In this document: positions 1 to 64,000 of the stretch, in pieces | Position numbering within the stretch: the stretch's first letter is position 1 | How the letters are laid out: each line of letters opens with the position of its first letter | Assembly: GCA_963771175.1 (NCBI GenBank) | Contig: CAVYSY010000046.1 | Coordinates: 128,001 to 192,000, forward strand | Reading direction: 5' to 3' | DNA: 64,000 bases | Source: an uncultured delta proteobacterium | GTDB taxonomy: Bacteria > Myxococcota > Myxococcia > Myxococcales > Myxococcaceae | Notes under the pieces: generated by a model | Told to the model about the DNA's origin: nothing | Seen by the model: only the letters and a program-made list of their open reading frames with translations | Databases searched by the model: none | Translations under genes and position numbers: made by a program

Positions 1-688
1 GCGCGTCCGGCTCGAGCTCCTCGACCTTCACGGGCTTCAGGGGCTTGAGATCCTTCGTCACCGAGAGGGCCTGCCAGCAGCCGTAGCCCATGAAGCCGAA
101 CATGAAGGCGGCGTAGAACATGCGGGCGCTCAGGGCCAGGAGCGTCACGCCGGCGGCGGTGATGACTCCCAGCCAGAGGGCGATCCGCTGCCGGGTGGGC
201 CCGAGGATGCCGCCCGCCACGTGGCCTCCATCGAGCGGAGGTACCGGCAGCAGGTTGATGATGCCCCACCCGAAGTTCACCCACATCAGATCCCGGAAGA
301 TGACGTGGGTCGTGTAGCTGCGCGCGGGCACCAGATGGTCGACGCCCAGGATGATGGCCCCGAAGAGGAAGCCCGCGAGCGGCCCGGCGGCGGCGACGGC
401 CACGCTCCGCCAGCGGCTCAACCCCTGGTGGTAGCAGAGGCCACCGATGGAATAGAGGCGGATGCTCGCCCAGCCGCTGCCCAGGCTCATGGACATCAGC
501 GCGTGTCCCAGCTCGTGGATGAGGATGGACACGAAGCAGACGGCCACCCAGGAGAGGACCTGCGGCATGCCCCGGGCCCCGACCATCCCGAAGAGGGCCG
601 TCACCAGCCAGAAGCTTGGCTCGACCACGACCGGGATGCGGCCGAGCGAGAATTGCAGGGAGAAGGGGGCGGCGGGTTGGGTGCTCAT
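1..688 (-). CDS. Site-2 protease (M50 family intramembrane zinc metalloprotease), runs off the left window edge
   Basis: Not in the ORF track because it is truncated; my translation from ATG at 688 gives MSTQPAAPFSLQFSLGRIPVVVEPSFWL...ILIHELGH (HExxH)...AAAGPLA...INLLPVPPLDGGH (NxxPxxxLDG), with several hydrophobic segments. Confidence 0.9.
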   Translation of the reverse strand, partial: MSTQPAAPFSLQFSLGRIPVVVEPSFWLVTALFGMVGARGMPQVLSWVAVCFVSILIHELGHALMSMSLGSGWASIRLYSIGGLCYHQGLSRWRSVAVAAAGPLAGFLFGAIILGVDHLVPARSYTTHVIFRDLMWVNFGWGIINLLPVPPLDGGHVAGGILGPTRQRIALWLGVITAAGVTLLALSARMFYAAFMFGFMGYGCWQALSVTKDLKPLKPVKVEELEPDA

Positions 689-706
689 GTTCCTCGGGAA
701 TGAAAA

Positions 707-1378
707 TCAGTTCTTCGCGTCCACCCGGAACGCATTGGAATAGGTCTCTCTTCCCTCCTCGTCCACCAAGAGGATGAGGAAGTTGTTGCCGGGCGTGTCG
801 ATGGTGAGCTGCTCCTGGCGCACGCCTCCGGAGAAGGGGCCGCTCTGGAAGCGGGTGGTGGTCGCGTTGCCCTGGAAGCGGAGGATGCTCATCGTCACCG
901 TTCCCTCGAACCGATCGGCGTTCGTGCCCGTGGCATGGATGGTGACGGTGAAGGGCTGATCCTGGATCTGAACGCCGATGGGCTCGATCCAGAAGCCGAG
1001 GTAGGGCCGGACCTGGTAGGCCTGGGAGAGGGTGGCCTCGCGTCCATCCGGCAGCGACACCCGGAGGTCGTAGGTGCCCACCTCCAGACCCGGGTTCACG
1101 GTGCCCTCGAAACGGCCATTGCCCAGGTACCGCTCCAGCGGCACCAGCTGCGAGCCCACCTGCAGCGTCGGCTGGTCGAGCAGCTGTGCCGTCTGCGTGC
1201 CGTAGTCCACGAGGAAGCGCGGCTCCAGGTCGAGCTCCACGACGACGGCCTTGGACTCGGCGGCGCTCTGCTGCGTGGGCGCGACGGAGAGGATGTGGAA
1301 CTCCGTTGGCGTCGAGGGCTTCTCGGGCTCGCACGCGCACAGCAGCGCCACGAGCATGGGCAGTAGGACCGTTCTCAT
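707..1378 (-). CDS. Lipoprotein with Ig-like (IPT/TIG-like) beta-sandwich domains
   Basis: MRTVLLPMLVALLCAC lipobox; beta-rich body ('ILSVAP...GTYDLRVSLPDG'); start overlaps the stop of the upstream gene. Confidence 0.7.
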   Translation of the reverse strand: MRTVLLPMLVALLCACEPEKPSTPTEFHILSVAPTQQSAAESKAVVVELDLEPRFLVDYGTQTAQLLDQPTLQVGSQLVPLERYLGNGRFEGTVNPGLEVGTYDLRVSLPDGREATLSQAYQVRPYLGFWIEPIGVQIQDQPFTVTIHATGTNADRFEGTVTMSILRFQGNATTTRFQSGPFSGGVRQEQLTIDTPGNNFLILLVDEEGRETYSNAFRVDAKN

Positions 1379-2769
1379 AACGCGTACCTCACTCCCAGTG
1401 AGAGCGACAGCCCACCGGGCTGTGCCTTGATCTGCATCGTCCGGACGTCGGCGAAGCTGCCGCGCAGCTCGGCCAGGGCGCTCACCACACCCAGGTTCCA
1501 GGCCGCCTGGGCTCCGAGGAAGCCCGTGAACGTCCTCCCCGACTCCGTGTTCGCACCGGGGAAGAACTCGCTCGTCATCACCTGCTCGAAGTACATCATC
1601 CCGGCGCCCGCGCGACCGTAGAGCGAGAGCGGACCGCGCTCGAAGGCGAGGACCCGGGCGGAGAGCTGCAGCGGCATGGCCACTATCCGCGCGTTCAGCG
1701 GCCCGAGCTCCGCCACGCGGGGCTGGCTCGTGGAGCGGCGCAGTCCCACCTCCGCCTCCAGCGTGAACCGGCCACCGAGCGGCGGCAGGCGATACCCCAG
1801 GCCCCCCGAGACCAGGGGCCCGAGGTTGTCGCCGCCGGCGAAGAAACCTCCGGCCAGCAGGTGGAACGACAGGTTCTCCTTGCGCAGCCACGGCGCCCAC
1901 CAGGCCACCCCGGGCACCACGGCCGGCGCGGGAGGCTGCTTCGGCGGGGGGACGTGCGCGACGATCGGCGCCGACACCGGAGCCATGATCCGCGCCGCGC
2001 CGGTCCCATCCTTCCGATGGGCGTTCACCACCACGGCGCTCGCCGAGGGCTCGGGCTTCACGCGGAACACGCCCGGCGCCTCGGGCTGCTCCTCCACGTC
2101 GCCGCCCTGCACCTGCAGCTCCAACTCCGCGAGCGGGGTAGGGGCCTCGCCCAGCACGAGCAACCATCCCCCCTTGTCCGGCGGGATCACGTCGGGGCTG
2201 AGGAGGGCGAGCAGGGGCCGCTCGGGAGGCACGTCGAGCCGGGCGGTGCGGTTGGTCTGCTGGCCGTTGGCGGTGGCCAGCACGCGGGCCTCGCGCACGC
2301 CAGGGGGCACCTCCACCTGCACCTGGGCGCGGCCCTTGCGGTTGGTGAGGACGGGGCCGAAGCGCATGTCGGCCACCTGCACCACCACCTCGGCACCTGC
2401 GCCCACGTCCGTGGCCACGTCCAGCGTCGTGCGGCCCAGCAGGGGGATGTGGACGGTGGTGACCTTGGGCGGACCGGTGGGCGAGTCCACCCAGAAGGCC
2501 AGCACCGCCAGGAGGGGATAGCGGATGTCCGGGGGAACCCAGCGGTAGGAGTAGACGCCCCGGGCGGTGGCGGGCAGCGGCTGCAGACTGCCCGTGGATG
2601 CCATGGCCCGGAGCGGAGGCGTCCCGCGAGGCACCTTCACCTGCACCACCACCGCCTTGTCCTGGCCGAGCACCACCTGCGCGGGGGCCGCCGTCACCGG
2701 GAAGGGGACCGCCTCCGCCAGCAGTGGCAGGGCGAGCAACAACAGCAGAGGCAGGAGCGGCACTCGCAT
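1375..2769 (-). CDS. Secreted protein with Ig-like N-terminal region and C-terminal outer-membrane beta-barrel-like domain
   Basis: Signal peptide MRVPLLPLLLLLALPLLAEA; Pro-rich linker; amphipathic strands ending LSLSLGVRYAL. Confidence 0.65.
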   Translation of the reverse strand: MRVPLLPLLLLLALPLLAEAVPFPVTAAPAQVVLGQDKAVVVQVKVPRGTPPLRAMASTGSLQPLPATARGVYSYRWVPPDIRYPLLAVLAFWVDSPTGPPKVTTVHIPLLGRTTLDVATDVGAGAEVVVQVADMRFGPVLTNRKGRAQVQVEVPPGVREARVLATANGQQTNRTARLDVPPERPLLALLSPDVIPPDKGGWLLVLGEAPTPLAELELQVQGGDVEEQPEAPGVFRVKPEPSASAVVVNAHRKDGTGAARIMAPVSAPIVAHVPPPKQPPAPAVVPGVAWWAPWLRKENLSFHLLAGGFFAGGDNLGPLVSGGLGYRLPPLGGRFTLEAEVGLRRSTSQPRVAELGPLNARIVAMPLQLSARVLAFERGPLSLYGRAGAGMMYFEQVMTSEFFPGANTESGRTFTGFLGAQAAWNLGVVSALAELRGSFADVRTMQIKAQPGGLSLSLGVRYAL

Positions 2770-2810
2770 ACGGGCAGGGGGCCTACCGTCCAGCCTCTGC
2801 GGCGCCTCTG

Positions 2811-3392
2811 TCAACCCTCGGCGGGGCTGCTCGGCGAGGAAGCGGCTTCTTCCGTTGCCTGAGGCTGCGGCTTGTCCGCTGGGCCCGTAGCTTTCGCGCC
2901 CGGCGGGCTGAAAGCCGGCTTCTCGGCCGGTGCGCCGCCGGTGGCGTGGACGAGCGTCTTCGTCTCCGACTTGAAGGTGATGTCCACCTTGTTGCCGCGC
3001 ACCGCCGTCACCAGCCCCAGCCCGAAGGTGGGGTGCTGGATGACCTGATCCACCTTGTAGGTGTCCTTGGGGCTGTAGCGGGGCGCGTTGGCGATGTCCT
3101 TGCCCGCGAGCTGCTCCTCGAAGGAGATGATCACCTTCTCCTCGGCGGAGGCGCGGGCCCGAGGGGCGCGTGTGGAGGTGCCGCCACTGCTGCTGCTGCT
3201 GGCGCGGGCGGCCGGACTCGGCTTGTCCGTGGTGCCCGGCGCGGACCTGTAGGCGTGGTCTCCGTTGCAGGTGTTGCAGCGGACTCGAGCGATCTTCGTT
3301 CCCACCATCGCCAGGATGGTGTGGGCAAGCGTGAGCCGGCACCGGGTGCAGAACGCGTCGACCTCGCCGCCGACCTTGTGATTGGGGGCCAT
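2811..3392 (-). CDS. Zinc-ribbon protein with C-terminal Tudor/SH3-like domain
   Basis: CTRC...CNTC pairs, Ser-rich linker, then YKVDQVIQHPTFGLGLV..VDITF. Confidence 0.7.
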   Translation of the reverse strand: MAPNHKVGGEVDAFCTRCRLTLAHTILAMVGTKIARVRCNTCNGDHAYRSAPGTTDKPSPAARASSSSSGGTSTRAPRARASAEEKVIISFEEQLAGKDIANAPRYSPKDTYKVDQVIQHPTFGLGLVTAVRGNKVDITFKSETKTLVHATGGAPAEKPAFSPPGAKATGPADKPQPQATEEAASSPSSPAEG

Positions 3393-3586
3393 GTGGTAAT
3401 GCTTCTCGCTTCTCTGTGGGGATGAAAAGGGCGGCGGAACATAACGGCAACGCCGCTCGGGAGAAACCCCCTTGTCGAGCCCGGGTGCGCGAGCCTGGAT
3501 GCCTGGGGTGCCGGGAGGCGGAGGGGGGCTCTGGCCCGAGCGATTGCTTGTGCCGGGAATGGGGGCACTTAGAGTAAGAACCCCCC

Positions 3587-4408
3587 GTGGCCTCCGACAA
3601 CACACAGCAGGCGGAACAGCCCAAGGCTCCGCACCCGGTCGTCCAGTCCATCGAGGGCATGGGCCGGGGCGTCATCGGCATGGTGTCGGAGCTGGGCGGC
3701 CTCGTCACGCTCGCCATCGATGTGGGGCGCTGGGGCGCGCGCCGGCCGTATCGCTGGCAGAACCTTTTCTTTCAGCTCGACTTCGTGGGGGTGGGCAGCG
3801 TCTTCATCGTCCTGCTCACCGGCCTCTTCACCGGCATGGTGTTCGCCCACCAGTCCTCGCGAGCCTTCGAGATGTTCGACGCGGAGAGCCTGGTGGGCCC
3901 CACCGTGGCCCTCACCCTCACGCGCGAGCTGGCCCCGGTCTTCTCCGCGCTGATGGTCACCATGCGCGCCGGCTCGGCCATGTGCACGGAGCTGGGCACC
4001 ATGCGCGTCTCCGAGCAGGTGGACGCCCTGGAGACCATGGCCGTCAACCCCATCCAGTACCTCCTGGTCCCCCGGGTGCTGGCTGGCCTCATCATGGTGC
4101 CGATCCTCACGCTGCTCTTCGACACCTCCGGCATCCTCGGCTCCTACTTCGTCTCGGTGTCGGTCAAGGGGCTGTCGGCCGGTACCTTCCTCGCGCGCAC
4201 GCGCCAGTGGTTGGACCCCGCGGACGTCTTCGAGGGACTCATCAAGGGCGCCGTCTTCGGGCTGGCCGTGGCCCTCATCTGCTGCTTCAAGGGCTTCAAC
4301 GCCTCGGGTGGCTCCAAGGGCGTGGGCAAGGCCACCACCGAGGCCATGGTGTCCAGCGCCCTCTCCATCTTCATCCTCGACTTCCTCGTCGGCGTCCTCC
4401 TGCACTGA
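3587..4408 (+). CDS. mlaE: MlaE family ABC transporter permease
   Basis: RELAPVFSALMVTMRAGSAMCTELGTMRVSEQVDALETMAVNP and GVGKATTEAMV motifs. Confidence 0.95.
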   Translation: MASDNTQQAEQPKAPHPVVQSIEGMGRGVIGMVSELGGLVTLAIDVGRWGARRPYRWQNLFFQLDFVGVGSVFIVLLTGLFTGMVFAHQSSRAFEMFDAESLVGPTVALTLTRELAPVFSALMVTMRAGSAMCTELGTMRVSEQVDALETMAVNPIQYLLVPRVLAGLIMVPILTLLFDTSGILGSYFVSVSVKGLSAGTFLARTRQWLDPADVFEGLIKGAVFGLAVALICCFKGFNASGGSKGVGKATTEAMVSSALSIFILDFLVGVLLH

Positions 4409-5173
4409 TGTCGGACATGAGCTCCAGGCCGATGATCGAGATCGTCGACCTGCACAAATCCTTCGGTGACTACACCGTCCTCAAGGGCATCGACCTCTCG
4501 GTGCCCGCGGGGAACACGTGCGTCATCCTCGGGGGCTCGGGCTCGGGCAAGACGGTGCTGATGAAGCACATGATCGGCCTGCTCAAGCCGGACAAGGGTC
4601 AGGTCATCATCGATGGGGAGGACGTCGTCCCCATGGGCCCCGAGGACCTGGAGCGGATGCGGCACAAGTTCGGCATGGTGTTCCAGGCCGCCGCGCTCTT
4701 CGACTCGATGGACCGTCTACGAGAACGTGGCCTTCCCGCTGCGCGAGCACAGCAAGCTGTCGGAGGAGGAGATCCAGAAGCTGGTTCGCTCGAAGCTGGA
4801 TCTCATGGGCCTGCCGCGCAGCGCGGAGAGGAAGTTCCCCGCGGACCTGTCCGGCGGCATGCGCAAGCGCGTGGGTCTGGCGCGTGCCATCGTGATGAAC
4901 CCGAAGATCGTCCTCTACGACGAGCCCACCACGGGCCTGGATCCCATCACCACGGACTACGTGGACGAGATGATCCTCGCGGCCCAGAAGGAATTGGGGA
5001 TCACCAGCGTGGTCATCAGCCACGACATCGCATCGGCCTTCAACGTCGCGGACCAGATCGCCTTCCTCAGCAAGGGCGTCATCCTGGAGCAGGGATCCCC
5101 GGAGCTGGTGCGCGCCTCGAAGCACCCGGCCGTGGAGGTCTTCATGCAGACCTGGTTCGGAAAGAACGATTAG
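4408..5173 (+). CDS. mlaF: MlaF family ABC ATP-binding protein (frameshift near 4711)
   Basis: Walker A GGSGSGKT in one frame; LSGGMRKR and LYDEPTTGLDP in the next; removing one G restores ALFDSMTVYENV. Confidence 0.9.
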
Positions 5174-5184
5174 GAGCACTCCCG

Positions 5185-6713
5185 GTGAAGAAGCTCGTCA
5201 CACCCTTCCGAGTAGGTCTGCTGGTGATCATCGCCGGAGGGTTCCTCTTTGGTTTCATCCTGTTCACCCGCAAGGGCGGGCTGAGCAAGGACGAGTCCAT
5301 CCAGGTGTACGCCTACTTCCGGGACGCCTCGGGCCTGGGGGCCAAGAGCCGGGTGCAGATCGCCGGCATCCCGGTGGGCGAGGTGGAGGGCGTCAAGCTG
5401 GAGGGCACGCGCGCCCAGGTGTCGCTGCGCATCCGCCGCGACGTGGATCTGCGCCAGGACGCCGGCCTCGTGAAGCGCTCGGAGTCCCTGCTGGGTGACT
5501 ACCTGTTGGATCTCAACCCGGGCTCCGAGCAGGCGCCCAACATGGAGGACGGCGGGGAGATCCGCCGGGTGGTGGACGTGCAGGGCATGGAGGCCGTCTT
5601 CGAGTCGCTCAGCCAGATCACCTCGGACATCCAGCAGGTGACGGCGGCGCTGCGCGACGTGCTCGGCGGGGACAAGGGCGCCGGCTCGCTGGAGCGGATC
5701 GTCGACAACCTCGTGCGGCTGTCGGACTCGATGGACATGACGGTGCGCATCACCGCCCAGCGCCTGGACGCCATCCTCCGCAACATCGAGGACGTGAGCG
5801 GCGACGTGCGGGGCATCACCGCCTCCAACGAGGACAGCATCGGCAACATCGTCCACAACATCGAGGCCATCACCCACGACACGCGCGACGTGCTCTCCTC
5901 GGTGCAGAAGGCCGTCGGCAGTGGGCAGGGGGGTGACCTGAAGGACACCGTGACCAGCCTCAAGCAGACGATGGCCCGGCTGGACAAGACGCTCTCCAAC
6001 CTGGAGCAGATCACCACCAAGGTGAACAACGGCGAGGGCGCCGTGGGCGCGCTGGTGGCCGATCGAGCGTCTGGGCCAGAAGATCTCCGAGTCCGTGGAG
6101 GACATGTCCGACTTCGCCTCCAAGCTCACCGGCATGGAGACCGAGGTGGGTCTGCAGGCCACCTACCTGGTCGGGCAGGGCAGCTCGAAGAACAGCCTGT
6201 CGCTGCGGCTGGCTCCCAAGCCGGACAAGTACTATCTGTTGGAGCTGGTGGATGATCCGCGCGGCATCACCGAGACGCAGCTCGTCCAGACCAACCCGCC
6301 CTCCTCGGGCGAGCCCGTCACCCAGCAGCAGAAGATCACCAAGGAAGGCTTCAAGTTCAGCGCCCAGTTCGCCAAGCGCTACTACTTCACCACCCTGCGC
6401 TTCGGCATCATCGAGTCCACGGGCGGCCTCGGCGCCGACTTCCACTTCTTCAAGGATCACCTGATGTTGAAGATGGACGCCTTCAACTTCTCGGTGGACG
6501 AGCTGCGCTACCCCCGGCATCCGCGCCTCGCTCCGGGCCCAGGCGTTCGACCAGCTGTTCGTCACCGCCGGCATGGACGACCTGCTGAACGACCAGCGGC
6601 GCGACCTCACCACCCGGAAGATGCTCGCCGGCCGCGACTTCTTCTTCGGTGGCGGCATCTACTTCACCGATGATGACCTCAAGGCCATCATGACGGCTGT
6701 GCCCACACCGTGA
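5185..6713 (+). CDS. mlaD: MlaD/MCE family protein with long helical and C-terminal beta region (frameshifts near 6063 and 6517)
   Basis: N-terminal TM, FRDASGLGAKSRVQIAGIPVGEV and SESLLGDYLLDLNPG MCE motifs; coding continues across two single-base insertions to TGA at 6711-6713. Confidence 0.85.
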
Positions 6714-6814
6714 TGGCTTGACCTGACCGACTGAAAAGTCGTACCTCGCCACGGCACGGGCGGTCCCCTGGGAGTCCCGTGCCTGCCTCACCGGCCTCTC
6801 TCCCTGGAACGCTC

Positions 6815-7740
6815 ATGTCTCTTCTCGTCGTTGGCTCGGTCGCGCTGGACTCGGTGGAAACCCCCTTCGGTCTGAAGGAGGACGTCCTTGGTGGCTCGGC
6901 CACCTTCTTCTCCACCTCCGCGTCCTTCTTCACCCCGGCCAAGGTGGTGGCGGTGGTGGGCGAGGACTTCCCCCAGGCCCACCTGGACTTCCTGCGCGGC
7001 CGCGGCGTGGACCTCGAGGGCGTCACCCGGGAGAAGGGCCGCACCTTCCGCTGGAAGGGCCGCTACGGCTGGCAGCTCAACGAGGCCGCAGACGCTCGAC
7101 ACCCAGCTCAACGTCTTCCAGTCCTTCTCGCCCAAGCTCCCCGAGAGCTACCGCGACGCCCAGTTCGTCTTCCTCGGCAACATCCACCCGGAGCTCCAGT
7201 GCCAGGTGCTGGATCAGGTGCAAGAGCCCCAAGCTGGTCGCCGCCGACACGATGAACTTCTGGATCAACGGCAGCCGGCAGGCGCTCCTCAAGACGCTCA
7301 AGCGCGTCGACCTGCTCTTCGTCAACGACGCCGAGGCCCGCCAGCTCTCCGGCGAGCACAACATCGTCAAGGCCGCCCGCGCCATCCTGGCCATGGGCCC
7401 CCAGCGCGTGGTCATCAAGCGCGGCGAGTACGGCGCGCTGCTCTTCGATCAGGAGCACATCTTCGCCTGCCCGGCCTTCCCGCTGGCGGACGTGTTCGAC
7501 CCGACCGGCGCCGGGGACACCTTCGCCGGCGGCTTCATGGGCACCCTGGCCCAGAATGGCCAGATCGACTCCCAGGTGCTGCGCCGCGCGATGGTGATGG
7601 GCAGCGTGATGGCCTCCTTCACCGTGGAGAAGTTCAGCCTCGAGCGCCTGCGCGAGGTGACCGTCAAGGACATCCACGCCCGGTTCTCTGAGTTCAAGCG
7701 ACTCACGCACTTCGAGGACCTCGGCTCGCTGGAGGGCTGA
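6815..7740 (+). CDS. PfkB family carbohydrate/nucleoside kinase (frameshifts near 7088 and 7222)
   Basis: VVGSVALD, LGGSATF at the N-terminus; DPTGAGDTFAGG PfkB signature. Confidence 0.9.
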
Positions 7741-7852
7741 GTCGGAGCCCGTGGAGGGGGGGGAGACCCCCTCTTGACGGATATTTCCAGTGTCCCTAAT
7801 CTCGGGTCCCGCGAATCCTGATTCCTGGGATGGTGTGGTGGGTGGTGGGAGA

Positions 7853-8239
7853 ATGCAAGCGCGCCACGGACCGCGCGCCGGAGGGCACGGGTTGCGGACG
7901 GAGAACCGAAAGCACGGACGAGTCCCCTCACGCCTGCGGGCCTGGTGCGAGTCGGACAACATCACGCTCTACGCGCGCATCGGCAACCTGAGCGAGGGCG
8001 GGCTGTTCCTGCAGACGAACACGCCGCTGGCCAAGGGACGCCGGACGCGGCTGCGGCTGAGCTGTGATGGGATGAAGGAGCTCATGGCCGAGGCCACGGT
8101 GGTATGGCAGCGGGAGCGGCGGGTGGAGACGGGCGCTCCGGGCATGGGCTTGAGGTTCGAGGGGTTGGATTCTGGTGCGCTGGCGCTCCTGCGGCGCATC
8201 ATCTCCGAAGAGCAGCGAATGGTGGCACTCGGTACCTAG
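7853..8239 (+). CDS. PilZ domain protein (myxobacterial TIGR02266-like)
   Basis: RKHGR (RxxxR) and NLSEGG ((D/N)xSxxG) motifs; GMGLRF. Confidence 0.9.
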   Translation: MQARHGPRAGGHGLRTENRKHGRVPSRLRAWCESDNITLYARIGNLSEGGLFLQTNTPLAKGRRTRLRLSCDGMKELMAEATVVWQRERRVETGAPGMGLRFEGLDSGALALLRRIISEEQRMVALGT

Positions 8240-8271
8240 CGGCCGGGCGGAGGGCCCGGTGAGAACTCCTC

Positions 8272-9003
8272 ATGCGCATCGCGATCATCTCCGACATCCA
8301 CTCCAACATCGAGGCACTGACGGAAGTGCTCCGGGTCGCGGAAGAGCAGAAGGTGGATCGCATCGTGTCGCTGGGGGACGTGGTGGGCTACGGGGCCTCG
8401 CCCAACGCCTGCTGTGACCTGGTGCGCTCGGTGACCGAGGTGACGCTGCTGGGCAACCACGACGCGGCGGTGGCCGGGCGGATGGACTACTCGTTCTACT
8501 ACGACGCCGCCCGCCACGCGCTCGACTGGTCCGCCGGAGTGCTCTCGGACGAGAACATGGACTGGCTGAAGAGCCTGCCCTACACGTACCGGATCGGGGA
8601 CGTGGGCTTCTGCCATGGCTCGCCGGTGGAGCCCAAGGCGTACGAGTACATCTTCGCGCTCGAGCAGGCCAAGGATCTGGCCCCGTACGTGGAGCACCTG
8701 CCGGAGGTGACGTTCATCGGGCACAGCCACCTGTGCAAGGCGTTCGCCATCGGCAACGGCGAGGTGCACGACGTGGTGGCCCAGAAGTTCGGCATCCGCC
8801 GGGGCTACAAGTACATCATCTCGGTGGGCAGCGTGGGGCAGCCGCGGGACTACGACAACCGGGCCTGCTTCGTGATCTGCGACACCGGGGCGCGCACGGT
8901 GGAGTACCTCCGGGTGGAGTACGACATCGAGACGGCCGCGCAGAAGATCTTCGACGCCGAGCTGGCGCTGAACTTCGGCAAGCGCTTGTTCCTCGGGGTG
9001 TGA
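8272..9003 (+). CDS. Calcineurin-like metallophosphoesterase
   Basis: SDIHSN, LGDVVGYG, GNHD, HGSP, GHSH, GSVGQPRD motifs. Confidence 0.95.
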   Translation: MRIAIISDIHSNIEALTEVLRVAEEQKVDRIVSLGDVVGYGASPNACCDLVRSVTEVTLLGNHDAAVAGRMDYSFYYDAARHALDWSAGVLSDENMDWLKSLPYTYRIGDVGFCHGSPVEPKAYEYIFALEQAKDLAPYVEHLPEVTFIGHSHLCKAFAIGNGEVHDVVAQKFGIRRGYKYIISVGSVGQPRDYDNRACFVICDTGARTVEYLRVEYDIETAAQKIFDAELALNFGKRLFLGV

Positions 9004-9060
9004 GCCCTCCCCCGCGAAAAAGGGGCGCGGCGGCCCGGAAGATGGCGTAGAAACCGGCCT

Positions 9061-9735
9061 GTGCGGACCTACAGCTTCCTTTCCGGTCGGATGTTCACCG
9101 GCCTCCTGATGGCCCTCCTCCTGGCGGCGGCACCCATCGCCTGCCGCAAGCCCGCGCAGCCCTCCGAGGAGTTCTCCCAGGCGCGCACGCGTTTCGGCAA
9201 GCTGTACGCGGAGAAGGGCGACGGCGCCTTCGTCGATCCGGAGATCGATCAGATCGACTCGATGCTGGCCCGGGTGCCCCCCAACAGCCTGGACGCGGCG
9301 GCGGCGAAGGAACTGCGCGCCCGGATCCAGGCCGGTCGGCAGGAGTCCCAGGCGCGTGCCAAGGCCCAGGAAGAGGCCCTGGCGAAGGCACGTGCGCCGA
9401 GCGAGATGCCTGCCGGTTTCAAGTCCGCCCCGACTCCCGCTCCCGCCCCCGAGAAGCCCCCGGAGCCTGTCGACGCTGGCACCCCCGCCGTGCCCCAGGT
9501 CGGCACCCCTGCCGCCGAGCTGGCGAGCGGCTTCTCTGGCTGCTTCCAGAAGGGGGAGCCCCTGGAGGTGCTCGGCCGCGGTCTCCGGGATCGCTGGGAA
9601 TTGCAGGACCGCGCGGCGTGTCGCCAGCAGTATGGCTCGCTCCAGGATCAGGTGTTGATCATCGAAGAGGGCAAGGTGATTGCCCTGGCTCCCAAGAGCG
9701 CGCTCAAGGAACTTCCCGCGGACGGCGGCCGCTGA
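9061..9735 (+). CDS. Hypothetical lipoprotein
   Basis: Hydrophobic leader ending APIAC; helical region, Pro-rich linker; lies in an apparent operon. Confidence 0.7.
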   Translation: MRTYSFLSGRMFTGLLMALLLAAAPIACRKPAQPSEEFSQARTRFGKLYAEKGDGAFVDPEIDQIDSMLARVPPNSLDAAAAKELRARIQAGRQESQARAKAQEEALAKARAPSEMPAGFKSAPTPAPAPEKPPEPVDAGTPAVPQVGTPAAELASGFSGCFQKGEPLEVLGRGLRDRWELQDRAACRQQYGSLQDQVLIIEEGKVIALAPKSALKELPADGGR

Positions 9736-9783
9736 CGCGCAGCCCGTCCCATCCACCCCTCATCCCAGAGCAGAACCGGTCTC

Positions 9784-10632
9784 ATGGACGAACAGACCTT
9801 CATGAAGCTGATGCAGATCCTCCCCAAGTCCGCGCTATCCACGGCGGTGGGGATGGCCACGCGCCTGCCCGTGCCGGCGCCACTGCACCGGGCGGCCATC
9901 AAGGCCTTCGCGAAGTCCTACAACGTGGACGTCGCCGAGGCCGAGCACACCCTCGAGCACTACCCGACCTTCGCGCAGTTCTTCACCCGCGGCCTCAAGG
10001 CGGGCCTGCGTCCCGTGGAGCCGGGTGAGAAGGTCGTCGTGTCCCCGGTGGACGGCGCGGTGTCCCAGGTGGGCTACTCCGAGCACGGCCGTGTCATGCA
10101 GGCCAAGGGCATCCACTACACCGTGGACGAGCTGCTCGGGGACCCCCAGGCCGCGAAGCCCTTCCACGGCGGCGCCTGGACCACCATCTACCTGTCGCCC
10201 CGCGACTACCACCGCATCCACTCGCCGCTCGGCGGGAAGATCACCGGGTACTCGTACATCCCCGGCGAGTTCTGGCCCGTGAACGTGGCCTCGGTGAAGT
10301 ACAAGCAGGCGCTCTTCTGCGTGAACGAGCGGCTCGTCACCTACCTCGGACACCGCTGGCCGGCCAGTGCGCCGTGGTGAAGGTGGGCGCCACGTGCGTG
10401 GCGCGCATCAAGGCCGCCTATGACGACGTCGCTCACGCACACGGGCAAGCCGGGCAAGGTGCACCGCTACGACTCCGCCATTCCGGTGGAGAAGGGCGGG
10501 GAGCTGGGCCGCTTCGAGATGGGCTCCACCGTCATCCTGCTCTTCGAGCCGGGTCGCGTGCGCTGGGACGAGAGCCTCGCAGCCGGAGGCCGGTGGTGCG
10601 CATGGGCCGGCGCATCGGAGAGGTCGTCGTGA
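9784..10632 (+). CDS. psd: Phosphatidylserine decarboxylase proenzyme (frameshifted in the 3' third)
   Basis: [35 protein letters not shown], and GRFEMGSTV self-cleavage motif spread over several frames. Confidence 0.92.
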
Positions 10633-11926
10633 GTCAGAAGGTCAGTGGCGTCAAGGGGATGAACGACCTCCTCCCCGGTGAGGTCGAGGTGTGGCAGCAC
10701 CGTCGAGCGCACCGCCCGCGAGCTGTTCGGGCGCTTCGGCTACGGCGAGGTGCGCACCCCCATGGTCGAGGACACCGCGCTCTTCGTGCGCAGCGTGGGC
10801 GAGGAGACCGACATCGTCGGCAAGGAGATGTACACCTTCGAGGACAAGGGCGGCCGCAGCCTCGTCCCTGCGCCCCGAGGGCACCGCGCCGGCGGCGCGC
10901 GCGTACATCGAGCACTCCGTCGTCAACCAGGAGCCGCTCACGCGCTGGTTCTACATGGGCCCGATGTTCCGCTACGAGCGCATGAAGACGGGCGCTACCG
11001 CCAGTTCCACCAGATCGGCGCCGAGGCCTACGGCGCGCAGGAGCCCGCCGCAGGACGTCGAGGTGATGGACATGGTGGTGCAGTTCCTCGAGGCGCTGGG
11101 GCTCACCGACGTCTCGCTCAACCTCAACTCGCTCGGGGACGAGGCGTGCCGGCCCGTCTACCAGGCGAAGCTGGTGGAGCACCTGCGCGCCCACCGCGAG
11201 CGAGCTGTGCGCCGACTGCCAGGAGCGGCTGGATGCGCAACCCGCTGCGGGTGCTCGACTGCAAGAACCGAGCGCTGCCAGGAGATCGCCAGCGCCGCGC
11301 CCAACATCCTCGAGTTCCTGTGCGAGCCGTGCCGCGCGCACTTCGCCGAGGTGCAGCGCAAGCTGGACGCGCTCGGCATCCGGTACGTCGTCAACCCGCG
11401 CATCGTGCGCGGGCTCGACTACTACACGCGCACCACGTTCGAGTTCATCGCCTCGCACCCCGCGCTGGGCACCGCCAGCACCGTGGGCGGCGGCGGGCGC
11501 TATGACAAGCTGGTGAAGAGCCTGGGCGGGCCGGACGTGCCCGCGGTGGGCTTCGGCCTCGGGTTGGATCGGCTCTGCCTGCTGCTCAAGGAGAGCGGCC
11601 AGCAGTTCTCCCAGCCGGCGGACCTCTTCGTCGCCGTGGCGGACGAGGGCTCGGCGGATGCCGCCTTCGTGCTCGCCAGCACGCTGCGCCGCGAGGGCCT
11701 GCGCGTGGAGTTCGACACGCGCGGCGGCAGCCTCAAGAGCCAGATGAAGCGCGCCGACAAGGTGGGGGCCCGCTACACGCTGGTGCTCGGCCAGAACGAG
11801 CGCGAGAGCGGCAAGGCCCAGCTCAAGCCCATGGCGGGCGGAGAGCCCCTCGCCGTGGAGCTCGCCCACGTGGCCCGCACCTTGCGTGAAGCACTCTCCC
11901 GGTCCTCGACTCCCTCGGCCTCCTGA
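10629..11926 (+). CDS. hisS: Histidine--tRNA ligase (multiple apparent frameshifts)
   Basis: [61 protein letters not shown] and the anticodon-binding domain [11 protein letters not shown]. Confidence 0.95.
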
Positions 11927-12039
11927 GCCGCGGGGAAGGGTGGATAGCCGGTAAAGCCCGCCAGACCCCTGACAATCCAAGGGGTTGGGCGGGCGGCGAT
12001 TTGGGGGTGTCGCCGAGGTGACGTTACAATCGTGCTCCA

Positions 12040-12447
12040 GTGATGCCACAGGACTGGACGCACGCGGAGCGAGAGGGCCCGTGCTGGATTCCCATCCGGG
12101 GAGACAGCATGTGGCCCTCTTTGCGTTCGGGCGACGTGGCGCGCGTGGAGCCGCTGACGGAGTCTCCTCGGCCCGGCGAGGTGGTGGTCGCGCGCTTCGA
12201 CCATGCGCTGGTGGTGCACCGCGTGCGCCGCTGTGACGCGGACGCGTGCGTGCTGCGCGGGGACAACGTGCCGGCGGAGGATCCGCCCCTGCCTCGCGCG
12301 CGGCTGCTGGGGCGGGTGCGCTTCGTGCGTCGTGGGGGCGAGGTGCTCGCGCCGGCCCGGTGGGATCGGGGGCCCCTGCGTTGGGGCCGCTGGCGCGTGG
12401 TGGTGAAGCGCGGGCTGGCGGCGCTGCTCGGGCGGAGGCGCGCATGA
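12040..12447 (+). CDS. S24/S26 family peptidase (Ser-His type), no membrane anchor
   Basis: IRGDSMWPSL (catalytic Ser box), VVHRV, LRGDN; 135 aa without a hydrophobic TM segment. Confidence 0.88.
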   Translation: MMPQDWTHAEREGPCWIPIRGDSMWPSLRSGDVARVEPLTESPRPGEVVVARFDHALVVHRVRRCDADACVLRGDNVPAEDPPLPRARLLGRVRFVRRGGEVLAPARWDRGPLRWGRWRVVVKRGLAALLGRRRA

Positions 12448-12731
12448 GCTTCCGAGCGGACAGCATCCCCCATCGGCGCGAGGGCGCGGACGGTCAGCGC
12501 TTCGGCGAGGACTTCGTGGTGTTGGATCCGGAAGGTCACATGCTTCGGGGTCTCAACGAGACGGCCGCGCGGGTCTGGGAGCTGGTCGACGGCCGGCGCA
12601 CCGCGCGCGACATCGCCGGAGTGGTGGCGAGCGAGTACGGCGTGGAAGTGGAGCGGGTGCTCGGGGACTGCCTGTCCTTCCTCGCGCGACTCGTGGGACA
12701 TGGGCTGTTGGACGCGGAGGTGCATCGATGA
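12444..12731 (+). CDS. PqqD family RiPP recognition element (RRE)
   Basis: 95 aa; EDFVVLDP..LNETAARVWELVDGRRTARDIA..VASEYGVE..DCLSFLARL..GLL matches the PqqD consensus; ATGA overlaps at both ends. Confidence 0.92.
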   Translation: MSFRADSIPHRREGADGQRFGEDFVVLDPEGHMLRGLNETAARVWELVDGRRTARDIAGVVASEYGVEVERVLGDCLSFLARLVGHGLLDAEVHR

Positions 12732-13186
12732 GAGTGCTCGGGATGGCGTCTGTGCTCCTGCTGCTGGCCGCGTGCGACCAAGGCAGCGTCCCGAATCCTC
12801 CCGACTGGGGGTCGTGGAATGGCATCACTCCGCCGGTGCGGCCCACGCCGCCGCTGCCTCCGCTGGTGGGCGTGGCGGAGGTCGCCTACGTGCCCGAGGG
12901 CGCGCGCGGTCTGTCCGAGGTGACGTCGGTGGAGGTGCGGCTGCGCGTGAGTGGCATCGTCAACTCGGCGTCGGTGGACGCGGAGTTCCTCGCTCCCGGC
13001 CCCGCGGTGTACGAGCGGCGCACCCGCACGGTCGAGGCCCTCCCCACGGAGCAGCGTGAGCTCGTCTTCAGCCTGCCGGTGGCCGCCACCCAAATCCCCA
13101 TCCATGGCCTGAGTGGCTCCTGGGAGGTGCGCTTCTTCGTCGATGGCGCGCCCCTGACCACCACCGCCTTCACCCTGGAGCGCTGA
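12728..13186 (+). CDS. Lipoprotein with a single Ig-like beta-sandwich
   Basis: LLLLAAC lipobox; Pro-rich tether; GSWEVRFFVDG...AFTL terminal strands. Confidence 0.8.
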   Translation: MRVLGMASVLLLLAACDQGSVPNPPDWGSWNGITPPVRPTPPLPPLVGVAEVAYVPEGARGLSEVTSVEVRLRVSGIVNSASVDAEFLAPGPAVYERRTRTVEALPTEQRELVFSLPVAATQIPIHGLSGSWEVRFFVDGAPLTTTAFTLER

Positions 13187-13190
13187 CGCC

Positions 13191-16100
13191 ATGATCGCCC
13201 GACTGCTCGCGCTCCTGTTCCTGCTGCTGCCCGCCGCCGCGCTGGCCCAGAACGCGTGGACCGTCACGCCCGTCGACGGCTCCGCGGTGATGGGGGAGAT
13301 CTCCTCGCTCGTCTTCGAGGTGCGCAACGCCTCCACCAGCACCCGACCGATCAACGAGATCAGCCTCGCGGTGGATGGCACCGCCTATGACGTCGACGGT
13401 GGGGATGCTCCGGTGGGCTGGACGGTGAGCACCATTGATCGCAAGGAGCGCCGCATCACCTATTCGGCGAGTGGCTCCTGCGCTCCGGGGCCGTTGGGGA
13501 TCGCGCCGGGAGCCTCCGTGCGCTTCACGCTGCGGCTCGTGGGCCTCGCCGCCAACGCCGATGTCAACGACGCGCTGCTGGCCGGCAATGCCAGCAAGAA
13601 GGCGAGCGAGGCGCGCGACACCTGCTCCGGCACCACGTTCTCCGGAGACCCGACGCTGGCGCGCTGGAAGCGGGTGGGCCTGTCCGCGAGCCTCTCGGTG
13701 CTGCCGCGCACCCTCCAGCTCGGGGGCAACGTCACCGTGCAGCTCGTCGTGGTGAACCGCTCGCTGGTGAACCAGAGCGGCATCTCCCTGAGCGGCCCCG
13801 TGGTGGTGGGGAGCGCCACCTTCGACAAGACGGTGGTGAGCTTCTCGCCGGCCACGCTCTCGCTCGCGCCCGGGGCCACCGGGGCCTTCACCGGCAAGCT
13901 CCAGGCCACGGGGGAGGGGACCGCCTTCCTCCAGGCCTCGGCGGCCAACGCCGCGGTGAGCACCGCGCAGACCTCCTCGCTCCATGTGAACGTGAGCAGC
14001 TTCCCGGCGCTCATCGAGGCGCTGCCCTCCAGCATCGCCCCCGGCGATACGGTGACGGTCCGCCTCGTGGTGTCCAACCCCTCCAAGAGCACCTACCGGG
14101 ACGTCGTCCCCCGTGCTCTTGGATTCGTGGGAACGGCGACGCCCTCGATCCTGAGCGGCCCCACTCCCGCGAGCGCCACGTCGCTCAGCCCGGGCGCGTC
14201 CATCTCCTTCGTCTGGAAGTACCGCGTGGACGGGCCCATTGGCGCCACCTTCGCGTTCCAGGGCCAGGCGGATGCCACGCGCGACGGCGTGCCCCTCTCC
14301 ACGGGCCCGGTGGTCTCCTCTCAAGGGCGCATCGTGGAGCACCGGCTGGCCATCGAGCCCGCCTCCCTCATCTCCGGCGCGAGGAACAAGACGCTCCGCT
14401 ACACCCTCTACAATGGCGGCACGGTGGAGATCCGCTCCGTGAAGCTGCTCGTGCCGGACACGACCTTCTTCACCGTGTCGGGCACGCCCTTCGCCAACGA
14501 CTCCAGCGGGTGGAACACCAGCCCCAACAAGGGCTACACGTGGACGGCCCCCACTGGTGCGCCCGGCATCACTCCGGGCTCGCAGAAGACCTTCGCCATC
14601 GACTACGCCGCCATTGGCACCGTCGCCAGCGACACGGCCTTCAGCCACCAGTTGGAGCTGACGCAGGTGAGCGGCTCCACCACCAACGCCCTCCGCGTGG
14701 ATGCTCCGGTCACCGTCTTCGTCAACCGCGTGCTGCCCGAGGTCGAGTCCCTCGTGGCGCTCGCCGGGCCCCAGCGCAACACGCTCCTGTGGACCAACCC
14801 AGCCGATCATGACGGTGTGCTCGTGCTGCGCTCCGTGGGCTCCGCCCCCAGCACCGCTCCCGAGCCGGGTCGCCGCTATGTCTTGGGCGAGACGCTCGGC
14901 AACGCCACGGTGGTGTACTCGGACGAGCTGAGTGTGGCCTCCTCCTTCGCCGACACCGGGCTCACCGATGGCACCCCCTACGTCTACCGGGTCTACAACC
15001 ACGACGCGCTGTACCGGTACTCGCCGGGCAACGCGCCGCAGTCGCTCGGGTTGAAGTCGACTCCCACGGGCCGCGGGCCCGGCCAGCCGCTGTGGTGCTA
15101 CAGCGTCGGCTTCTCCTCGCTCCAGCAGCCCATCACCGAGCCGGGTCCCACCGGGGGCATCTTCACCTCCAACTCCTCGGGCCGCGTGACGGCCAGCCTG
15201 ACGAACACGTCCTCGCCCGAGCTCGACGGCAACGAGCGCTGGCGCCCGGTGCAGCTCCAGGGCGCCGTGCAGAGCCGCTTCCCGCTCGTCCCGCTGCACG
15301 GTCTTCCCGGGCAGTACATCCTCACCGGCGATCAGGCGGGCTACCCCTACGCCATCCGCGCCGAGACCGGAGAGCTCCTCTGGCGCGGCGCCTCGCTCGG
15401 CATCATCCAGTCCTTCCCCGTGGTGCAGCTCCACGACTACGCCGGCACCGCATACAAGGCGGCTCACCCCAATCGCGATCTGGCCTTCTTCGCCACCCGG
15501 TTGAGCACCGGCACCGACAACAAGGTGGTGGCGCTCGATGCCGCCACCGGCGTGCCCGTGTGGACGTACGCCCCGGGCGACCTCGGCATGGTGAGCGGGG
15601 GCATGTTGATCGACTACACGTACAACCGACTGTTCGTGGGCGCTCGCTCCAACGGAGGCTCCCTGGCCTCGCTGCGCGTCCTCGATAGCCTCACCGGCAC
15701 CGAGCTGGCCCGGCTGTCCCTTGGGGATATCGACTTCGGCCTCGTCCGCTATGGCTCGGCGCTCCTGGCGCTCGTGACGAACAGCGACGGCACCGTGTAC
15801 GGCGTCGACATGGCGAAGCTGACCGTGGCCTGGAGCGCGGCGGTGGCCACCCGCCCGTCGGCCTCGGTGCCCGCGTTCTCCCAATATGCCCGGCCGGTGA
15901 CGAGTGGCTTCGTCGTGAGCATCCTGGGCGCCACCGACGCGGAGGGCAGGGTGGAACGCTGGAACCTCACCACCACCTCCACGGGCACCACGGTGACGCG
16001 GACCTGGTCCACCCCCATCCCGAGCCCCTCCGGCTCCTTCTCGGCCACCCTGGGGGGCGTGCAGCGCCTCTATGTCGGCGGCAAGGACGAGAAGGTGCAC

Positions 16101-16253
16101 GAGCTGGAGATGGCCACCGGCGTGGATGGCAGGCAGATCTCCCTCCCTGGCGCTCTGGCCATCGGCACTCCGACAGTGGACACCTCCGTGTCGCGCCTCC
16201 ACGTGGGCACCCAGGATGGCCGCGTCTGTGCCTTCCAGGTGCCCTTCCCCTGA
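13191..16253 (+). CDS. Large secreted protein: tandem Ig-like/FN3-like domains plus C-terminal PQQ-like beta-propeller
   Basis: Sec signal ending ALA-Q; Ser/Thr-rich beta domains; FADTGLTDGTPYVYRVY (FN3-like); propeller repeats AIRAETGELLW, ALDAATGVPVW, VLDSLTGTEL, LHVGTQDGRVCAF. Confidence 0.85.
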   Translation: MIARLLALLFLLLPAAALAQNAWTVTPVDGSAVMGEISSLVFEVRNASTSTRPINEISLAVDGTAYDVDGGDAPVGWTVSTIDRKERRITYSASGSCAPGPLGIAPGASVRFTLRLVGLAANADVNDALLAGNASKKASEARDTCSGTTFSGDPTLARWKRVGLSASLSVLPRTLQLGGNVTVQLVVVNRSLVNQSGISLSGPVVVGSATFDKTVVSFSPATLSLAPGATGAFTGKLQATGEGTAFLQASAANAAVSTAQTSSLHVNVSSFPALIEALPSSIAPGDTVTVRLVVSNPSKSTYRDVVPRALGFVGTATPSILSGPTPASATSLSPGASISFVWKYRVDGPIGATFAFQGQADATRDGVPLSTGPVVSSQGRIVEHRLAIEPASLISGARNKTLRYTLYNGGTVEIRSVKLLVPDTTFFTVSGTPFANDSSGWNTSPNKGYTWTAPTGAPGITPGSQKTFAIDYAAIGTVASDTAFSHQLELTQVSGSTTNALRVDAPVTVFVNRVLPEVESLVALAGPQRNTLLWTNPADHDGVLVLRSVGSAPSTAPEPGRRYVLGETLGNATVVYSDELSVASSFADTGLTDGTPYVYRVYNHDALYRYSPGNAPQSLGLKSTPTGRGPGQPLWCYSVGFSSLQQPITEPGPTGGIFTSNSSGRVTASLTNTSSPELDGNERWRPVQLQGAVQSRFPLVPLHGLPGQYILTGDQAGYPYAIRAETGELLWRGASLGIIQSFPVVQLHDYAGTAYKAAHPNRDLAFFATRLSTGTDNKVVALDAATGVPVWTYAPGDLGMVSGGMLIDYTYNRLFVGARSNGGSLASLRVLDSLTGTELARLSLGDIDFGLVRYGSALLALVTNSDGTVYGVDMAKLTVAWSAAVATRPSASVPAFSQYARPVTSGFVVSILGATDAEGRVERWNLTTTSTGTTVTRTWSTPIPSPSGSFSATLGGVQRLYVGGKDEKVHELEMATGVDGRQISLPGALAIGTPTVDTSVSRLHVGTQDGRVCAFQVPFP

Positions 16254-16260
16254 GCCCTCG

Positions 16261-16443
16261 ATGACGCGCGATCCCCAGCCACCTCCCGAGGGAGCTCCGC
16301 CCGCGCCGGCCGTGGCCTCGCGTGCGCGCGTCTACGAGCCCCCCGCGGTGCTCTGGGAACAGCCCTTCGTCGCGCTCGCGCAGGTGTCCTTCAACGGCGA
16401 CTACGGCTGCGAGATCCCCGGCTCGTGCGAGGATATTCCGTGA
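16261..16443 (+). CDS. Putative RiPP precursor peptide (60 aa)
   Basis: MTRDPQPPPEGAPPAPAVASRARVYEPPAVLWEQPFVALAQVSFNGDYGCEIPGSCEDIP; fills the gap between flanking genes; YxxP motif; GC-ending codons. Confidence 0.75.
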   Translation: MTRDPQPPPEGAPPAPAVASRARVYEPPAVLWEQPFVALAQVSFNGDYGCEIPGSCEDIP

Positions 16444-16459
16444 GGAGGAGCCGCCGCCC

Positions 16460-17254
16460 GTGGTGACGCTGTCGCTGGCGGGCTGGACGGTGTCCCTGGA
16501 GTCCGAGGACACGGCGCTGGAGGAGCTGCTCGTCCGGGCGTGCCTCGCGTTCCGCACCTCCGAGCCGGCTCGGGCGCACGTCCGGGTGCTGCGTCCGGCG
16601 GTCTCCCGTCCGAGTCCCGCCGTGCGCTCCCTGCCGGAGATCCGCCCCGTCCCTGGTGGCGGTCAGCGGGTGGAGGGGGAGGACTACGTCGCGGACATCG
16701 CTCCCGAGGGCCGGAGCGCCACCGTGACGGGCGAGGGCCGCTTCCCCGTGGACACGGTGTTGAAGGTGATGCTCGCGGGCGAGCTGGCGAGGCGCGGGGG
16801 CCTGCTGGTGCACGGGGTGGCGGTGGAGCACCTCGGACGCGCTGCTCTGTGGACGGGCCCGTCCGGGGCGGGGAAGAGCACCCTGGCCGGGCTGTGGGCG
16901 AGGTCTGGCGGCACGGTGCTGACCGATGAGCTGGTGGCGGTGTGGCCCGAGGCGGGAGGCTGGCGCGCCGCCGGGACGCCGTGGAACGTGGGCATGCCTC
17001 GCGAGGCCTCGCTGCGCGCGGTGGGCCTCCTGGGCTGGGACTCGGGTTCGCGCTGGGAGCCCGTGGGGGCGGGGGAGGTGGCCCGGGTGCTGCTGCTCAA
17101 CGCGCTCCTGCCCGAGTCCTCCGCCGCCGGACGCCGCCATTTGATGGCTACGGCGGGCCGCCTGCTGGCGGAGGTGGAGACGGCCCGGCTCGTCTTCGCG
17201 CGAGATGCCTCCGCGGCGGACGTGGTGCGCGCGGGGCTGGAGCGCGGCTTCTAA
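16460..17254 (+). CDS. HPr kinase-related P-loop protein
   Basis: GGAGGAG RBS before GTG; LLVHGVAV...GPSGAGKSTLA...LTDE...GTPW, the His / Walker A / acidic pair layout of HprK-like kinases. Confidence 0.85.
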   Translation: MVTLSLAGWTVSLESEDTALEELLVRACLAFRTSEPARAHVRVLRPAVSRPSPAVRSLPEIRPVPGGGQRVEGEDYVADIAPEGRSATVTGEGRFPVDTVLKVMLAGELARRGGLLVHGVAVEHLGRAALWTGPSGAGKSTLAGLWARSGGTVLTDELVAVWPEAGGWRAAGTPWNVGMPREASLRAVGLLGWDSGSRWEPVGAGEVARVLLLNALLPESSAAGRRHLMATAGRLLAEVETARLVFARDASAADVVRAGLERGF

Positions 17255-17398
17255 GTCATCCGAAGAGAGTCCGTGCAGGGGTGGCTGCCGGGTGCGACCT
17301 TCGGCAACCTGTACGATAAGTGTACAAGTTGGGGCGGAGCGCGGCCGGGAGGTCGGTGGGCCTCCGTGCACAGGGGACCCGCCGGGCTCGGTCTTCGC

Positions 17399-17425
17399 AA
17401 ACCTGTCCGACAGTCGGACAGGTTT
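17399..17425. repeat. Perfect 13-bp inverted repeat (terminator, REP-like element or operator)
   Basis: AAACCTGTCCGAC-A-GTCGGACAGGTTT, followed by TT. Confidence 0.75.
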
Positions 17426-17512
17426 TTGAAAAGCGAGACCGGGAGGTGGTTGGGTCTCTTCCAGGCCCGAGGAATTCCGCTGGTTCATGGTACGAGCGGG
17501 GGTGGAGCGTCG

Positions 17513-18415
17513 ATGAAGCCCTTCCTCACCGTTATCGCTGGACCCACCGCGTCCGGAAAGACCGCGATCGCCATCGAGCTTGCCCGCCGGCAGGGTGGGG
17601 AGATCGTCAGCGCGGACTCGCAGCAGGTGTATCGGTATTTCGACATCGGCACGGCGAAGCCCTCGGCGGAGGAGCTGGCCGCCGTGCCGCACCACCTCAT
17701 CTCCGTGGTGGACCCACTCGAGCCCTTCTCCGCCGCCGAGTACCAGCGTCGGGCTGACGCGGCCATCGAGGAGATCACCTCGCGGGGGAAGCCCGTCTTC
17801 GTGGTGGGCGGGACGGGGATGTACCTCCGCATCCTGCTACACGGCCTGGTGGAGGCGCCGGGGGCGGATCCCGAGCTGCGCGCCGAGCTGGAGGCGCTTG
17901 CCGCCGCCGAGGGCCGCGAGGCCGTGCACCGCAAGCTCGCCGAGGTGGATCCGGAGACCGCCGCGAAGCTTCCGTCCCAGGATCTGGTGCGCACCATCCG
18001 GGCGCTGGAGATCCACAAGCAGACGGGGAAGCCCGCCTCCGAGTTCCGCCGGGAGCACTCCTTCACCGAGGACCGCTATCCCTTCCGGATGTACGTGCTC
18101 TCGCCGCCGCGCGAGGTGCTGTACGGCACCATCGACACGCGCACGGCGGCCATGTTCCAGCGCGGGCTGGTGGACGAGGTACGGGAGCTGATCGCCCGGG
18201 GCTACGCGGAGGCGGCGCCCATGCGCAGCGTGGGCTACGTGCAGGCGAAGGCGGTGGTGGACGGGCGGCTCCCGGTGGAGGAGGCGATCCAGCAGGCGGC
18301 ACAGGAGACGCGCCGCTACGCCAAGCGGCAGCTCACGTGGTTCCGCAAGGAGGCGGGGGCCGTCTTCGTGGAGCCCCCATATGACACGCTGCTGAAGGGC
18401 ACCGGGCCCGGGTGA
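17513..18415 (+). CDS. miaA: tRNA dimethylallyltransferase
   Basis: GPTASGKT, SADSQQVY, DIGTAKP, VGGTGMY, RRYAKRQLTWF. Confidence 0.97.
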   Translation: MKPFLTVIAGPTASGKTAIAIELARRQGGEIVSADSQQVYRYFDIGTAKPSAEELAAVPHHLISVVDPLEPFSAAEYQRRADAAIEEITSRGKPVFVVGGTGMYLRILLHGLVEAPGADPELRAELEALAAAEGREAVHRKLAEVDPETAAKLPSQDLVRTIRALEIHKQTGKPASEFRREHSFTEDRYPFRMYVLSPPREVLYGTIDTRTAAMFQRGLVDEVRELIARGYAEAAPMRSVGYVQAKAVVDGRLPVEEAIQQAAQETRRYAKRQLTWFRKEAGAVFVEPPYDTLLKGTGPG

Positions 18416-18431
18416 GGGCAGGAACGGGCGA

Positions 18432-18800
18432 CTACCGCTCGGGGAGGGACTTGAGCACGAACACGTTGCCTTCCGAGTGGAAGACCACGGACCCATGGGC
18501 CACAAGGCCCTCGGGCGTGCTCACGCGGCTGGAGGCATCCTGCCGGACGTCCTGCTCCATGTCGGAGGGGAACTCGATGGTGCTCGCCAGGACCGCGTCG
18601 CCCGGGGAGAGAGGCGAGATGGTGAAGACCGGGCAGGGGGCTCGAACGCACCGGACGCCGCTGTCGGTGAGCCGGTACAGGTCGGGCGCGGCGATGACTT
18701 CACCTTCCGCGTACTCGATATCGTCAGCGTCCCCGGGGAAGAGGGGAGTGCCACACGCTGCTGCTCCGAACATCAGGGACGCGAGGATGTACTTTCTCAT
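18432..18800 (-). CDS. Small lipoprotein with CxxAPCP motif
   Basis: MRKYILASLMFGAAAC lipobox; DSGVRCVRAPCP. Confidence 0.65.
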   Translation of the reverse strand: MRKYILASLMFGAAACGTPLFPGDADDIEYAEGEVIAAPDLYRLTDSGVRCVRAPCPVFTISPLSPGDAVLASTIEFPSDMEQDVRQDASSRVSTPEGLVAHGSVVFHSEGNVFVLKSLPER

Positions 18801-19086
18801 GGTGAACGAACCGGAGCTGCAAGGGGTATTCCTCCACCAGCGCTCGGAGTTTCGCGGGTTTGTGCGAGGTGAGGTCCTCAAAAATCCGAGATCCCATGAC
18901 AGCGGGGGACCAGCATGAGCGGCTCCAAAGGGAAGGTCGTCCTCATCCGCGGAGCTGCAGAGCGCCCGAGGCCACACCGCCTACGGCACGAGCCGCAAGT
19001 CGGCTCCCGCGCCGACGGGCCACCGGATGTTGGAGATGGATGTGACCCGGGACGACTCGGTCATGTCCTACTACGGCCTGTAGGCG

Positions 19087-20817
19087 TCAGGACGCGTAGC
19101 GTCCCGTCTCGTCGGAGACTCCGCTCTCGGAGGCGGTCCGGTGCTGCGAGGCTGACAGGCTGTCCGGGACCAGTCCCATGAGCTGACGCAGGAGTTGCTC
19201 GGGCTCCACGGGCTTGGGCAGGAAGGCCTCGGCGCCCGCGTCGAGCGCGCGCTGGCGGACGTGCGGCCGGTTCAACCCGCTCATCACCACCACCCGTGTG
19301 TCGCGCGTGAGCGGGTGCTGCTTGAGGCCTTCGCACAGCCTCAGCCCGTCCACCCAGTGCAGCACCACGTCCAGGAGGATGGCGGTGGGGGGCCGACGCG
19401 CCACCGCGCAGAACAGCGCCAGCTCGTCCGCGAAGGCCACGACCCGGGCGCCCGTGGACTCCAGGAGCTGCGTCATCGCCTCGCGCTGATCCGGGTCATC
19501 GTCCACGATGTAGTAGAGGTCCGGCTCCAGCGTGGGGATCGTCGTGGGCAGCGGCTCCACCGTCGTCCGCACCCAGGAGGCCATGGTCTCGCGGATGCCC
19601 GCCCACCGGGCCGCGCCCAGCAGGGCGAGCGGGGTGGGCGTAATGAGTCCCAGCACGCCGCCGCCCATGCCGCCCATGGACCCGTGGTTGCGCGCCGTCA
19701 CGAAGGCCTGGGGCGCCCGCCGTCCGGCCCGGCGCAGCCAGGAGATGGAGCGAGCCCCCGCCGCCGAGTCCTCGAGCAGCTCGGAGAGGCCCTCGCGCAC
19801 GTAGCGGCGCTCCAGGGCCGGGGCCTCCAGGCCCGCGTCCAGCAGGGCCACCGCCGCGCGGCTGCACGAGGCCAGCGTCTCGGAGAGCCCGAGCTGCAGC
19901 GGGTGGCCGAACGCCGCCGCGCCCACCGTGAGCTGTCCGGGAGCCACGAGCGTGCGGCCGGGGCCGTAGGGCAGCCGCGTCGTCTCCAGGGCGGCCAGCT
20001 CGAAACCTTCCTCCACCAGCCCGTCGCGGGCGGCCATCATCAGGGCCTGGCACAGGTCCGCCGGAGTCACCGCGGCCCCGAAGGCGAGCGCGTACACCGA
20101 GTGCGCACCGGGGATCAGCAGCAACCCGTCCACCGAGGGCATGGGAGCGATCCACAGCCGCGCGAGTGGCGCCAGGGAGAGCCGGGAGGTCGCGTGCCGC
20201 AGCCGGGCCTGCACCGCGGCGATGGTGGGCGCGGGGCTGAAGCGAGGGAAGAACGCATCACCCAGCGAGGGCCCGGAGCCCGTGGCCAACGCGACCGCGT
20301 GGAAGCGCTCGCCGCTGCCCTGGGCCCGCACCACGAGCGGACCGCTCTTGCGCACCGTGGCCGGAGCATCCGGAGCTGGCGGCTGGTTCTCCACCCGCTC
20401 CACGCGACGGGGCACGAAGCGCGCGCCCTGGGACGAGGCCGCGCCCGCGAGCACCTCGCGCACCAGCGCCAGCCCCCCCTGTCCCTGCGGCCACCCGTCC
20501 ACCACCCACAGGCCCCCCGGCGCCGCCGGCAGCACCTCGCGGTTGCCCTCGGAGAGGATCTCCACCCCGCGCAGCTCGTGCGCCCGCCACTCGGGAGGCA
20601 CCCGGCAGCCGAGCGCGGCCAGTCGCGAGCGACACTCGGGCGTGAGGATGGCGGGGGGGGCGATGGTGCCCGGCTCGCCGCTCTCGTACACCCGCACGTC
20701 CAGCGCACTGCCTCGGGCCCGGCCATTGAAGAGCAGCGAGGCGGCGAGCCCCGCTCCGGCGATCCCGCCCCCGATGATGGCCACCCTCGAACCGTTCGCC
20801 AGCCTGCTGCCTTTCAT
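19087..20817 (-). CDS. FAD-binding (Rossmann) oxidoreductase-like domain fused to a C-terminal response-regulator receiver
   Basis: VAIIGGGIAG...VRVYE dinucleotide-binding start; ALATG; C-terminal IVDDD, ILLDVVL, MSG, FLPKP. Confidence 0.85.
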   Translation of the reverse strand: MKGSRLANGSRVAIIGGGIAGAGLAASLLFNGRARGSALDVRVYESGEPGTIAPPAILTPECRSRLAALGCRVPPEWRAHELRGVEILSEGNREVLPAAPGGLWVVDGWPQGQGGLALVREVLAGAASSQGARFVPRRVERVENQPPAPDAPATVRKSGPLVVRAQGSGERFHAVALATGSGPSLGDAFFPRFSPAPTIAAVQARLRHATSRLSLAPLARLWIAPMPSVDGLLLIPGAHSVYALAFGAAVTPADLCQALMMAARDGLVEEGFELAALETTRLPYGPGRTLVAPGQLTVGAAAFGHPLQLGLSETLASCSRAAVALLDAGLEAPALERRYVREGLSELLEDSAAGARSISWLRRAGRRAPQAFVTARNHGSMGGMGGGVLGLITPTPLALLGAARWAGIRETMASWVRTTVEPLPTTIPTLEPDLYYIVDDDPDQREAMTQLLESTGARVVAFADELALFCAVARRPPTAILLDVVLHWVDGLRLCEGLKQHPLTRDTRVVVMSGLNRPHVRQRALDAGAEAFLPKPVEPEQLLRQLMGLVPDSLSASQHRTASESGVSDETGRYAS

Positions 20818-20865
20818 CCGCGCCCTCGCTCCGCCGTCCATCGGTCTTCTCGGGGTTGTGGGTTG

Positions 20866-21822
20866 TCAGTGCCGCTGAACCTTGGGGGGCGGCATCTCCG
20901 ACGCCCCGTACACCACCACACGATCACGCCCCTCGCGCTTGGCCTCGTAGAGCGCGGCATCGGCGGCGCTCATCAGCACCTCCGTGCTCTCGCGGGGGTG
21001 GGCGGCCGAGTGATCGGCGATTCCCACGCTCACGCTCAATCCAAAGGGGGCGGGCCGCCCATCGCCGCGCGTCACCTTCACGGTGCGCAGCCCGGCGCGG
21101 ATGCGCTCGGCGAACACGGCGGCCTCGATGGCTGTCTGGTGCGGAAGCAGCGCGACGAACTCATCGCCCCCGAAGCGCGCCGCGAAGTCCACCTCGCGCA
21201 GGTTGGTGCGCAGGTGACTGGCCAGCGCGAGGATCGCCCGGTTGCCCACGTCGTGTCCCATGCCATCGTTGATGGCCTTGAGGTGGTCCAGGTCGATGAT
21301 CACCACCGACAGCGGATACTGGTAGCGGTTGGCCCGCTTGAACTCCTCGTCCAGTCGCATGGAGAGCGCCCGGAAGTTGGCCAGTCCGGTGAGCGCGTCC
21401 GTCTGGGCGAGCACCTGCAAGCGCTGCTGCTGCTCGCTCTGGCGCAGGGCGCGGTCGATGCGGGCCAGCAACTCGCGGGGGTTGGCCGGCTTGTGGACGA
21501 AGTCGGACGCGCCCTTCTCCAGGCACGTCTCCAGCGTGGCCTCGTCGGTGTCGCCGGTGAGGAAGATGATGGGGACGGACTCGGTCGCCTCTTCCTTCTG
21601 CAGGGACTCGAGCACCGCCAGCCCGTCCTCCTGATCCAGGAACCGGTCCAGCAGGATCAGGTCCGGACGCCGCTCCCGGGCGAGCACCAGGCCCGACTGG
21701 CCATCGCTCGCCCCGAGGACGTCGAAACGGGCGGAGAGCAGCTCCACCAGACTGTCCCGAGTACCCGGGTCATCCTCCACGACCAGGATCAGGGCTCTAT
21801 CCCCGCGGCGGTCGCGTTCCAT
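20866..21822 (-). CDS. REC-GGDEF diguanylate cyclase (DmxB-like architecture)
   Basis: VVEDD/ILLD/FLTG/HKP receiver; DALTGLAN, DLDHLKAIND, REVD I-site and ARFGGDEF active site. Confidence 0.93.
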   Translation of the reverse strand: MERDRRGDRALILVVEDDPGTRDSLVELLSARFDVLGASDGQSGLVLARERRPDLILLDRFLDQEDGLAVLESLQKEEATESVPIIFLTGDTDEATLETCLEKGASDFVHKPANPRELLARIDRALRQSEQQQRLQVLAQTDALTGLANFRALSMRLDEEFKRANRYQYPLSVVIIDLDHLKAINDGMGHDVGNRAILALASHLRTNLREVDFAARFGGDEFVALLPHQTAIEAAVFAERIRAGLRTVKVTRGDGRPAPFGLSVSVGIADHSAAHPRESTEVLMSAADAALYEAKREGRDRVVVYGASEMPPPKVQRH

Positions 21823-22179
21823 GCTCCGCTCCACTTCCTGCGCCTGCCGTCCAATGGCAGGCCGAAAGTCTCGGGTGCCACGCCCGAAGGGCTGCCCCCC
21901 ACGCCCGTCCACCGCCGCTACCCACGGCGAGCACCCCACGTCCTCCTTCTCCTTCACCCGAGACCCCCGGCCGCCAAGTCCGATGTCTCCTCACCCCGGG
22001 CCGGCTCTCCCGGTGGCGAGGCATCCCTTGGAGCAAGGGGCGTGCCCTCGTGAGACCGGGAGAGGGAGGAGTGATTCCAGGGACTTGCGGCACCCTTCGG
22101 TGGAGGAGGTGCCCCCGACTGGGCAAGAGTTGCAGCGTTCCCGGGTATGCCACCAGTAGGAATTCCCGGGAGGTGTGGA

Positions 22180-22929
22180 TCAACGTCGGGGGTTGAACTG
22201 AACCCGCCGGCCGCCGCCGCCACCGCCGAGCATCTGGGGCGGAGGCGCCTCGAGGCCGAACTGCCACCACATGGGCTCGTAGGGCTTCATCTTCAGTTTC
22301 TTGTCATTCTGGAGCGCGCTGAGGCTGTTCTTCAGCTTCTCGTCGGAGGGGTTGGCCTCCACGCCGCGCCCGAGCACCTTGAGGGCCTCGTCCTTCTCCT
22401 TGTTCTGCATGAGGCACCAGGCGTAGACGGCCCAGACGATGGACTCCTTCTTGCCGCTCGTCACGGCGGCCTCGAAGGCGGACTTCATCTTCGGGAAGTC
22501 CTTGCGCTGGTAGTACAGGGCGCCCTGCATGGCCTTGGCCATGTAGTTGCGCGGGCTGGACTTGGCGAAGTGGCGCTCGGCCCCGTCCAGGTCCTTGGAC
22601 ATGTACTTCAGCATGGCGATCTGCGCGTGGATCTCCGAGCCCACGAGGAACTGCCACTTGTCGTAGGCGAGCCCGCTCTCGAGCATCTTGATGGCCCGCT
22701 CCACGCGCGCCTGGGCCTCCTTCTGGCTGGTGGGCTGCCCCTGGAGCTCCTTTTGGACGGAGGTCATGAGGCCCTGAATGAGGTTGCCGATCCGCCGGGC
22801 GAGCACGAAGTAGGTGCCCATGAAGGCGAGGGTGCCCGGGATGACGCCGGCCCAGATGGAGAAGCCAAAAAGTTTGACTCCCAGGGTAATGGCGAGACCC
22901 ACACCCAGGGCGATGAGGAGGTTGTACAT
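22180..22929 (-). CDS. Membrane-anchored TPR-like protein
   Basis: Two N-terminal TM helices followed by helical repeats (ALKVLGRGVEANP). Confidence 0.8.
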   Translation of the reverse strand: MYNLLIALGVGLAITLGVKLFGFSIWAGVIPGTLAFMGTYFVLARRIGNLIQGLMTSVQKELQGQPTSQKEAQARVERAIKMLESGLAYDKWQFLVGSEIHAQIAMLKYMSKDLDGAERHFAKSSPRNYMAKAMQGALYYQRKDFPKMKSAFEAAVTSGKKESIVWAVYAWCLMQNKEKDEALKVLGRGVEANPSDEKLKNSLSALQNDKKLKMKPYEPMWWQFGLEAPPPQMLGGGGGGRRVQFNPRR

Positions 22930-23022
22930 GGCGCCCGTTTAGCCATCGGCGTGCGTGACCGCAATGAATGGATGCGTTCGGGCGGACATCGAGGTATACG
23001 TTCGCCTGTTCCAACCCCAAGG

Positions 23023-23108
23023 GGCCCTCTGTCGAAATTGGTAGACGAGGCGGACTCAAAATCCGCTGCGGCTGACCCCGCGTCCCGGTTCGAGTCCGGG
23101 GAGGGCCA
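23023..23108 (+). tRNA. tRNA-Leu(CAA)
   Basis: Acceptor GGCCCTC/GAGGGCC+A, D-loop TTGGTAGAC, anticodon arm GCGGA-CTCAAAA-TCCGC, long variable arm, T arm CCCGG-TTCGAGT-CCGGG; CCA not encoded. Confidence 0.95.
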
Positions 23109-23156
23109 ATCCCGGGAGTTCTCGCAGAACCCCGGGTGCGGGGGGGGAGGCCTCCA

Positions 23157-23834
23157 ATGAAGGTCCTGCTGGTGGAGGACGACGCCAGTCTGCGCGAGGG
23201 GATGAGCGAGCTGATCTCCGAGCTGGCGGAGGTACGGGAGGCTGGCACCGTGCCCGAGGCCCTGGCGGCCATGCGGGAGGGGCTGTTCGATCTCGTCATC
23301 TCGGACCTGCGCATTGGCGAGAGCGTGGACGGCGGGCGGCGCATCCTGGAGACGGCGCGGCATCGACTGCAGCCGGTGGTCATCGTCAGCGCGGCCGCCG
23401 CCGAAGAGGTGGTCCGGGCCCTGCGGCCCTTCGAGCCCGATGCGGTGCTGGCCAAGCCCTTCCAGATCGATGACGTGCTGGGGCTGGTGGCCTCCTTCAG
23501 GGGCATGCGCGCCTCGGTGGAGAAGATGACGAAGGAGTCGTGTCCCCAGGCGACCGTGGAGGGCTGGACGGAGATCGCCGGGGGGGTCCAGATGATCGAG
23601 CGGCAGCCCGGCCAGCATGCGTGGTTGCGGATGGCGCCCGGCTCGATCTTCTCTTGGATGGTGCGGAGTGAGTCGGTGGCGGTGATGCTCCTGGAAGGAG
23701 ATCTCGAGGTGGATGGCGAGCGGCGGGCAGGTCAGCAATATCTCTATCTGGCGGCGGGACCTCGCGAGGCGAAGAGCCAGCAGGGGTGCCTGGCCGTCTG
23801 GGTCGCCGGACCGGTGCGGGCCGTTCAAGCGTGA
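23157..23834 (+). CDS. Response regulator with C-terminal cupin-like domain
   Basis: LLVEDD, VISDL, IVSA, LAKPF; C-terminal WLRMAPG...LLEGDLEVDG beta-barrel pattern. Confidence 0.8.
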   Translation: MKVLLVEDDASLREGMSELISELAEVREAGTVPEALAAMREGLFDLVISDLRIGESVDGGRRILETARHRLQPVVIVSAAAAEEVVRALRPFEPDAVLAKPFQIDDVLGLVASFRGMRASVEKMTKESCPQATVEGWTEIAGGVQMIERQPGQHAWLRMAPGSIFSWMVRSESVAVMLLEGDLEVDGERRAGQQYLYLAAGPREAKSQQGCLAVWVAGPVRAVQA

Positions 23835-25198
23835 GCACTCCCTGGCCGACGACATTCCTGGAAGCGGAGCGCCTGGGGCGCCCGTCGCGACGCGCGGCGA
23901 CCGCGGCCCTCGAGGCACATCTCGCCATCTTGAAGGGGGAGCCCCTCAAGCTGGCGCTGGCCAATGCCCTGAAGGACGCGGAAGGTCTGGGCGGCCAGGA
24001 GCGGCGCTTCACGGCCCTGGCGGTGCGGGAGATGTCCCGGCACCAGCGGCTGTTGGATCTCGCCTCGCGCACGCTGGGTCACCCTCCGGGCAAGATTGGC
24101 CTGCTGGAGGACCAGACGCTGGTGCGCTACGTCCTCTGGCGCCGGCTCTTCTGCGGTGAGGGCTGGACGCGCATCGGTCCCGAGGTGAAGCTCCCCGGCC
24201 CGGTGCGCCCGCGCACCATCAAGGATGATCTGCTGGTGCGGATGGCGGACGCCCCGCTGCCGGCTCCGGCCATGCCCGACTCGGGTGCCGAGCGCCTGGC
24301 GATGCGCTACTCGTTCCCCAACTGGCTCGTGCTGCGGCTGGCCGAGCTGCACCCGGAGCCGGTGCTGGAGGCGATGCTGGCGGCGCTGGACGAGGATCCG
24401 ACGCTCCACTTCCGCGTGCGCCCCTCGGGGACCCGAGAGCAGGTGCTGGCGAGGCTGGCCGAGGAGGGCGTGGCCGCCGAGCCGGTGGCCGTGGCGCTGG
24501 ATGCCATCCGCATCGCCGAGGCGAGCCACCGCGTCTTCGAGACGCGGGTGATGAAGGAGGGCCGGCTGCAGGTGCAGGACGTGGGCAGCCAGCTCATCGT
24601 CGAGGCGTGTCGCCCGCTGGAGGGCTCGCTGGTGGGGCGGACGGTGGCGGACGTGTGCGCGGGGGCGGGCGGCAAGACGCTCGCGCTGGCGGACGAGGTG
24701 GGGAAGGCGGGACGGGTGCTGGCGGGAGATCGCTCGCGTCGGCGGCTGGCCCAGGCGCGCGAGCGGGCGCGGGAGCTCTCCCTGCGGCACGTGGCCTTCC
24801 CACAACCACTGCCGCTGGAGCAGGCGGACGTGGTGCTGGTGGACGCGCCGTGCAGCGGGACGGGCTCGCTGGCGCGGGAGCCGGATCAGAAGTGGAAGCT
24901 CACCATGAAGGCGGTGGAGGAGTTCCACGCCACGCAGCTCGGCCTGCTGGAGGAGCTGGCGGGGCAGGTGAAGCCCGGGGCGCTGGTGGTGTACGCCACG
25001 TGCTCGCTGCTGCCCGAGGAGAACGACTCGGTGGTGCGGGACTTCCTGGCCAAGGTGCCCGGCTTCACCGTGGAGCCCCTGGCCCCCATCTTTGGCCCCG
25101 AGCGGGCGGCGGTGCTGTGCGACGGCCCCTTCCTCAGGGCCCTGCCGCCCCGAGTCCCCGGAGGGGGCTTCTTCGCGGCCCGCCTGCGCAAGGGGTAG
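23831..25198 (+). CDS. RsmB/NOP2-family RNA m5C methyltransferase
   Basis: QDVGSQ, DVCAGAGGKT, VDAPCSGTG, YATCS...EEN. Confidence 0.93.
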   Translation: MSTPWPTTFLEAERLGRPSRRAATAALEAHLAILKGEPLKLALANALKDAEGLGGQERRFTALAVREMSRHQRLLDLASRTLGHPPGKIGLLEDQTLVRYVLWRRLFCGEGWTRIGPEVKLPGPVRPRTIKDDLLVRMADAPLPAPAMPDSGAERLAMRYSFPNWLVLRLAELHPEPVLEAMLAALDEDPTLHFRVRPSGTREQVLARLAEEGVAAEPVAVALDAIRIAEASHRVFETRVMKEGRLQVQDVGSQLIVEACRPLEGSLVGRTVADVCAGAGGKTLALADEVGKAGRVLAGDRSRRRLAQARERARELSLRHVAFPQPLPLEQADVVLVDAPCSGTGSLAREPDQKWKLTMKAVEEFHATQLGLLEELAGQVKPGALVVYATCSLLPEENDSVVRDFLAKVPGFTVEPLAPIFGPERAAVLCDGPFLRALPPRVPGGGFFAARLRKG

Positions 25199-25268
25199 GC
25201 GGGGTTGACAGTGCCCGCGGGCGCAAGCTACGCAGGAAAGCAGTCCTCTTTCCGAGAGGTTGCGCCCG

Positions 25269-25667
25269 GTGGCAGCCGACCCCAAGCAGTCCGAGACCCT
25301 CCGTCAGCTTCAGGAGGCGTTCCAAACCGCCCAGTCCCAGATGACCCAGCTCCGCCAGCAGGTGGAGAAGCACTCCGAACTGGCCCAGGCGAAGGCCCAG
25401 AGTGACTTCATCCAGCGGGAGATGGATCGCGCCCTGCGCCAGCTTGGCGAGTCGGTGTTCAAGCAGGTGCAGAAGGGCCGGGTGCAGCTCCCCGAGGGCT
25501 TCGGCCCGCTCCTGAAGGCCGTCGAGCACGTGCAGAAGAAGGCCGAGGCGCATGCTCGGGAGATCGGCGACCTCCTCAAGGAAGGCGAGGAGACAGCCCA
25601 GCGGCTGAAGGAAAAAAACGCAGGGGGCGCGCATTCGGGAGTAGCGCCTGGCAGGAAGAAATTGTAG
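25269..25667 (+). CDS. Hypothetical coiled-coil protein
   Basis: Gln/Glu/Lys-rich heptad pattern with coding-like codon usage. Confidence 0.7.
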   Translation: MAADPKQSETLRQLQEAFQTAQSQMTQLRQQVEKHSELAQAKAQSDFIQREMDRALRQLGESVFKQVQKGRVQLPEGFGPLLKAVEHVQKKAEAHAREIGDLLKEGEETAQRLKEKNAGGAHSGVAPGRKKL

Positions 25668-25721
25668 AAGAGCGCCGTTTTCAACGTTGGCCACTCACCC
25701 AGGGCGGCCGACGAACGTTGT

Positions 25722-25794
<73 letters not shown>

Positions 25795-25863
25795 CAGTAG
25801 GAAGAGGCCCGTCAGGAAATCTGACGGGCCTCGTCTTTCCCCTTCGGGGGCACAAGTGAATAT

Positions 25864-25936
<73 letters not shown>

Positions 25937-26026
25937 CAATGAAGAAAGCCCGTCAGGTTCGCGCCTGACGGGTTTTTCAATTTCCTGACGGGTCTCGTCT
26001 TTCCCCTTCGGGGCACAAGTGAATAG

Positions 26027-26099
<73 letters not shown>

Positions 26100-26107
26100 C
26101 AATGAAG

Positions 26108-26147
26108 AAAGCCCGTCGGGTCCACGCCTGACGGGCTTTTTCATTTT
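26108..26147 (+). terminator. Intrinsic terminator after the tRNA-Ala cluster
   Basis: AAAGCCCGTCGGG-TCCACG-CCTGACGGGCTTTTTCATTTT. Confidence 0.8.
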
Positions 26148-26357
26148 CCACGGCCAGGTGCGGCCACGAAGCGGCCGTGCGCCACGTCAGGTGGTGCGGT
26201 GCCTTGCTCGAGGTGTGGAAGTCCGCTGGGAGTGGAGGGAGGATCGCGCTGCGACCCCGCGCCCGGAGGATCGGGGCTCGGCGGGGGAGGTTCGCGAACC
26301 CTCCGCGGAATGACAGTGGGTGGTGAATCCTGCGAAGCGCCGGGCCCTTGGGGGCGC

Positions 26358-27524
26358 TCAGGCCTCGCGGATCATCAGCATCTGCAGGAGGTCGCTCAGC
26401 ATCTTCTTGAGACCACCGGCCTCGGGCAGGGAGTCGAGGATGCGCGACGCGGCGTTGGTGGAGCGCTCGATGATGCGCTCGGTGGCGGCGCGGCCACCGC
26501 TCTGCTCCACGAGCTCGCGAGCCCGCTGCAGCATCGTCTCGTCCTTGGGGCCGGGGATGCAGAGCGTCTCCAGCTCCTGGCGGGCCTCGGGCGTGGCGCG
26601 GAGGTAGGCGGCCAGCAGCGGGAAGGTGCGCTTGCCCTGCGCGAGATCCGAGTCCGTCGGCTTGCCGACCACGGAGGACTGGCCGTACAGCCCGAGCAGA
26701 TCATCCCGGAGCTGGTAGGCGGTGCCCACGTAGCGGCCGAAGCGCTCCAGCTTGTTGATGAGCTCCGGATCCGCGCCGGCCAGCATGGCGCCGCACACGA
26801 GCGGCGCGGTGAAGCCGTAGAGCGCCGTCTTCAGGTAGGCCACGCGCAGCGCGTTGTAGATGGAGAGCTCGGCCAGCGGCTGGTACGGCAGCCGGATGTC
26901 CATGTACTGCCCGGCGGCGGTGTAGCGGCACACCTTGAGGAAGTAGCGCGTGGCCACGTCCGCGTCCGGCAGGTTGCAGCCCAGCATCACCTCCAGCGAA
27001 CGGCCGTAGAGGTGATCGCCGATCACGACCGCCAGGTTCTCGCCGAGGTGTCCCTCACCCAGCATCTTGTGGAGCGCGGGGCCACCGCGCCGCGTGTCCG
27101 CCTGATCCGCCACGTCGTCGTGGATCAGCATGAAGGTGTGGAGCAGCTCGGTGGCCGCGGCGAACCGCCACAGCCCCGACGGCGCCCGCGTATCGCCCCG
27201 CCCCAGGGCGTAACCCACGAGCACCAGGCCCGGACGGATGCGCTTGGAGGGACGTAGGCTGTAGCTGCGCACCTGCTCCAGCACCTTGTTCCACGAGGGA
27301 TCCAGGTGCCGCTCATCCTCGAGCTCGAGGATCTGATGGAGGACCACCTGCGTCTGGTACTGCACCGTCTTCGCCCAGGACGTGTAGTCCACGGGAGACG
27401 CAGACTGCTCTGCCGCCGGGGTCCCGGCCTGATGAGTCTTCCGCTCTTTCATGACGGGGTAGTTGGCACCCGAGGTACCGCGCGTCGGCATCGTATCCTG
27501 CACAGCGGCGACCAACGTCAGCAT
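26358..27524 (-). CDS. Polyprenyl diphosphate synthase (IdsA/GGPP synthase-like); start uncertain
   Basis: SKRIRP, ELLHTFMLIHDDVAD..RRG, GQYMD, LKTALY, YQLRDDLLG, DLAQGKRT. Confidence 0.92.
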   Translation of the reverse strand: MLTLVAAVQDTMPTRGTSGANYPVMKERKTHQAGTPAAEQSASPVDYTSWAKTVQYQTQVVLHQILELEDERHLDPSWNKVLEQVRSYSLRPSKRIRPGLVLVGYALGRGDTRAPSGLWRFAAATELLHTFMLIHDDVADQADTRRGGPALHKMLGEGHLGENLAVVIGDHLYGRSLEVMLGCNLPDADVATRYFLKVCRYTAAGQYMDIRLPYQPLAELSIYNALRVAYLKTALYGFTAPLVCGAMLAGADPELINKLERFGRYVGTAYQLRDDLLGLYGQSSVVGKPTDSDLAQGKRTFPLLAAYLRATPEARQELETLCIPGPKDETMLQRARELVEQSGGRAATERIIERSTNAASRILDSLPEAGGLKKMLSDLLQMLMIREA

Positions 27525-27747
27525 GACGGACCTCCGGGGCTGGCGGCTTGGGTGGGTCGGGCAAGCCCCATCTTCCAATCTTCCTGATTTTAATAACACA
27601 AAATTTTTATACGGGCAAATGCCTTTTAAGAGAGAAATATTGCCATCACGGTGAATCCGGAAGGCCTTCCGAGGGAAAAATAAGTGATAGGTCATTGAGG
27701 ACCCATCGGTCGTTTTTGACTCTCCGGCCGTTTGTACACCTGGAATG

Positions 27748-27782
27748 AAAAAAGCGGCCGGTCCTTTCGGACACCGGCCGCT
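27748..27782 (-). terminator. Intrinsic terminator downstream of the aldolase gene
   Basis: On the minus strand AGCGGCCGG-TGTCCGAAAGGA-CCGGCCGCT followed by a T run. Confidence 0.8.
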
Positions 27783-27804
27783 CCAGACTGCGTGCTGTGG
27801 TGAG

Positions 27805-28728
27805 TTACTTGGCGTTCTTGTAGATGTTCATCACATCTTTCAGCAGCTTCACTGACTCATCGTGCGGCCGCTGGAAGGCATTGCGGCCCATGATGGAGCC
27901 GAAACCGCCGCCCGCGGCGATCTGACGGATCTCCTCGAGCAGGTCCTCGGTCTTCTTGGACTCGCCGCCCGAGAAGATGACGATGCGCTTTCCGTTGAAG
28001 GCGGACTTCACGACATCGCGAATGCGATCCGCCAGGGTCTTGGTGGGGATGTTGAACTGCTCGTAGACCTTCTTGGCCTCGGGCTGCTCGAGGAAGTCCG
28101 AGGGCGGCTTGACCTTGATGATGTGGGCGCCGAGCTGGGCGCTGATCTGCGCCGCGTAGGAGATGACGTCGATGGCCGTCTCTCCCTGCTTGGACATGTT
28201 GCCGCGCGCGTAGGCCCACAGCACGGTGGGCAGGCCGTAATCCTTGGCCTCGGCGATGATGTCCCGGAGGTCCTCGTACATGGGGTTGCGGGCCCCGGAG
28301 CCCGGGTAGATGGTGTAGCCCACGGCGGCGCAGCCCAGGCGCACGGCGTCCCGCACCGACGAGGTGACGGCGGACATCGGGTGGTCGGGCTTGGCCAGCG
28401 TGTCCGAGTTGTTCAGCTTGAGGATCAGCGGGATCTCTCCGGCGTACTTGCCGGCCACGGCCTCCAGGAAGCCCAGGGGCGCCGCGTAGGCGTTGCAGCC
28501 CGAATCGATGGCGAGCTGGATGTGATAGTCCGGATCATAGCCAGCGGGGTTCGGAGCGAAGGAACGCGCCGGCCCGTGCTCGAAGCCCTGATCCACCGGG
28601 AGGATCACCAGCTTGCCGGTGCCGGCGAGCGTGCCGGTGTTGAGCAGGCGGGCCAGGTTGGTGAGCGTGCCCGGATTGTCGGACGGGTACCACGAGAGGA
28701 TCTGCTTGACGCGGTCGCTATACGCCAT
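27805..28728 (-). CDS. fbaB: Class I fructose-bisphosphate aldolase (DhnA/FbaB family)
   Basis: ILPVDQGFEHGPARSF, GYTIYPGS, LWAYARG, LGAHIIKVK Schiff-base Lys, IMGRNAFQRP. Confidence 0.93.
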   Translation of the reverse strand: MAYSDRVKQILSWYPSDNPGTLTNLARLLNTGTLAGTGKLVILPVDQGFEHGPARSFAPNPAGYDPDYHIQLAIDSGCNAYAAPLGFLEAVAGKYAGEIPLILKLNNSDTLAKPDHPMSAVTSSVRDAVRLGCAAVGYTIYPGSGARNPMYEDLRDIIAEAKDYGLPTVLWAYARGNMSKQGETAIDVISYAAQISAQLGAHIIKVKPPSDFLEQPEAKKVYEQFNIPTKTLADRIRDVVKSAFNGKRIVIFSGGESKKTEDLLEEIRQIAAGGGFGSIMGRNAFQRPHDESVKLLKDVMNIYKNAK

Positions 28729-28943
28729 ACGGCTCCTTGGGTTGGGGGCGGGTGGCCCTCTGAAACAAAGACTCGACGGTCGCGGATATTGCCCACCGAG
28801 CGTCTCTCCACCAAGCAGATCATTTGACTCATCGTCACGGTGCGAACGCTCGGGATGCACGATCCCGATGACGGATGCGTGACGAAAGTGGATGCTGCGC
28901 CGCTGCGAGATCCCCGATGTCGCGGGGCCTCCGGGAGAGGCGA

Positions 28944-30539
28944 GTGGTGAAGCGCAGAGAGTCGCAACGAGTCGTGGCAGTGGGGTGGGTGCTCGTCGCC
29001 ACGCTGGCGGGAGCGCAGATCGCGCCAGCGCCGACGCCGGCGCCCTCGGTACCGACGCCCGGGGTGCCCACGCCCTCTCCGGCCTCACAGGCGGCACCCC
29101 AGGCCACGCCGCAGGCTCCCGCCGGGGAACAGGGCGCGCAGCCGGTTCCAGACGTGGCGCCGCAGGTGGGCGAGACGGCGGAGCAGGCGGTGCCCGAGCA
29201 GGTGCCCCCCAACGCGCCCGGCGCGGTGCAGCGGGAGCCGCTGACGCTGGAGCAGCTCGTCCAGCGCGCGCGCAAGCAGGACGCGCGGGTGGAGGAGGCC
29301 CAGGCGGAGCTGCGTCGGCTGCAGGCGCTGCTCCGTCAGGCTCGCTGGGCCTGGTTCCCCCAGTTCGAGACGCTGGTGGGCGCGGGCGGCCCGATGCCCG
29401 AGGCGCGCAATGACGGTCTGGGCGGACCGCCGACGACGGAGGCCTCGCTGGAGGGAGACCTGAAGTTCGGCCGGCTGGGTGTGACGGCCTTCATCGAGAC
29501 GAACGCGCTGCTGCCGCTCTACACCTTCGGGAAGCTGAAGGCGCTGGAGAAGGCGGCGGAGCAGGGGCCCGTCATCGGCAAGGCGCTGAAGGAGCGGGCC
29601 GAGGACGAGGCGGGATTCCAGGCGGCGCAGGCCTTCTTCGGCTACCAACTGGCGCGCTCGGGGCTGGTGCAGCTCGAGGACACGTCGAAGCGGCTGGAGG
29701 ACGCGGCGGAGCAGCTGCAGACGTTGCTGAAGGATGAGTCGCCGCAGGTGTCGAAGATGGACCTGTACAAGCTCGGCTTCTTCCGCAAGCAGCTCGACGC
29801 GCGCCGGGCCCAGGCCGAGCAGGGCAGGCAGCTCGCGCTCGCCGCCATCCGCCTGCTGGCGGGCGTTCCCCCCGAGGAGCCGGTGGAGGTGGTCGAGATG
29901 GAGCTGACGCCGGAGGGGGAGGTGAAGCCGCCGTCGCTCGACGAGGCGCTGGCGCTGGCGGAGCAGAAGCGGCCGGAGCTCGCCGGCATCTCCGCGGGCA
30001 TCGTCGCGCGCGAGAAGGAGGTCTTCATCCGCGAGCGCAGCTTCTACCCGGACCTCGGGCTCGCGGGCTTCCTGTCGCTCCGGTACACCTCGAACGCGAC
30101 GCCGCAGCGGGATCCGTTCGCCTACGATCCCTACAACCAGCGCGAGGTGGGAGTGGGGCTGGTGGCGCGGTACACCTTCGACTTCCCGGTGAAGCAGGCG
30201 CAGCTGGATCAGGCGCGGGCGGAGCTGGACAAGCTGAAGGCGCAGCAGCGGCTGCTCCAGGCGGCCATCCGTCTGGAGGTGACGAAGGTGCATGGGGAAC
30301 TGGTGGCGGCGCTGACTCGGGCCCAGGCCCTCACGCAGGCGGAGCGGGAGGCGCGGCGCTGGGCCACGGCGGCCATGGCGGCCTTCGATCTCGGCACCAC
30401 TGGGACGCGGGACGTGGTGGAGTCCTTGACGGCGTACGCCCAGTCGTCCGCCGAGCGGTCGCAGAGCTGGCACGACTTCCAGGTTGCCCAGGCGGAGCTT
30501 GCCCGGGTCACCGGCACGGCGGCCCGGGAGGGTGAATAA
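28944..30539 (+). CDS. TolC family outer-membrane efflux protein; start approximate
   Basis: Signal peptide, Pro-rich linker, LTLEQLV..A, AWFPQF, LPLYTFG, FYPDLGL, AELARVTG C-terminus. Confidence 0.88.
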   Translation: MVKRRESQRVVAVGWVLVATLAGAQIAPAPTPAPSVPTPGVPTPSPASQAAPQATPQAPAGEQGAQPVPDVAPQVGETAEQAVPEQVPPNAPGAVQREPLTLEQLVQRARKQDARVEEAQAELRRLQALLRQARWAWFPQFETLVGAGGPMPEARNDGLGGPPTTEASLEGDLKFGRLGVTAFIETNALLPLYTFGKLKALEKAAEQGPVIGKALKERAEDEAGFQAAQAFFGYQLARSGLVQLEDTSKRLEDAAEQLQTLLKDESPQVSKMDLYKLGFFRKQLDARRAQAEQGRQLALAAIRLLAGVPPEEPVEVVEMELTPEGEVKPPSLDEALALAEQKRPELAGISAGIVAREKEVFIRERSFYPDLGLAGFLSLRYTSNATPQRDPFAYDPYNQREVGVGLVARYTFDFPVKQAQLDQARAELDKLKAQQRLLQAAIRLEVTKVHGELVAALTRAQALTQAEREARRWATAAMAAFDLGTTGTRDVVESLTAYAQSSAERSQSWHDFQVAQAELARVTGTAAREGE

Positions 30540-30602
30540 GTCCGGGCCGCGAACTGTCGTCTTTCCCGTCCTTCACTTTCAGAGCTTCGGAGTCACACAC
30601 AC

Positions 30603-31175
30603 ATGATTGTTTCCTTGATTGCCGCAGTAATGCTCACCGCCGCGCCGGGCCCCGTCGATGTCGTGAAGTCGGGCAACGCCGATGTGCAGAAGGCCGCCTC
30701 CGCGCCTGGAGCCAAGGTGGAGCAGCTCTCCAAGGTGGTGGAGCACTTCGTCGACTTTGGTGAGCTGTCCAAGCGGGCGCTCGGCAAGCAGTGGGACAAG
30801 CTGACGGCCGCGCAGCGCAAGGACTTCACCGCCACCATGGAGGGCCTGCTGCGCGCCTCCTACGCCCAGAAGGCCATCGGCCAGGGCAAGGCGGAGGTGC
30901 AGTACGGCAAGGAGACCCTGGAGGGCAACGAGGCCACCGTCCCCACCACCGTCAAGGTGCAGAAGGACCAGGTGCCCGTGGAGTACAAGCTCTACCGCGC
31001 GGACGGGAAGGGCGAGTGGCGCATCTACGACATCATCACCGATGACGTGTCGCTGCTGGAGACCTACCAGGGGCAGTTCCGCAAGCTGCTGGCCGACAAG
31101 GGCTTCGACGGGCTGCTGTCCACGCTGAAGACCAAGCGGGCGCAGCTCGAGAAGAGCGCCACCGCGGCGAAGTGA
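30603..31175 (+). CDS. MlaC/Ttg2D (HpnM-like) periplasmic lipid-binding protein
   Basis: VDFGELSKRALGKQW, WRIYDI..DVSLLETYQGQF..GFDGLL. Confidence 0.92.
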   Translation: MIVSLIAAVMLTAAPGPVDVVKSGNADVQKAASAPGAKVEQLSKVVEHFVDFGELSKRALGKQWDKLTAAQRKDFTATMEGLLRASYAQKAIGQGKAEVQYGKETLEGNEATVPTTVKVQKDQVPVEYKLYRADGKGEWRIYDIITDDVSLLETYQGQFRKLLADKGFDGLLSTLKTKRAQLEKSATAAK

Positions 31176-31185
31176 CGCGGAGACG

Positions 31186-31211
31186 GGGAGGGTGCCTCGG
31201 AGCACCCTCCC
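31186..31211. terminator. Hairpin between convergent genes
   Basis: GGGAGGGTGC-CTCGGA-GCACCCTCCC; no U-tract. Confidence 0.5.
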
Positions 31212-31223
31212 GAGCCCCTCGGA

Positions 31224-32405
31224 CTACAGGGGCTGCTCGTAGACGCGGTAACGCTTGGAGATCTTGCCGCCCATGGACTCGATGGCGCGGTTGACGAGGT
31301 GGTTGTCCTCGAGCGTCCAGGAGATCTCCCCGCCCTCGTAGCCCAGCTCGCGCGCCGTGTTCAGGGTGTCCAGGTAGAGGATGGCGTCGAGGCCGCGGCG
31401 CCGGTAGCCCTCGACGGTGCCCAGGAGGATGAGGCGCAGGCGGCGGATGCGGCGGACGGCGAGCAGCAGCTTCGCCAGCCCGATGGGCAGGCCGAACGTG
31501 GTGAGCCGGCCGTTGGCGGCCTTGATGGCCTCGTTGGCGTCGGGAATCGTGAGCGCGAAGCCCACGGGCTGCCCCTTCACCTCGGCCACCAGCGCGAGCT
31601 CCGGCCGCACCATCTGCTTCAGATCGCGCGCCAGGTGGTCGAACTCGCCCTCCGTCATGGGCACGAAGCCCCAGTTCTTCTCCCAGGCCGAGTTGTACAT
31701 GGCCTTCACCCGGGCCACCTCGGCATCGAAGTTCTTCAGGTCCACCGGGCGCACGGTGACGCCCTCGCGCTGGCGGATCTTCTCCGCGATGCGCGCCACC
31801 TTCTCCGGCGGCGGGGTGGAGGCGGACAGCTCCCAGGCGTACAGATCCTTCGCCTTGGTGAAGCCGCACGCCTCGATGAGCGCCGGGTACCAGGTGGGGT
31901 TGTACGTCGTCATGATGGCCGGCGGGGTGGAGAACCCCTCGATGAGCGTGCCCACCTCGCCGTTGGTGGAGTAGCTCATCGGGCCGATGACGGAGGTGAA
32001 GCCCTTGGCGCGCAGCCACGCGGCCGCGGTCTCGAAGAGCGCGCGCGCCACGTCCACGTCATTCACGCACTCGAAGAGGCCGAAGAAGCCGACGTTGGTG
32101 CCGTGGAACTCGTTGTAGCGGGGGTTGCTCACCGCCGCGATCCGCCCCACCACCTGACCCTCACGGCGGGCGAGGTAGAACTCCACCTCGCCGAACTCGA
32201 AGAAGGGGTGCTTCTTCGGGTTCATGAAGTCCCGGCGCTCCATCTCCAGGTGCGGCACCCAGTTCGGGTCGCCCTGGTAGACGGAGTAGGGGAAGCGGAT
32301 GAAGGCCGTGCGATCCGCCGAGGAGCGGACCGGGGTCACCTCCACGTGGGTGGGGAGGGGCGGCTGCTTCGACTCGGTGCTCTGCTTCTCGGCGGTGACG
32401 GCCAT
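31224..32405 (-). CDS. GNAT-fold acyltransferase, bacterial ceramide synthase (bCerS)-like
   Basis: DPNWVP, VGRIAA, GFFGLFEC, AAAWL...GPMSYSTN.EVG.LIEGF, YN.AWEKNWGFVP, EISWTLEDN; directly downstream of Spt. Confidence 0.8.
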   Translation of the reverse strand: MAVTAEKQSTESKQPPLPTHVEVTPVRSSADRTAFIRFPYSVYQGDPNWVPHLEMERRDFMNPKKHPFFEFGEVEFYLARREGQVVGRIAAVSNPRYNEFHGTNVGFFGLFECVNDVDVARALFETAAAWLRAKGFTSVIGPMSYSTNGEVGTLIEGFSTPPAIMTTYNPTWYPALIEACGFTKAKDLYAWELSASTPPPEKVARIAEKIRQREGVTVRPVDLKNFDAEVARVKAMYNSAWEKNWGFVPMTEGEFDHLARDLKQMVRPELALVAEVKGQPVGFALTIPDANEAIKAANGRLTTFGLPIGLAKLLLAVRRIRRLRLILLGTVEGYRRRGLDAILYLDTLNTARELGYEGGEISWTLEDNHLVNRAIESMGGKISKRYRVYEQPL

Positions 32406-32412
32406 GTCCCGT

Positions 32413-33954
32413 TCAGCTCCTGTCCTCGCGCCCGTTGCGGATGAAGAGGTTGGCGCCCTTTTCCAGCAGCATACCCGGGATGTTCGCGCGCTTCTCCCAG
32501 AGCTTCATCGGGACCTGACCCAGCTTCCGGAGATCCTCCGGCTGGAGGTTGGCGGCCCGGTAGGTGAGCGTCTCCACCGCGTCGAACAGCTTGCCGGCCA
32601 TCTCGCGCGAGGACATGCGCGAGAGCTGATCCAGCGAGAAGCCGTTGTTGCCGAGCTCGCCCGCGCTCGCGGCGGCCCACTTCTCCGAGGCCTTGTTGTT
32701 GAGCACGAAGGTGCCCGGGCGGGCGATCTGCACCGGGGTGTACGTGGAGGGCCGCGTCTGGGGGATGATGTCCAGCTTCTTGCCAATCTGCTCGAAGATG
32801 TCGAGCACCCGGTCGAGCTGCTCGTCCGTGTGCGTGGCCATGTAGCTGGTGCGGATGAGGGCGTGGCCCGGCTCCACCGCCGGCGGCACCACGGGGTTGG
32901 CGAACACGCCCGCCTCGTGCAGCGCCTTCCAGAAGCGGAAGCACTTCACCTGGTCTCCGATGTGCACCGGCACCACCGGCGTCACCGACACGCCCGTGTC
33001 GAAGCCCATGGCGCGGAAGCCGTTGTGCATCTTCTCGGCGATGTCCAGCAGGCGCGCGCGCCGCTGCGGCTCGGCCTCGATGATCTCCAGCGACTTGAGC
33101 GCCGCGGCGATGGACGCCGGCGTCATGGACGCGGAGAAGATGACCGAGCGCGACTTGTGCCGCATGTAGTTGATGACGTCCGAGGGGCCGGCCAGCACGC
33201 CGCCCAGCGACGCGAAGCTCTTGGAGAACGTCCCCATCACCAGGTCCGTCTCCGCCTCCAGCCCGAAGTACTCGGAGGTGCCACGGCCCTTCTCGCCCAG
33301 CACGCCCATGGCATGGGCGTCATCCGTCATCACCCGCGCGTTGTACTTCTTGGACAGCTCCACGATGCGGGGCAGGTTGCAGATGTCGCCCTCCATCGAG
33401 AACACGCCGTCGGTGATGATGATCTTCCCCGCCTTCGGGTCCTTCTCCGCCGCCTGCTCCAGGAGCTGCTCGAGGTGCTCCAGGTCGTTGTGACGGAACT
33501 TGCGCTCGGTGGCGAAGGACAGCCGGATGCCGTCCACCAGCGAGGCGTGGTTCTGCCGGTCCGCGAAGACGATGTCGTGGCGACCCAGGATGGAGGAGAG
33601 CGCCAGGTTCGTCTGGAAGCCGGTGGAGATGACGAGCGCGGCCTCGCGGTTGAGGAACTTCGCCAGCCGCTGCTCCAGCTCCTCGTGCAGCGCCAGGGTG
33701 CCGTTGAGCAGGCGCGAGCCGGAGCACGTGGTGCCGTAGCGCTCCACCGCCTTGATCGCCGCTTCCTTCACCCGCGGATCCGAGCTCAGGCCCAGGTAGT
33801 TGTTGGAGCCCACCATGATGACCCGGCGGCCCTCGATCTGGACCTCGGTGGCTCCGAACGACTCTTCGATCGCCCGGAAGTACGGATAGAGGCCCGTGGC
33901 CTTGGCGATGCGGTAGTCCTTCCAACTCCGGCACTTCTCGAACACATCACTCAT
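32413..33954 (-). CDS. spt: Serine palmitoyltransferase (AOS-family PLP enzyme) with C-terminal extension
   Basis: GLYPYF, GSNNYLGL, GSRLLNGT, DGVFSMEGD, DDAHAMG and GTFSKS PLP-lysine motif typical of Spt. Confidence 0.85.
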   Translation of the reverse strand: MSDVFEKCRSWKDYRIAKATGLYPYFRAIEESFGATEVQIEGRRVIMVGSNNYLGLSSDPRVKEAAIKAVERYGTTCSGSRLLNGTLALHEELEQRLAKFLNREAALVISTGFQTNLALSSILGRHDIVFADRQNHASLVDGIRLSFATERKFRHNDLEHLEQLLEQAAEKDPKAGKIIITDGVFSMEGDICNLPRIVELSKKYNARVMTDDAHAMGVLGEKGRGTSEYFGLEAETDLVMGTFSKSFASLGGVLAGPSDVINYMRHKSRSVIFSASMTPASIAAALKSLEIIEAEPQRRARLLDIAEKMHNGFRAMGFDTGVSVTPVVPVHIGDQVKCFRFWKALHEAGVFANPVVPPAVEPGHALIRTSYMATHTDEQLDRVLDIFEQIGKKLDIIPQTRPSTYTPVQIARPGTFVLNNKASEKWAAASAGELGNNGFSLDQLSRMSSREMAGKLFDAVETLTYRAANLQPEDLRKLGQVPMKLWEKRANIPGMLLEKGANLFIRNGREDRS

Positions 33955-34383
33955 GGCGTTCTTCTCTTCTCGGGGGAGATCCGAGCGGATCCGGGGGGCG
34001 CGCGTCCCTGCAGTGTTCGAACCGACCCGGGGCCCTGCGGCGCGCGTCCTCCTCGGGGGGGTAAGCGTCGGCGTGAATAAAGAGTCACCCATCGGGTGTC
34101 AAGGCGCGGACTGTGGCGCGGCGGGCCCCCCGTCCTCTGGAAGTCCCCGATGCCGGGTTGACACCTGCGATTATTCCCACTTCTGGGCAGGCGGGTGCGC
34201 AACCGGCTGCACAGTCGGGGCATGCCTGCCCTGGGTTCACCCCAGATGGGGGGAACGGGATGGCTTCCAGGCGGGGGGGTGGAAGGCTTCCGGCCCCGGC
34301 GGTGTTTGAACCGGGATTCAGAGGTCCGTGACACGTGGCGGGAAGTCTGCTTTCTCCGGGCCTCCACTCAATTGGGGTCAAGC

Positions 34384-36873
34384 TTGGCTGAGTCTCTTCG
34401 ACGTCGTTGGTCCGAGGCCTTCATCCGGGGCACGCTTGCGCGGCCCTGGCGGGTCGTCCTGCTCTTCACGGTGCTGGCCCTCGTCGGCACGGTGATGGCC
34501 TCGCGCCTGGAGTTCCGTGGCTCCTTCGTGGAGCTGCTGCCCCAGGAGGCGCGTGAGGTGCAGGATCTGACGCGCGTGGCGCAGAAGGCCGGCGGCGACG
34601 GCTACCTCGTGGTGCGCGCGCAGGGGCTGAAGCCCGAGGCGCTGCGGACCTTCGCCGACACCCTGGCGAAGAAGCTCGAGACGCTGCCCGAGGTGCGCTA
34701 CGTCGAGCACCGCTTCGACGTGGGCTTCTTCCAGGATCGCGGCCTGCTGCTGCTGCCCACCGAGAAGCTCGGGGCGCTGCGCCAGGACGTGGACGCGCGG
34801 CTGCGCTACGAGAAGCAGAAGGCCAACCCGCTCTTCGTGGACCTGGAGGCGGGCGAGGAGCCGGCGGACTTCGAGCAGATCGTCAAGAAGTACAGCCCGG
34901 AAGCGCCCATGCGCGAGTACCTCGGGAGCACGGACGGCTCCGAGGTGTACCTGATGGTGAAGCCGGGCGGCACCGCGGGAGACCTGGTCTTCGCGCAGCA
35001 GCTCGTGGACGACGTGAAGCGCGTGGCCGACGAGGTCGCTCAGGGTTCACCCGGAGTGAAGCTGGACTACGCGGGGGCCTTCCAGGCGCGGCTCGAGGAG
35101 GACAAGGTGATGCGGCAGGATCTGTCGCGCGCCGCCATCCTCTCGGCGGTGATGGCCATTGGCATCATCTTGCTGGCCACGCGGCGACTGTGGGCGCTGG
35201 CGGTGGTGGGCGTGCCCGTCATCTTCGGCGTGTCGCTGACGTTCGCCTTCGCGGAGCTGGCCATCGGCCACCTCAACGTCGTCACGGGCTTCCTGGTGGC
35301 CATCCTCATCGGCCTGGGCCTGGAGTACGGCATCCACCTGTCCATGCGCTACTGGGAGGAGCGGCGCGAGCACCCGGCCGCCGAGGCGCTGGCCAACACC
35401 GTGCGTGGCACCTTCGCCGGCGCCCTCACCTCGGCGCTGACGAACGCGGCGGCCTTCTTCGTGCTCCTGTTCGCCCAGTTCGATGCCTTCAAGCAGTTCG
35501 GCATGCTGGCCGGTGTGGGCGTCATCATGGCCGTGCTGGTGGCGTACGGGCTGGGCCCGGCGCTGCTCGTGCTCGCCGAGCGCCTGCGCCCGGGCCGCAA
35601 GTCCGCCGCCGCTCACGCCCCCGAGGCTCCGGCGGATGCGCCGCGGCAGAACCTGCCCGGCAAGCGCATGCCCACGCCGGCCATCGTCGTCATCCTGCTG
35701 TCGGTGCTCGGCTTCGCGGGCTACTCCGTCTACGTGTCGTCGCGCGTGGGCTTCGAGACGAACATGCGCAACCTCAAGGGCGACTCGCCCTCGGTGCGCC
35801 TCGATGACCACATCGTCGAGCAGACCGGCTCGCCGCTCAACCCGGCCATCCTCCTGGTGGACGACCTGAAGCAGGCCCAGGTGGTGCAGGAGGTCATCTC
35901 CGAGGTGAAGGCCCGCCATGGCGCGGACTCGACGTTCAAGCAGTCCGCCTCGCTCAATGATCTGCTGCCCCAGGACGTGGCGGCGCACCAGGAGCAGATC
36001 GCCGGGCTGCGCCAGACGCTGGAGAAGCTGCCCGAGAGCGCGAAGAAGGATCCCCGGCTGGACTCCGTGAAGAAGATGCTGGAGGCCCAGCCCTACGGCC
36101 CCGAGCAGCTGCCCGTGGAGGTGCGCCGTCGTTTCGAGGCGCTGGACGGCAAGGGCATGTTCCTCCTGCTGTTCCCCTCGGTGTCCAACCACGACACCCG
36201 GGAACTGGCGGCGTGGGCCTCGCAGATCGACGAGGTGGTGGATGGCGCCAAGGCCCGGGGTGTGAACCTCGCGGTGTTGGATAGCAACCGGATCGCCGCC
36301 CGCATCTTCGCGATGGTGCGTGGGGACGGCCCGTTCATCCTCTGGGCGGCCGCGGCGGTCGTCTTCCTGACCATCCTCATCAGCCTGCGCAGCTTCAAGC
36401 GCGCCTGCCTGGTGGCTGGGCCGCTGTTCCTGGGCATGCTCTGCCTGGCTGGAGGGATGTATCTGTTCGACATCCAGCTCAACTTCATCAACGCCGTGGT
36501 GCTGCCCAACCTGCTCGCCATCGCCGTGGACAACTCGGTCCACCTCTTCCACCGGTACGAGGAAGAGGGCCCGGGCTCGCTGGGTCACGTCGTGCGCCAC
36601 ACGGGTCTGGCGGCGGTGGTGGCCACGCTGTCCAACGCGGCCGGCTACGGCGCTCTGTTGATCTCCCATCATGCCGGCCTGAAATCGATTGGTCAGATTG
36701 CACTTCTGGGGGTGGTGTGCACCTTCCTGGGAACCACGGTTTTCTTCCCGGCGATGCTCGCGCTGCTCGAGCGGTGGAAGGGGCGGAAGGAGGAGGGGAG
36801 CAAGGTGAGGCGTTTGGAGATCGGCCAGTCCGGTGAGGTGTTGACAGAACCGGAGGAGCGTAAATCTGCGTGA
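34384..36873 (+). CDS. MMPL/RND lipid transporter (HpnN-like); start approximate
   Basis: Two TM repeats with large periplasmic loops; ILIGLGLEYGIH and AIAVDNSVH motifs. Confidence 0.9.
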   Translation: MAESLRRRWSEAFIRGTLARPWRVVLLFTVLALVGTVMASRLEFRGSFVELLPQEAREVQDLTRVAQKAGGDGYLVVRAQGLKPEALRTFADTLAKKLETLPEVRYVEHRFDVGFFQDRGLLLLPTEKLGALRQDVDARLRYEKQKANPLFVDLEAGEEPADFEQIVKKYSPEAPMREYLGSTDGSEVYLMVKPGGTAGDLVFAQQLVDDVKRVADEVAQGSPGVKLDYAGAFQARLEEDKVMRQDLSRAAILSAVMAIGIILLATRRLWALAVVGVPVIFGVSLTFAFAELAIGHLNVVTGFLVAILIGLGLEYGIHLSMRYWEERREHPAAEALANTVRGTFAGALTSALTNAAAFFVLLFAQFDAFKQFGMLAGVGVIMAVLVAYGLGPALLVLAERLRPGRKSAAAHAPEAPADAPRQNLPGKRMPTPAIVVILLSVLGFAGYSVYVSSRVGFETNMRNLKGDSPSVRLDDHIVEQTGSPLNPAILLVDDLKQAQVVQEVISEVKARHGADSTFKQSASLNDLLPQDVAAHQEQIAGLRQTLEKLPESAKKDPRLDSVKKMLEAQPYGPEQLPVEVRRRFEALDGKGMFLLLFPSVSNHDTRELAAWASQIDEVVDGAKARGVNLAVLDSNRIAARIFAMVRGDGPFILWAAAAVVFLTILISLRSFKRACLVAGPLFLGMLCLAGGMYLFDIQLNFINAVVLPNLLAIAVDNSVHLFHRYEEEGPGSLGHVVRHTGLAAVVATLSNAAGYGALLISHHAGLKSIGQIALLGVVCTFLGTTVFFPAMLALLERWKGRKEEGSKVRRLEIGQSGEVLTEPEERKSA

Positions 36874-37820
36874 GCCCGTGGACCTCGGATGAACCCCGCG
36901 CCAGCGGGGTCGGTCGGGACGTACACCTTCGAGGAGTGGACATCGTCATCCTGGTGTCCTGCTCGTTGGCCGCCCTGGCTCTCGTGGGTCCAGCCAGTTG
37001 GGTTCCCGGTGCCGCGAGGTCCGCTGTCTACTTCTCCGTGTTCGCGCTCGGACCGCTCGTCCTGCGCACCCTGGAGGCCCATTTCCCCAGGCACCGGCTG
37101 CTGGCCTTCGTGGCCGGCTTCTGGCTGCTGCCGGTGTTGACCATCAGCCACGGGCTGCTCAATCCCCTGGTGACCGCCCTCAACGTGGGCCTGCGCGACG
37201 CCCAGCTCGCGGCCCTGGACCAGCGGATGTTCGGGGTGCACGCCTCGGTGGTGCTCGGGCAGCTCGTGCCGCCCTGGCTCACCGAGCTCCTGATGGTCTG
37301 CTACTACGGCCACTTCGTCTGGCCGTTGGTGCTGGGGGGAGTGCTGTACTTCACCGGGCGCCGGGAGGCCTTCGACGAGTACCTGCTCGCGCTGAGCCTC
37401 TTCTTCGCGGGCAACTACGTCTGCTACGCGCTGGTGCCGGCGATCGGCCCCCGCTACTTCCTCGCCCACATGTTCCCCCAGCCGCTGCAGGGGTTGTGGG
37501 TGACGTCCTTCCTGGACTCGGTGATGCGCGAGCCGCCCTTCGCGCGGGACTGCTTCCCGTCGGGGCACACGGGGACCTCGCTGCTGGTGCTGGTGTACGC
37601 CTTCCGGTTCTCGCCGAGCGTCTTCCGCATCATGCTGCTGCCGGCCCTCGGCCTGATCGCCGCCACCCTGGTGGGGCGCTTCCACTATGTGACGGACCTG
37701 CTGTGCGCGGTGCCGCTCCTGCTGGTGGTGGTGGGGATGGCGGTGGGCTGGAGCCGGGCCGCCGCGCGGCGCGAAGGGGTGGCGCGCCCGGTGCCAATGG
37801 ACGCTATCGTGCGCCCGTAA
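36870..37820 (+). CDS. PAP2-superfamily membrane enzyme, Aur1/IPC-synthase-like
   Basis: Multi-TM; VPAIGPR, CFPSGH, GRFHYVTD; GTGA overlap with the MMPL stop. Confidence 0.85.
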   Translation: MSPWTSDEPRASGVGRDVHLRGVDIVILVSCSLAALALVGPASWVPGAARSAVYFSVFALGPLVLRTLEAHFPRHRLLAFVAGFWLLPVLTISHGLLNPLVTALNVGLRDAQLAALDQRMFGVHASVVLGQLVPPWLTELLMVCYYGHFVWPLVLGGVLYFTGRREAFDEYLLALSLFFAGNYVCYALVPAIGPRYFLAHMFPQPLQGLWVTSFLDSVMREPPFARDCFPSGHTGTSLLVLVYAFRFSPSVFRIMLLPALGLIAATLVGRFHYVTDLLCAVPLLLVVVGMAVGWSRAAARREGVARPVPMDAIVRP

Positions 37821-37832
37821 AGGAGCGTACGC

Positions 37833-39029
37833 ATGAGCAGGCCGATCCTCGCGGGCCGTGTGGCCCCTCTGGGCACCACCGTCTTCTCCGAGTTCAGCGC
37901 GCTGGCCCTGAAGCACGGGGCCATGAACCTGGGCCAGGGCTTCCCGGACTTCGATGGACCCGAGGCCGTGAAGGAGGCCGCTCGCAAGGCCATCACCGAC
38001 GGGGTGAACCAGTACGCCCCCAGCCCGGGTCTGCGCGATTTCCGCGTGGCCATCGCCGAGCACGGCGCGCGCTTCCACGGGCACACCGGTATCGATCCGG
38101 ACACCATGGTGACGGTCACCAGCGGGGCCACCGAGGCCATCTTCTGCGTGCTGCTCGGTCTGGTGGATCCGGGGGACGAGGTGGTGGTCTTCGAGCCCTT
38201 CTATGACTCGTATGACGCCAACCTGGGCTTCATCGGGGCGAAGGCCCGCTACGTGCCGCTGCGTCCGCCGGATGCCTCGCATGCCGCGTGGTGGTTCGAC
38301 CGGGACGAGGTGCGCGCGGCCTTCGGCCCCCGGACGCGGGTGCTGATCCTCAACTCGCCCCACAACCCCACCGGCAAGGTGTTCACCCGCGAGGAGCTCG
38401 AGTTCCTCGGCGAGCTGTGCGCCGAGCACGACGTGAAGGTGCTCTCCGACGAGGTGTACGAGCACATCCTCTTCGGCTCGGCGCGTCATGTGCGTCCCGC
38501 CACGGTGCCCTCGCTGGCGGAGCGGACGGTGACGGTGAGCAGCGCGGGGAAGAGCTTCAGCCTCACCGGGTGGAAGGTGGGGTGGATCATCGCTCCGCCG
38601 GCACTGCGTGACGCGGTGCAGCGTGCCCACCAGTTCGTCACGTTCTCCACGGCGTCGCCCCTGCAGGCGGCCATGGCGGCGGCGCTGCGGCTGCCGGATG
38701 CGTACTTCCAGGAGCTGGGTGCCATGTACCTGGCGAAGAGGGATCGGCTGATCGCCGGGCTCTCCGAGGCGGGGCTGAAGGCGTACGTGCCCGAGGGCAG
38801 CTACTTCATCATGGCCGATATCTCCGGGCGGGGCTTCGCGGACGACGTGGCCTTCTGCCGACACCTGGTGACGGAGGTGGGAGTGGCGGCCATTCCCCCG
38901 AGCGTCTTCTACGGTTCGGAGCACAAGCACCTGGGGCAGGGAATGGCGCGCTTCGCCTTCTGTAAGACGGAGGGCGTGCTGGACGAGGCGGTGCGGCGGT
39001 TGAAGTCGGGGCTCACGCGAGGGCGCTGA
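37833..39029 (+). CDS. Class I/II aminotransferase (YbdL/kynurenine aminotransferase-like)
   Basis: NLGQGFPDF, NSPHNPTG, SDEVYE, SAGKSFSLTGWKVG, RFAFCK. Confidence 0.93.
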   Translation: MSRPILAGRVAPLGTTVFSEFSALALKHGAMNLGQGFPDFDGPEAVKEAARKAITDGVNQYAPSPGLRDFRVAIAEHGARFHGHTGIDPDTMVTVTSGATEAIFCVLLGLVDPGDEVVVFEPFYDSYDANLGFIGAKARYVPLRPPDASHAAWWFDRDEVRAAFGPRTRVLILNSPHNPTGKVFTREELEFLGELCAEHDVKVLSDEVYEHILFGSARHVRPATVPSLAERTVTVSSAGKSFSLTGWKVGWIIAPPALRDAVQRAHQFVTFSTASPLQAAMAAALRLPDAYFQELGAMYLAKRDRLIAGLSEAGLKAYVPEGSYFIMADISGRGFADDVAFCRHLVTEVGVAAIPPSVFYGSEHKHLGQGMARFAFCKTEGVLDEAVRRLKSGLTRGR

Positions 39030-39095
39030 CGCTGGGACACCCGGGTGATGGGCGGCTTGCGACCCCCAGACCCGGGTGCTACATCCCCGCGCAAC

Positions 39096-41030
<1,935 letters not shown>

Positions 41031-41040
41031 AGCCCACACC

Positions 41041-41769
41041 GTGAGCTTCTTCGGCGAGCTGTACCTGCGTTCCACGCTGCCGTTCCTCTCCGAGGAGGTG
41101 ACGGCGAAGGAGGTGGCGTACCTCGCCAGGAACTTCCAGGGGCTCCGGGTGCCCGGCCCGGTGGTGGATCTGGGCTGTGGCCATGGTCGGCACGCGGCGC
41201 GACTCAACGCCGCGGGCCCCCTGGCCGGTCGCGTCCTCGGCCTGGAGCTGGATGCGCTCTCGCTCCAGGAGCGGCTCCCGGGTTTTCCGGCGGTGCGAGC
41301 GGATCTCCGCTCGCTCCCATTCCGCACGGGCTCGCTGGCGGGGGCCTATGCCTGGTACTCGACACTGTTCGTCTTCTCGGACGAGGAGCACGTGGCCGTG
41401 CTGCGGGATGTGGCGCGGTGCCTGAAGCCCGGCGGCTGGCTGGTGCTGCACTCGGTGCCGTACGAGCGACTCGCGTCACAGCCCGAGGCCTCCTTCTCCA
41501 CCCGGTTGCCGGACGGGAGCCTGCTGGAGGAGGAGAGCCGCTTCGACGCGGTGCAGGGTCGGGACGAGGGGTACAGGCGACTGACTCGGCCCGACGGGCG
41601 CGTTCTTTCCGGCCGATATGCCATCCGTTACTATCCCCTTGCGGATTTGATGCAACTGTTGGAATTCACGGGGTTTTCGATGCGCTGGGTGCATGGCGGG
41701 CTGGAGGGGGAACAGCCATCCGGCACCTCAACGGATCTCATCGTGGGAGCTGAGCTGCGACATGGCTGA
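41041..41769 (+). CDS. Class I SAM-dependent methyltransferase
   Basis: [11 protein letters not shown] motif I; LKPGGWL. Confidence 0.9.
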
Positions 41770-42166
41770 GAAGAAGCTGCGAATTCTGGTGGCCAAGCCG
41801 GGCCTGGATGGTCACGACCGTGGGGCGAAGATCATCGCCCGGGCCTTGCGCGACGCGGGCATGGAGGTCATCTACACGGGGTTGCACCAGACGCCCGAGA
41901 TGATCGTCAACGCCGCCATCCAGGAGGACGTCGACGCCATCGGCATGTCCATCATGTCGGGAGCGCACATGACGCTCTTCCCGGCGGTGATCGATCTGCT
42001 GAAGAAGAGCAACGCGAACGACATCGCGGTGTTCGGCGGAGGCATCATCCCGGACGACGACATCCCCAAGCTGAAGACCCTGGGGGTGACGGAGATCTTC
42101 ACCCCCGGAAGCTCGACGCAGGACATCGTCCAGTGGATTCGAACCCACATCGCGGCCCGCGCCTGA
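41762..42166 (+). CDS. Cobalamin-binding small subunit of the acyl-CoA mutase
   Basis: [12 protein letters not shown] (DxHxxG), SIMSGAH, GGGIIP, IFTPG. Confidence 0.95.
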
Positions 42167-43107
42167 CCGGGCTCGGAAGCCTGCCGGAGCGGGTCGACGT
42201 CTACGAGGTCGGCCCGCGCGACGGCTTGCAGAACGAGCTGCGCACGCTCCCCACGCGCGACAAGGCCCGGCTCATCGAGGCGCTGATCGCGGCGGGGGAG
42301 AAGCGCATCGAAGTGACGTCCTTCGTGTCCCCGAAGTGGATTCCCCAGCTCGCGGACGCGGAGGAATTGCTGCGTCTGGTGGGGCGGCGCGAGGGCGTCA
42401 CCTTCTCCGCGCTGGTGCCCAACCTCAAGGGGCTGGCGCGCGCCAAGGCGGCGGGTCTGGAGGAGGCGGCGATCTTCATCTCCGCGTCCGAGGCCCACTC
42501 GAAGAAGAACATCAACAAGAGCATCGCCGAGGCCGTGGCCGAGGCCCAGCAGACCACCGAGGAGGCCCTGAAGGCGGGGCTGCGGGTGCGCGGCTACCTG
42601 TCCACGGTGTGGGGCTGCCCCTACGAGGGTGAAGTGCCCGTGTCGCGGGTGGTGGAGATCAGCCGGGCCCTCGTGGACGGCGGCATCTACCAGCTCAGCC
42701 TGGGTGACACGATCGGGGTGGGGACTCCGAGGCAGACGGAGGCCATCCTCTCCGCGCTGCTGGAGCACATCCCGGTGGAGAAGCTGGCGCTGCACCTGCA
42801 CGACACGCGTGGCACCGCGCTGGCCAACGCCCTGGTGGGCCTGCAGATGGGTGTGACGACGTTCGACGCCAGCATCGGCGGGCTCGGCGGCTGTCCCTAC
42901 GCTCCGGGCGCCGCGGGCAACCTGGCCACCGAGGACATCGTCTACATGCTCCACGGCATGGGCGTGCAGACGGGGATCAACCTCGACAAGCTCGTCGAGG
43001 CGGGCATGGTCGCGCAGGAGCTCATCGGCCGGAAGCTGGCGGGCAAGTTCCTGCAGGCCGCGCTGGGCGAGCGCGAGAAGAAGGCCAGTCGCCGGCTTCA
43101 GACCTGA
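42133..43107 (+). CDS. Hydroxymethylglutaryl-CoA lyase; start uncertain
   Basis: [56 protein letters not shown]. Confidence 0.95.
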
Positions 43108-43196
43108 GCGAATTCCTCCAGACGCTTGCGGTTGAGTGTCTGGTGGCGGCTGGCGCGCGGAGGCCAGCCGCCACGGGTGCGCCGGTGGGGCCTGGC

Positions 43197-44123
43197 TCAG
43201 GCCTCGGCTTTGCGCTCGTCCACGCCGCTGCGCAGGACGGGGACTTCCTGATTGGCTGGCGCCAGCATCGCCGCGTCGATGGCCCGCATCTCGTCGGGCT
43301 CGAAGCCGTGGAAGGCCACGGTGCGGTGCGGGCGCAACTGGGAGAGCGCGTACAGCTCATTGTAGGACTCGAGCACGCGCGGGTTCTGCCCCAGTGCCGC
43401 GAAGGCCCGGCCCACCGCGGCCGGGTACTGGCCCTTGGCCTCGCCCACCAGGCTCGCCACCTGCGCGCTCGTCTGCGCGTCCAGGAGCGCCACCTGCTGC
43501 CGGCCCTCCTCCTCCACCTGCGCCTTGGCCCGCTCCAACTGCGCCGAGAGCGTGTCGAACACCTGCTGGGCCACCTCGGGCAGCAGGCTCACGTTGCGGA
43601 TGAGCACCCGCTCCACTTCCAGGCCCCACCGCTCCGTCTCCGACTTGATGTCCTGGCGCACCAATTCGCCCAGCTCGCTGCGGTCGCAGAGGATGTGCTC
43701 GAACTCGCGGTTGCCCAGGATGGACAGCGCCGCGTGGGTGACGAGCGCCCGCAGCGACTTGTCCCAGTCCTCCACCCCGAAGAGGGCGCGTGCCGGGTCG
43801 GCCACCCGGAACTCCAGCCACAGGTCCACGATGACCGTGGTGCCACGCGCGTCGTTGACGTGGATGTTGGTGAAGTCCCGGAAGTCACGCCGCAGGCTGA
43901 CGGGGAAGGTGCGCGCCCACGGCAGCACGCGCTCGGGCAGCCAGTGCCAGCCGGGCTCGTGGAGCGTCTTCTCCAGCTTGCCGAAGCGGGTGACGAGCAT
44001 GGCCTCCTCGTCCTCCACCCGGACCGAGAAGAGGCGCGCCAGGCCGATCAGGAAGGGGAGGGTGCACAGGCCGGCGGCGATACCACCGATGAGATGGAGC
44101 ATTTCGGTCGAGTTCATGATCAC
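43197..44123 (-). CDS. SPFH/band-7 family membrane protein
   Basis: N-terminal TM, RFGKL...EPGWH, ERWGLEVERVLIRNV, coiled-coil tail. Confidence 0.9.
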   Translation of the reverse strand: MIMNSTEMLHLIGGIAAGLCTLPFLIGLARLFSVRVEDEEAMLVTRFGKLEKTLHEPGWHWLPERVLPWARTFPVSLRRDFRDFTNIHVNDARGTTVIVDLWLEFRVADPARALFGVEDWDKSLRALVTHAALSILGNREFEHILCDRSELGELVRQDIKSETERWGLEVERVLIRNVSLLPEVAQQVFDTLSAQLERAKAQVEEEGRQQVALLDAQTSAQVASLVGEAKGQYPAAVGRAFAALGQNPRVLESYNELYALSQLRPHRTVAFHGFEPDEMRAIDAAMLAPANQEVPVLRSGVDERKAEA

Positions 44124-45007
44124 TGCCCCTTGAGGTAGACGGTGCGCGACTCGGACATCACCTCGGCCCGGCGGCGCGACACATAGAGGTTGAGGGTGTT
44201 CTGGCCGTCCAGTTCCGACAGGAAGCCGGCCAGCTTGAGGATCTCCGTCTCGGTGGCCAGGGAGCGCGCTCGGGCGATCTCCACACCGCGCTCGGCGGCG
44301 ACCACGCGCTGCTGGCTCTCCGCCTCGGCGCGCGCGTACGCCGCGTCCGCCTCGTTCTGCGCGGCGATCACCGCGTTGAGCGCGCTCGCCAGCTCGTCCG
44401 GCGGCAGCACGTCAGTCAGGTCCACGCCGACGAACTGCACCCCGTACCTGGCGCCAATCTCCTTATGGCAGAAGTCTTCGATCCGCTCGCTGAGCAGCCG
44501 TCGCTCGCGGCGGATGAGCGCGTAGGAATTGTCGCCAGCGCTCAGCGCCGCCTTGCTCGGGCTGCCCGTCAGGGCGGTGGCGGTGGCGGGGGCGCGGAAG
44601 TTGGCGATCTCGTTGCGCAGCAGGCAGGTGAACAGCCCGGTGATGTGCTCCACCGGCTCCCGCAGCCCGAAGAGGAAGTTGCCGAGGTTCTCCCGTACCG
44701 GGACGTAGCGCAGGGTGCTGTCGAAGCGCAGCACCGTGCCGTCATCGGCCATGGCCGTCTGGCCACCCTTCTCACCGGCCAGCTCGAGGGCCTGCTCCAT
44801 CACGGGAATGTCGTGCACCTTCTCCCAGGGCTTCTTGGTGTGCAGGCCCGGGCCCCAGGTACGCAGTTGCTTCCCGTCCGCCTCCGTTCGCGCCGCGCCG
44901 AAGGCGGTGAGCACCGCCATGTGCCCTTCCTCCACGCGGAAGAAGCAGCGGGACAGCACGTAGGCGCCATAGACCGCCGCGCCAATCAAAATACCCATCA
45001 AGAACAT
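44120..45007 (-). CDS. SPFH/band-7 family membrane protein
   Basis: N-terminal TM, FFRVEEGH.AV..FG, PGLH.K.PW, YGVQFVGVDLTDVLPP, Ala-rich coiled coil; stop overlaps the start of the next SPFH gene. Confidence 0.88.
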   Translation of the reverse strand: MFLMGILIGAAVYGAYVLSRCFFRVEEGHMAVLTAFGAARTEADGKQLRTWGPGLHTKKPWEKVHDIPVMEQALELAGEKGGQTAMADDGTVLRFDSTLRYVPVRENLGNFLFGLREPVEHITGLFTCLLRNEIANFRAPATATALTGSPSKAALSAGDNSYALIRRERRLLSERIEDFCHKEIGARYGVQFVGVDLTDVLPPDELASALNAVIAAQNEADAAYARAEAESQQRVVAAERGVEIARARSLATETEILKLAGFLSELDGQNTLNLYVSRRRAEVMSESRTVYLKGQ

Positions 45008-45049
45008 GTCGTGTGACTCCGTCAAAAGGTTGTTGGGGTGGGGCGGCCG

Positions 45050-47035
45050 TCAGAAACGGTCGTCCCCCGTGCGCCAGTGGGCCCGTCCGGATGTGGTCTC
45101 CTTGCCGGAGTCCAGGCGCGCGCGCGCCGGACCCTTGCCTCCGCCCACCTGGGCGCGGTAGGCGGCCGCCAGCCCGCGGTTGACGTCCACCACGTCCTCG
45201 TTGAACTCGCGGTGGGCCTCGCTCACCGGCGGCAGGCGCTCGGCCTTCTCCGCCGTGTCCACGATGGCGCCGTGGGGGACGAAGCGTCCGTCGGGCACCT
45301 CCACGCCCACCACCACCGCGCCGATGCCGATGTAGCAGTGGTTGCCGACGATGGAGTCATGCACCACCGCATTGAAGCCGACGAAGGTGTCGTCCCCGAC
45401 GTAGCAGGGGCCGTGCACCAGGGCGTCGTGGGCCATGGACACGTTCTTCCCGACGTACACCGCCCACTCCTCGCCCCCCACCAACACCTTGCGCTCCTTG
45501 AGGGCGTGGATGACCACCCCGTCCTGGATGTTGGAGTTGGAGCCGATGTGGAAGGGGGTGCCCTCGTCCGCGCGCACCGAGCTGCCCGCGGCGATGTGCA
45601 CATGGTCTCCGAGCACCACCCGGCCGATGACGGCCGCCTGCGGGTGGACGTAGGACGAGTTGGACATGTGCGGCCTGGCCTGGATGTGCCGCAGCCAGCC
45701 GTGCGATTGGGGGGCGGGCTCCAGGTGGCCGGGGCGGCGCGCCTCGGCGTGCTCGCGAGACAGCACCGCGCGCACTCCCTGCTTCTTCTGCTCCGCCGAG
45801 GGAGCGGTCTCGCTCGGCTGGTGATTCCGCCGGTGCAGCCACGCGCCCACCGCGTGTATCACCATGCCTCCGGCGAGGCCCGCCACCAGATGGCCGCTCA
45901 CCGTGCCGGCCGCGGTGACGAGGAAGGCCATCGCCTCCACCCGCTCCTCCTTCCACAGGTGGCGCAGCGTGCCCACCTCCAGCAGCCGGAGGCCAATCAC
46001 GATCAGCAGGCCCGCCAGCCCCGCCAGGGGCACCTTGGAGATCTGATCCGACAGATAGAGGATGACGAAGAGGAGCGCCCCGGCGTGGACGAGCGCGGAC
46101 AGTCGCGTGCGGCCGCCGCTCTGTACGTTGACGCCCGAGCGCACCACCACGCCGGAGACGGGCATGCCGCCCATCAGACCGACGCCCATGTTGGCCACGC
46201 CCTGGCCCAGCAGCTCCAGGTTGGGCTGGTGGGGCCGTGAGTTGGGGGCCATCCGGTCCACGATGCGCGCCGACAGCAGGGACTCGGCCGCGGCCAGGAT
46301 GGCCAGTGGCAGGCACTTGAGCACCAGCTCCAGCCACCGGCCCTCCATGGCGGGCAGGGACGGGGCGGGCAGGCTGGAGGGCACCTCGCCCACCCGGGCG
46401 ATGTCCCAGCCCAGGTAGCTGGCCAGCGCCGTGACGATGCCCACGCCCACCAATGCCGCGGGGAAGCGCTTGAGGTGACGGGTGGCCACCAGGAGGAAGG
46501 CCACCGCCAGTCCCGAGAGCGCCGCCAGCCAGGACACCTCGTGCAGCCACTGCGGCCGGTGCATCATCTGCGCGAGCTCGGCCACCCGGTAGTCGAAGCC
46601 GAGCAGCTCCGGAATCTGCTGATCGAGCAGCTTGAGGCCCACGCCGGTGGTGAAGCCGGCGAGCACCGACTCGGGCACGTACTCCATCAGCTTGCCGGCG
46701 CGCCCCAGTGCCAGCAGCACCTGGACGCCGCCCACCGCGATGGCCGCGGCGGCCGCGCCCACCACGCCGAACTCGGCCACCAGGACGAGCACCATGGTGG
46801 AGAGCGCGGCGGCCGGCCCCGTCACCTGCAGGGGCGAGCCGCCCATCATCGCCGCCAGGCCACCCCCCACCACGCCGGCGATGAGGCCCGCGGACGGAGG
46901 CAGGCCGCTGGCCACCGCCAGGGCGAGGTTGAGCGGTAGGGCCACCGCCGCCACGGTGATGCCGGCCAGCACGTCCTGCGGCAGCGCGCCCAGGCGCAGC
47001 ACGTCCTTCCAGGCCTCCACCCAGTGGCGCCCCAT
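45050..47035 (-). CDS. SulP/SLC26 anion transporter fused to a gamma-class carbonic anhydrase
   Basis: DVLAGITVAAVALPLNLALA, QVTGPAAA, ELLGQGVAN, RSGVNVQSGGRT; C-terminal hexapeptide repeats with SVRADEG, NIQDGVVIHA, AHDALVHGP. Confidence 0.93.
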   Translation of the reverse strand: MGRHWVEAWKDVLRLGALPQDVLAGITVAAVALPLNLALAVASGLPPSAGLIAGVVGGGLAAMMGGSPLQVTGPAAALSTMVLVLVAEFGVVGAAAAAIAVGGVQVLLALGRAGKLMEYVPESVLAGFTTGVGLKLLDQQIPELLGFDYRVAELAQMMHRPQWLHEVSWLAALSGLAVAFLLVATRHLKRFPAALVGVGIVTALASYLGWDIARVGEVPSSLPAPSLPAMEGRWLELVLKCLPLAILAAAESLLSARIVDRMAPNSRPHQPNLELLGQGVANMGVGLMGGMPVSGVVVRSGVNVQSGGRTRLSALVHAGALLFVILYLSDQISKVPLAGLAGLLIVIGLRLLEVGTLRHLWKEERVEAMAFLVTAAGTVSGHLVAGLAGGMVIHAVGAWLHRRNHQPSETAPSAEQKKQGVRAVLSREHAEARRPGHLEPAPQSHGWLRHIQARPHMSNSSYVHPQAAVIGRVVLGDHVHIAAGSSVRADEGTPFHIGSNSNIQDGVVIHALKERKVLVGGEEWAVYVGKNVSMAHDALVHGPCYVGDDTFVGFNAVVHDSIVGNHCYIGIGAVVVGVEVPDGRFVPHGAIVDTAEKAERLPPVSEAHREFNEDVVDVNRGLAAAYRAQVGGGKGPARARLDSGKETTSGRAHWRTGDDRF

Positions 47036-47387
47036 GGCGCTCAGCTCGGCGGTGTAGCGCGGCTTCGAGGGAGGAGGACGTTGCCGCTCCAGGAGGCGGG
47101 AGAGGGGCCTTGGCGCGGGCAGGCGCCGGGCACGGGTCAGGTTGTTCTTCTCACGAGCTCGTTGCATCGGGCACACACGTGTCCAGAGCGGCATGCACGC
47201 GAGGGCACACGCCGGCGGGCGGGCCCGGGCGAACGAAGGACACACGAGTGCCTTCACGCGCACGGGCGTCTTGAGCGAGCGGATCCAGCGGGCGCGCGAG
47301 AGGGCACGAGGCCATCACGCGCACGCGCGGGTCAGCGCGAGGGTTGGGAAATGAAGAGGGTGAAGCCGTGGCGGGACCGGAGTCCGG

Positions 47388-47717
47388 TCACACGCGCGAT
47401 GGGTCGTCGTCAGCCGAGCCCAGGCGCGACGGCTGCCACACCACGACGACGCGTGGGAGCAGGGTCTGCGCGGGCGGCAGTACCCGTGCGATGGAGCGTG
47501 GTGCACTCCGGGCGCCGCGGGGACGGTGGTAGGGCACGATGCCCCGCCCCTCCGTCAATCGTGGCTCGCTCCGGAAGATGGCGAGCTCCTTGTGGGAGTC
47601 GTGCTCCTCCTCGAACATGCCGACCCGGACCGCAACACTCCAGGCGTATGCGCTCATCGGGCCGAGAAGCCCGACGATCAACAACCGGATGATGAGATCT
47701 TGGAGGAGCCGCTTCAT
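47388..47717 (-). CDS. Possible small exported hypothetical protein upstream of the SulP operon
   Basis: MKRLLQDLIIRLLIVGLLGPMSAYA signal-like N-terminus; no recognisable domain. Confidence 0.35.
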   Translation of the reverse strand: MKRLLQDLIIRLLIVGLLGPMSAYAWSVAVRVGMFEEEHDSHKELAIFRSEPRLTEGRGIVPYHRPRGARSAPRSIARVLPPAQTLLPRVVVVWQPSRLGSADDDPSRV

Positions 47718-47816
47718 CGCTTCGAGAACGCGCCCAGCAACCGCGCCCTTCCTACTAACATTCCCCCAGTGCGGATGTGTAGAGGGCGCGAGAAGGTTCT
47801 GCGGTTCCGTGAAGGC

Positions 47817-48545
47817 CTACATCACTGGAGGGAGCACGTCGGCCAGATCCGTTGCCACGGTGAAGCCGTCGTGGAACACCACGCCCTGGGCCGCGATGGT
47901 CGCGTTCCGGTAGAGGCCCTGCTTCACGTAGACGCCATCGCCCGGGTACATCGTGGCCATGGGCGTGGGCGGAACGACCTGCTGGCCATTGTGGTACAGC
48001 TCGACGAAGCCCACGCTCGGGTCGGAGCTCCACTTCACGTGGACCACGAAGTCGTTCCAGACGCCGCGCTGCAGGGGGGCCGTCCACATGTCCTGCGCCT
48101 GTGCTCCACCCACGCGCATCCGCATCTCCTCGCCGATGACGTAGAACTCCACCGGAGGCGAGCCATTGAGGCCCGTGTGGTGCCACTGGGTGAAGACCTG
48201 CCATGTCTTCTCACTGGGATAACTCTCGTCGAAGAGGGTGCTCCAGGCGTAGTACCGCTCGGCCCCTTCGGCCATCCCGCCCATGAGCGAGTCGTCCACG
48301 TAGACCAGCTCATTGCGGTTGCCGCTGGCCCGGATGGGATTGTCTCCCTGATCCACCTGCACGCGCATGGCATAGGCGCCCTCGCGCACCCGGTCGGCCA
48401 CCACGAGGAGCCGGTTGCTGTTGACCTTCTCCTCCTTGGACCACTGCGAGGCGTTACCCGTCTCGAAATCACCCTTCCACAGCACGCTCGCGCTCGCCAT
48501 CGTGGGGAGCAGCAGGAGGCCGGAGAGTATCCAGGACTTCTTCAA
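47817..48545 (-). CDS. Secreted polysaccharide lyase-like (jelly-roll) protein
   Basis: TTG start after AAAGGAA; signal peptide; WKGDFETG, GNRNE, QVFTQWH, WNDFVVHVKWS..GFVELY.NG, YVKQGLYR. Confidence 0.85.
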   Translation of the reverse strand: MKKSWILSGLLLLPTMASASVLWKGDFETGNASQWSKEEKVNSNRLLVVADRVREGAYAMRVQVDQGDNPIRASGNRNELVYVDDSLMGGMAEGAERYYAWSTLFDESYPSEKTWQVFTQWHHTGLNGSPPVEFYVIGEEMRMRVGGAQAQDMWTAPLQRGVWNDFVVHVKWSSDPSVGFVELYHNGQQVVPPTPMATMYPGDGVYVKQGLYRNATIAAQGVVFHDGFTVATDLADVLPPVM

Positions 48546-48721
48546 ACGGAGGTTCCTTTCGTTCGGGTTGGATGGAGGGGACAACTCGCCGCGCCGGGAG
48601 CTTCCCCGCCTCGATCGTCTGCCCTCCGTCAGCGCCCCCCGCCTGCTTGCTTCCCAATGGAGCGGGCGGGACCGCGAGTATAGTCCCGAGGCCGTCCACG
48701 ACACTTTCCAGAGGCTCACGC

Positions 48722-49123
48722 ATGACCACTCAGGCCAGAGGCGCTTTCGACATCAAAGGGACTCCCCATCCCGCCAACGACATGGCCGAGGGTCTGAACG
48801 TGGGGCGCATGACGTTCCACAAGCGGTTCCACGGCGACCTCGAGGGGACGAGCGTGGTCGAGATGCTCGGCGTGATGGACAAGGCCCTGGGCTCCGGCGC
48901 CTACGTCGCGCTCGAGCGCTTGACCGGGATGCTCGAGGGGCGTGGAGGCAGCTTCCTCATGCAGCACAGCTCGACCATGACGCGCGGCAAGCCCACGCAG
49001 ATCATCACGGTCGTCCCGGACTCGGGCACCGGTGAGCTCGTGGGCCTGGCTGGCGCGATGACGATCGACATCGTCGACGGAAAGCACTTCTACGTCTTCG
49101 ACTACACGCTGAACGGCGCGTAG
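48722..49123 (+). CDS. DUF3224 family protein
   Basis: KRFHGDLEGTS, YVALERLTG.LEGRGGSF, VVPDSGTGELVGLAG. Confidence 0.9.
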   Translation: MTTQARGAFDIKGTPHPANDMAEGLNVGRMTFHKRFHGDLEGTSVVEMLGVMDKALGSGAYVALERLTGMLEGRGGSFLMQHSSTMTRGKPTQIITVVPDSGTGELVGLAGAMTIDIVDGKHFYVFDYTLNGA

Positions 49124-49236
49124 CGCGCATCTGGTGAAGCACCGCGCTCGCCGTCACAGGCCCGTCACACCCCTCCTGGTACGACCCACGCTGCTCGAAC
49201 GAGCAGCTCACTCGCTGTGTCGTGAAGGAGAATCAC

Positions 49237-50328
49237 ATGAACAAGCATCACCTGCCGTGGAAGCTATTCCCCGCGCTGGCGGGCGTGGTCACCGCGATGG
49301 CCTGTGGCCCCATGCCAGAGGACGTGGATCCTTCGCTGGAGAGTGTGGAGCAGGCCGCGATCTGCGAGGACTGCGAGCCCGGCGGAGGAGGAGGCGGCGG
49401 CGGAGGGGGAACGACCACCTCCTGCGGCGATGGCGTCTGCAACCAGAAGGAGACGCACTGCGGTTGCCCGAGTGACTGCGTGGACGACGAGTCGGCGATG
49501 GTGAATGCCTTCGCGCCGATCTTCCGCTTCGATGCCCGCGAGGACAACCTGCCCTCCAGCGTGGAGTGGTACCTGGCTCGAACCACGCTGCGCTTCAACC
49601 ACGACGGGGGTTGCTCGGACGAGTCGGTCCTGTCGCCCTACACCGTCAACACGACGAATCTGCTCCAGCAGTCGCGCGCGACCCGCAGCGGATGGCCGTG
49701 GTGCGGCAATGAATCCACCTACAAGTACAGCAACAGCTATAACGGATCCGACGAGTTCTTCTTCCTGCAGATTCCCAACGACGGGAACGAGCTGAGCACC
49801 CGGAACGGAGACACCTCGGGCTGGTCGTGGCGGACCTATGCGCACGTCCGCCGGGACGGCGGCACCGGCTGGGAGATCCAGTACTGGTTGTTCTTCCCCT
49901 ACAACGGCATGACCCCCGGAGAGCACGAGGGGGACTTCGAGCACGTCACCGTCCGGGTGGCGGCCGACAAGGTGACCCCGATCTCCGTCTACTACGCGGC
50001 CCACGACAGCGAGGGCTCCACGGTGCCGTGGAGCTCGGTGGAGCGGGAGGGGAACCATCCATACGCCTACGTGGCCCACGACTCGCACGCGAGCTACCCG
50101 CATTCGGGCTGGACGGACCGCACCTGGCCGCTGCCCAACGACGAGCACTGGGGAGACGGCCGCGTCTACAACTCCACCAACACCGTCATCCACGTGGGTG
50201 ACAGCGCCTGCAACTTCAACGGCCACACGTGGTTGCGCTTCGGCGGGCGCTGGGGCGAGGTGGGGGAGAACTTCAGCGGGCCATTCAGCCCGACCTACCA
50301 GTCGTACTGGACCACCCTGGGCCAGTAG
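49237..50328 (+). CDS. Lipoprotein with Cys-rich motif and Vps62-like domain
   Basis: AMAC lipobox, Gly run, CGDGVC..ETHCGCPSDC; FAPIFRF, IQYWLFFPYN, HEGDFEHV, YYAAH, SHASY, FGGRWG. Confidence 0.8.
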   Translation: MNKHHLPWKLFPALAGVVTAMACGPMPEDVDPSLESVEQAAICEDCEPGGGGGGGGGGTTTSCGDGVCNQKETHCGCPSDCVDDESAMVNAFAPIFRFDAREDNLPSSVEWYLARTTLRFNHDGGCSDESVLSPYTVNTTNLLQQSRATRSGWPWCGNESTYKYSNSYNGSDEFFFLQIPNDGNELSTRNGDTSGWSWRTYAHVRRDGGTGWEIQYWLFFPYNGMTPGEHEGDFEHVTVRVAADKVTPISVYYAAHDSEGSTVPWSSVEREGNHPYAYVAHDSHASYPHSGWTDRTWPLPNDEHWGDGRVYNSTNTVIHVGDSACNFNGHTWLRFGGRWGEVGENFSGPFSPTYQSYWTTLGQ

Positions 50329-50518
50329 CCGTTACGAGGGTCACCGCCCCCGTCACCTTGAAGGCGGGCGAGGTGCTCGCCGTGCCGTTGGCCACCGTGT
50401 CTCCATCCTCATGGATGGACGACAGGGTGGCCAGAAGGCCGCTGGGGTGACGAGTTCCGCACATGCGCCCATGCACCGCATGGCAAGCCACCAGTGTGCG
50501 CCGTATCAGTAACTCTCT

Positions 50519-53500
50519 ATGGCGATACCGAACTACCGGCTGACGGAAAAACTGGGAGCTGGCCCATATTCCTCCGTCTTCAAGGGCTGGCACAAGGACT
50601 CGCCCCAGCGCCCGCTTGTCATCAAGATTCTCAAGCCGGAGGTCGGCTCGCTAAGTCGGAAGCGGTATTTCAGGCAGAAGATCGAGCACCTGAGCACCCT
50701 GAACGACGAGCGACTCATCCCGCCGTCCGACTTCATCGAGCATCGCGGCTTCCAGGTCATCGTCCGGGATTACTTCAACGGCCTGACGCTCGACCAGTGG
50801 GCCAAGACCCAGCCCAGAATCTCGCTGGAGTCGTTCTTCGACCTCGCATGCAAGCTCGCCGACGCAGTCGAGGCCTCTCACAAGGTGGGCATCATCCATG
50901 GGGGCATCAAGCCGCACAACATCCTCGTCCAGCCCGCCACGGGAGAGATTCGACTCGTCGACTTCCTCACCCCGATGGATGTCCGCAACGTCAGTCATTT
51001 CATCTATGACCGCGCGTTCGTCGAAGGGACGCTTGCCTACACCTCACCCGAACAGACGGGCCGGATCAGCCATCGCGTTGGCTTCACGACCGACCTCTAT
51101 TCCCTCGGAATCGTGCTGTATGAGCTGCTGTCGGGCCGGCTGCCGTTCTTCTCGACCGATCCGCTCGAGCTCATCCATTCGCACCTGGCGGAGGAGGCTC
51201 CTCCAGTCCACGAGCTCAACCCCGACGTGCCGCCGATGGTGAGCAGGATCATCGCCAGGCTCACTCGTGAAGGAACCGGAGAAGCGCTACCAGTCGGGGG
51301 CGGGCCTTCTGGCGGATCTCCAGCGGTGCAGGGAGGAGTACAGGGCGCACGGTGGAGCCGTCGGCGAGTTCGCCCTGGGGACCCGCGACCGGACGCACCG
51401 GGTGATGTTCGTCTCGAAGATGGTCGGCCGCGACAAGGAGGCGAAGACCATCCTCGGTGAATACGAGCAGGTCGCGAACGGGGCATTTCGCAGCCTCCTG
51501 ATCTCCGGCTACTCGGGAATCGGGAAGACGCGCCTCATCCAGGAGCTCCAGCGGCCCATCGTCAAGAGCCACGGCTACTTCACGTCAGGGAAGTTCGACG
51601 TCTACCAGAAGAACATTCCCTACAGCTCCATGATTCAGGCGTTCCGGAATCTCATCCGGACCATCCTGACGGAGAGCAACGAGCGAGTGGCCTGCTGGAA
51701 GAGGCGAATCCTGGAGGCCGTTGGGAGCCGCGGGCGAGTCATCACGGAGATTGTCCCTGAGCTCGAGACGCTCATCGGGCCCCAACCCGAGGTGCCGGCA
51801 CTTCCTCCCATCGAGGCCCGGAACCGCTTCCACGACGTCTTCGGCAGGTTCCTCGGCTGTCTCGCGAGCGCTGAGAGCCCCCTCGTCCTTTTCATCGACG
51901 ACCTCCAGTGGTGCGATATCGCCACCCTGGAGTTCCTCGCGAACATCTTCGCGGACGCCCAGGAGCATCCGTACCTGTTCCTCCTGGGCGCGTACCGCGA
52001 CAACGAGGTCGACGACAGCCATCCCTTGTCGAAGTTGGTGCGCTGCATCCGGGCGGGGGGCAGCCCCTCAAGGAAATCCATCTCGGGGCGCTCCAGGCCG
52101 AGCACACCCATGAGATGGTGTCCTACATCCTGGCCTCTCCGCTGCAGGCCACCCAGTCCCTGGCGCACTTCATCTTCGATTTGACGGAGGGCAACCCGCT
52201 GTTCGTCAGCGAGAGCCTGTCCTATCTCCACAACGAGAACCTGCTCTCCCTCGATGAAGACACGCACGAGTGGCACTGGAACATGGCGAAGATTCGCCAG
52301 ACCCGGATGCCCTCCAGTGTCGTCACCATCTTCAGCTCGAAGGTGCAGAGGCTTCCCAAGGAGACCGTCGACCTTCTGGAGTCCTGCGCCTGCATGGGCA
52401 ACTCGTTCCATGCGGAGGACCTCGCCCAGGCGCGTGAGCTGAGCGTCGCCGAGGTGTTCCGGAGGCTGAACCCCGCGCTGAGCCACTGGCTGCTCGTCGA
52501 GAACAGGGAGCAGTTGCAGTTCGTGCACGACAAGGTCCAAGAGGCGATCCTGAGTGCGATACCCGGGGATCGGCGCCGGCGGATTCACGCGCGGCTGGGG
52601 CGGCACTTCCTGTCGCGGGTGCCTCCCGGTACGGACCTGCAGGAGGCCGACCATCTCTTCATGATTGCCTCGCACATGAACCTGGGGCGCGAGCCAGTCC
52701 TCGAGACCGAGGCGGCCTACGCGCTCTCTCATGTCAACTACTGCGCTGGCTCCAAGGCGCTCGAGTCCCTGGCGACCGAGGCGGCAAACGACTACTTCCA
52801 CAAGAGCCTGGAAGCCCTGCCCGAGGACTGCTGGGAGGTCCAGTACGAACGCACCTTCAAGATCCTCCAGAAGCTCGCGAAGACGGAGCTCATGGTGGGT
52901 CGGTCCGAGAAGTCGGAGTCGCTCCTCAACCAGCTCCTCGAGCACGCCAGGTCCGAGCTGGACAAGGCAGAGGCGCTCGCGGAGCAGACCACGTCGCTCT
53001 CTTCGATTGGCAACTTCGCCAAGGCCATCGAGACCGCGAATCGAGGGCTCGCGTTCTTCGGCAAGTCGCTGCCAGAAGAGGGGGCGCTCGCGGAGCGCAA
53101 GCGCGACGCCATCATGGCCGAGATCGACGCCGGGTATTCCGACGTCTGGTCCACCATCCTTCGCATGCCGTTCACGGAGGACAGGAAGAGCAAGGTGGAG
53201 CTCGCGTTCTACGCCGAGCTCATCCCCGACCTCTACCTGTCAGGGCTCGTCCCCCAGCTCTATCTGTCGGCCGCGCAGTCCACGCGGAACTGCCTCGCCG
53301 GAGGCATGGACGAGTCAGTCATCTATTCGTTCTCCATCATGGGGCTCTTCCTGGGGGAGCAGGGGCGGTTCGAGGAGGCCTTCAGGTACGAGGACCTGGC
53401 GAAGAACCTCTCCGAGAGACACCCCAACACCTTCGGCGCCACTCGCGGAATCAATGGCGTCGTCTGGTGCAACATGCACTCCCGCAGTCGGCCGGAGGAG

Positions 53501-55759
53501 ATCGTCAAGTACTGCCACAAGGGCATCCAGTCCGGGAAGAACTGCGGGGACCTGTACAACGCCGGGCTTTGCTACGGCCCGTTGATGTGGAACCTCCAGG
53601 TGCGCGGAGCGAACCTGCTGGAGATCGAGAGTTGCGCGCGCGAGTGCCTGCTGTTCTCGCAGAAGTTTCAGCTCTCCTTCTCCGTGGGTCTGGCGGAGTC
53701 CATGGAGGCCGGATGGATCAGGCCGTTCAGGAAGGACTACAGCCCCCTCCCCATGGAGGAGAAGATAGCGAAGTGGAAGGCGGCCAATCACATCGCTTCC
53801 ATTGGGGCGTACTACGTGCTCCTCGGCCTCGCGTCGTACTATTTCGGCGAACATGAGGCCGCGGAAGTGAATCTCCAGTGTGCCGCCCGATACATGCACG
53901 GCCTGACCGACAACGTCCTCAAGCGCCAGTGGTATGTGTTCCGGGCCCTCAACGCCATCCGCCTCCATGCGCGGGGACTGTCCTACAAGTCCCACGAGGA
54001 GCTCATGGAATATGTCGGCCCCCTACTCGGAAAGGTGGAGACGTGGGCAGGACTCGGGCCGCTGCTCGTGCCCTATCTGATGCTTCTTCGTGCGGAGCTG
54101 CAGCGCATCGCGGGGGATTTCAGGGCGACGAGAGGAGCCTATCTCGACGCAATCGATGCTGCCCGGAGGGAGGGCTATACGTTCCTCGAAGGGCACATGA
54201 ACGAGCGTCTGGGCATGTTGCTGCGGGAGTCCGCGGCGCCGACAGCCGACGTGTATCTCAAGAGCGCGATGCGGCTGTACCGGGAGTGTCACGCGGAGCG
54301 GGCGGAGGCCTTGCTGGCCGAGAGGTTCCCGGACTCCGTGGAGGAGGTTCGGGCGGTCTCGGGTGAGGCCGAGGCTTCCCCGACGCTTCCGAGCCTCGAT
54401 GTGGACTACCTCATGAAGTCCGCACGCTCCATTTCGGCGGAAATCGATACGGAGTCGCTCCAGAAGAAGATCATGAACGTGGTGCTCGAGTCGTCCGGCG
54501 CGCAGCATGGTTACCTGCTGCTGGCGGAGGGCGGCGAGCTGCTCGTCGTGGCGGAGAGCCATGTCGGTGAGAGCCGGTCGCGCGGGGCCCTGCGTCGAAA
54601 GCTGAGCGAGTCCCCGGAAATCTGCGGGTCCATCGTGCGCTACGTCTCCAGGACGAAGCAGCCGCTGATTCTCGATTCCGCCTCCGAGCGCGGCCCGTTC
54701 ACGAACGACCAGGAGACACAGGCCCTGAAGTTGCGTTCGGTCTTCTGTCTTCCTCTCCTCGAGAAGGCGAGGCTGCTCGGCGTGCTGTATCTCGAGAATC
54801 GGCTCTCCGACTCCGTGTTCACGGAGGCCCGGACCGAGATGACCCGCCTCCTGGCCGCCCAGGCGGTGATTTCACTCGACAACGCCGAGCTCGTCGAGCG
54901 CATGCGGCGAGCGGAAGAGCAGATCAGCGCCTCGCTTCGTGAGAAGGACGTCCTTCTGGGTGAGATCCAGCAACTGCTCGCCAGGGAGCAGGCGGCGAGG
55001 GCCGAGGCCCAGGAGGCCAACCGCGAGAAGGACATCTTTCTCGCGAAGCTCTCTCATGAGCTCCGGACTCCGCTGACGCCCATCCTGGCGTGGTCTCAGG
55101 CGCTGAGGCAGGGAAAGCTCTGCCCGGAAAAAATCGCCAAGGCGGCCCTGGTCATCGAGCGCAGCGCCAGGGGGCAGCGGCAGCTCGTCGAGGACCTGCT
55201 GGATGTCTCGAGAATCGTTCTTGGCAAGCTCTCCCTGGAGCGCCAGGAGGTCGCCGTCCCGGACGTCCTGGAGGCGGCGATCGACTCCGTTCGACCCGCG
55301 GCGGAGGAGAAGCCCATTCGGCTCGTGGTGGACCTCGCCCTGAGGGTGCCACCGATTCGTGGGGATGCGGGCCGGCTACAGCAGGTCTTCGCGAACCTGC
55401 TCACCAACGCGGTCAAGTTCACGCCGGCGGGAGGGGAGGTCTTCGTCCGGTTGCGGGCCGGTGTCATGCCGGCCCAGCCCGGGCGAGAGGCTGTCGTCGT
55501 CGAGGTCTCGGACTCGGGGCAGGGGATTGATCCGGCGTTCCTTCCTCGCGTGTTCGATCGTTTCTCGCAGGGAGACGACTCGATGGCTCGTTCACGCCGC
55601 GGGCTGGGGCTCGGGCTCTCCATCGTGCGAAGCATGGTCTTGCTGCACGGTGGCAGCGTGGAGGCTGAAAGCCCGGGCCTTGGGCGCGGGGCAACGTTCC
55701 GGGTCGTCCTCCCGGTGGGCGTGCCCCGGCTCATCGCCTCCAGCGCGCAGCCCTCATGA
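50519..55759 (+). CDS. Hybrid Ser/Thr kinase-like / AAA ATPase / GAF / histidine kinase (frameshifts near 51265 and 52060)
   Basis: Kinase fold (VIK, GTLAYTSPEQTGR, TDLYSLG); GYSGIGKT and FIDDLQW; TEGNPLF; GAF (GVLYLEN); HELRTPL, NLLTNAVKFT, DSGQG, GLGLGL. Confidence 0.9.
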
Positions 55760-55780
55760 GCCGCACGCCGCTCCGGCTCC

Positions 55781-64000
<8,220 letters not shown>

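Follow-up and report, generated by a model that had tools for sequence, protein, structure and literature searches.

A candidate LPP-type RiPP operon with embedded cell-surface genes at the hisS–miaA locus of Myxococcota

The six genes between hisS and miaA in the window (the 64,000-nucleotide stretch of contig CAVYSY010000046.1 analysed here) probably form a myxobacterial version of the LPP-type RiPP pathway (LPP, linear polyphosphorylated peptide), inherited with a cell-surface module. LPP was described in 2026 and its biological role is unknown (PMC13381572). In the LPP clusters of Bacillota (lppA, K, B, S, D and N; Paenibacillus alginolyticus DSM5050), both an HprK-like kinase and a leader peptidase resembling archaeal-type signal peptidases receive a YxxP precursor from a discrete RiPP recognition element (RRE) (Popov et al., Nat Commun 2026, PMC13381572). 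Our data suggest that this enzyme trio and its leader logic extend to Myxococcota. A preliminary description of the locus had proposed a new, minimal pathway in which an RRE guides a peptide to a kinase and a peptidase and which is tied to the cell surface. The enzymatic half of that proposal is favoured, by analogy, by the LPP precedent, the leader motif and the catalytic and binding residues, whereas the evidence for the surface half is co-inheritance. The label "new system" was too strong for the enzymes, but the operon may be called a new variant, having no exporter or NTP-transferase, carrying embedded surface genes and lying outside the Bacillota.

The six genes are co-directional and tightly packed on the + strand (12040..17254), and the coordinates confirm the ATGA overlaps at 12444 (peptidase and PqqD genes) and 12728 and the intergenic gaps of 4, 7 and 16 nt that had been described (Table 1). 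Upstream lie a phosphatidylserine decarboxylase gene and hisS, and downstream lies miaA. The hairpin before miaA has a fold energy of -21.6 kcal/mol and a z-score of -4.35, and 0 of 200 shuffles were as stable; a terminator consensus scan missed it, though it is evident by folding. A sigma-70 scan gave no promoter-like site, and Rfam at gathering thresholds gave no match over 11800-17700. Pfam and NCBIfam searches of the six proteins found no lasso cyclase, B2 protease, radical SAM, YcaO or ABC family, bearing out the absences listed in the preliminary description. NTP-transferase and transporter families were also absent among the six operon genes, and the NTP_transf_5 genes of the genome are on another contig (C57), in an apparent polysaccharide locus.

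Table 1. Genes, transcription signal and predicted precursor features of the hisS–miaA operon. Positions are those of the window unless given as residues of the 60-aa precursor.
Feature	Position	Strand	Basis or detail
S24/S26-type peptidase gene	12040-12447	+	start GTG 12040 or ATG 12043; 135 aa
PqqD gene	12444-12731	+	Pfam PqqD; 95 aa
Lipoprotein gene	12728-13186	+	signal peptide ending in lipobox LLAAC; 152 aa
Secreted Ig-array/propeller protein gene	13191-16253	+	Sec-type signal peptide; 1020 aa
Precursor peptide gene	16261-16443	+	60 aa
Predicted leader	residues 1-40, 16261-16380	+	LPP register
Predicted core	residues 41-60, 16381-16440	+	LPP register
Predicted RRE-binding motif	Y25-L31	+	YxxP motif
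Predicted cleavage site	between Ala40 and Gln41	+	register with LPP
Predicted phospho-acceptor Ser43	16387-16389	+	register with LPP
Core Cys pair	C50, C56	+	alignment
HprK-like gene	16460-17254	+	GTG start, GAGGAGGA just 5'; 264 aa
Terminator-like hairpin, then U-run	17394..17432	+	140 nt past last gene, before miaA

Profile searches of each gene, which had been proposed as a check, assigned the peptidase to Pfam Peptidase_S24 (E 5.5e-11) and the 95-aa protein to Pfam PqqD (E 2.6e-17), and left the kinase below the cut-offs of its families. The peptidase also has sub-threshold matches to NCBIfam sod_Ni_protease and sigpep_I_arch (6.5e-7). Its residues S23, H60, D75 and D81 are invariant in 10/10 aligned homologues, and no N-terminal hydrophobic segment is visible in its translation. 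The sequence predicts a soluble, LppS-like leader peptidase of clan SF, of the Ser/His/Asp archaeal/ER signal-peptidase type. The S29A, H68A and D93A variants of LppS are reported to be inactive (PMC13381572).

Judged by its sequence, the 95-aa PqqD protein is a discrete RRE of the LppB or lasso B1 kind. Its nearest solved chains are TbiB1 (5v1u) and LppB (9x8z_B). HMMER aligned the protein to 9x8z_B without gaps, pairing N38 and D75 with N33 and D70 of LppB, which are reported to hold the Pro kink and the Tyr of the leader (PMC13381572). D75 is invariant in 15/15 homologues and N38 is present in 12/12 type-1 homologues. A profile of 15 RREs matched TbiB1 (4.2e-13), PqqD (3e-11), LppB (3.1e-11) and PbaB1 (3.9e-8), so that LppB is no closer than TbiB1 or PqqD.

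The kinase gave weak sequence matches below curated cut-offs, namely to TIGR04352 (1.1e-5; 24.7 bits against 200), Hpr_kinase_C (0.026), TIGR04355 and ScmC (17.8 bits against 125); for ScmD the values were 21.2 bits against 100. Its likeness to bona fide HprK/P (TIGR00679, 15.3 bits, cut-off 240) is limited to the catalytic core. There, H118, G133-T141 (GPSGAGKST) and D156-E157 do not vary among 10 homologues. The AF2 model has a pLDDT of 97, and its top Foldseek matches are PEP carboxykinase (PEPCK) and HprK/P. The 264-aa protein is thus modelled as an HprK-fold P-loop enzyme and predicted to be an LppK-like peptide Ser kinase. The family comprises 158 cluster representatives at E<=1e-30, from which 103 near-full-length sequences among the 150 representatives listed were aligned. 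A member occurs in 178/301 sampled Myxococcota genomes, a count of the kinase family and not of the full cassette. Genome contigs were also searched with the kinase alignment, which followed a generic P-loop pattern, and none of the 6 loci listed was informative for the cassette.

The presence of the small ORF in homologous loci, on which the preliminary description depended, was established: the 60-aa peptide has 34 homologues in the database, all unnamed, and lies in the six-gene block of 16/16 orthologous loci. Y25, P28, E33, A40, P53 and P60 are invariant in the alignment, and S43, C50 and C56 are nearly so. The segment YEPPAVLWEQPFVALAQVS fits the LPP motif YxxPxVLxHQxIxFETxxS in register, with Y at -16, P at -13, V at -11, L at -10, Q at -7 and Ser at +3. 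At -5 it has F, also hydrophobic, instead of I, and at -8/-3/-2/-1 it has E/A/L/A instead of the H/F/E/T of the LPP consensus. The LPP precursor is cleaved after T-1 and polyphosphorylated on Ser3 of the core, and mutating F-3, E-2 or T-1 lowers cleavage (PMC13381572). From the LPP register of YEPPAVLWEQPFVALAQVS, cleavage after Ala40 and phosphorylation of Ser43 are therefore predicted. The conserved 19-codon block showed 55 synonymous and 21 non-synonymous differences in pairwise comparisons of the window with 16 loci, which are not phylogenetically independent. Ser43 is retained in 17/17 type-1 loci compared, with the codons TCC, TCG and AGC. After removal of 4 duplicate rows, a YxxP ORF was found directly upstream of 38 of the 55 distinct HprK-like genes examined; Ser/Thr occupies motif position 19-20 in 33 of these 38 ORFs, and one Cys or more follows position 16 in 37. 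The type-1 cores keep C-x5-7-C. A profile of the peptide found nothing among solved chains at E<=10.

It is very improbable that the system is no RiPP pathway at all, with a small ORF whose peptide regulates or chaperones the surface protein and with a signalling role for PqqD and the HprK-like protein. In favour of this reading are the lack of a known product and of an exporter and the HprK-like matches under the family cut-offs, but the peptide is laid out as leader plus core, its YxxP motif is exactly in the lasso/LPP register, the RRE has conserved binding residues, and an adjacent enzyme of leader-peptidase type has an intact triad. A different chemistry, though a little less remote, is also quite unlikely. 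The phosphate on Ser43 might be eliminated and a core Cys added to give a lanthionine-like thioether, or the Cys might be targeted by an enzyme encoded elsewhere. The presence of at least one Cys after the conserved Ser/Thr in 37/38 precursors and the Cys spacing of the type-1 cores would suit such a reaction. Against it, the operon encodes no lyase, cyclase or radical SAM protein, and the phosphates stay on Ser3 in the sole characterised relative (PMC13381572).

For an LPP-type pathway we propose the following sequence of events. The PqqD protein would bind Y25-x-x-P28-x-V30-L31 of the leader as an added beta-strand. The HprK-fold kinase would then phosphorylate Ser43, at core position 3, once or more than once, and the soluble enzyme of Ser/His/Asp signal-peptidase type would cut after Ala40 (A-L-A/Q-V-S) under the guidance of the RRE. 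This cut would free the 20-residue, very acidic core QVSFNGDYGCEIPGSCEDIP, whose two Cys could close a 7-residue disulphide loop outside the cytoplasm. For the window peptide, binding to the RRE and the sites of phosphorylation and cleavage are inferred by homology to LPP. Export might be carried out by a transporter encoded elsewhere, and the lipoprotein and the 1020-aa protein may be envelope partners that most likely bind, display or respond to the phosphopeptide; for both suggestions the basis is synteny. Several points weigh against this explanation. A single Bacillota system is the source from which phosphorylation, cleavage and binding to the RRE are carried over. The kinase and peptidase fall below the curated cut-offs of named families, the RRE is no closer to LppB than to TbiB1 or PqqD, and the leader departs from the LPP consensus at -8, -3, -2 and -1. 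The operon has no NTP-transferase, nor an exporter to link a cytoplasmic peptide with a secreted protein, and the enzyme trio can occur without the surface genes.

The lipoprotein has no Pfam or NCBIfam match, and an Atlas search returned unnamed lipoprotein-like clusters only. It is kept in 16/16 orthologous six-gene loci and also in G021. The 1020-aa protein has a signal peptide, an Ig-like beta-sandwich array (~20-510), an FN3-like domain (~520-610), a conserved but poorly modelled region (611-695) and a BamB-like 8-bladed beta-propeller (~700-1016). It matches Pfam PQQ_2 (E 2.5e-8), and the AF2 model has a mean pLDDT of 74.7. Foldseek matched it to BamB and designed 8-bladed propellers (target-normalised TM-score 0.63-0.78) and to Ig-array proteins such as PrgB. 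Many residues are invariant in an alignment of 16 sequences, C636 and C1013 among them; L025 and L060, whose large gene was split in three by tblastn, were left out. A complex prediction for residues 515-1020 with peptide residues 31-60, made without controls, scored 0.02 against a mark of 0.32 and neither supports nor opposes binding.

All six genes occur at hisS–miaA in 12/12 fetched Archangium-group loci (11 same-genus genomes and G024) and in 4/4 loci from four other genera. The neighbourhood analysis that had been suggested thus found the block syntenic in 16/16 fetched orthologous loci carrying it, and the arrangement is retained over at least 6 genera. In five same-genus genomes without a kinase orthologue, none of the six genes is at hisS–miaA, the whole block being absent. 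G011 was left out of the synteny analysis because of its 2.6-kb contig. Conservation of the surface genes with the RRE and kinase thus held in the 16 six-gene loci but not throughout: G023 has the peptidase, RRE and kinase only at hisS–miaA, and 9/19 phylum-level loci have no Ig or propeller match. These exceptions are what would be expected if the peptide were a free phosphopeptide (for example a signal, an antibiotic or an effector inside the cell) and the lipoprotein and Ig/propeller genes were passengers with an unrelated surface role. The Bacillota LPP clusters, as far as the available text describes them, also do without such surface proteins (PMC13381572), and no exporter joins the cytoplasmic peptide to the envelope. 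This alternative nevertheless seems unlikely to us. The RRE and precursor genes flank the surface genes within the operon, where the junctions are ATGA overlaps or gaps of 4-7 nt; the arrangement has been kept across genera; the block as a whole is either there or missing; and a paralogous cassette repeats the layout with Ig and propeller proteins of unrelated sequence.

This second cassette has the order PqqD, Big_13 Ig protein, FG-GAP propeller, 2-Cys YxxP peptide, HprK-like protein and S24 peptidase. It is also present in the window's own genome, in 13/15 loci of one set and in 6/19 phylum-level loci of another. Across the order, its Ig and propeller proteins stand in an equivalent place and are unrelated in sequence to those of the window. 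BLASTP of these proteins against the 1020-aa protein found no similarity (best E 0.57-0.94), and a common origin of the surface proteins of the two cassettes is unsupported by BLASTP.

A more far-reaching version of the LPP-type pathway can be put forward only tentatively, as possible but on balance doubtful. The phosphorylated, disulphide-looped 20-mer might be not a free product but an exported ligand or small subunit, loaded at the surface onto the Ig-array/propeller protein and the lipoprotein. Myxococcota would then have two ancient paralogous versions, one with a BamB-like 8-bladed propeller at hisS–miaA and one with FG-GAP at the second site. If so, a giant surface protein would have a RiPP as its prosthetic partner, and phosphopeptides of the LPP kind would have a first function. 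Among the loci sampled from Myxococcaceae and related families, giant Ig/propeller surface proteins usually accompany the pathway. The locus therefore offers a concrete, testable hypothesis for the purpose of such phosphopeptides, and places the question in genetically tractable relatives because the six genes also lie between hisS and miaA in a Myxococcus-type genome. If the link holds, RiPP chemistry would be joined to myxobacterial surface biology, for example adhesion, motility and kin contact.

In the open-access literature we found no description of the myxobacterial cassette. LPP was treated there in its founding paper only (PMC13381572), and PqqD with FG-GAP appeared only as an unrelated border gene. 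HprK-related kinases A/B and SynChlorMet ScmC/ScmD (TIGR04352, TIGR04355, TIGR04249, TIGR04248) resemble the window in the pairing of an HprK-like with a PqqD-like protein. The window proteins, however, score far under the cut-offs, and there is no radical SAM/SPASM partner. The beta subunit of QHNDH is a propeller. The qhp operon is alike in logic only: a small, leader-bearing Cys peptide undergoes modification and trimming in the cytoplasm before it joins large periplasmic partners of the same operon (PMC7876137). It encodes a radical SAM enzyme, a subtilisin-like protease, a flavoprotein and an ABC exporter (PMC7876137), none of which is in the window operon, where there is also no haem motif or subunit and no sign of a quinone cofactor.

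Kinases of lasso peptides modify a C-terminal Ser, whereas the window peptide ends in Pro and has its conserved Ser third in the core. In the paeninodin and Bsf types of phosphorylated lasso peptide, a B1 RRE is combined with an HprK-like kinase (PMC10368454, PMC13381572), and the best solved match of the window RRE is a lasso B1 protein. The window operon differs in having no B2 cysteine protease or Asn-synthetase-like cyclase, and for want of these the lasso-peptide reading was rejected. A cryptic lasso pathway, with B2 and the cyclase encoded elsewhere, is barely conceivable. Phosphorylated lasso clusters do contain a YxxP leader, a B1-like RRE (the window RRE is closest to TbiB1) and an HprK-like kinase, but in the genome, which is 81.66% complete, the best Transglut_core3 (B2, PF13471) match stayed under the cut-off (22.7 bits against 26), a dedicated S26-like peptidase is present instead, and the core starts Q-V-S with Ser at +3 as in LPP.

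The closest parallel to the window is LPP. In both, the peptidase adjoins a discrete RRE and there is no macrolactam cyclase, and the window keeps the Ser/His/Asp of the peptidase, the Asn/Asp pair of the RRE, the His, P-loop and Asp-Glu of the HprK-like kinase, and the leader motif Y-16, P-13, V-11, L-10 and Q-7 with Ser3 of the core. LPP has been termed "restricted to the Bacillota", although the list of peptidase homologues in Supplementary Data 1-2 of the same paper might hold non-Bacillota entries (PMC13381572). The window operon differs in having no NTP-transferase (LppN) or MsbA-like exporter (LppD) of the LPP core set, in a leader that deviates at -8, -3, -2 and -1, and in a short core (20 aa) with two conserved Cys. 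It also embeds genes for a lipoprotein and a 1020-aa Ig/propeller protein, which the Bacillota clusters do not have in the available account (PMC13381572). Finally, LPP is patchy in Bacilli, beside capsule loci, whereas the window block is vertically conserved in Myxococcota between the housekeeping genes hisS and miaA.

The six-gene feature is real. Its genes lie between a phosphatidylserine decarboxylase/hisS pair and miaA, in a window with a G+C content of about 70%. They are joined by two ATGA overlaps and by gaps of 4, 7 and 16 nt, and the coordinates, overlaps and gaps of the preliminary description all match exactly. A scan of the operon region found no sigma-70-like promoter, and the hairpin downstream was not detected by a consensus terminator scan.

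Features of the operon in the window and of the paralogous cassette on contig C32 of the same genome
Feature	Position	Strand	Basis or description
Gene 1, peptidase	12040-12447	+	Peptidase_S24 match
Gene 2, PqqD RRE, 95 aa	12444-12731	+	PqqD match
Gene 3, lipoprotein	12728-13186	+	no family match
Gene 4, Ig-array/propeller protein, 1020 aa	13191-16253	+	signal peptide, AF2 model, Foldseek
Gene 5, precursor peptide, 60 aa	16261-16443	+	homologues, LPP motif register
Gene 6, HprK-like enzyme	16460-17254	+	weak HprK-related matches, PEPCK/HprK fold
Stable hairpin and U-run	17394-17432		downstream of operon; -21.6 kcal/mol, z -4.35
C32 cassette, whole	L035:8120-15596	-	paralogous cassette
C32 gene 1 of 6			PqqD
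C32 gene 2 of 6	L035:11650-15285	-	Big_13 Ig protein, 1211 aa
C32 gene 3 of 6			FG-GAP propeller, 646 aa
C32 gene 4 of 6			46-aa peptide of YxxP type, P-Y-R-P-P-R-V and two Cys
C32 gene 5 of 6			HprK-like
C32 gene 6 of 6			S24-like peptidase

In the window, hisS (10374-11926) is spread over several reading frames. Against four relatives, it has one base missing near 10992 and one extra near 11051, an indel pair that garbles 20 codons including an 11-residue motif, and two further frame switches lie in the N-terminal part. Relatives such as genome G023 have a single intact hisS ORF of 419 aa. The window hisS contains either an assembly indel error or is a damaged gene; no comparable frame breaks were found in the six operon genes.

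Judged from its sequence, the small ORF (gene 5) is a real gene. A search gave 34 homologues of its product, none of them named and most carrying the label Archangium. The first 22 residues or so are variable, those at 23-43 hardly change, and C-x-I-P-G-S-C-x-D-x-P is retained in the tail. Across 17 loci, with the window as reference, 55 codon differences in the 19-codon block YEPPAVLWEQPFVALAQVS were synonymous and 21 non-synonymous, counts that are drawn from related loci and do not represent independent events; the codon of Ser43 is TCC, TCG or AGC. Precursors of the linear polyphosphorylated peptide (LPP) RiPP pathway of Bacillota are reported to bear YxxPxVLxHQxIxFETxxS, and the core Ser3 receives several phosphates from the kinase LppK (Popov et al. 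2026, PMC13381572). The window peptide fits this motif without gaps (Y25 at -16, P28 at -13, V30 at -11, L31 at -10, Q34 at -7, F36 at -5, A40 at -1 and S43 at +3). By analogy, this register predicts cleavage at A-L-A/Q-V-S and phosphorylation of Ser43, and the predicted cut also fits the classical signal-peptidase A-x-A site.

LPP clusters are described as encoding LppS, an archaeal-type signal-peptidase-like enzyme, the discrete RRE LppB, the HprK-like kinase LppK, the NTP-transferase LppN and the MsbA-like pump LppD; LppS (S29/H68/D93) cleaves after T-1 only if LppB presents the leader (PMC13381572). The family match of gene 1 has an E-value of 5.5e-11, and there are below-threshold matches to the Ni-SOD maturation protease and to archaeal signal peptidase I. 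The protein has no hydrophobic N-terminus. S23, H60, D75 and D81 are invariant (n=10 homologues), and His occupies the position of the Lys of bacterial signal peptidases, as in enzymes of the archaeal/ER type. The gene 2 product (PqqD, E 2.6e-17) has the lasso B1 protein TbiB1 and LppB (9x8z_B) as its closest solved structures. Its N38 and D75 correspond in a gap-free alignment to N33 and D70 of LppB, which are reported to hold the leader Pro and Tyr (PMC13381572), and all 15 homologues keep D75. In a profile search, LppB was no closer a match to this RRE than lasso B1 or PqqD, so it is a candidate member of the LPP clade. In gene 6, H118, GPSGAGKST and D156-E157 are kept in all ten aligned homologues, and the AF2 model has a pLDDT of 97.

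In the AF2 model of the gene 4 protein (pLDDT 74.7, built from 16 sequences), an Ig-like array is followed by an FN3-like domain and then by a C-terminal propeller, which matches BamB and designed 8-bladed propellers (Foldseek; target-normalised TM-scores 0.63-0.78). No enzymatic domain was seen in this protein.

Orthologues of the kinase with at least 76% identity are present in 12 of the 17 same-genus genomes and in genome G024. All six genes occur in identical order in 12 of 12 fetched loci (11 same-genus genomes and G024); within these stretches hisS is visible in ten and miaA in nine. The six genes likewise lie between hisS and miaA in four genomes, each from a different further genus of the family (the Myxococcus-type genome G153, and G180, G229 and G049). 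In the five same-genus genomes without a kinase orthologue, the six genes are all missing from the hisS-miaA interval; hisS and miaA are either neighbours there (with about 80-150 nt between them in G001 and G013) or 2.3-5 kb apart. One exception is G023, in which this site retains only the peptidase, RRE and kinase genes and where no YxxP peptide ORF was found. The AhpC/TSA-type redoxin gene alongside (L031:9503-10090) adjoins the peptidase gene and encodes a secreted thioredoxin-like protein with a CxxC motif. The other is G021, in which the RRE, lipoprotein, large protein, a 4-Cys peptide and the kinase lie at a different site. A second HprK-like gene of G021 (L032:6720-7439) shares the contig with the cassette, 7.5 kb away, and has no YxxP ORF upstream.

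Of 15 loci that surround weaker kinase matches in relatives, 13 have the C32-type layout, as do 6 of 19 additional loci from across the phylum, often with the same housekeeping flanks. BLASTP gave no similarity of the C32 Ig and propeller proteins to the window 1020-aa protein (best E 0.57-0.94). EamA-transporter and metallo-beta-lactamase-fold genes border the C32 cassette and lie beside it in other genera too. Relatives align with the 1211-aa ORF over about the first 900 residues only, and its tail resembles an out-of-frame read, which a further indel in the assembly may explain.

The kinase family is present in 178 of 301 sampled Myxococcota genomes. A YxxP ORF lies directly upstream of 38 of the 55 distinct HprK-like genes examined (duplicates removed); 33 of these 38 ORFs encode Ser/Thr at motif position 19-20, and one or more core Cys are present in 37. 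In three loci from other families of Myxococcota (L055, L066 and L067), precursors with three Cys and a Gly-Ser end (e.g. ...C-K-T/G...C...G-x-C...G-S) lie upstream of HprK-like and S24 genes, with no Ig or propeller genes. They may be a different subfamily, because the C-terminal Ser recalls the lasso-kinase target. On contig C24 of the window's genome, the stretch L084:2303-9552 contains the gene of a third PqqD-domain protein (163 aa) and, at a distance of about 5 kb, an MbnB/TglH/ChrH-family (MNIO) gene (E 7e-76); this is probably a separate peptide-modification locus.

The maturation part of the operon most likely follows the LPP pathway: the RRE-guided kinase would phosphorylate Ser43, and the signal-peptidase-like enzyme would remove the leader. 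The surface genes are best read as functional partners of the pathway, because they are embedded in a translationally coupled operon, are gained by descent and lost together with the rest of it, and are substituted in the paralogue by a different Ig-plus-propeller set. The nature of this partnership is inferred. The match to LPP and the co-inheritance support the earlier reading of an RRE-guided peptide pathway tied to a surface structure. The kind itself was recently defined; the conserved coupling to giant surface proteins is the part of interest.

Unlike LPP clusters, the window operon lacks LppN and LppD, and the NTP_transf_5 genes of this genome are located elsewhere, outside the operon; no lasso B2 homologue scored above the cut-off in the genome, which is 81.66% complete. 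In Bradymonas sediminis, an FG-GAP repeat protein at the border of the phosphorylated lasso cluster bsf is described as 'presumably not involved' (PMC10368454), a neighbour that may merit re-examination, given the FG-GAP cassettes in Myxococcota. In the qhp operon, as described, a leader-bearing small subunit is cross-linked, trimmed and exported by an ABC pump, and then joins large periplasmic subunits (PMC7876137). None of the genes of the window operon encodes an exporter; the qhp operon serves as a precedent for the logic of the proposed partnership.

Follow-up and report, generated by a model that had tools for sequence, protein, structure and literature searches.

The DNA considered here (the window, a stretch of 64,000 nucleotides with a GC content of about 70%, from an uncultured member of the Myxococcaceae) contains, directly ahead of a gene for a putative kinase, a short open reading frame (ORF) whose product has the appearance of a leader followed by a small core with two cysteines. 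The locus raises two questions, namely, whether this frame is a gene and, if so, which pathway would turn its product into a mature peptide. In what follows, residues are numbered from the start of the ORF or, with a sign, from the predicted junction between the leader (−1) and the core (+1); G000 is the genome of the window and C46 is its contig.

Conservation of the Reading Frame

Direct translation of positions 16261–16443 (plus strand) gives a peptide of 60 amino acids, MTRDPQPPPEGAPPAPAVASRARVYEPPAVLWEQPFVALAQVSFNGDYGCEIPGSCEDIP, followed by a stop codon. It contains all the strings quoted in the original prediction (a Pro/Ala-rich start, RVYEPPAVLWE, and FVALA) together with the C-x5-C pair described there, which is C50 and C56, and, within the last 20 residues, the two serines (S43 and S55) and one tyrosine (Y48). 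The frame is also hidden, as was pointed out, in the tail of a longer one, since the mechanical ORF list shows only a frame of 123 aa at 16072–16443, which overlaps the 3′ end of the 13191–16253 gene in a different frame. Pfam and NCBIfam searches of the 60-residue peptide gave no match.

Long chance ORFs are plentiful in high-GC genomes, and no clear Shine–Dalgarno site precedes the ATG at 16261; both facts would fit a chance open frame in an intergenic stretch of 72% GC, with conservation acting at the DNA level. The comparative data contradict this explanation. The GC3 signal is specific to the frame and shifts from that of the upstream 1020-aa gene to that of the peptide (0.93–0.97 at 16300–16360) and then to that of the kinase. 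The lack of a conserved ORF at orthologous loci had been named beforehand as part of what would speak against a gene; full-length, stop-free orthologues were found in 14 of 41 related genomes, the source genome included, with an identity of 62–100% (62–88% in the 13 other genomes). The carriers are the source genome, 12 of the 17 other members of its genus, and one genome of another genus. The orthologues are 60–66 aa long and differ in length by whole codons only, and none of the 14 contains a stop.

The pN/pS ratio is 0.83 in the N-terminal 24 residues and 0.43 in the remainder of the peptide, and in the 19 codons from Y−16 to S+3 it falls to 0.14 (13 loci) and 0.23 (35 loci); these last counts used 35 of the 36 loci offered and, among the 14 loci at genus level, left out L013, where W-A replaces W-E and the search pattern therefore did not match. 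In the same block, 32 distinct DNA versions encode 14 peptide versions. Divergent members with an identity of 41–43% retain the protein motif, and 59 small proteins of the family were called independently in public data. Most loci begin with ATG, and 3 of 14 begin with TTG; because the N-terminal 24 residues are weakly constrained, the exact start is less certain than the rest of the ORF.

Overall, the comparative data already refute a spurious ORF, the probability of which we consider vanishingly small, and, as judged from the aligned sequences, 16261–16443 is a real, conserved gene under purifying selection with a predicted product of 60 residues.

Distribution of the Peptide Family

A profile of 13 sequences detected the family in 85 of 401 Myxococcota genomes and, in the same search, in 79 of the 171 genomes of the Myxococcaceae, the family of the window. 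In two large genera, the peptide was present in every genome sampled (21/21 and 32/32), and the named records that carry it belong to Archangium, Vitiosangium, Citreicoccus, Pyxidicoccus, Corallococcus, and Myxococcus, including M. xanthus. Public collections contain 34 clusters of close relatives, described, where they are named, as “hypothetical protein” of Archangium. Among 1.84 billion representatives searched, there were 61 matches at E ≤ 0.001, of which 59 are peptides of 42–83 residues; the other two, P0041 (403 aa) and P0076 (274 aa), are unrelated tandem-repeat proteins that matched via short repeated motifs and were excluded. Two of ten clusters looked up bear an organism name, and both are MAGs of the Myxococcaceae. 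The peptide gene is thus under-annotated: public records that call it at all use “hypothetical protein”. A search of PDB chains with the family profile gave no match at E up to 10.

Leader, Core, and Predicted Cleavage Site

The conserved leader block is Y25(−16)-E-P-P(−13)-A-V-L(−10)-W-E-Q(−7)-P-F-V-A-L-A40(−1). In the LPP peptides of Bacillota, the leader consensus printed in the part of Popov et al. (Nat Commun 2026, PMC13381572) used here, on which our comparison of registers rests, is YxxPxVLxHQxIxFETxxS, with Y at −16, P at −13, and L at −10. When YEPPAVLWEQPFVALAQVS is set against it, six of the ten specified positions carry the same residue in register, namely, Y, P, V, L, Q, and S. 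Because the leader matches this consensus in register, cleavage after A-L-A would leave a core that begins with QVS and has a near-invariant Ser at position 3. Just before the cut, positions −3 to −1 read A-L-A and not F-E-T, so the cleavage site is predicted from the register together with the habit of signal peptidases of cutting after AxA.

The original prediction had expected a conserved YxxP..W..F.ALA leader and a variable core at orthologous loci. Among 111 distinct leader-plus-core sequences, we found F−5 in 107, A−3 in 105, L−2 in 100, and A−1 in 102, and cores that differ in sequence and in length (9–28 aa), which agrees with this expectation; the search pattern behind these counts fixed Y/W/C at −16, P/A at −13, W−9, and E−8, so these four columns are not evidence of conservation. 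Core position 3 is Ser in 104 of the 111 sequences and Thr in five more, and S43 (Ser+3) and C50 are invariant in 23 aligned sequences. In the window, the codon of Ser+3 lies at 16387–16389 and the Cys codons at 16408–16410 and 16426–16428. The predicted core is 20 residues long here and 15 in Myxococcus, where it is of the QISQCNIPGESECIP type; the Archangium-type core has an acidic residue at D7, and the first acidic residue of the Myxococcus-type core is E10.

The two-Cys core was likewise borne out across the family, since exactly two Cys are retained in 100 of the 111 cores; the number of Cys is even in 109. Four Cys occur in seven cores and six in two, which indicates that the scaffold also supports multi-disulfide cores. 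Metagenomic members with six Cys in the core are P0052 and P0073, with sequences such as that ending in ASNPCTTCSYCYSNPGTCTTGCFGCR.

Gene Order and Co-Inheritance

On the plus strand, the genes follow one another in the order hisS, S24/S26 peptidase, PqqD-family RRE, lipoprotein, 1020-aa secreted protein, peptide, HprK-like protein, and miaA (Table 1). Stop and start codons mostly overlap along this series; for example, the ATGA start of the RRE gene overlaps the stop of the peptidase gene. The 152-aa lipoprotein has no Pfam or NCBIfam match, and a homologue of it stands at the equivalent position in all 22 loci examined. The 1020-aa protein (GC3 of its gene 0.93), also present in 22/22 loci, matches PF13360 at residues 679–794 (2.5e-8); in the ESM Atlas, its best score, 0.79, which is a lead only, is to fn3/PQQ-propeller surface proteins.

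Table 1. Positions of the features described, in the window and in the paralogous module L085 (G000:C32:574000-592000)
Feature	Positions	Strand	Length	Basis or description
S24/S26 (signal-peptidase-I-like) serine peptidase, no membrane segment, candidate leader peptidase	12043–12447	+		PF00717 Peptidase_S24, 5.5e-11
Discrete PqqD-family RRE	12444–12731	+	95 aa	PF05402, 9.5e-17, above the 23.4-bit cut-off
Lipoprotein, predicted	12728–13186	+	152 aa	Signal peptide ending LLAAC
Secreted protein	13191–16253	+	1020 aa	Signal-like N-terminus MIARLLALLFLLLPAAALAQ; C-terminal PQQ_2/BamB-like beta-propeller
Leader, residues 1–40	16261–16380	+	40 residues	Variable Pro/Ala-rich N-terminus, then conserved block
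Predicted core QVSFNGDYGCEIPGSCEDIP and stop	16381–16443	+		Leader register, family conservation
Shine–Dalgarno-like site AGGAGGAG for kinase gene	16443–16450	+		9 nt before GTG 16460
HprK-like P-loop kinase	16460–17254	+	264 aa	Weak family matches and predicted fold
L085: PqqD	12282–12596	−
L085: Ig-like protein	8650–12285	−	1211 aa
L085: FG-GAP protein	6350–8290	−	646 aa
L085: short ORF	6198–6338	−	46 aa
L085: kinase paralogue	5415–6188	−
L085: S24-like::GNAT fusion	4499–5452	−
L085: EamA	3549–4646	−

In 22 loci from several genera, the RRE, the lipoprotein, the large protein, and the kinase were each found in all 22 and the S24 peptidase in 20. The peptide was detected by tblastn in 21 of them; in the last one, G021, a divergent copy containing YEAPVILWEHEFTALAACSPPC stands directly 5′ of a kinase with 43% identity. 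The orthologues of the peptide and of the kinase occur in exactly the same 14 of 41 genomes, and in the five genus members that do not have the peptide, the kinase is represented only by a paralogue with 32–38% identity. The genes for the peptide, the PqqD-type RRE, the signal-peptidase-like protease of the S24/S26 type, and the HprK-fold kinase are inherited together as a single operon.

The surroundings of the operon gave several further observations. Two minus-strand ORFs, 10634–12466 and 12536–13381, were considered as genes and dropped; the genome-wide PqqD search and GC3 show that the coding strand is plus. When compared with a Myxococcus-type HisRS, hisS (10629–11890, plus strand) lies in three frames (residues 1–24, 25 to about 72, and 73–418), with apparent frame changes near 10701 and 10847; in a draft that is 82% complete, an error in sequencing or assembly is a more likely cause of these changes than disruption of an essential gene. 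Downstream of miaA, at 18412–19181 of the window (plus strand), there are two ORFs of 168 aa and 88 aa with no Pfam or NCBIfam match.

In a genome of another genus, G023, the peptidase, RRE, kinase, and miaA form a cluster that has neither the lipoprotein nor the large propeller protein; its precursor, ending in YQPPAIAWETEFVAFAQTSLDPCQTIPPPDFCTGG, stands beside uvrB on a different contig from its enzymes (loci L015, G023:C31, and L035, G023:C56). The genome of the window also contains a second, paralogous module, L085, with the same layout on the minus strand. The peptide of this module, MRSETQQPAPKKPYRPPRVRSERILVPDLFAPTNCDPFYDPRPECQ (46 aa), combines a YxPPxV motif with two Cys and lacks both the W-E..F.ALA block and a Ser at the equivalent position, and the kinase paralogue of the module (33% identity) was found in all 17 other genomes of the genus. 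The recurrence of an RRE, large secreted repeat proteins, a two-Cys peptide, a kinase, and an S24 peptidase in this second module could, on a more speculative reading, point to a wider link between such peptides and surface proteins.

The Putative Processing Proteins

The best NCBIfam matches of the peptidase are TIGR02754, the NiSOD maturation protease (1.7e-7), and TIGR02228, the archaeal-type signal peptidase I (6.5e-7), both below their curated cut-offs. The motifs GDSMWPSLR, LVxHR, and GDN are invariant across 14 orthologues, as are S22, H59, and D74; H59 aligns with Lys156 of LexA, the catalytic Lys, and a His at this position is a hallmark of archaeal/ER-type signal peptidases. The predicted model of the peptidase (pLDDT 76.8) matches SipA, LexA, and human SEC11A/C.

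With respect to the RRE, the supposition that the YxxP motif is an RRE-binding element of the leader gains from the presence of a PqqD-type RRE gene in the same operon. In profile searches, this protein is about equally close to the lasso B1 protein TbiB1 (5v1u, 3.7e-7), to LppB (9x8z_B, 5.9e-7), and to PqqD (3g2b, 8.3e-7). Its residues N38 and D75 are invariant in 18/18 orthologues and correspond, in the alignment with chain 9x8z_B, to N51 and D88. According to the part of Popov et al. used here (PMC13381572), N33 and D70 of LppB hold P−13 and Y−16 of the leader. The pairs N38/D75 and N33/D70 share a spacing of 37 residues, and equating N51/D88 of the deposited chain with N33/D70 of LppB assumes a tag offset of 18 residues.

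A complex prediction for the RRE and peptide residues 18–60 gave a score of 0.49 versus 0.01 for the best of three controls, with a contact agreement between runs of at least 93% and a partner pLDDT of at least 54. Of 157 solved complexes, 116 reach the mark applied, as do 2 of 215 mismatched pairs, and the score obtained here falls in the range up to 0.60, which holds only 18 of the 157 solved complexes and both of the passing mismatches. It should also be noted that RRE–leader complexes have already been solved, so the pass may reflect likeness only. In this sense, the modelled complex weakly supports the pairing of the RRE with the peptide.

The family matches of the kinase are TIGR04352 HprK_rel_A (1.1e-5), TIGR04355 (2.6e-4), ScmC (1.6e-3), and hpr-ser (8.7e-3), all of them below curated cut-offs and confined to the P-loop region. 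The best PDB match to HprK/P has an E of 0.038, with HGVxV...GPSGAGKST aligned with the P-loop of HprK/P (GxSGxGKS), and the predicted model (pLDDT 90) matches PEP carboxykinases and HPr kinase/phosphorylases. The core serines and tyrosine had been put forward as phospho-acceptors for the adjacent kinase. The neighbour with an HprK/PEPCK-type P-loop fold fits this proposal, with the refinement that the likely acceptor is Ser+3 (104/111), and not the Tyr or the second Ser.

A YxxPxL-type leader and a discrete PqqD-type RRE with a lasso protein, TbiB1, as its best PDB match are also what would be expected of a lasso-peptide precursor, in which a B1-type RRE binds the YxxP leader, a B2 protease cuts it, and an Asn-synthetase-like enzyme closes the core into a ring; the portion of PMC13381572 consulted adds that HprK-like kinases are known as tailoring enzymes in paeninodin-type lasso clusters. 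However, none of the seven PF00733 matches in the genome is on C46, and in the whole genome no B2-type protease attains the PF13471 cut-off (the best, 22.7 bits, is on C30, and a match of 13 bits on C46, at 105 kb, has an internal stop). A contig with neither cyclase nor B2 protease argues that the product is not a lasso peptide. In addition, Leu stands at −2, where Thr is described as conserved in lasso leaders in the passages of PMC10368454 drawn on here, and there is no Asp/Glu at a constant core position in the range 7–9 (D7 in Archangium, E10 in the Myxococcus type). The lasso reading is thus already largely refuted, and we regard it as highly improbable.

Elsewhere in the genome, a strong Asn_synthase match (1e-77) at G000:C33:552814-553953 lies about 9 kb from a weak Transglut_core3 match at C33:562124-562279, and two NTP_transf_5 genes stand side by side at G000:C57:30717-34007. 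The C33 and C57 loci may be true lasso-type or related clusters.

Proposed Pathway and Its Alternatives

Taken together, the ORF probably encodes a precursor from which an LPP-like pathway would make a ribosomally synthesised and post-translationally modified peptide, the modification being proposed by analogy. The pathway could proceed in four steps. By analogy with LppB of Paenibacillus, the RRE would bind the leader via Y−16 and P−13, using the invariant Asn38 and Asp75. By analogy with LppK, the kinase would then phosphorylate Ser+3 of the core, possibly several times. With the A-L-A|Q site presented by the RRE, the Ser/His peptidase of the cytoplasm, by analogy with LppS, would remove the leader of 40 residues. 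The acidic peptide of 20 residues (15 in Myxococcus) would be released, and its two Cys could close a disulfide loop outside the cytoplasm.

The peptide could instead be a genuine small protein that is never cleaved, for instance, a full-length substrate or regulator of the HprK-like kinase in the style of HPr and HprK, with the PqqD protein merely as a scaffold. Its C-terminal part is highly conserved throughout a bacterial family, the operon is inherited syntenically between hisS and miaA, and neither an exporter nor a further tailoring enzyme was found. Against this alternative stand the dedicated S24/S26 peptidase, whose gene shows translational coupling with that of the RRE in 20 of 22 loci, and the conserved AxA-type site exactly at the leader cut position given for LPP in the sections of PMC13381572 used; moreover, the N-terminal third is nearly unconstrained (see the ratio for the first 24 residues above), as a disposable leader extension would be. 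We therefore regard an uncleaved protein as distinctly unlikely.

Another fate of the phosphate would be that of a leaving group, so that elimination to dehydroalanine and attack by a Cys would close a lanthionine-type thioether ring of the kind found in class III–V lanthipeptides. A conserved Ser+3 and a conserved Cys do occur in a short core beside a kinase, and no function is assigned to the 152-aa protein or to the first 600 residues of the 1020-aa protein. However, both of these proteins carry export signals, lyase/cyclase families were not detected in the operon, and the even Cys counts in 109/111 cores fit disulfide pairs better than a single Ser–Cys bridge. In LPP, the phosphates remain on Ser, as far as the account in PMC13381572 used here goes. 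A thioether ring is accordingly very unlikely.

Several points count against the LPP-like reading itself, among them the equal closeness of the RRE to lasso B1 proteins and to PqqD, the A-L-A residues at the predicted cut, and the lack of an NTP_transf_5 or ABC_membrane match on the contig. The kinase resembles HprK families weakly (E 1e-5 to 1e-2, below cut-offs). The core is short and strongly conserved and the operon stands among housekeeping genes, unlike the variable, patchy LPP clusters. In G023, the peptide is unlinked to its enzymes.

As to the role of an LPP-like product, the co-encoded lipoprotein and secreted beta-propeller protein suggest that it acts in the cell envelope. A more specific version is that the Myxococcaceae have a vertically inherited phosphopeptide, conserved family-wide, with pSer3 and a disulfide loop that contains Pro. 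A reduced LPP-like set of RRE, kinase, and signal-peptidase-like protease would make it, and the lipoprotein and the propeller protein would use it in the envelope as a ligand, cofactor, or signal; it would not be a warfare molecule. This version is speculative and, in our estimate, rather unlikely; if it is true, a conserved envelope phosphopeptide would be the first biological role for the LPP class, and it can be tested in Myxococcus xanthus. That species, one of the named carriers, is amenable to genetics. Mass spectrometry should find a short, conserved core with two Cys much more readily than the core of 45 residues in Paenibacillus, and the fixed genomic context with two extracytoplasmic partner proteins allows concrete hypotheses on function. 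The LPP class was described only in 2026, and a myxobacterial relative would extend it to Gram-negative social bacteria.

Comparison with Known Systems

The maturation of NiSOD has a likeness in the peptidase, whose best NCBIfam match is TIGR02754 (below the cut-off, as given above). SodX is a cytoplasmic S26-type protease that trims a short N-terminal leader from the Cys-containing N-terminus of SodN. The locus differs in that there is no SodN-like His-Cys-x-x-Pro-Cys hook here, and NiSOD maturation is not known to involve an RRE or a kinase.

SynChlorMet (Scm) and other radical-SAM cassettes (TIGR04248/TIGR04249) also combine PqqD-like and HprK-like proteins with a small Cys-bearing precursor, and weak Scm matches were obtained here (ScmD, 9.4e-4; ScmC, 1.6e-3; both below cut-offs). 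In contrast to these cassettes, no radical-SAM/SPASM gene accompanies the operon; on its contig, the closest PF04055 match (C46:254928-255429) stands about 110 kb from it.

The paeninodin-type phosphorylated lasso peptides, as described in the parts of PMC13381572 and PMC8498205 used here, are similar in having a [Y/W]xxP leader bound by a discrete RRE and an HprK-like kinase that acts on a Ser of the precursor. They differ in that the locus here lacks a macrolactam synthetase and a B2 cysteine protease, its leader does not have Thr at −2, and its protease is a serine peptidase of clan S24/S26.

The LPP system of Bacillota, according to the portions of Popov et al. on which we draw (Nat Commun 2026, PMC13381572), comprises a precursor (LppA), an RRE (LppB), an HprK-like kinase (LppK), an SpI-like leader peptidase (LppS), an NTP-transferase (LppN), and an exporter (LppD). 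In these portions, LppK adds several phosphates to Ser3 of the core, and LppS (S29/H68/D93) cuts the leader after T−1 only when LppB presents the precursor. The core has a long, highly variable C-terminus (45 residues for the whole core in the Paenibacillus case studied), and the systems, termed “restricted to the Bacillota”, have a patchy, transfer-driven distribution in capsule loci.

The differences from LPP are several. The host phylum is Myxococcota instead of Bacillota; positions −3 to −1 are A, L, and A (in 105, 100, and 102 of 111 sequences) instead of F, E, and T; the core has 9–28 residues and, in 100/111 cases, two Cys, whereas the C-terminus of LPP is long and variable; a lipoprotein and a secreted beta-propeller protein of about 1000 aa are inserted between the RRE and the precursor; and the operon is syntenic between hisS and miaA across genera, whereas LPP clusters are patchy and lie in capsule loci. 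No NTP-transferase corresponding to LppN was found among the ORFs scanned at 4.5–30 kb, and PF14907 matches occur only on contigs C57, C32, and C40. Similarly, the contig of the window has no PF00664 match, and no MsbA-like exporter corresponding to LppD is apparent; the sole nearby ABC_tran match is a 199-aa ORF at 4574–5173, with housekeeping genes between it and the operon. A literature search returned no description of the myxobacterial system; the supplements of PMC13381572, with their SSN and taxon tables, lie outside its scope and could list members from outside the Bacillota.

The likenesses concern the central steps. Three of the five core enzyme types are present here, namely, the PqqD RRE, the HprK-like kinase, and the signal-peptidase-like Ser/His leader peptidase, and neither system has a cyclase. 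The kinase is HprK-like by its P-loop block and predicted fold and is set against LppK by description. The peptidase, likewise set against LppS by the description in the sections of PMC13381572 consulted, has a His in place of the Lys of LexA, as the Ser-His-Asp enzyme LppS does. The RRE keeps the Asn and Asp that, in the LppB–LppA structure as presented there, fix the Pro and Tyr of the leader, and the precursors share Y−16, P−13, V−11, L−10, Q−7, and a Ser at core position 3 in a common register. As far as the sequences allow a comparison, the system thus resembles LPP rather than lasso systems and appears to be a recognisable LPP relative in the Myxococcota.
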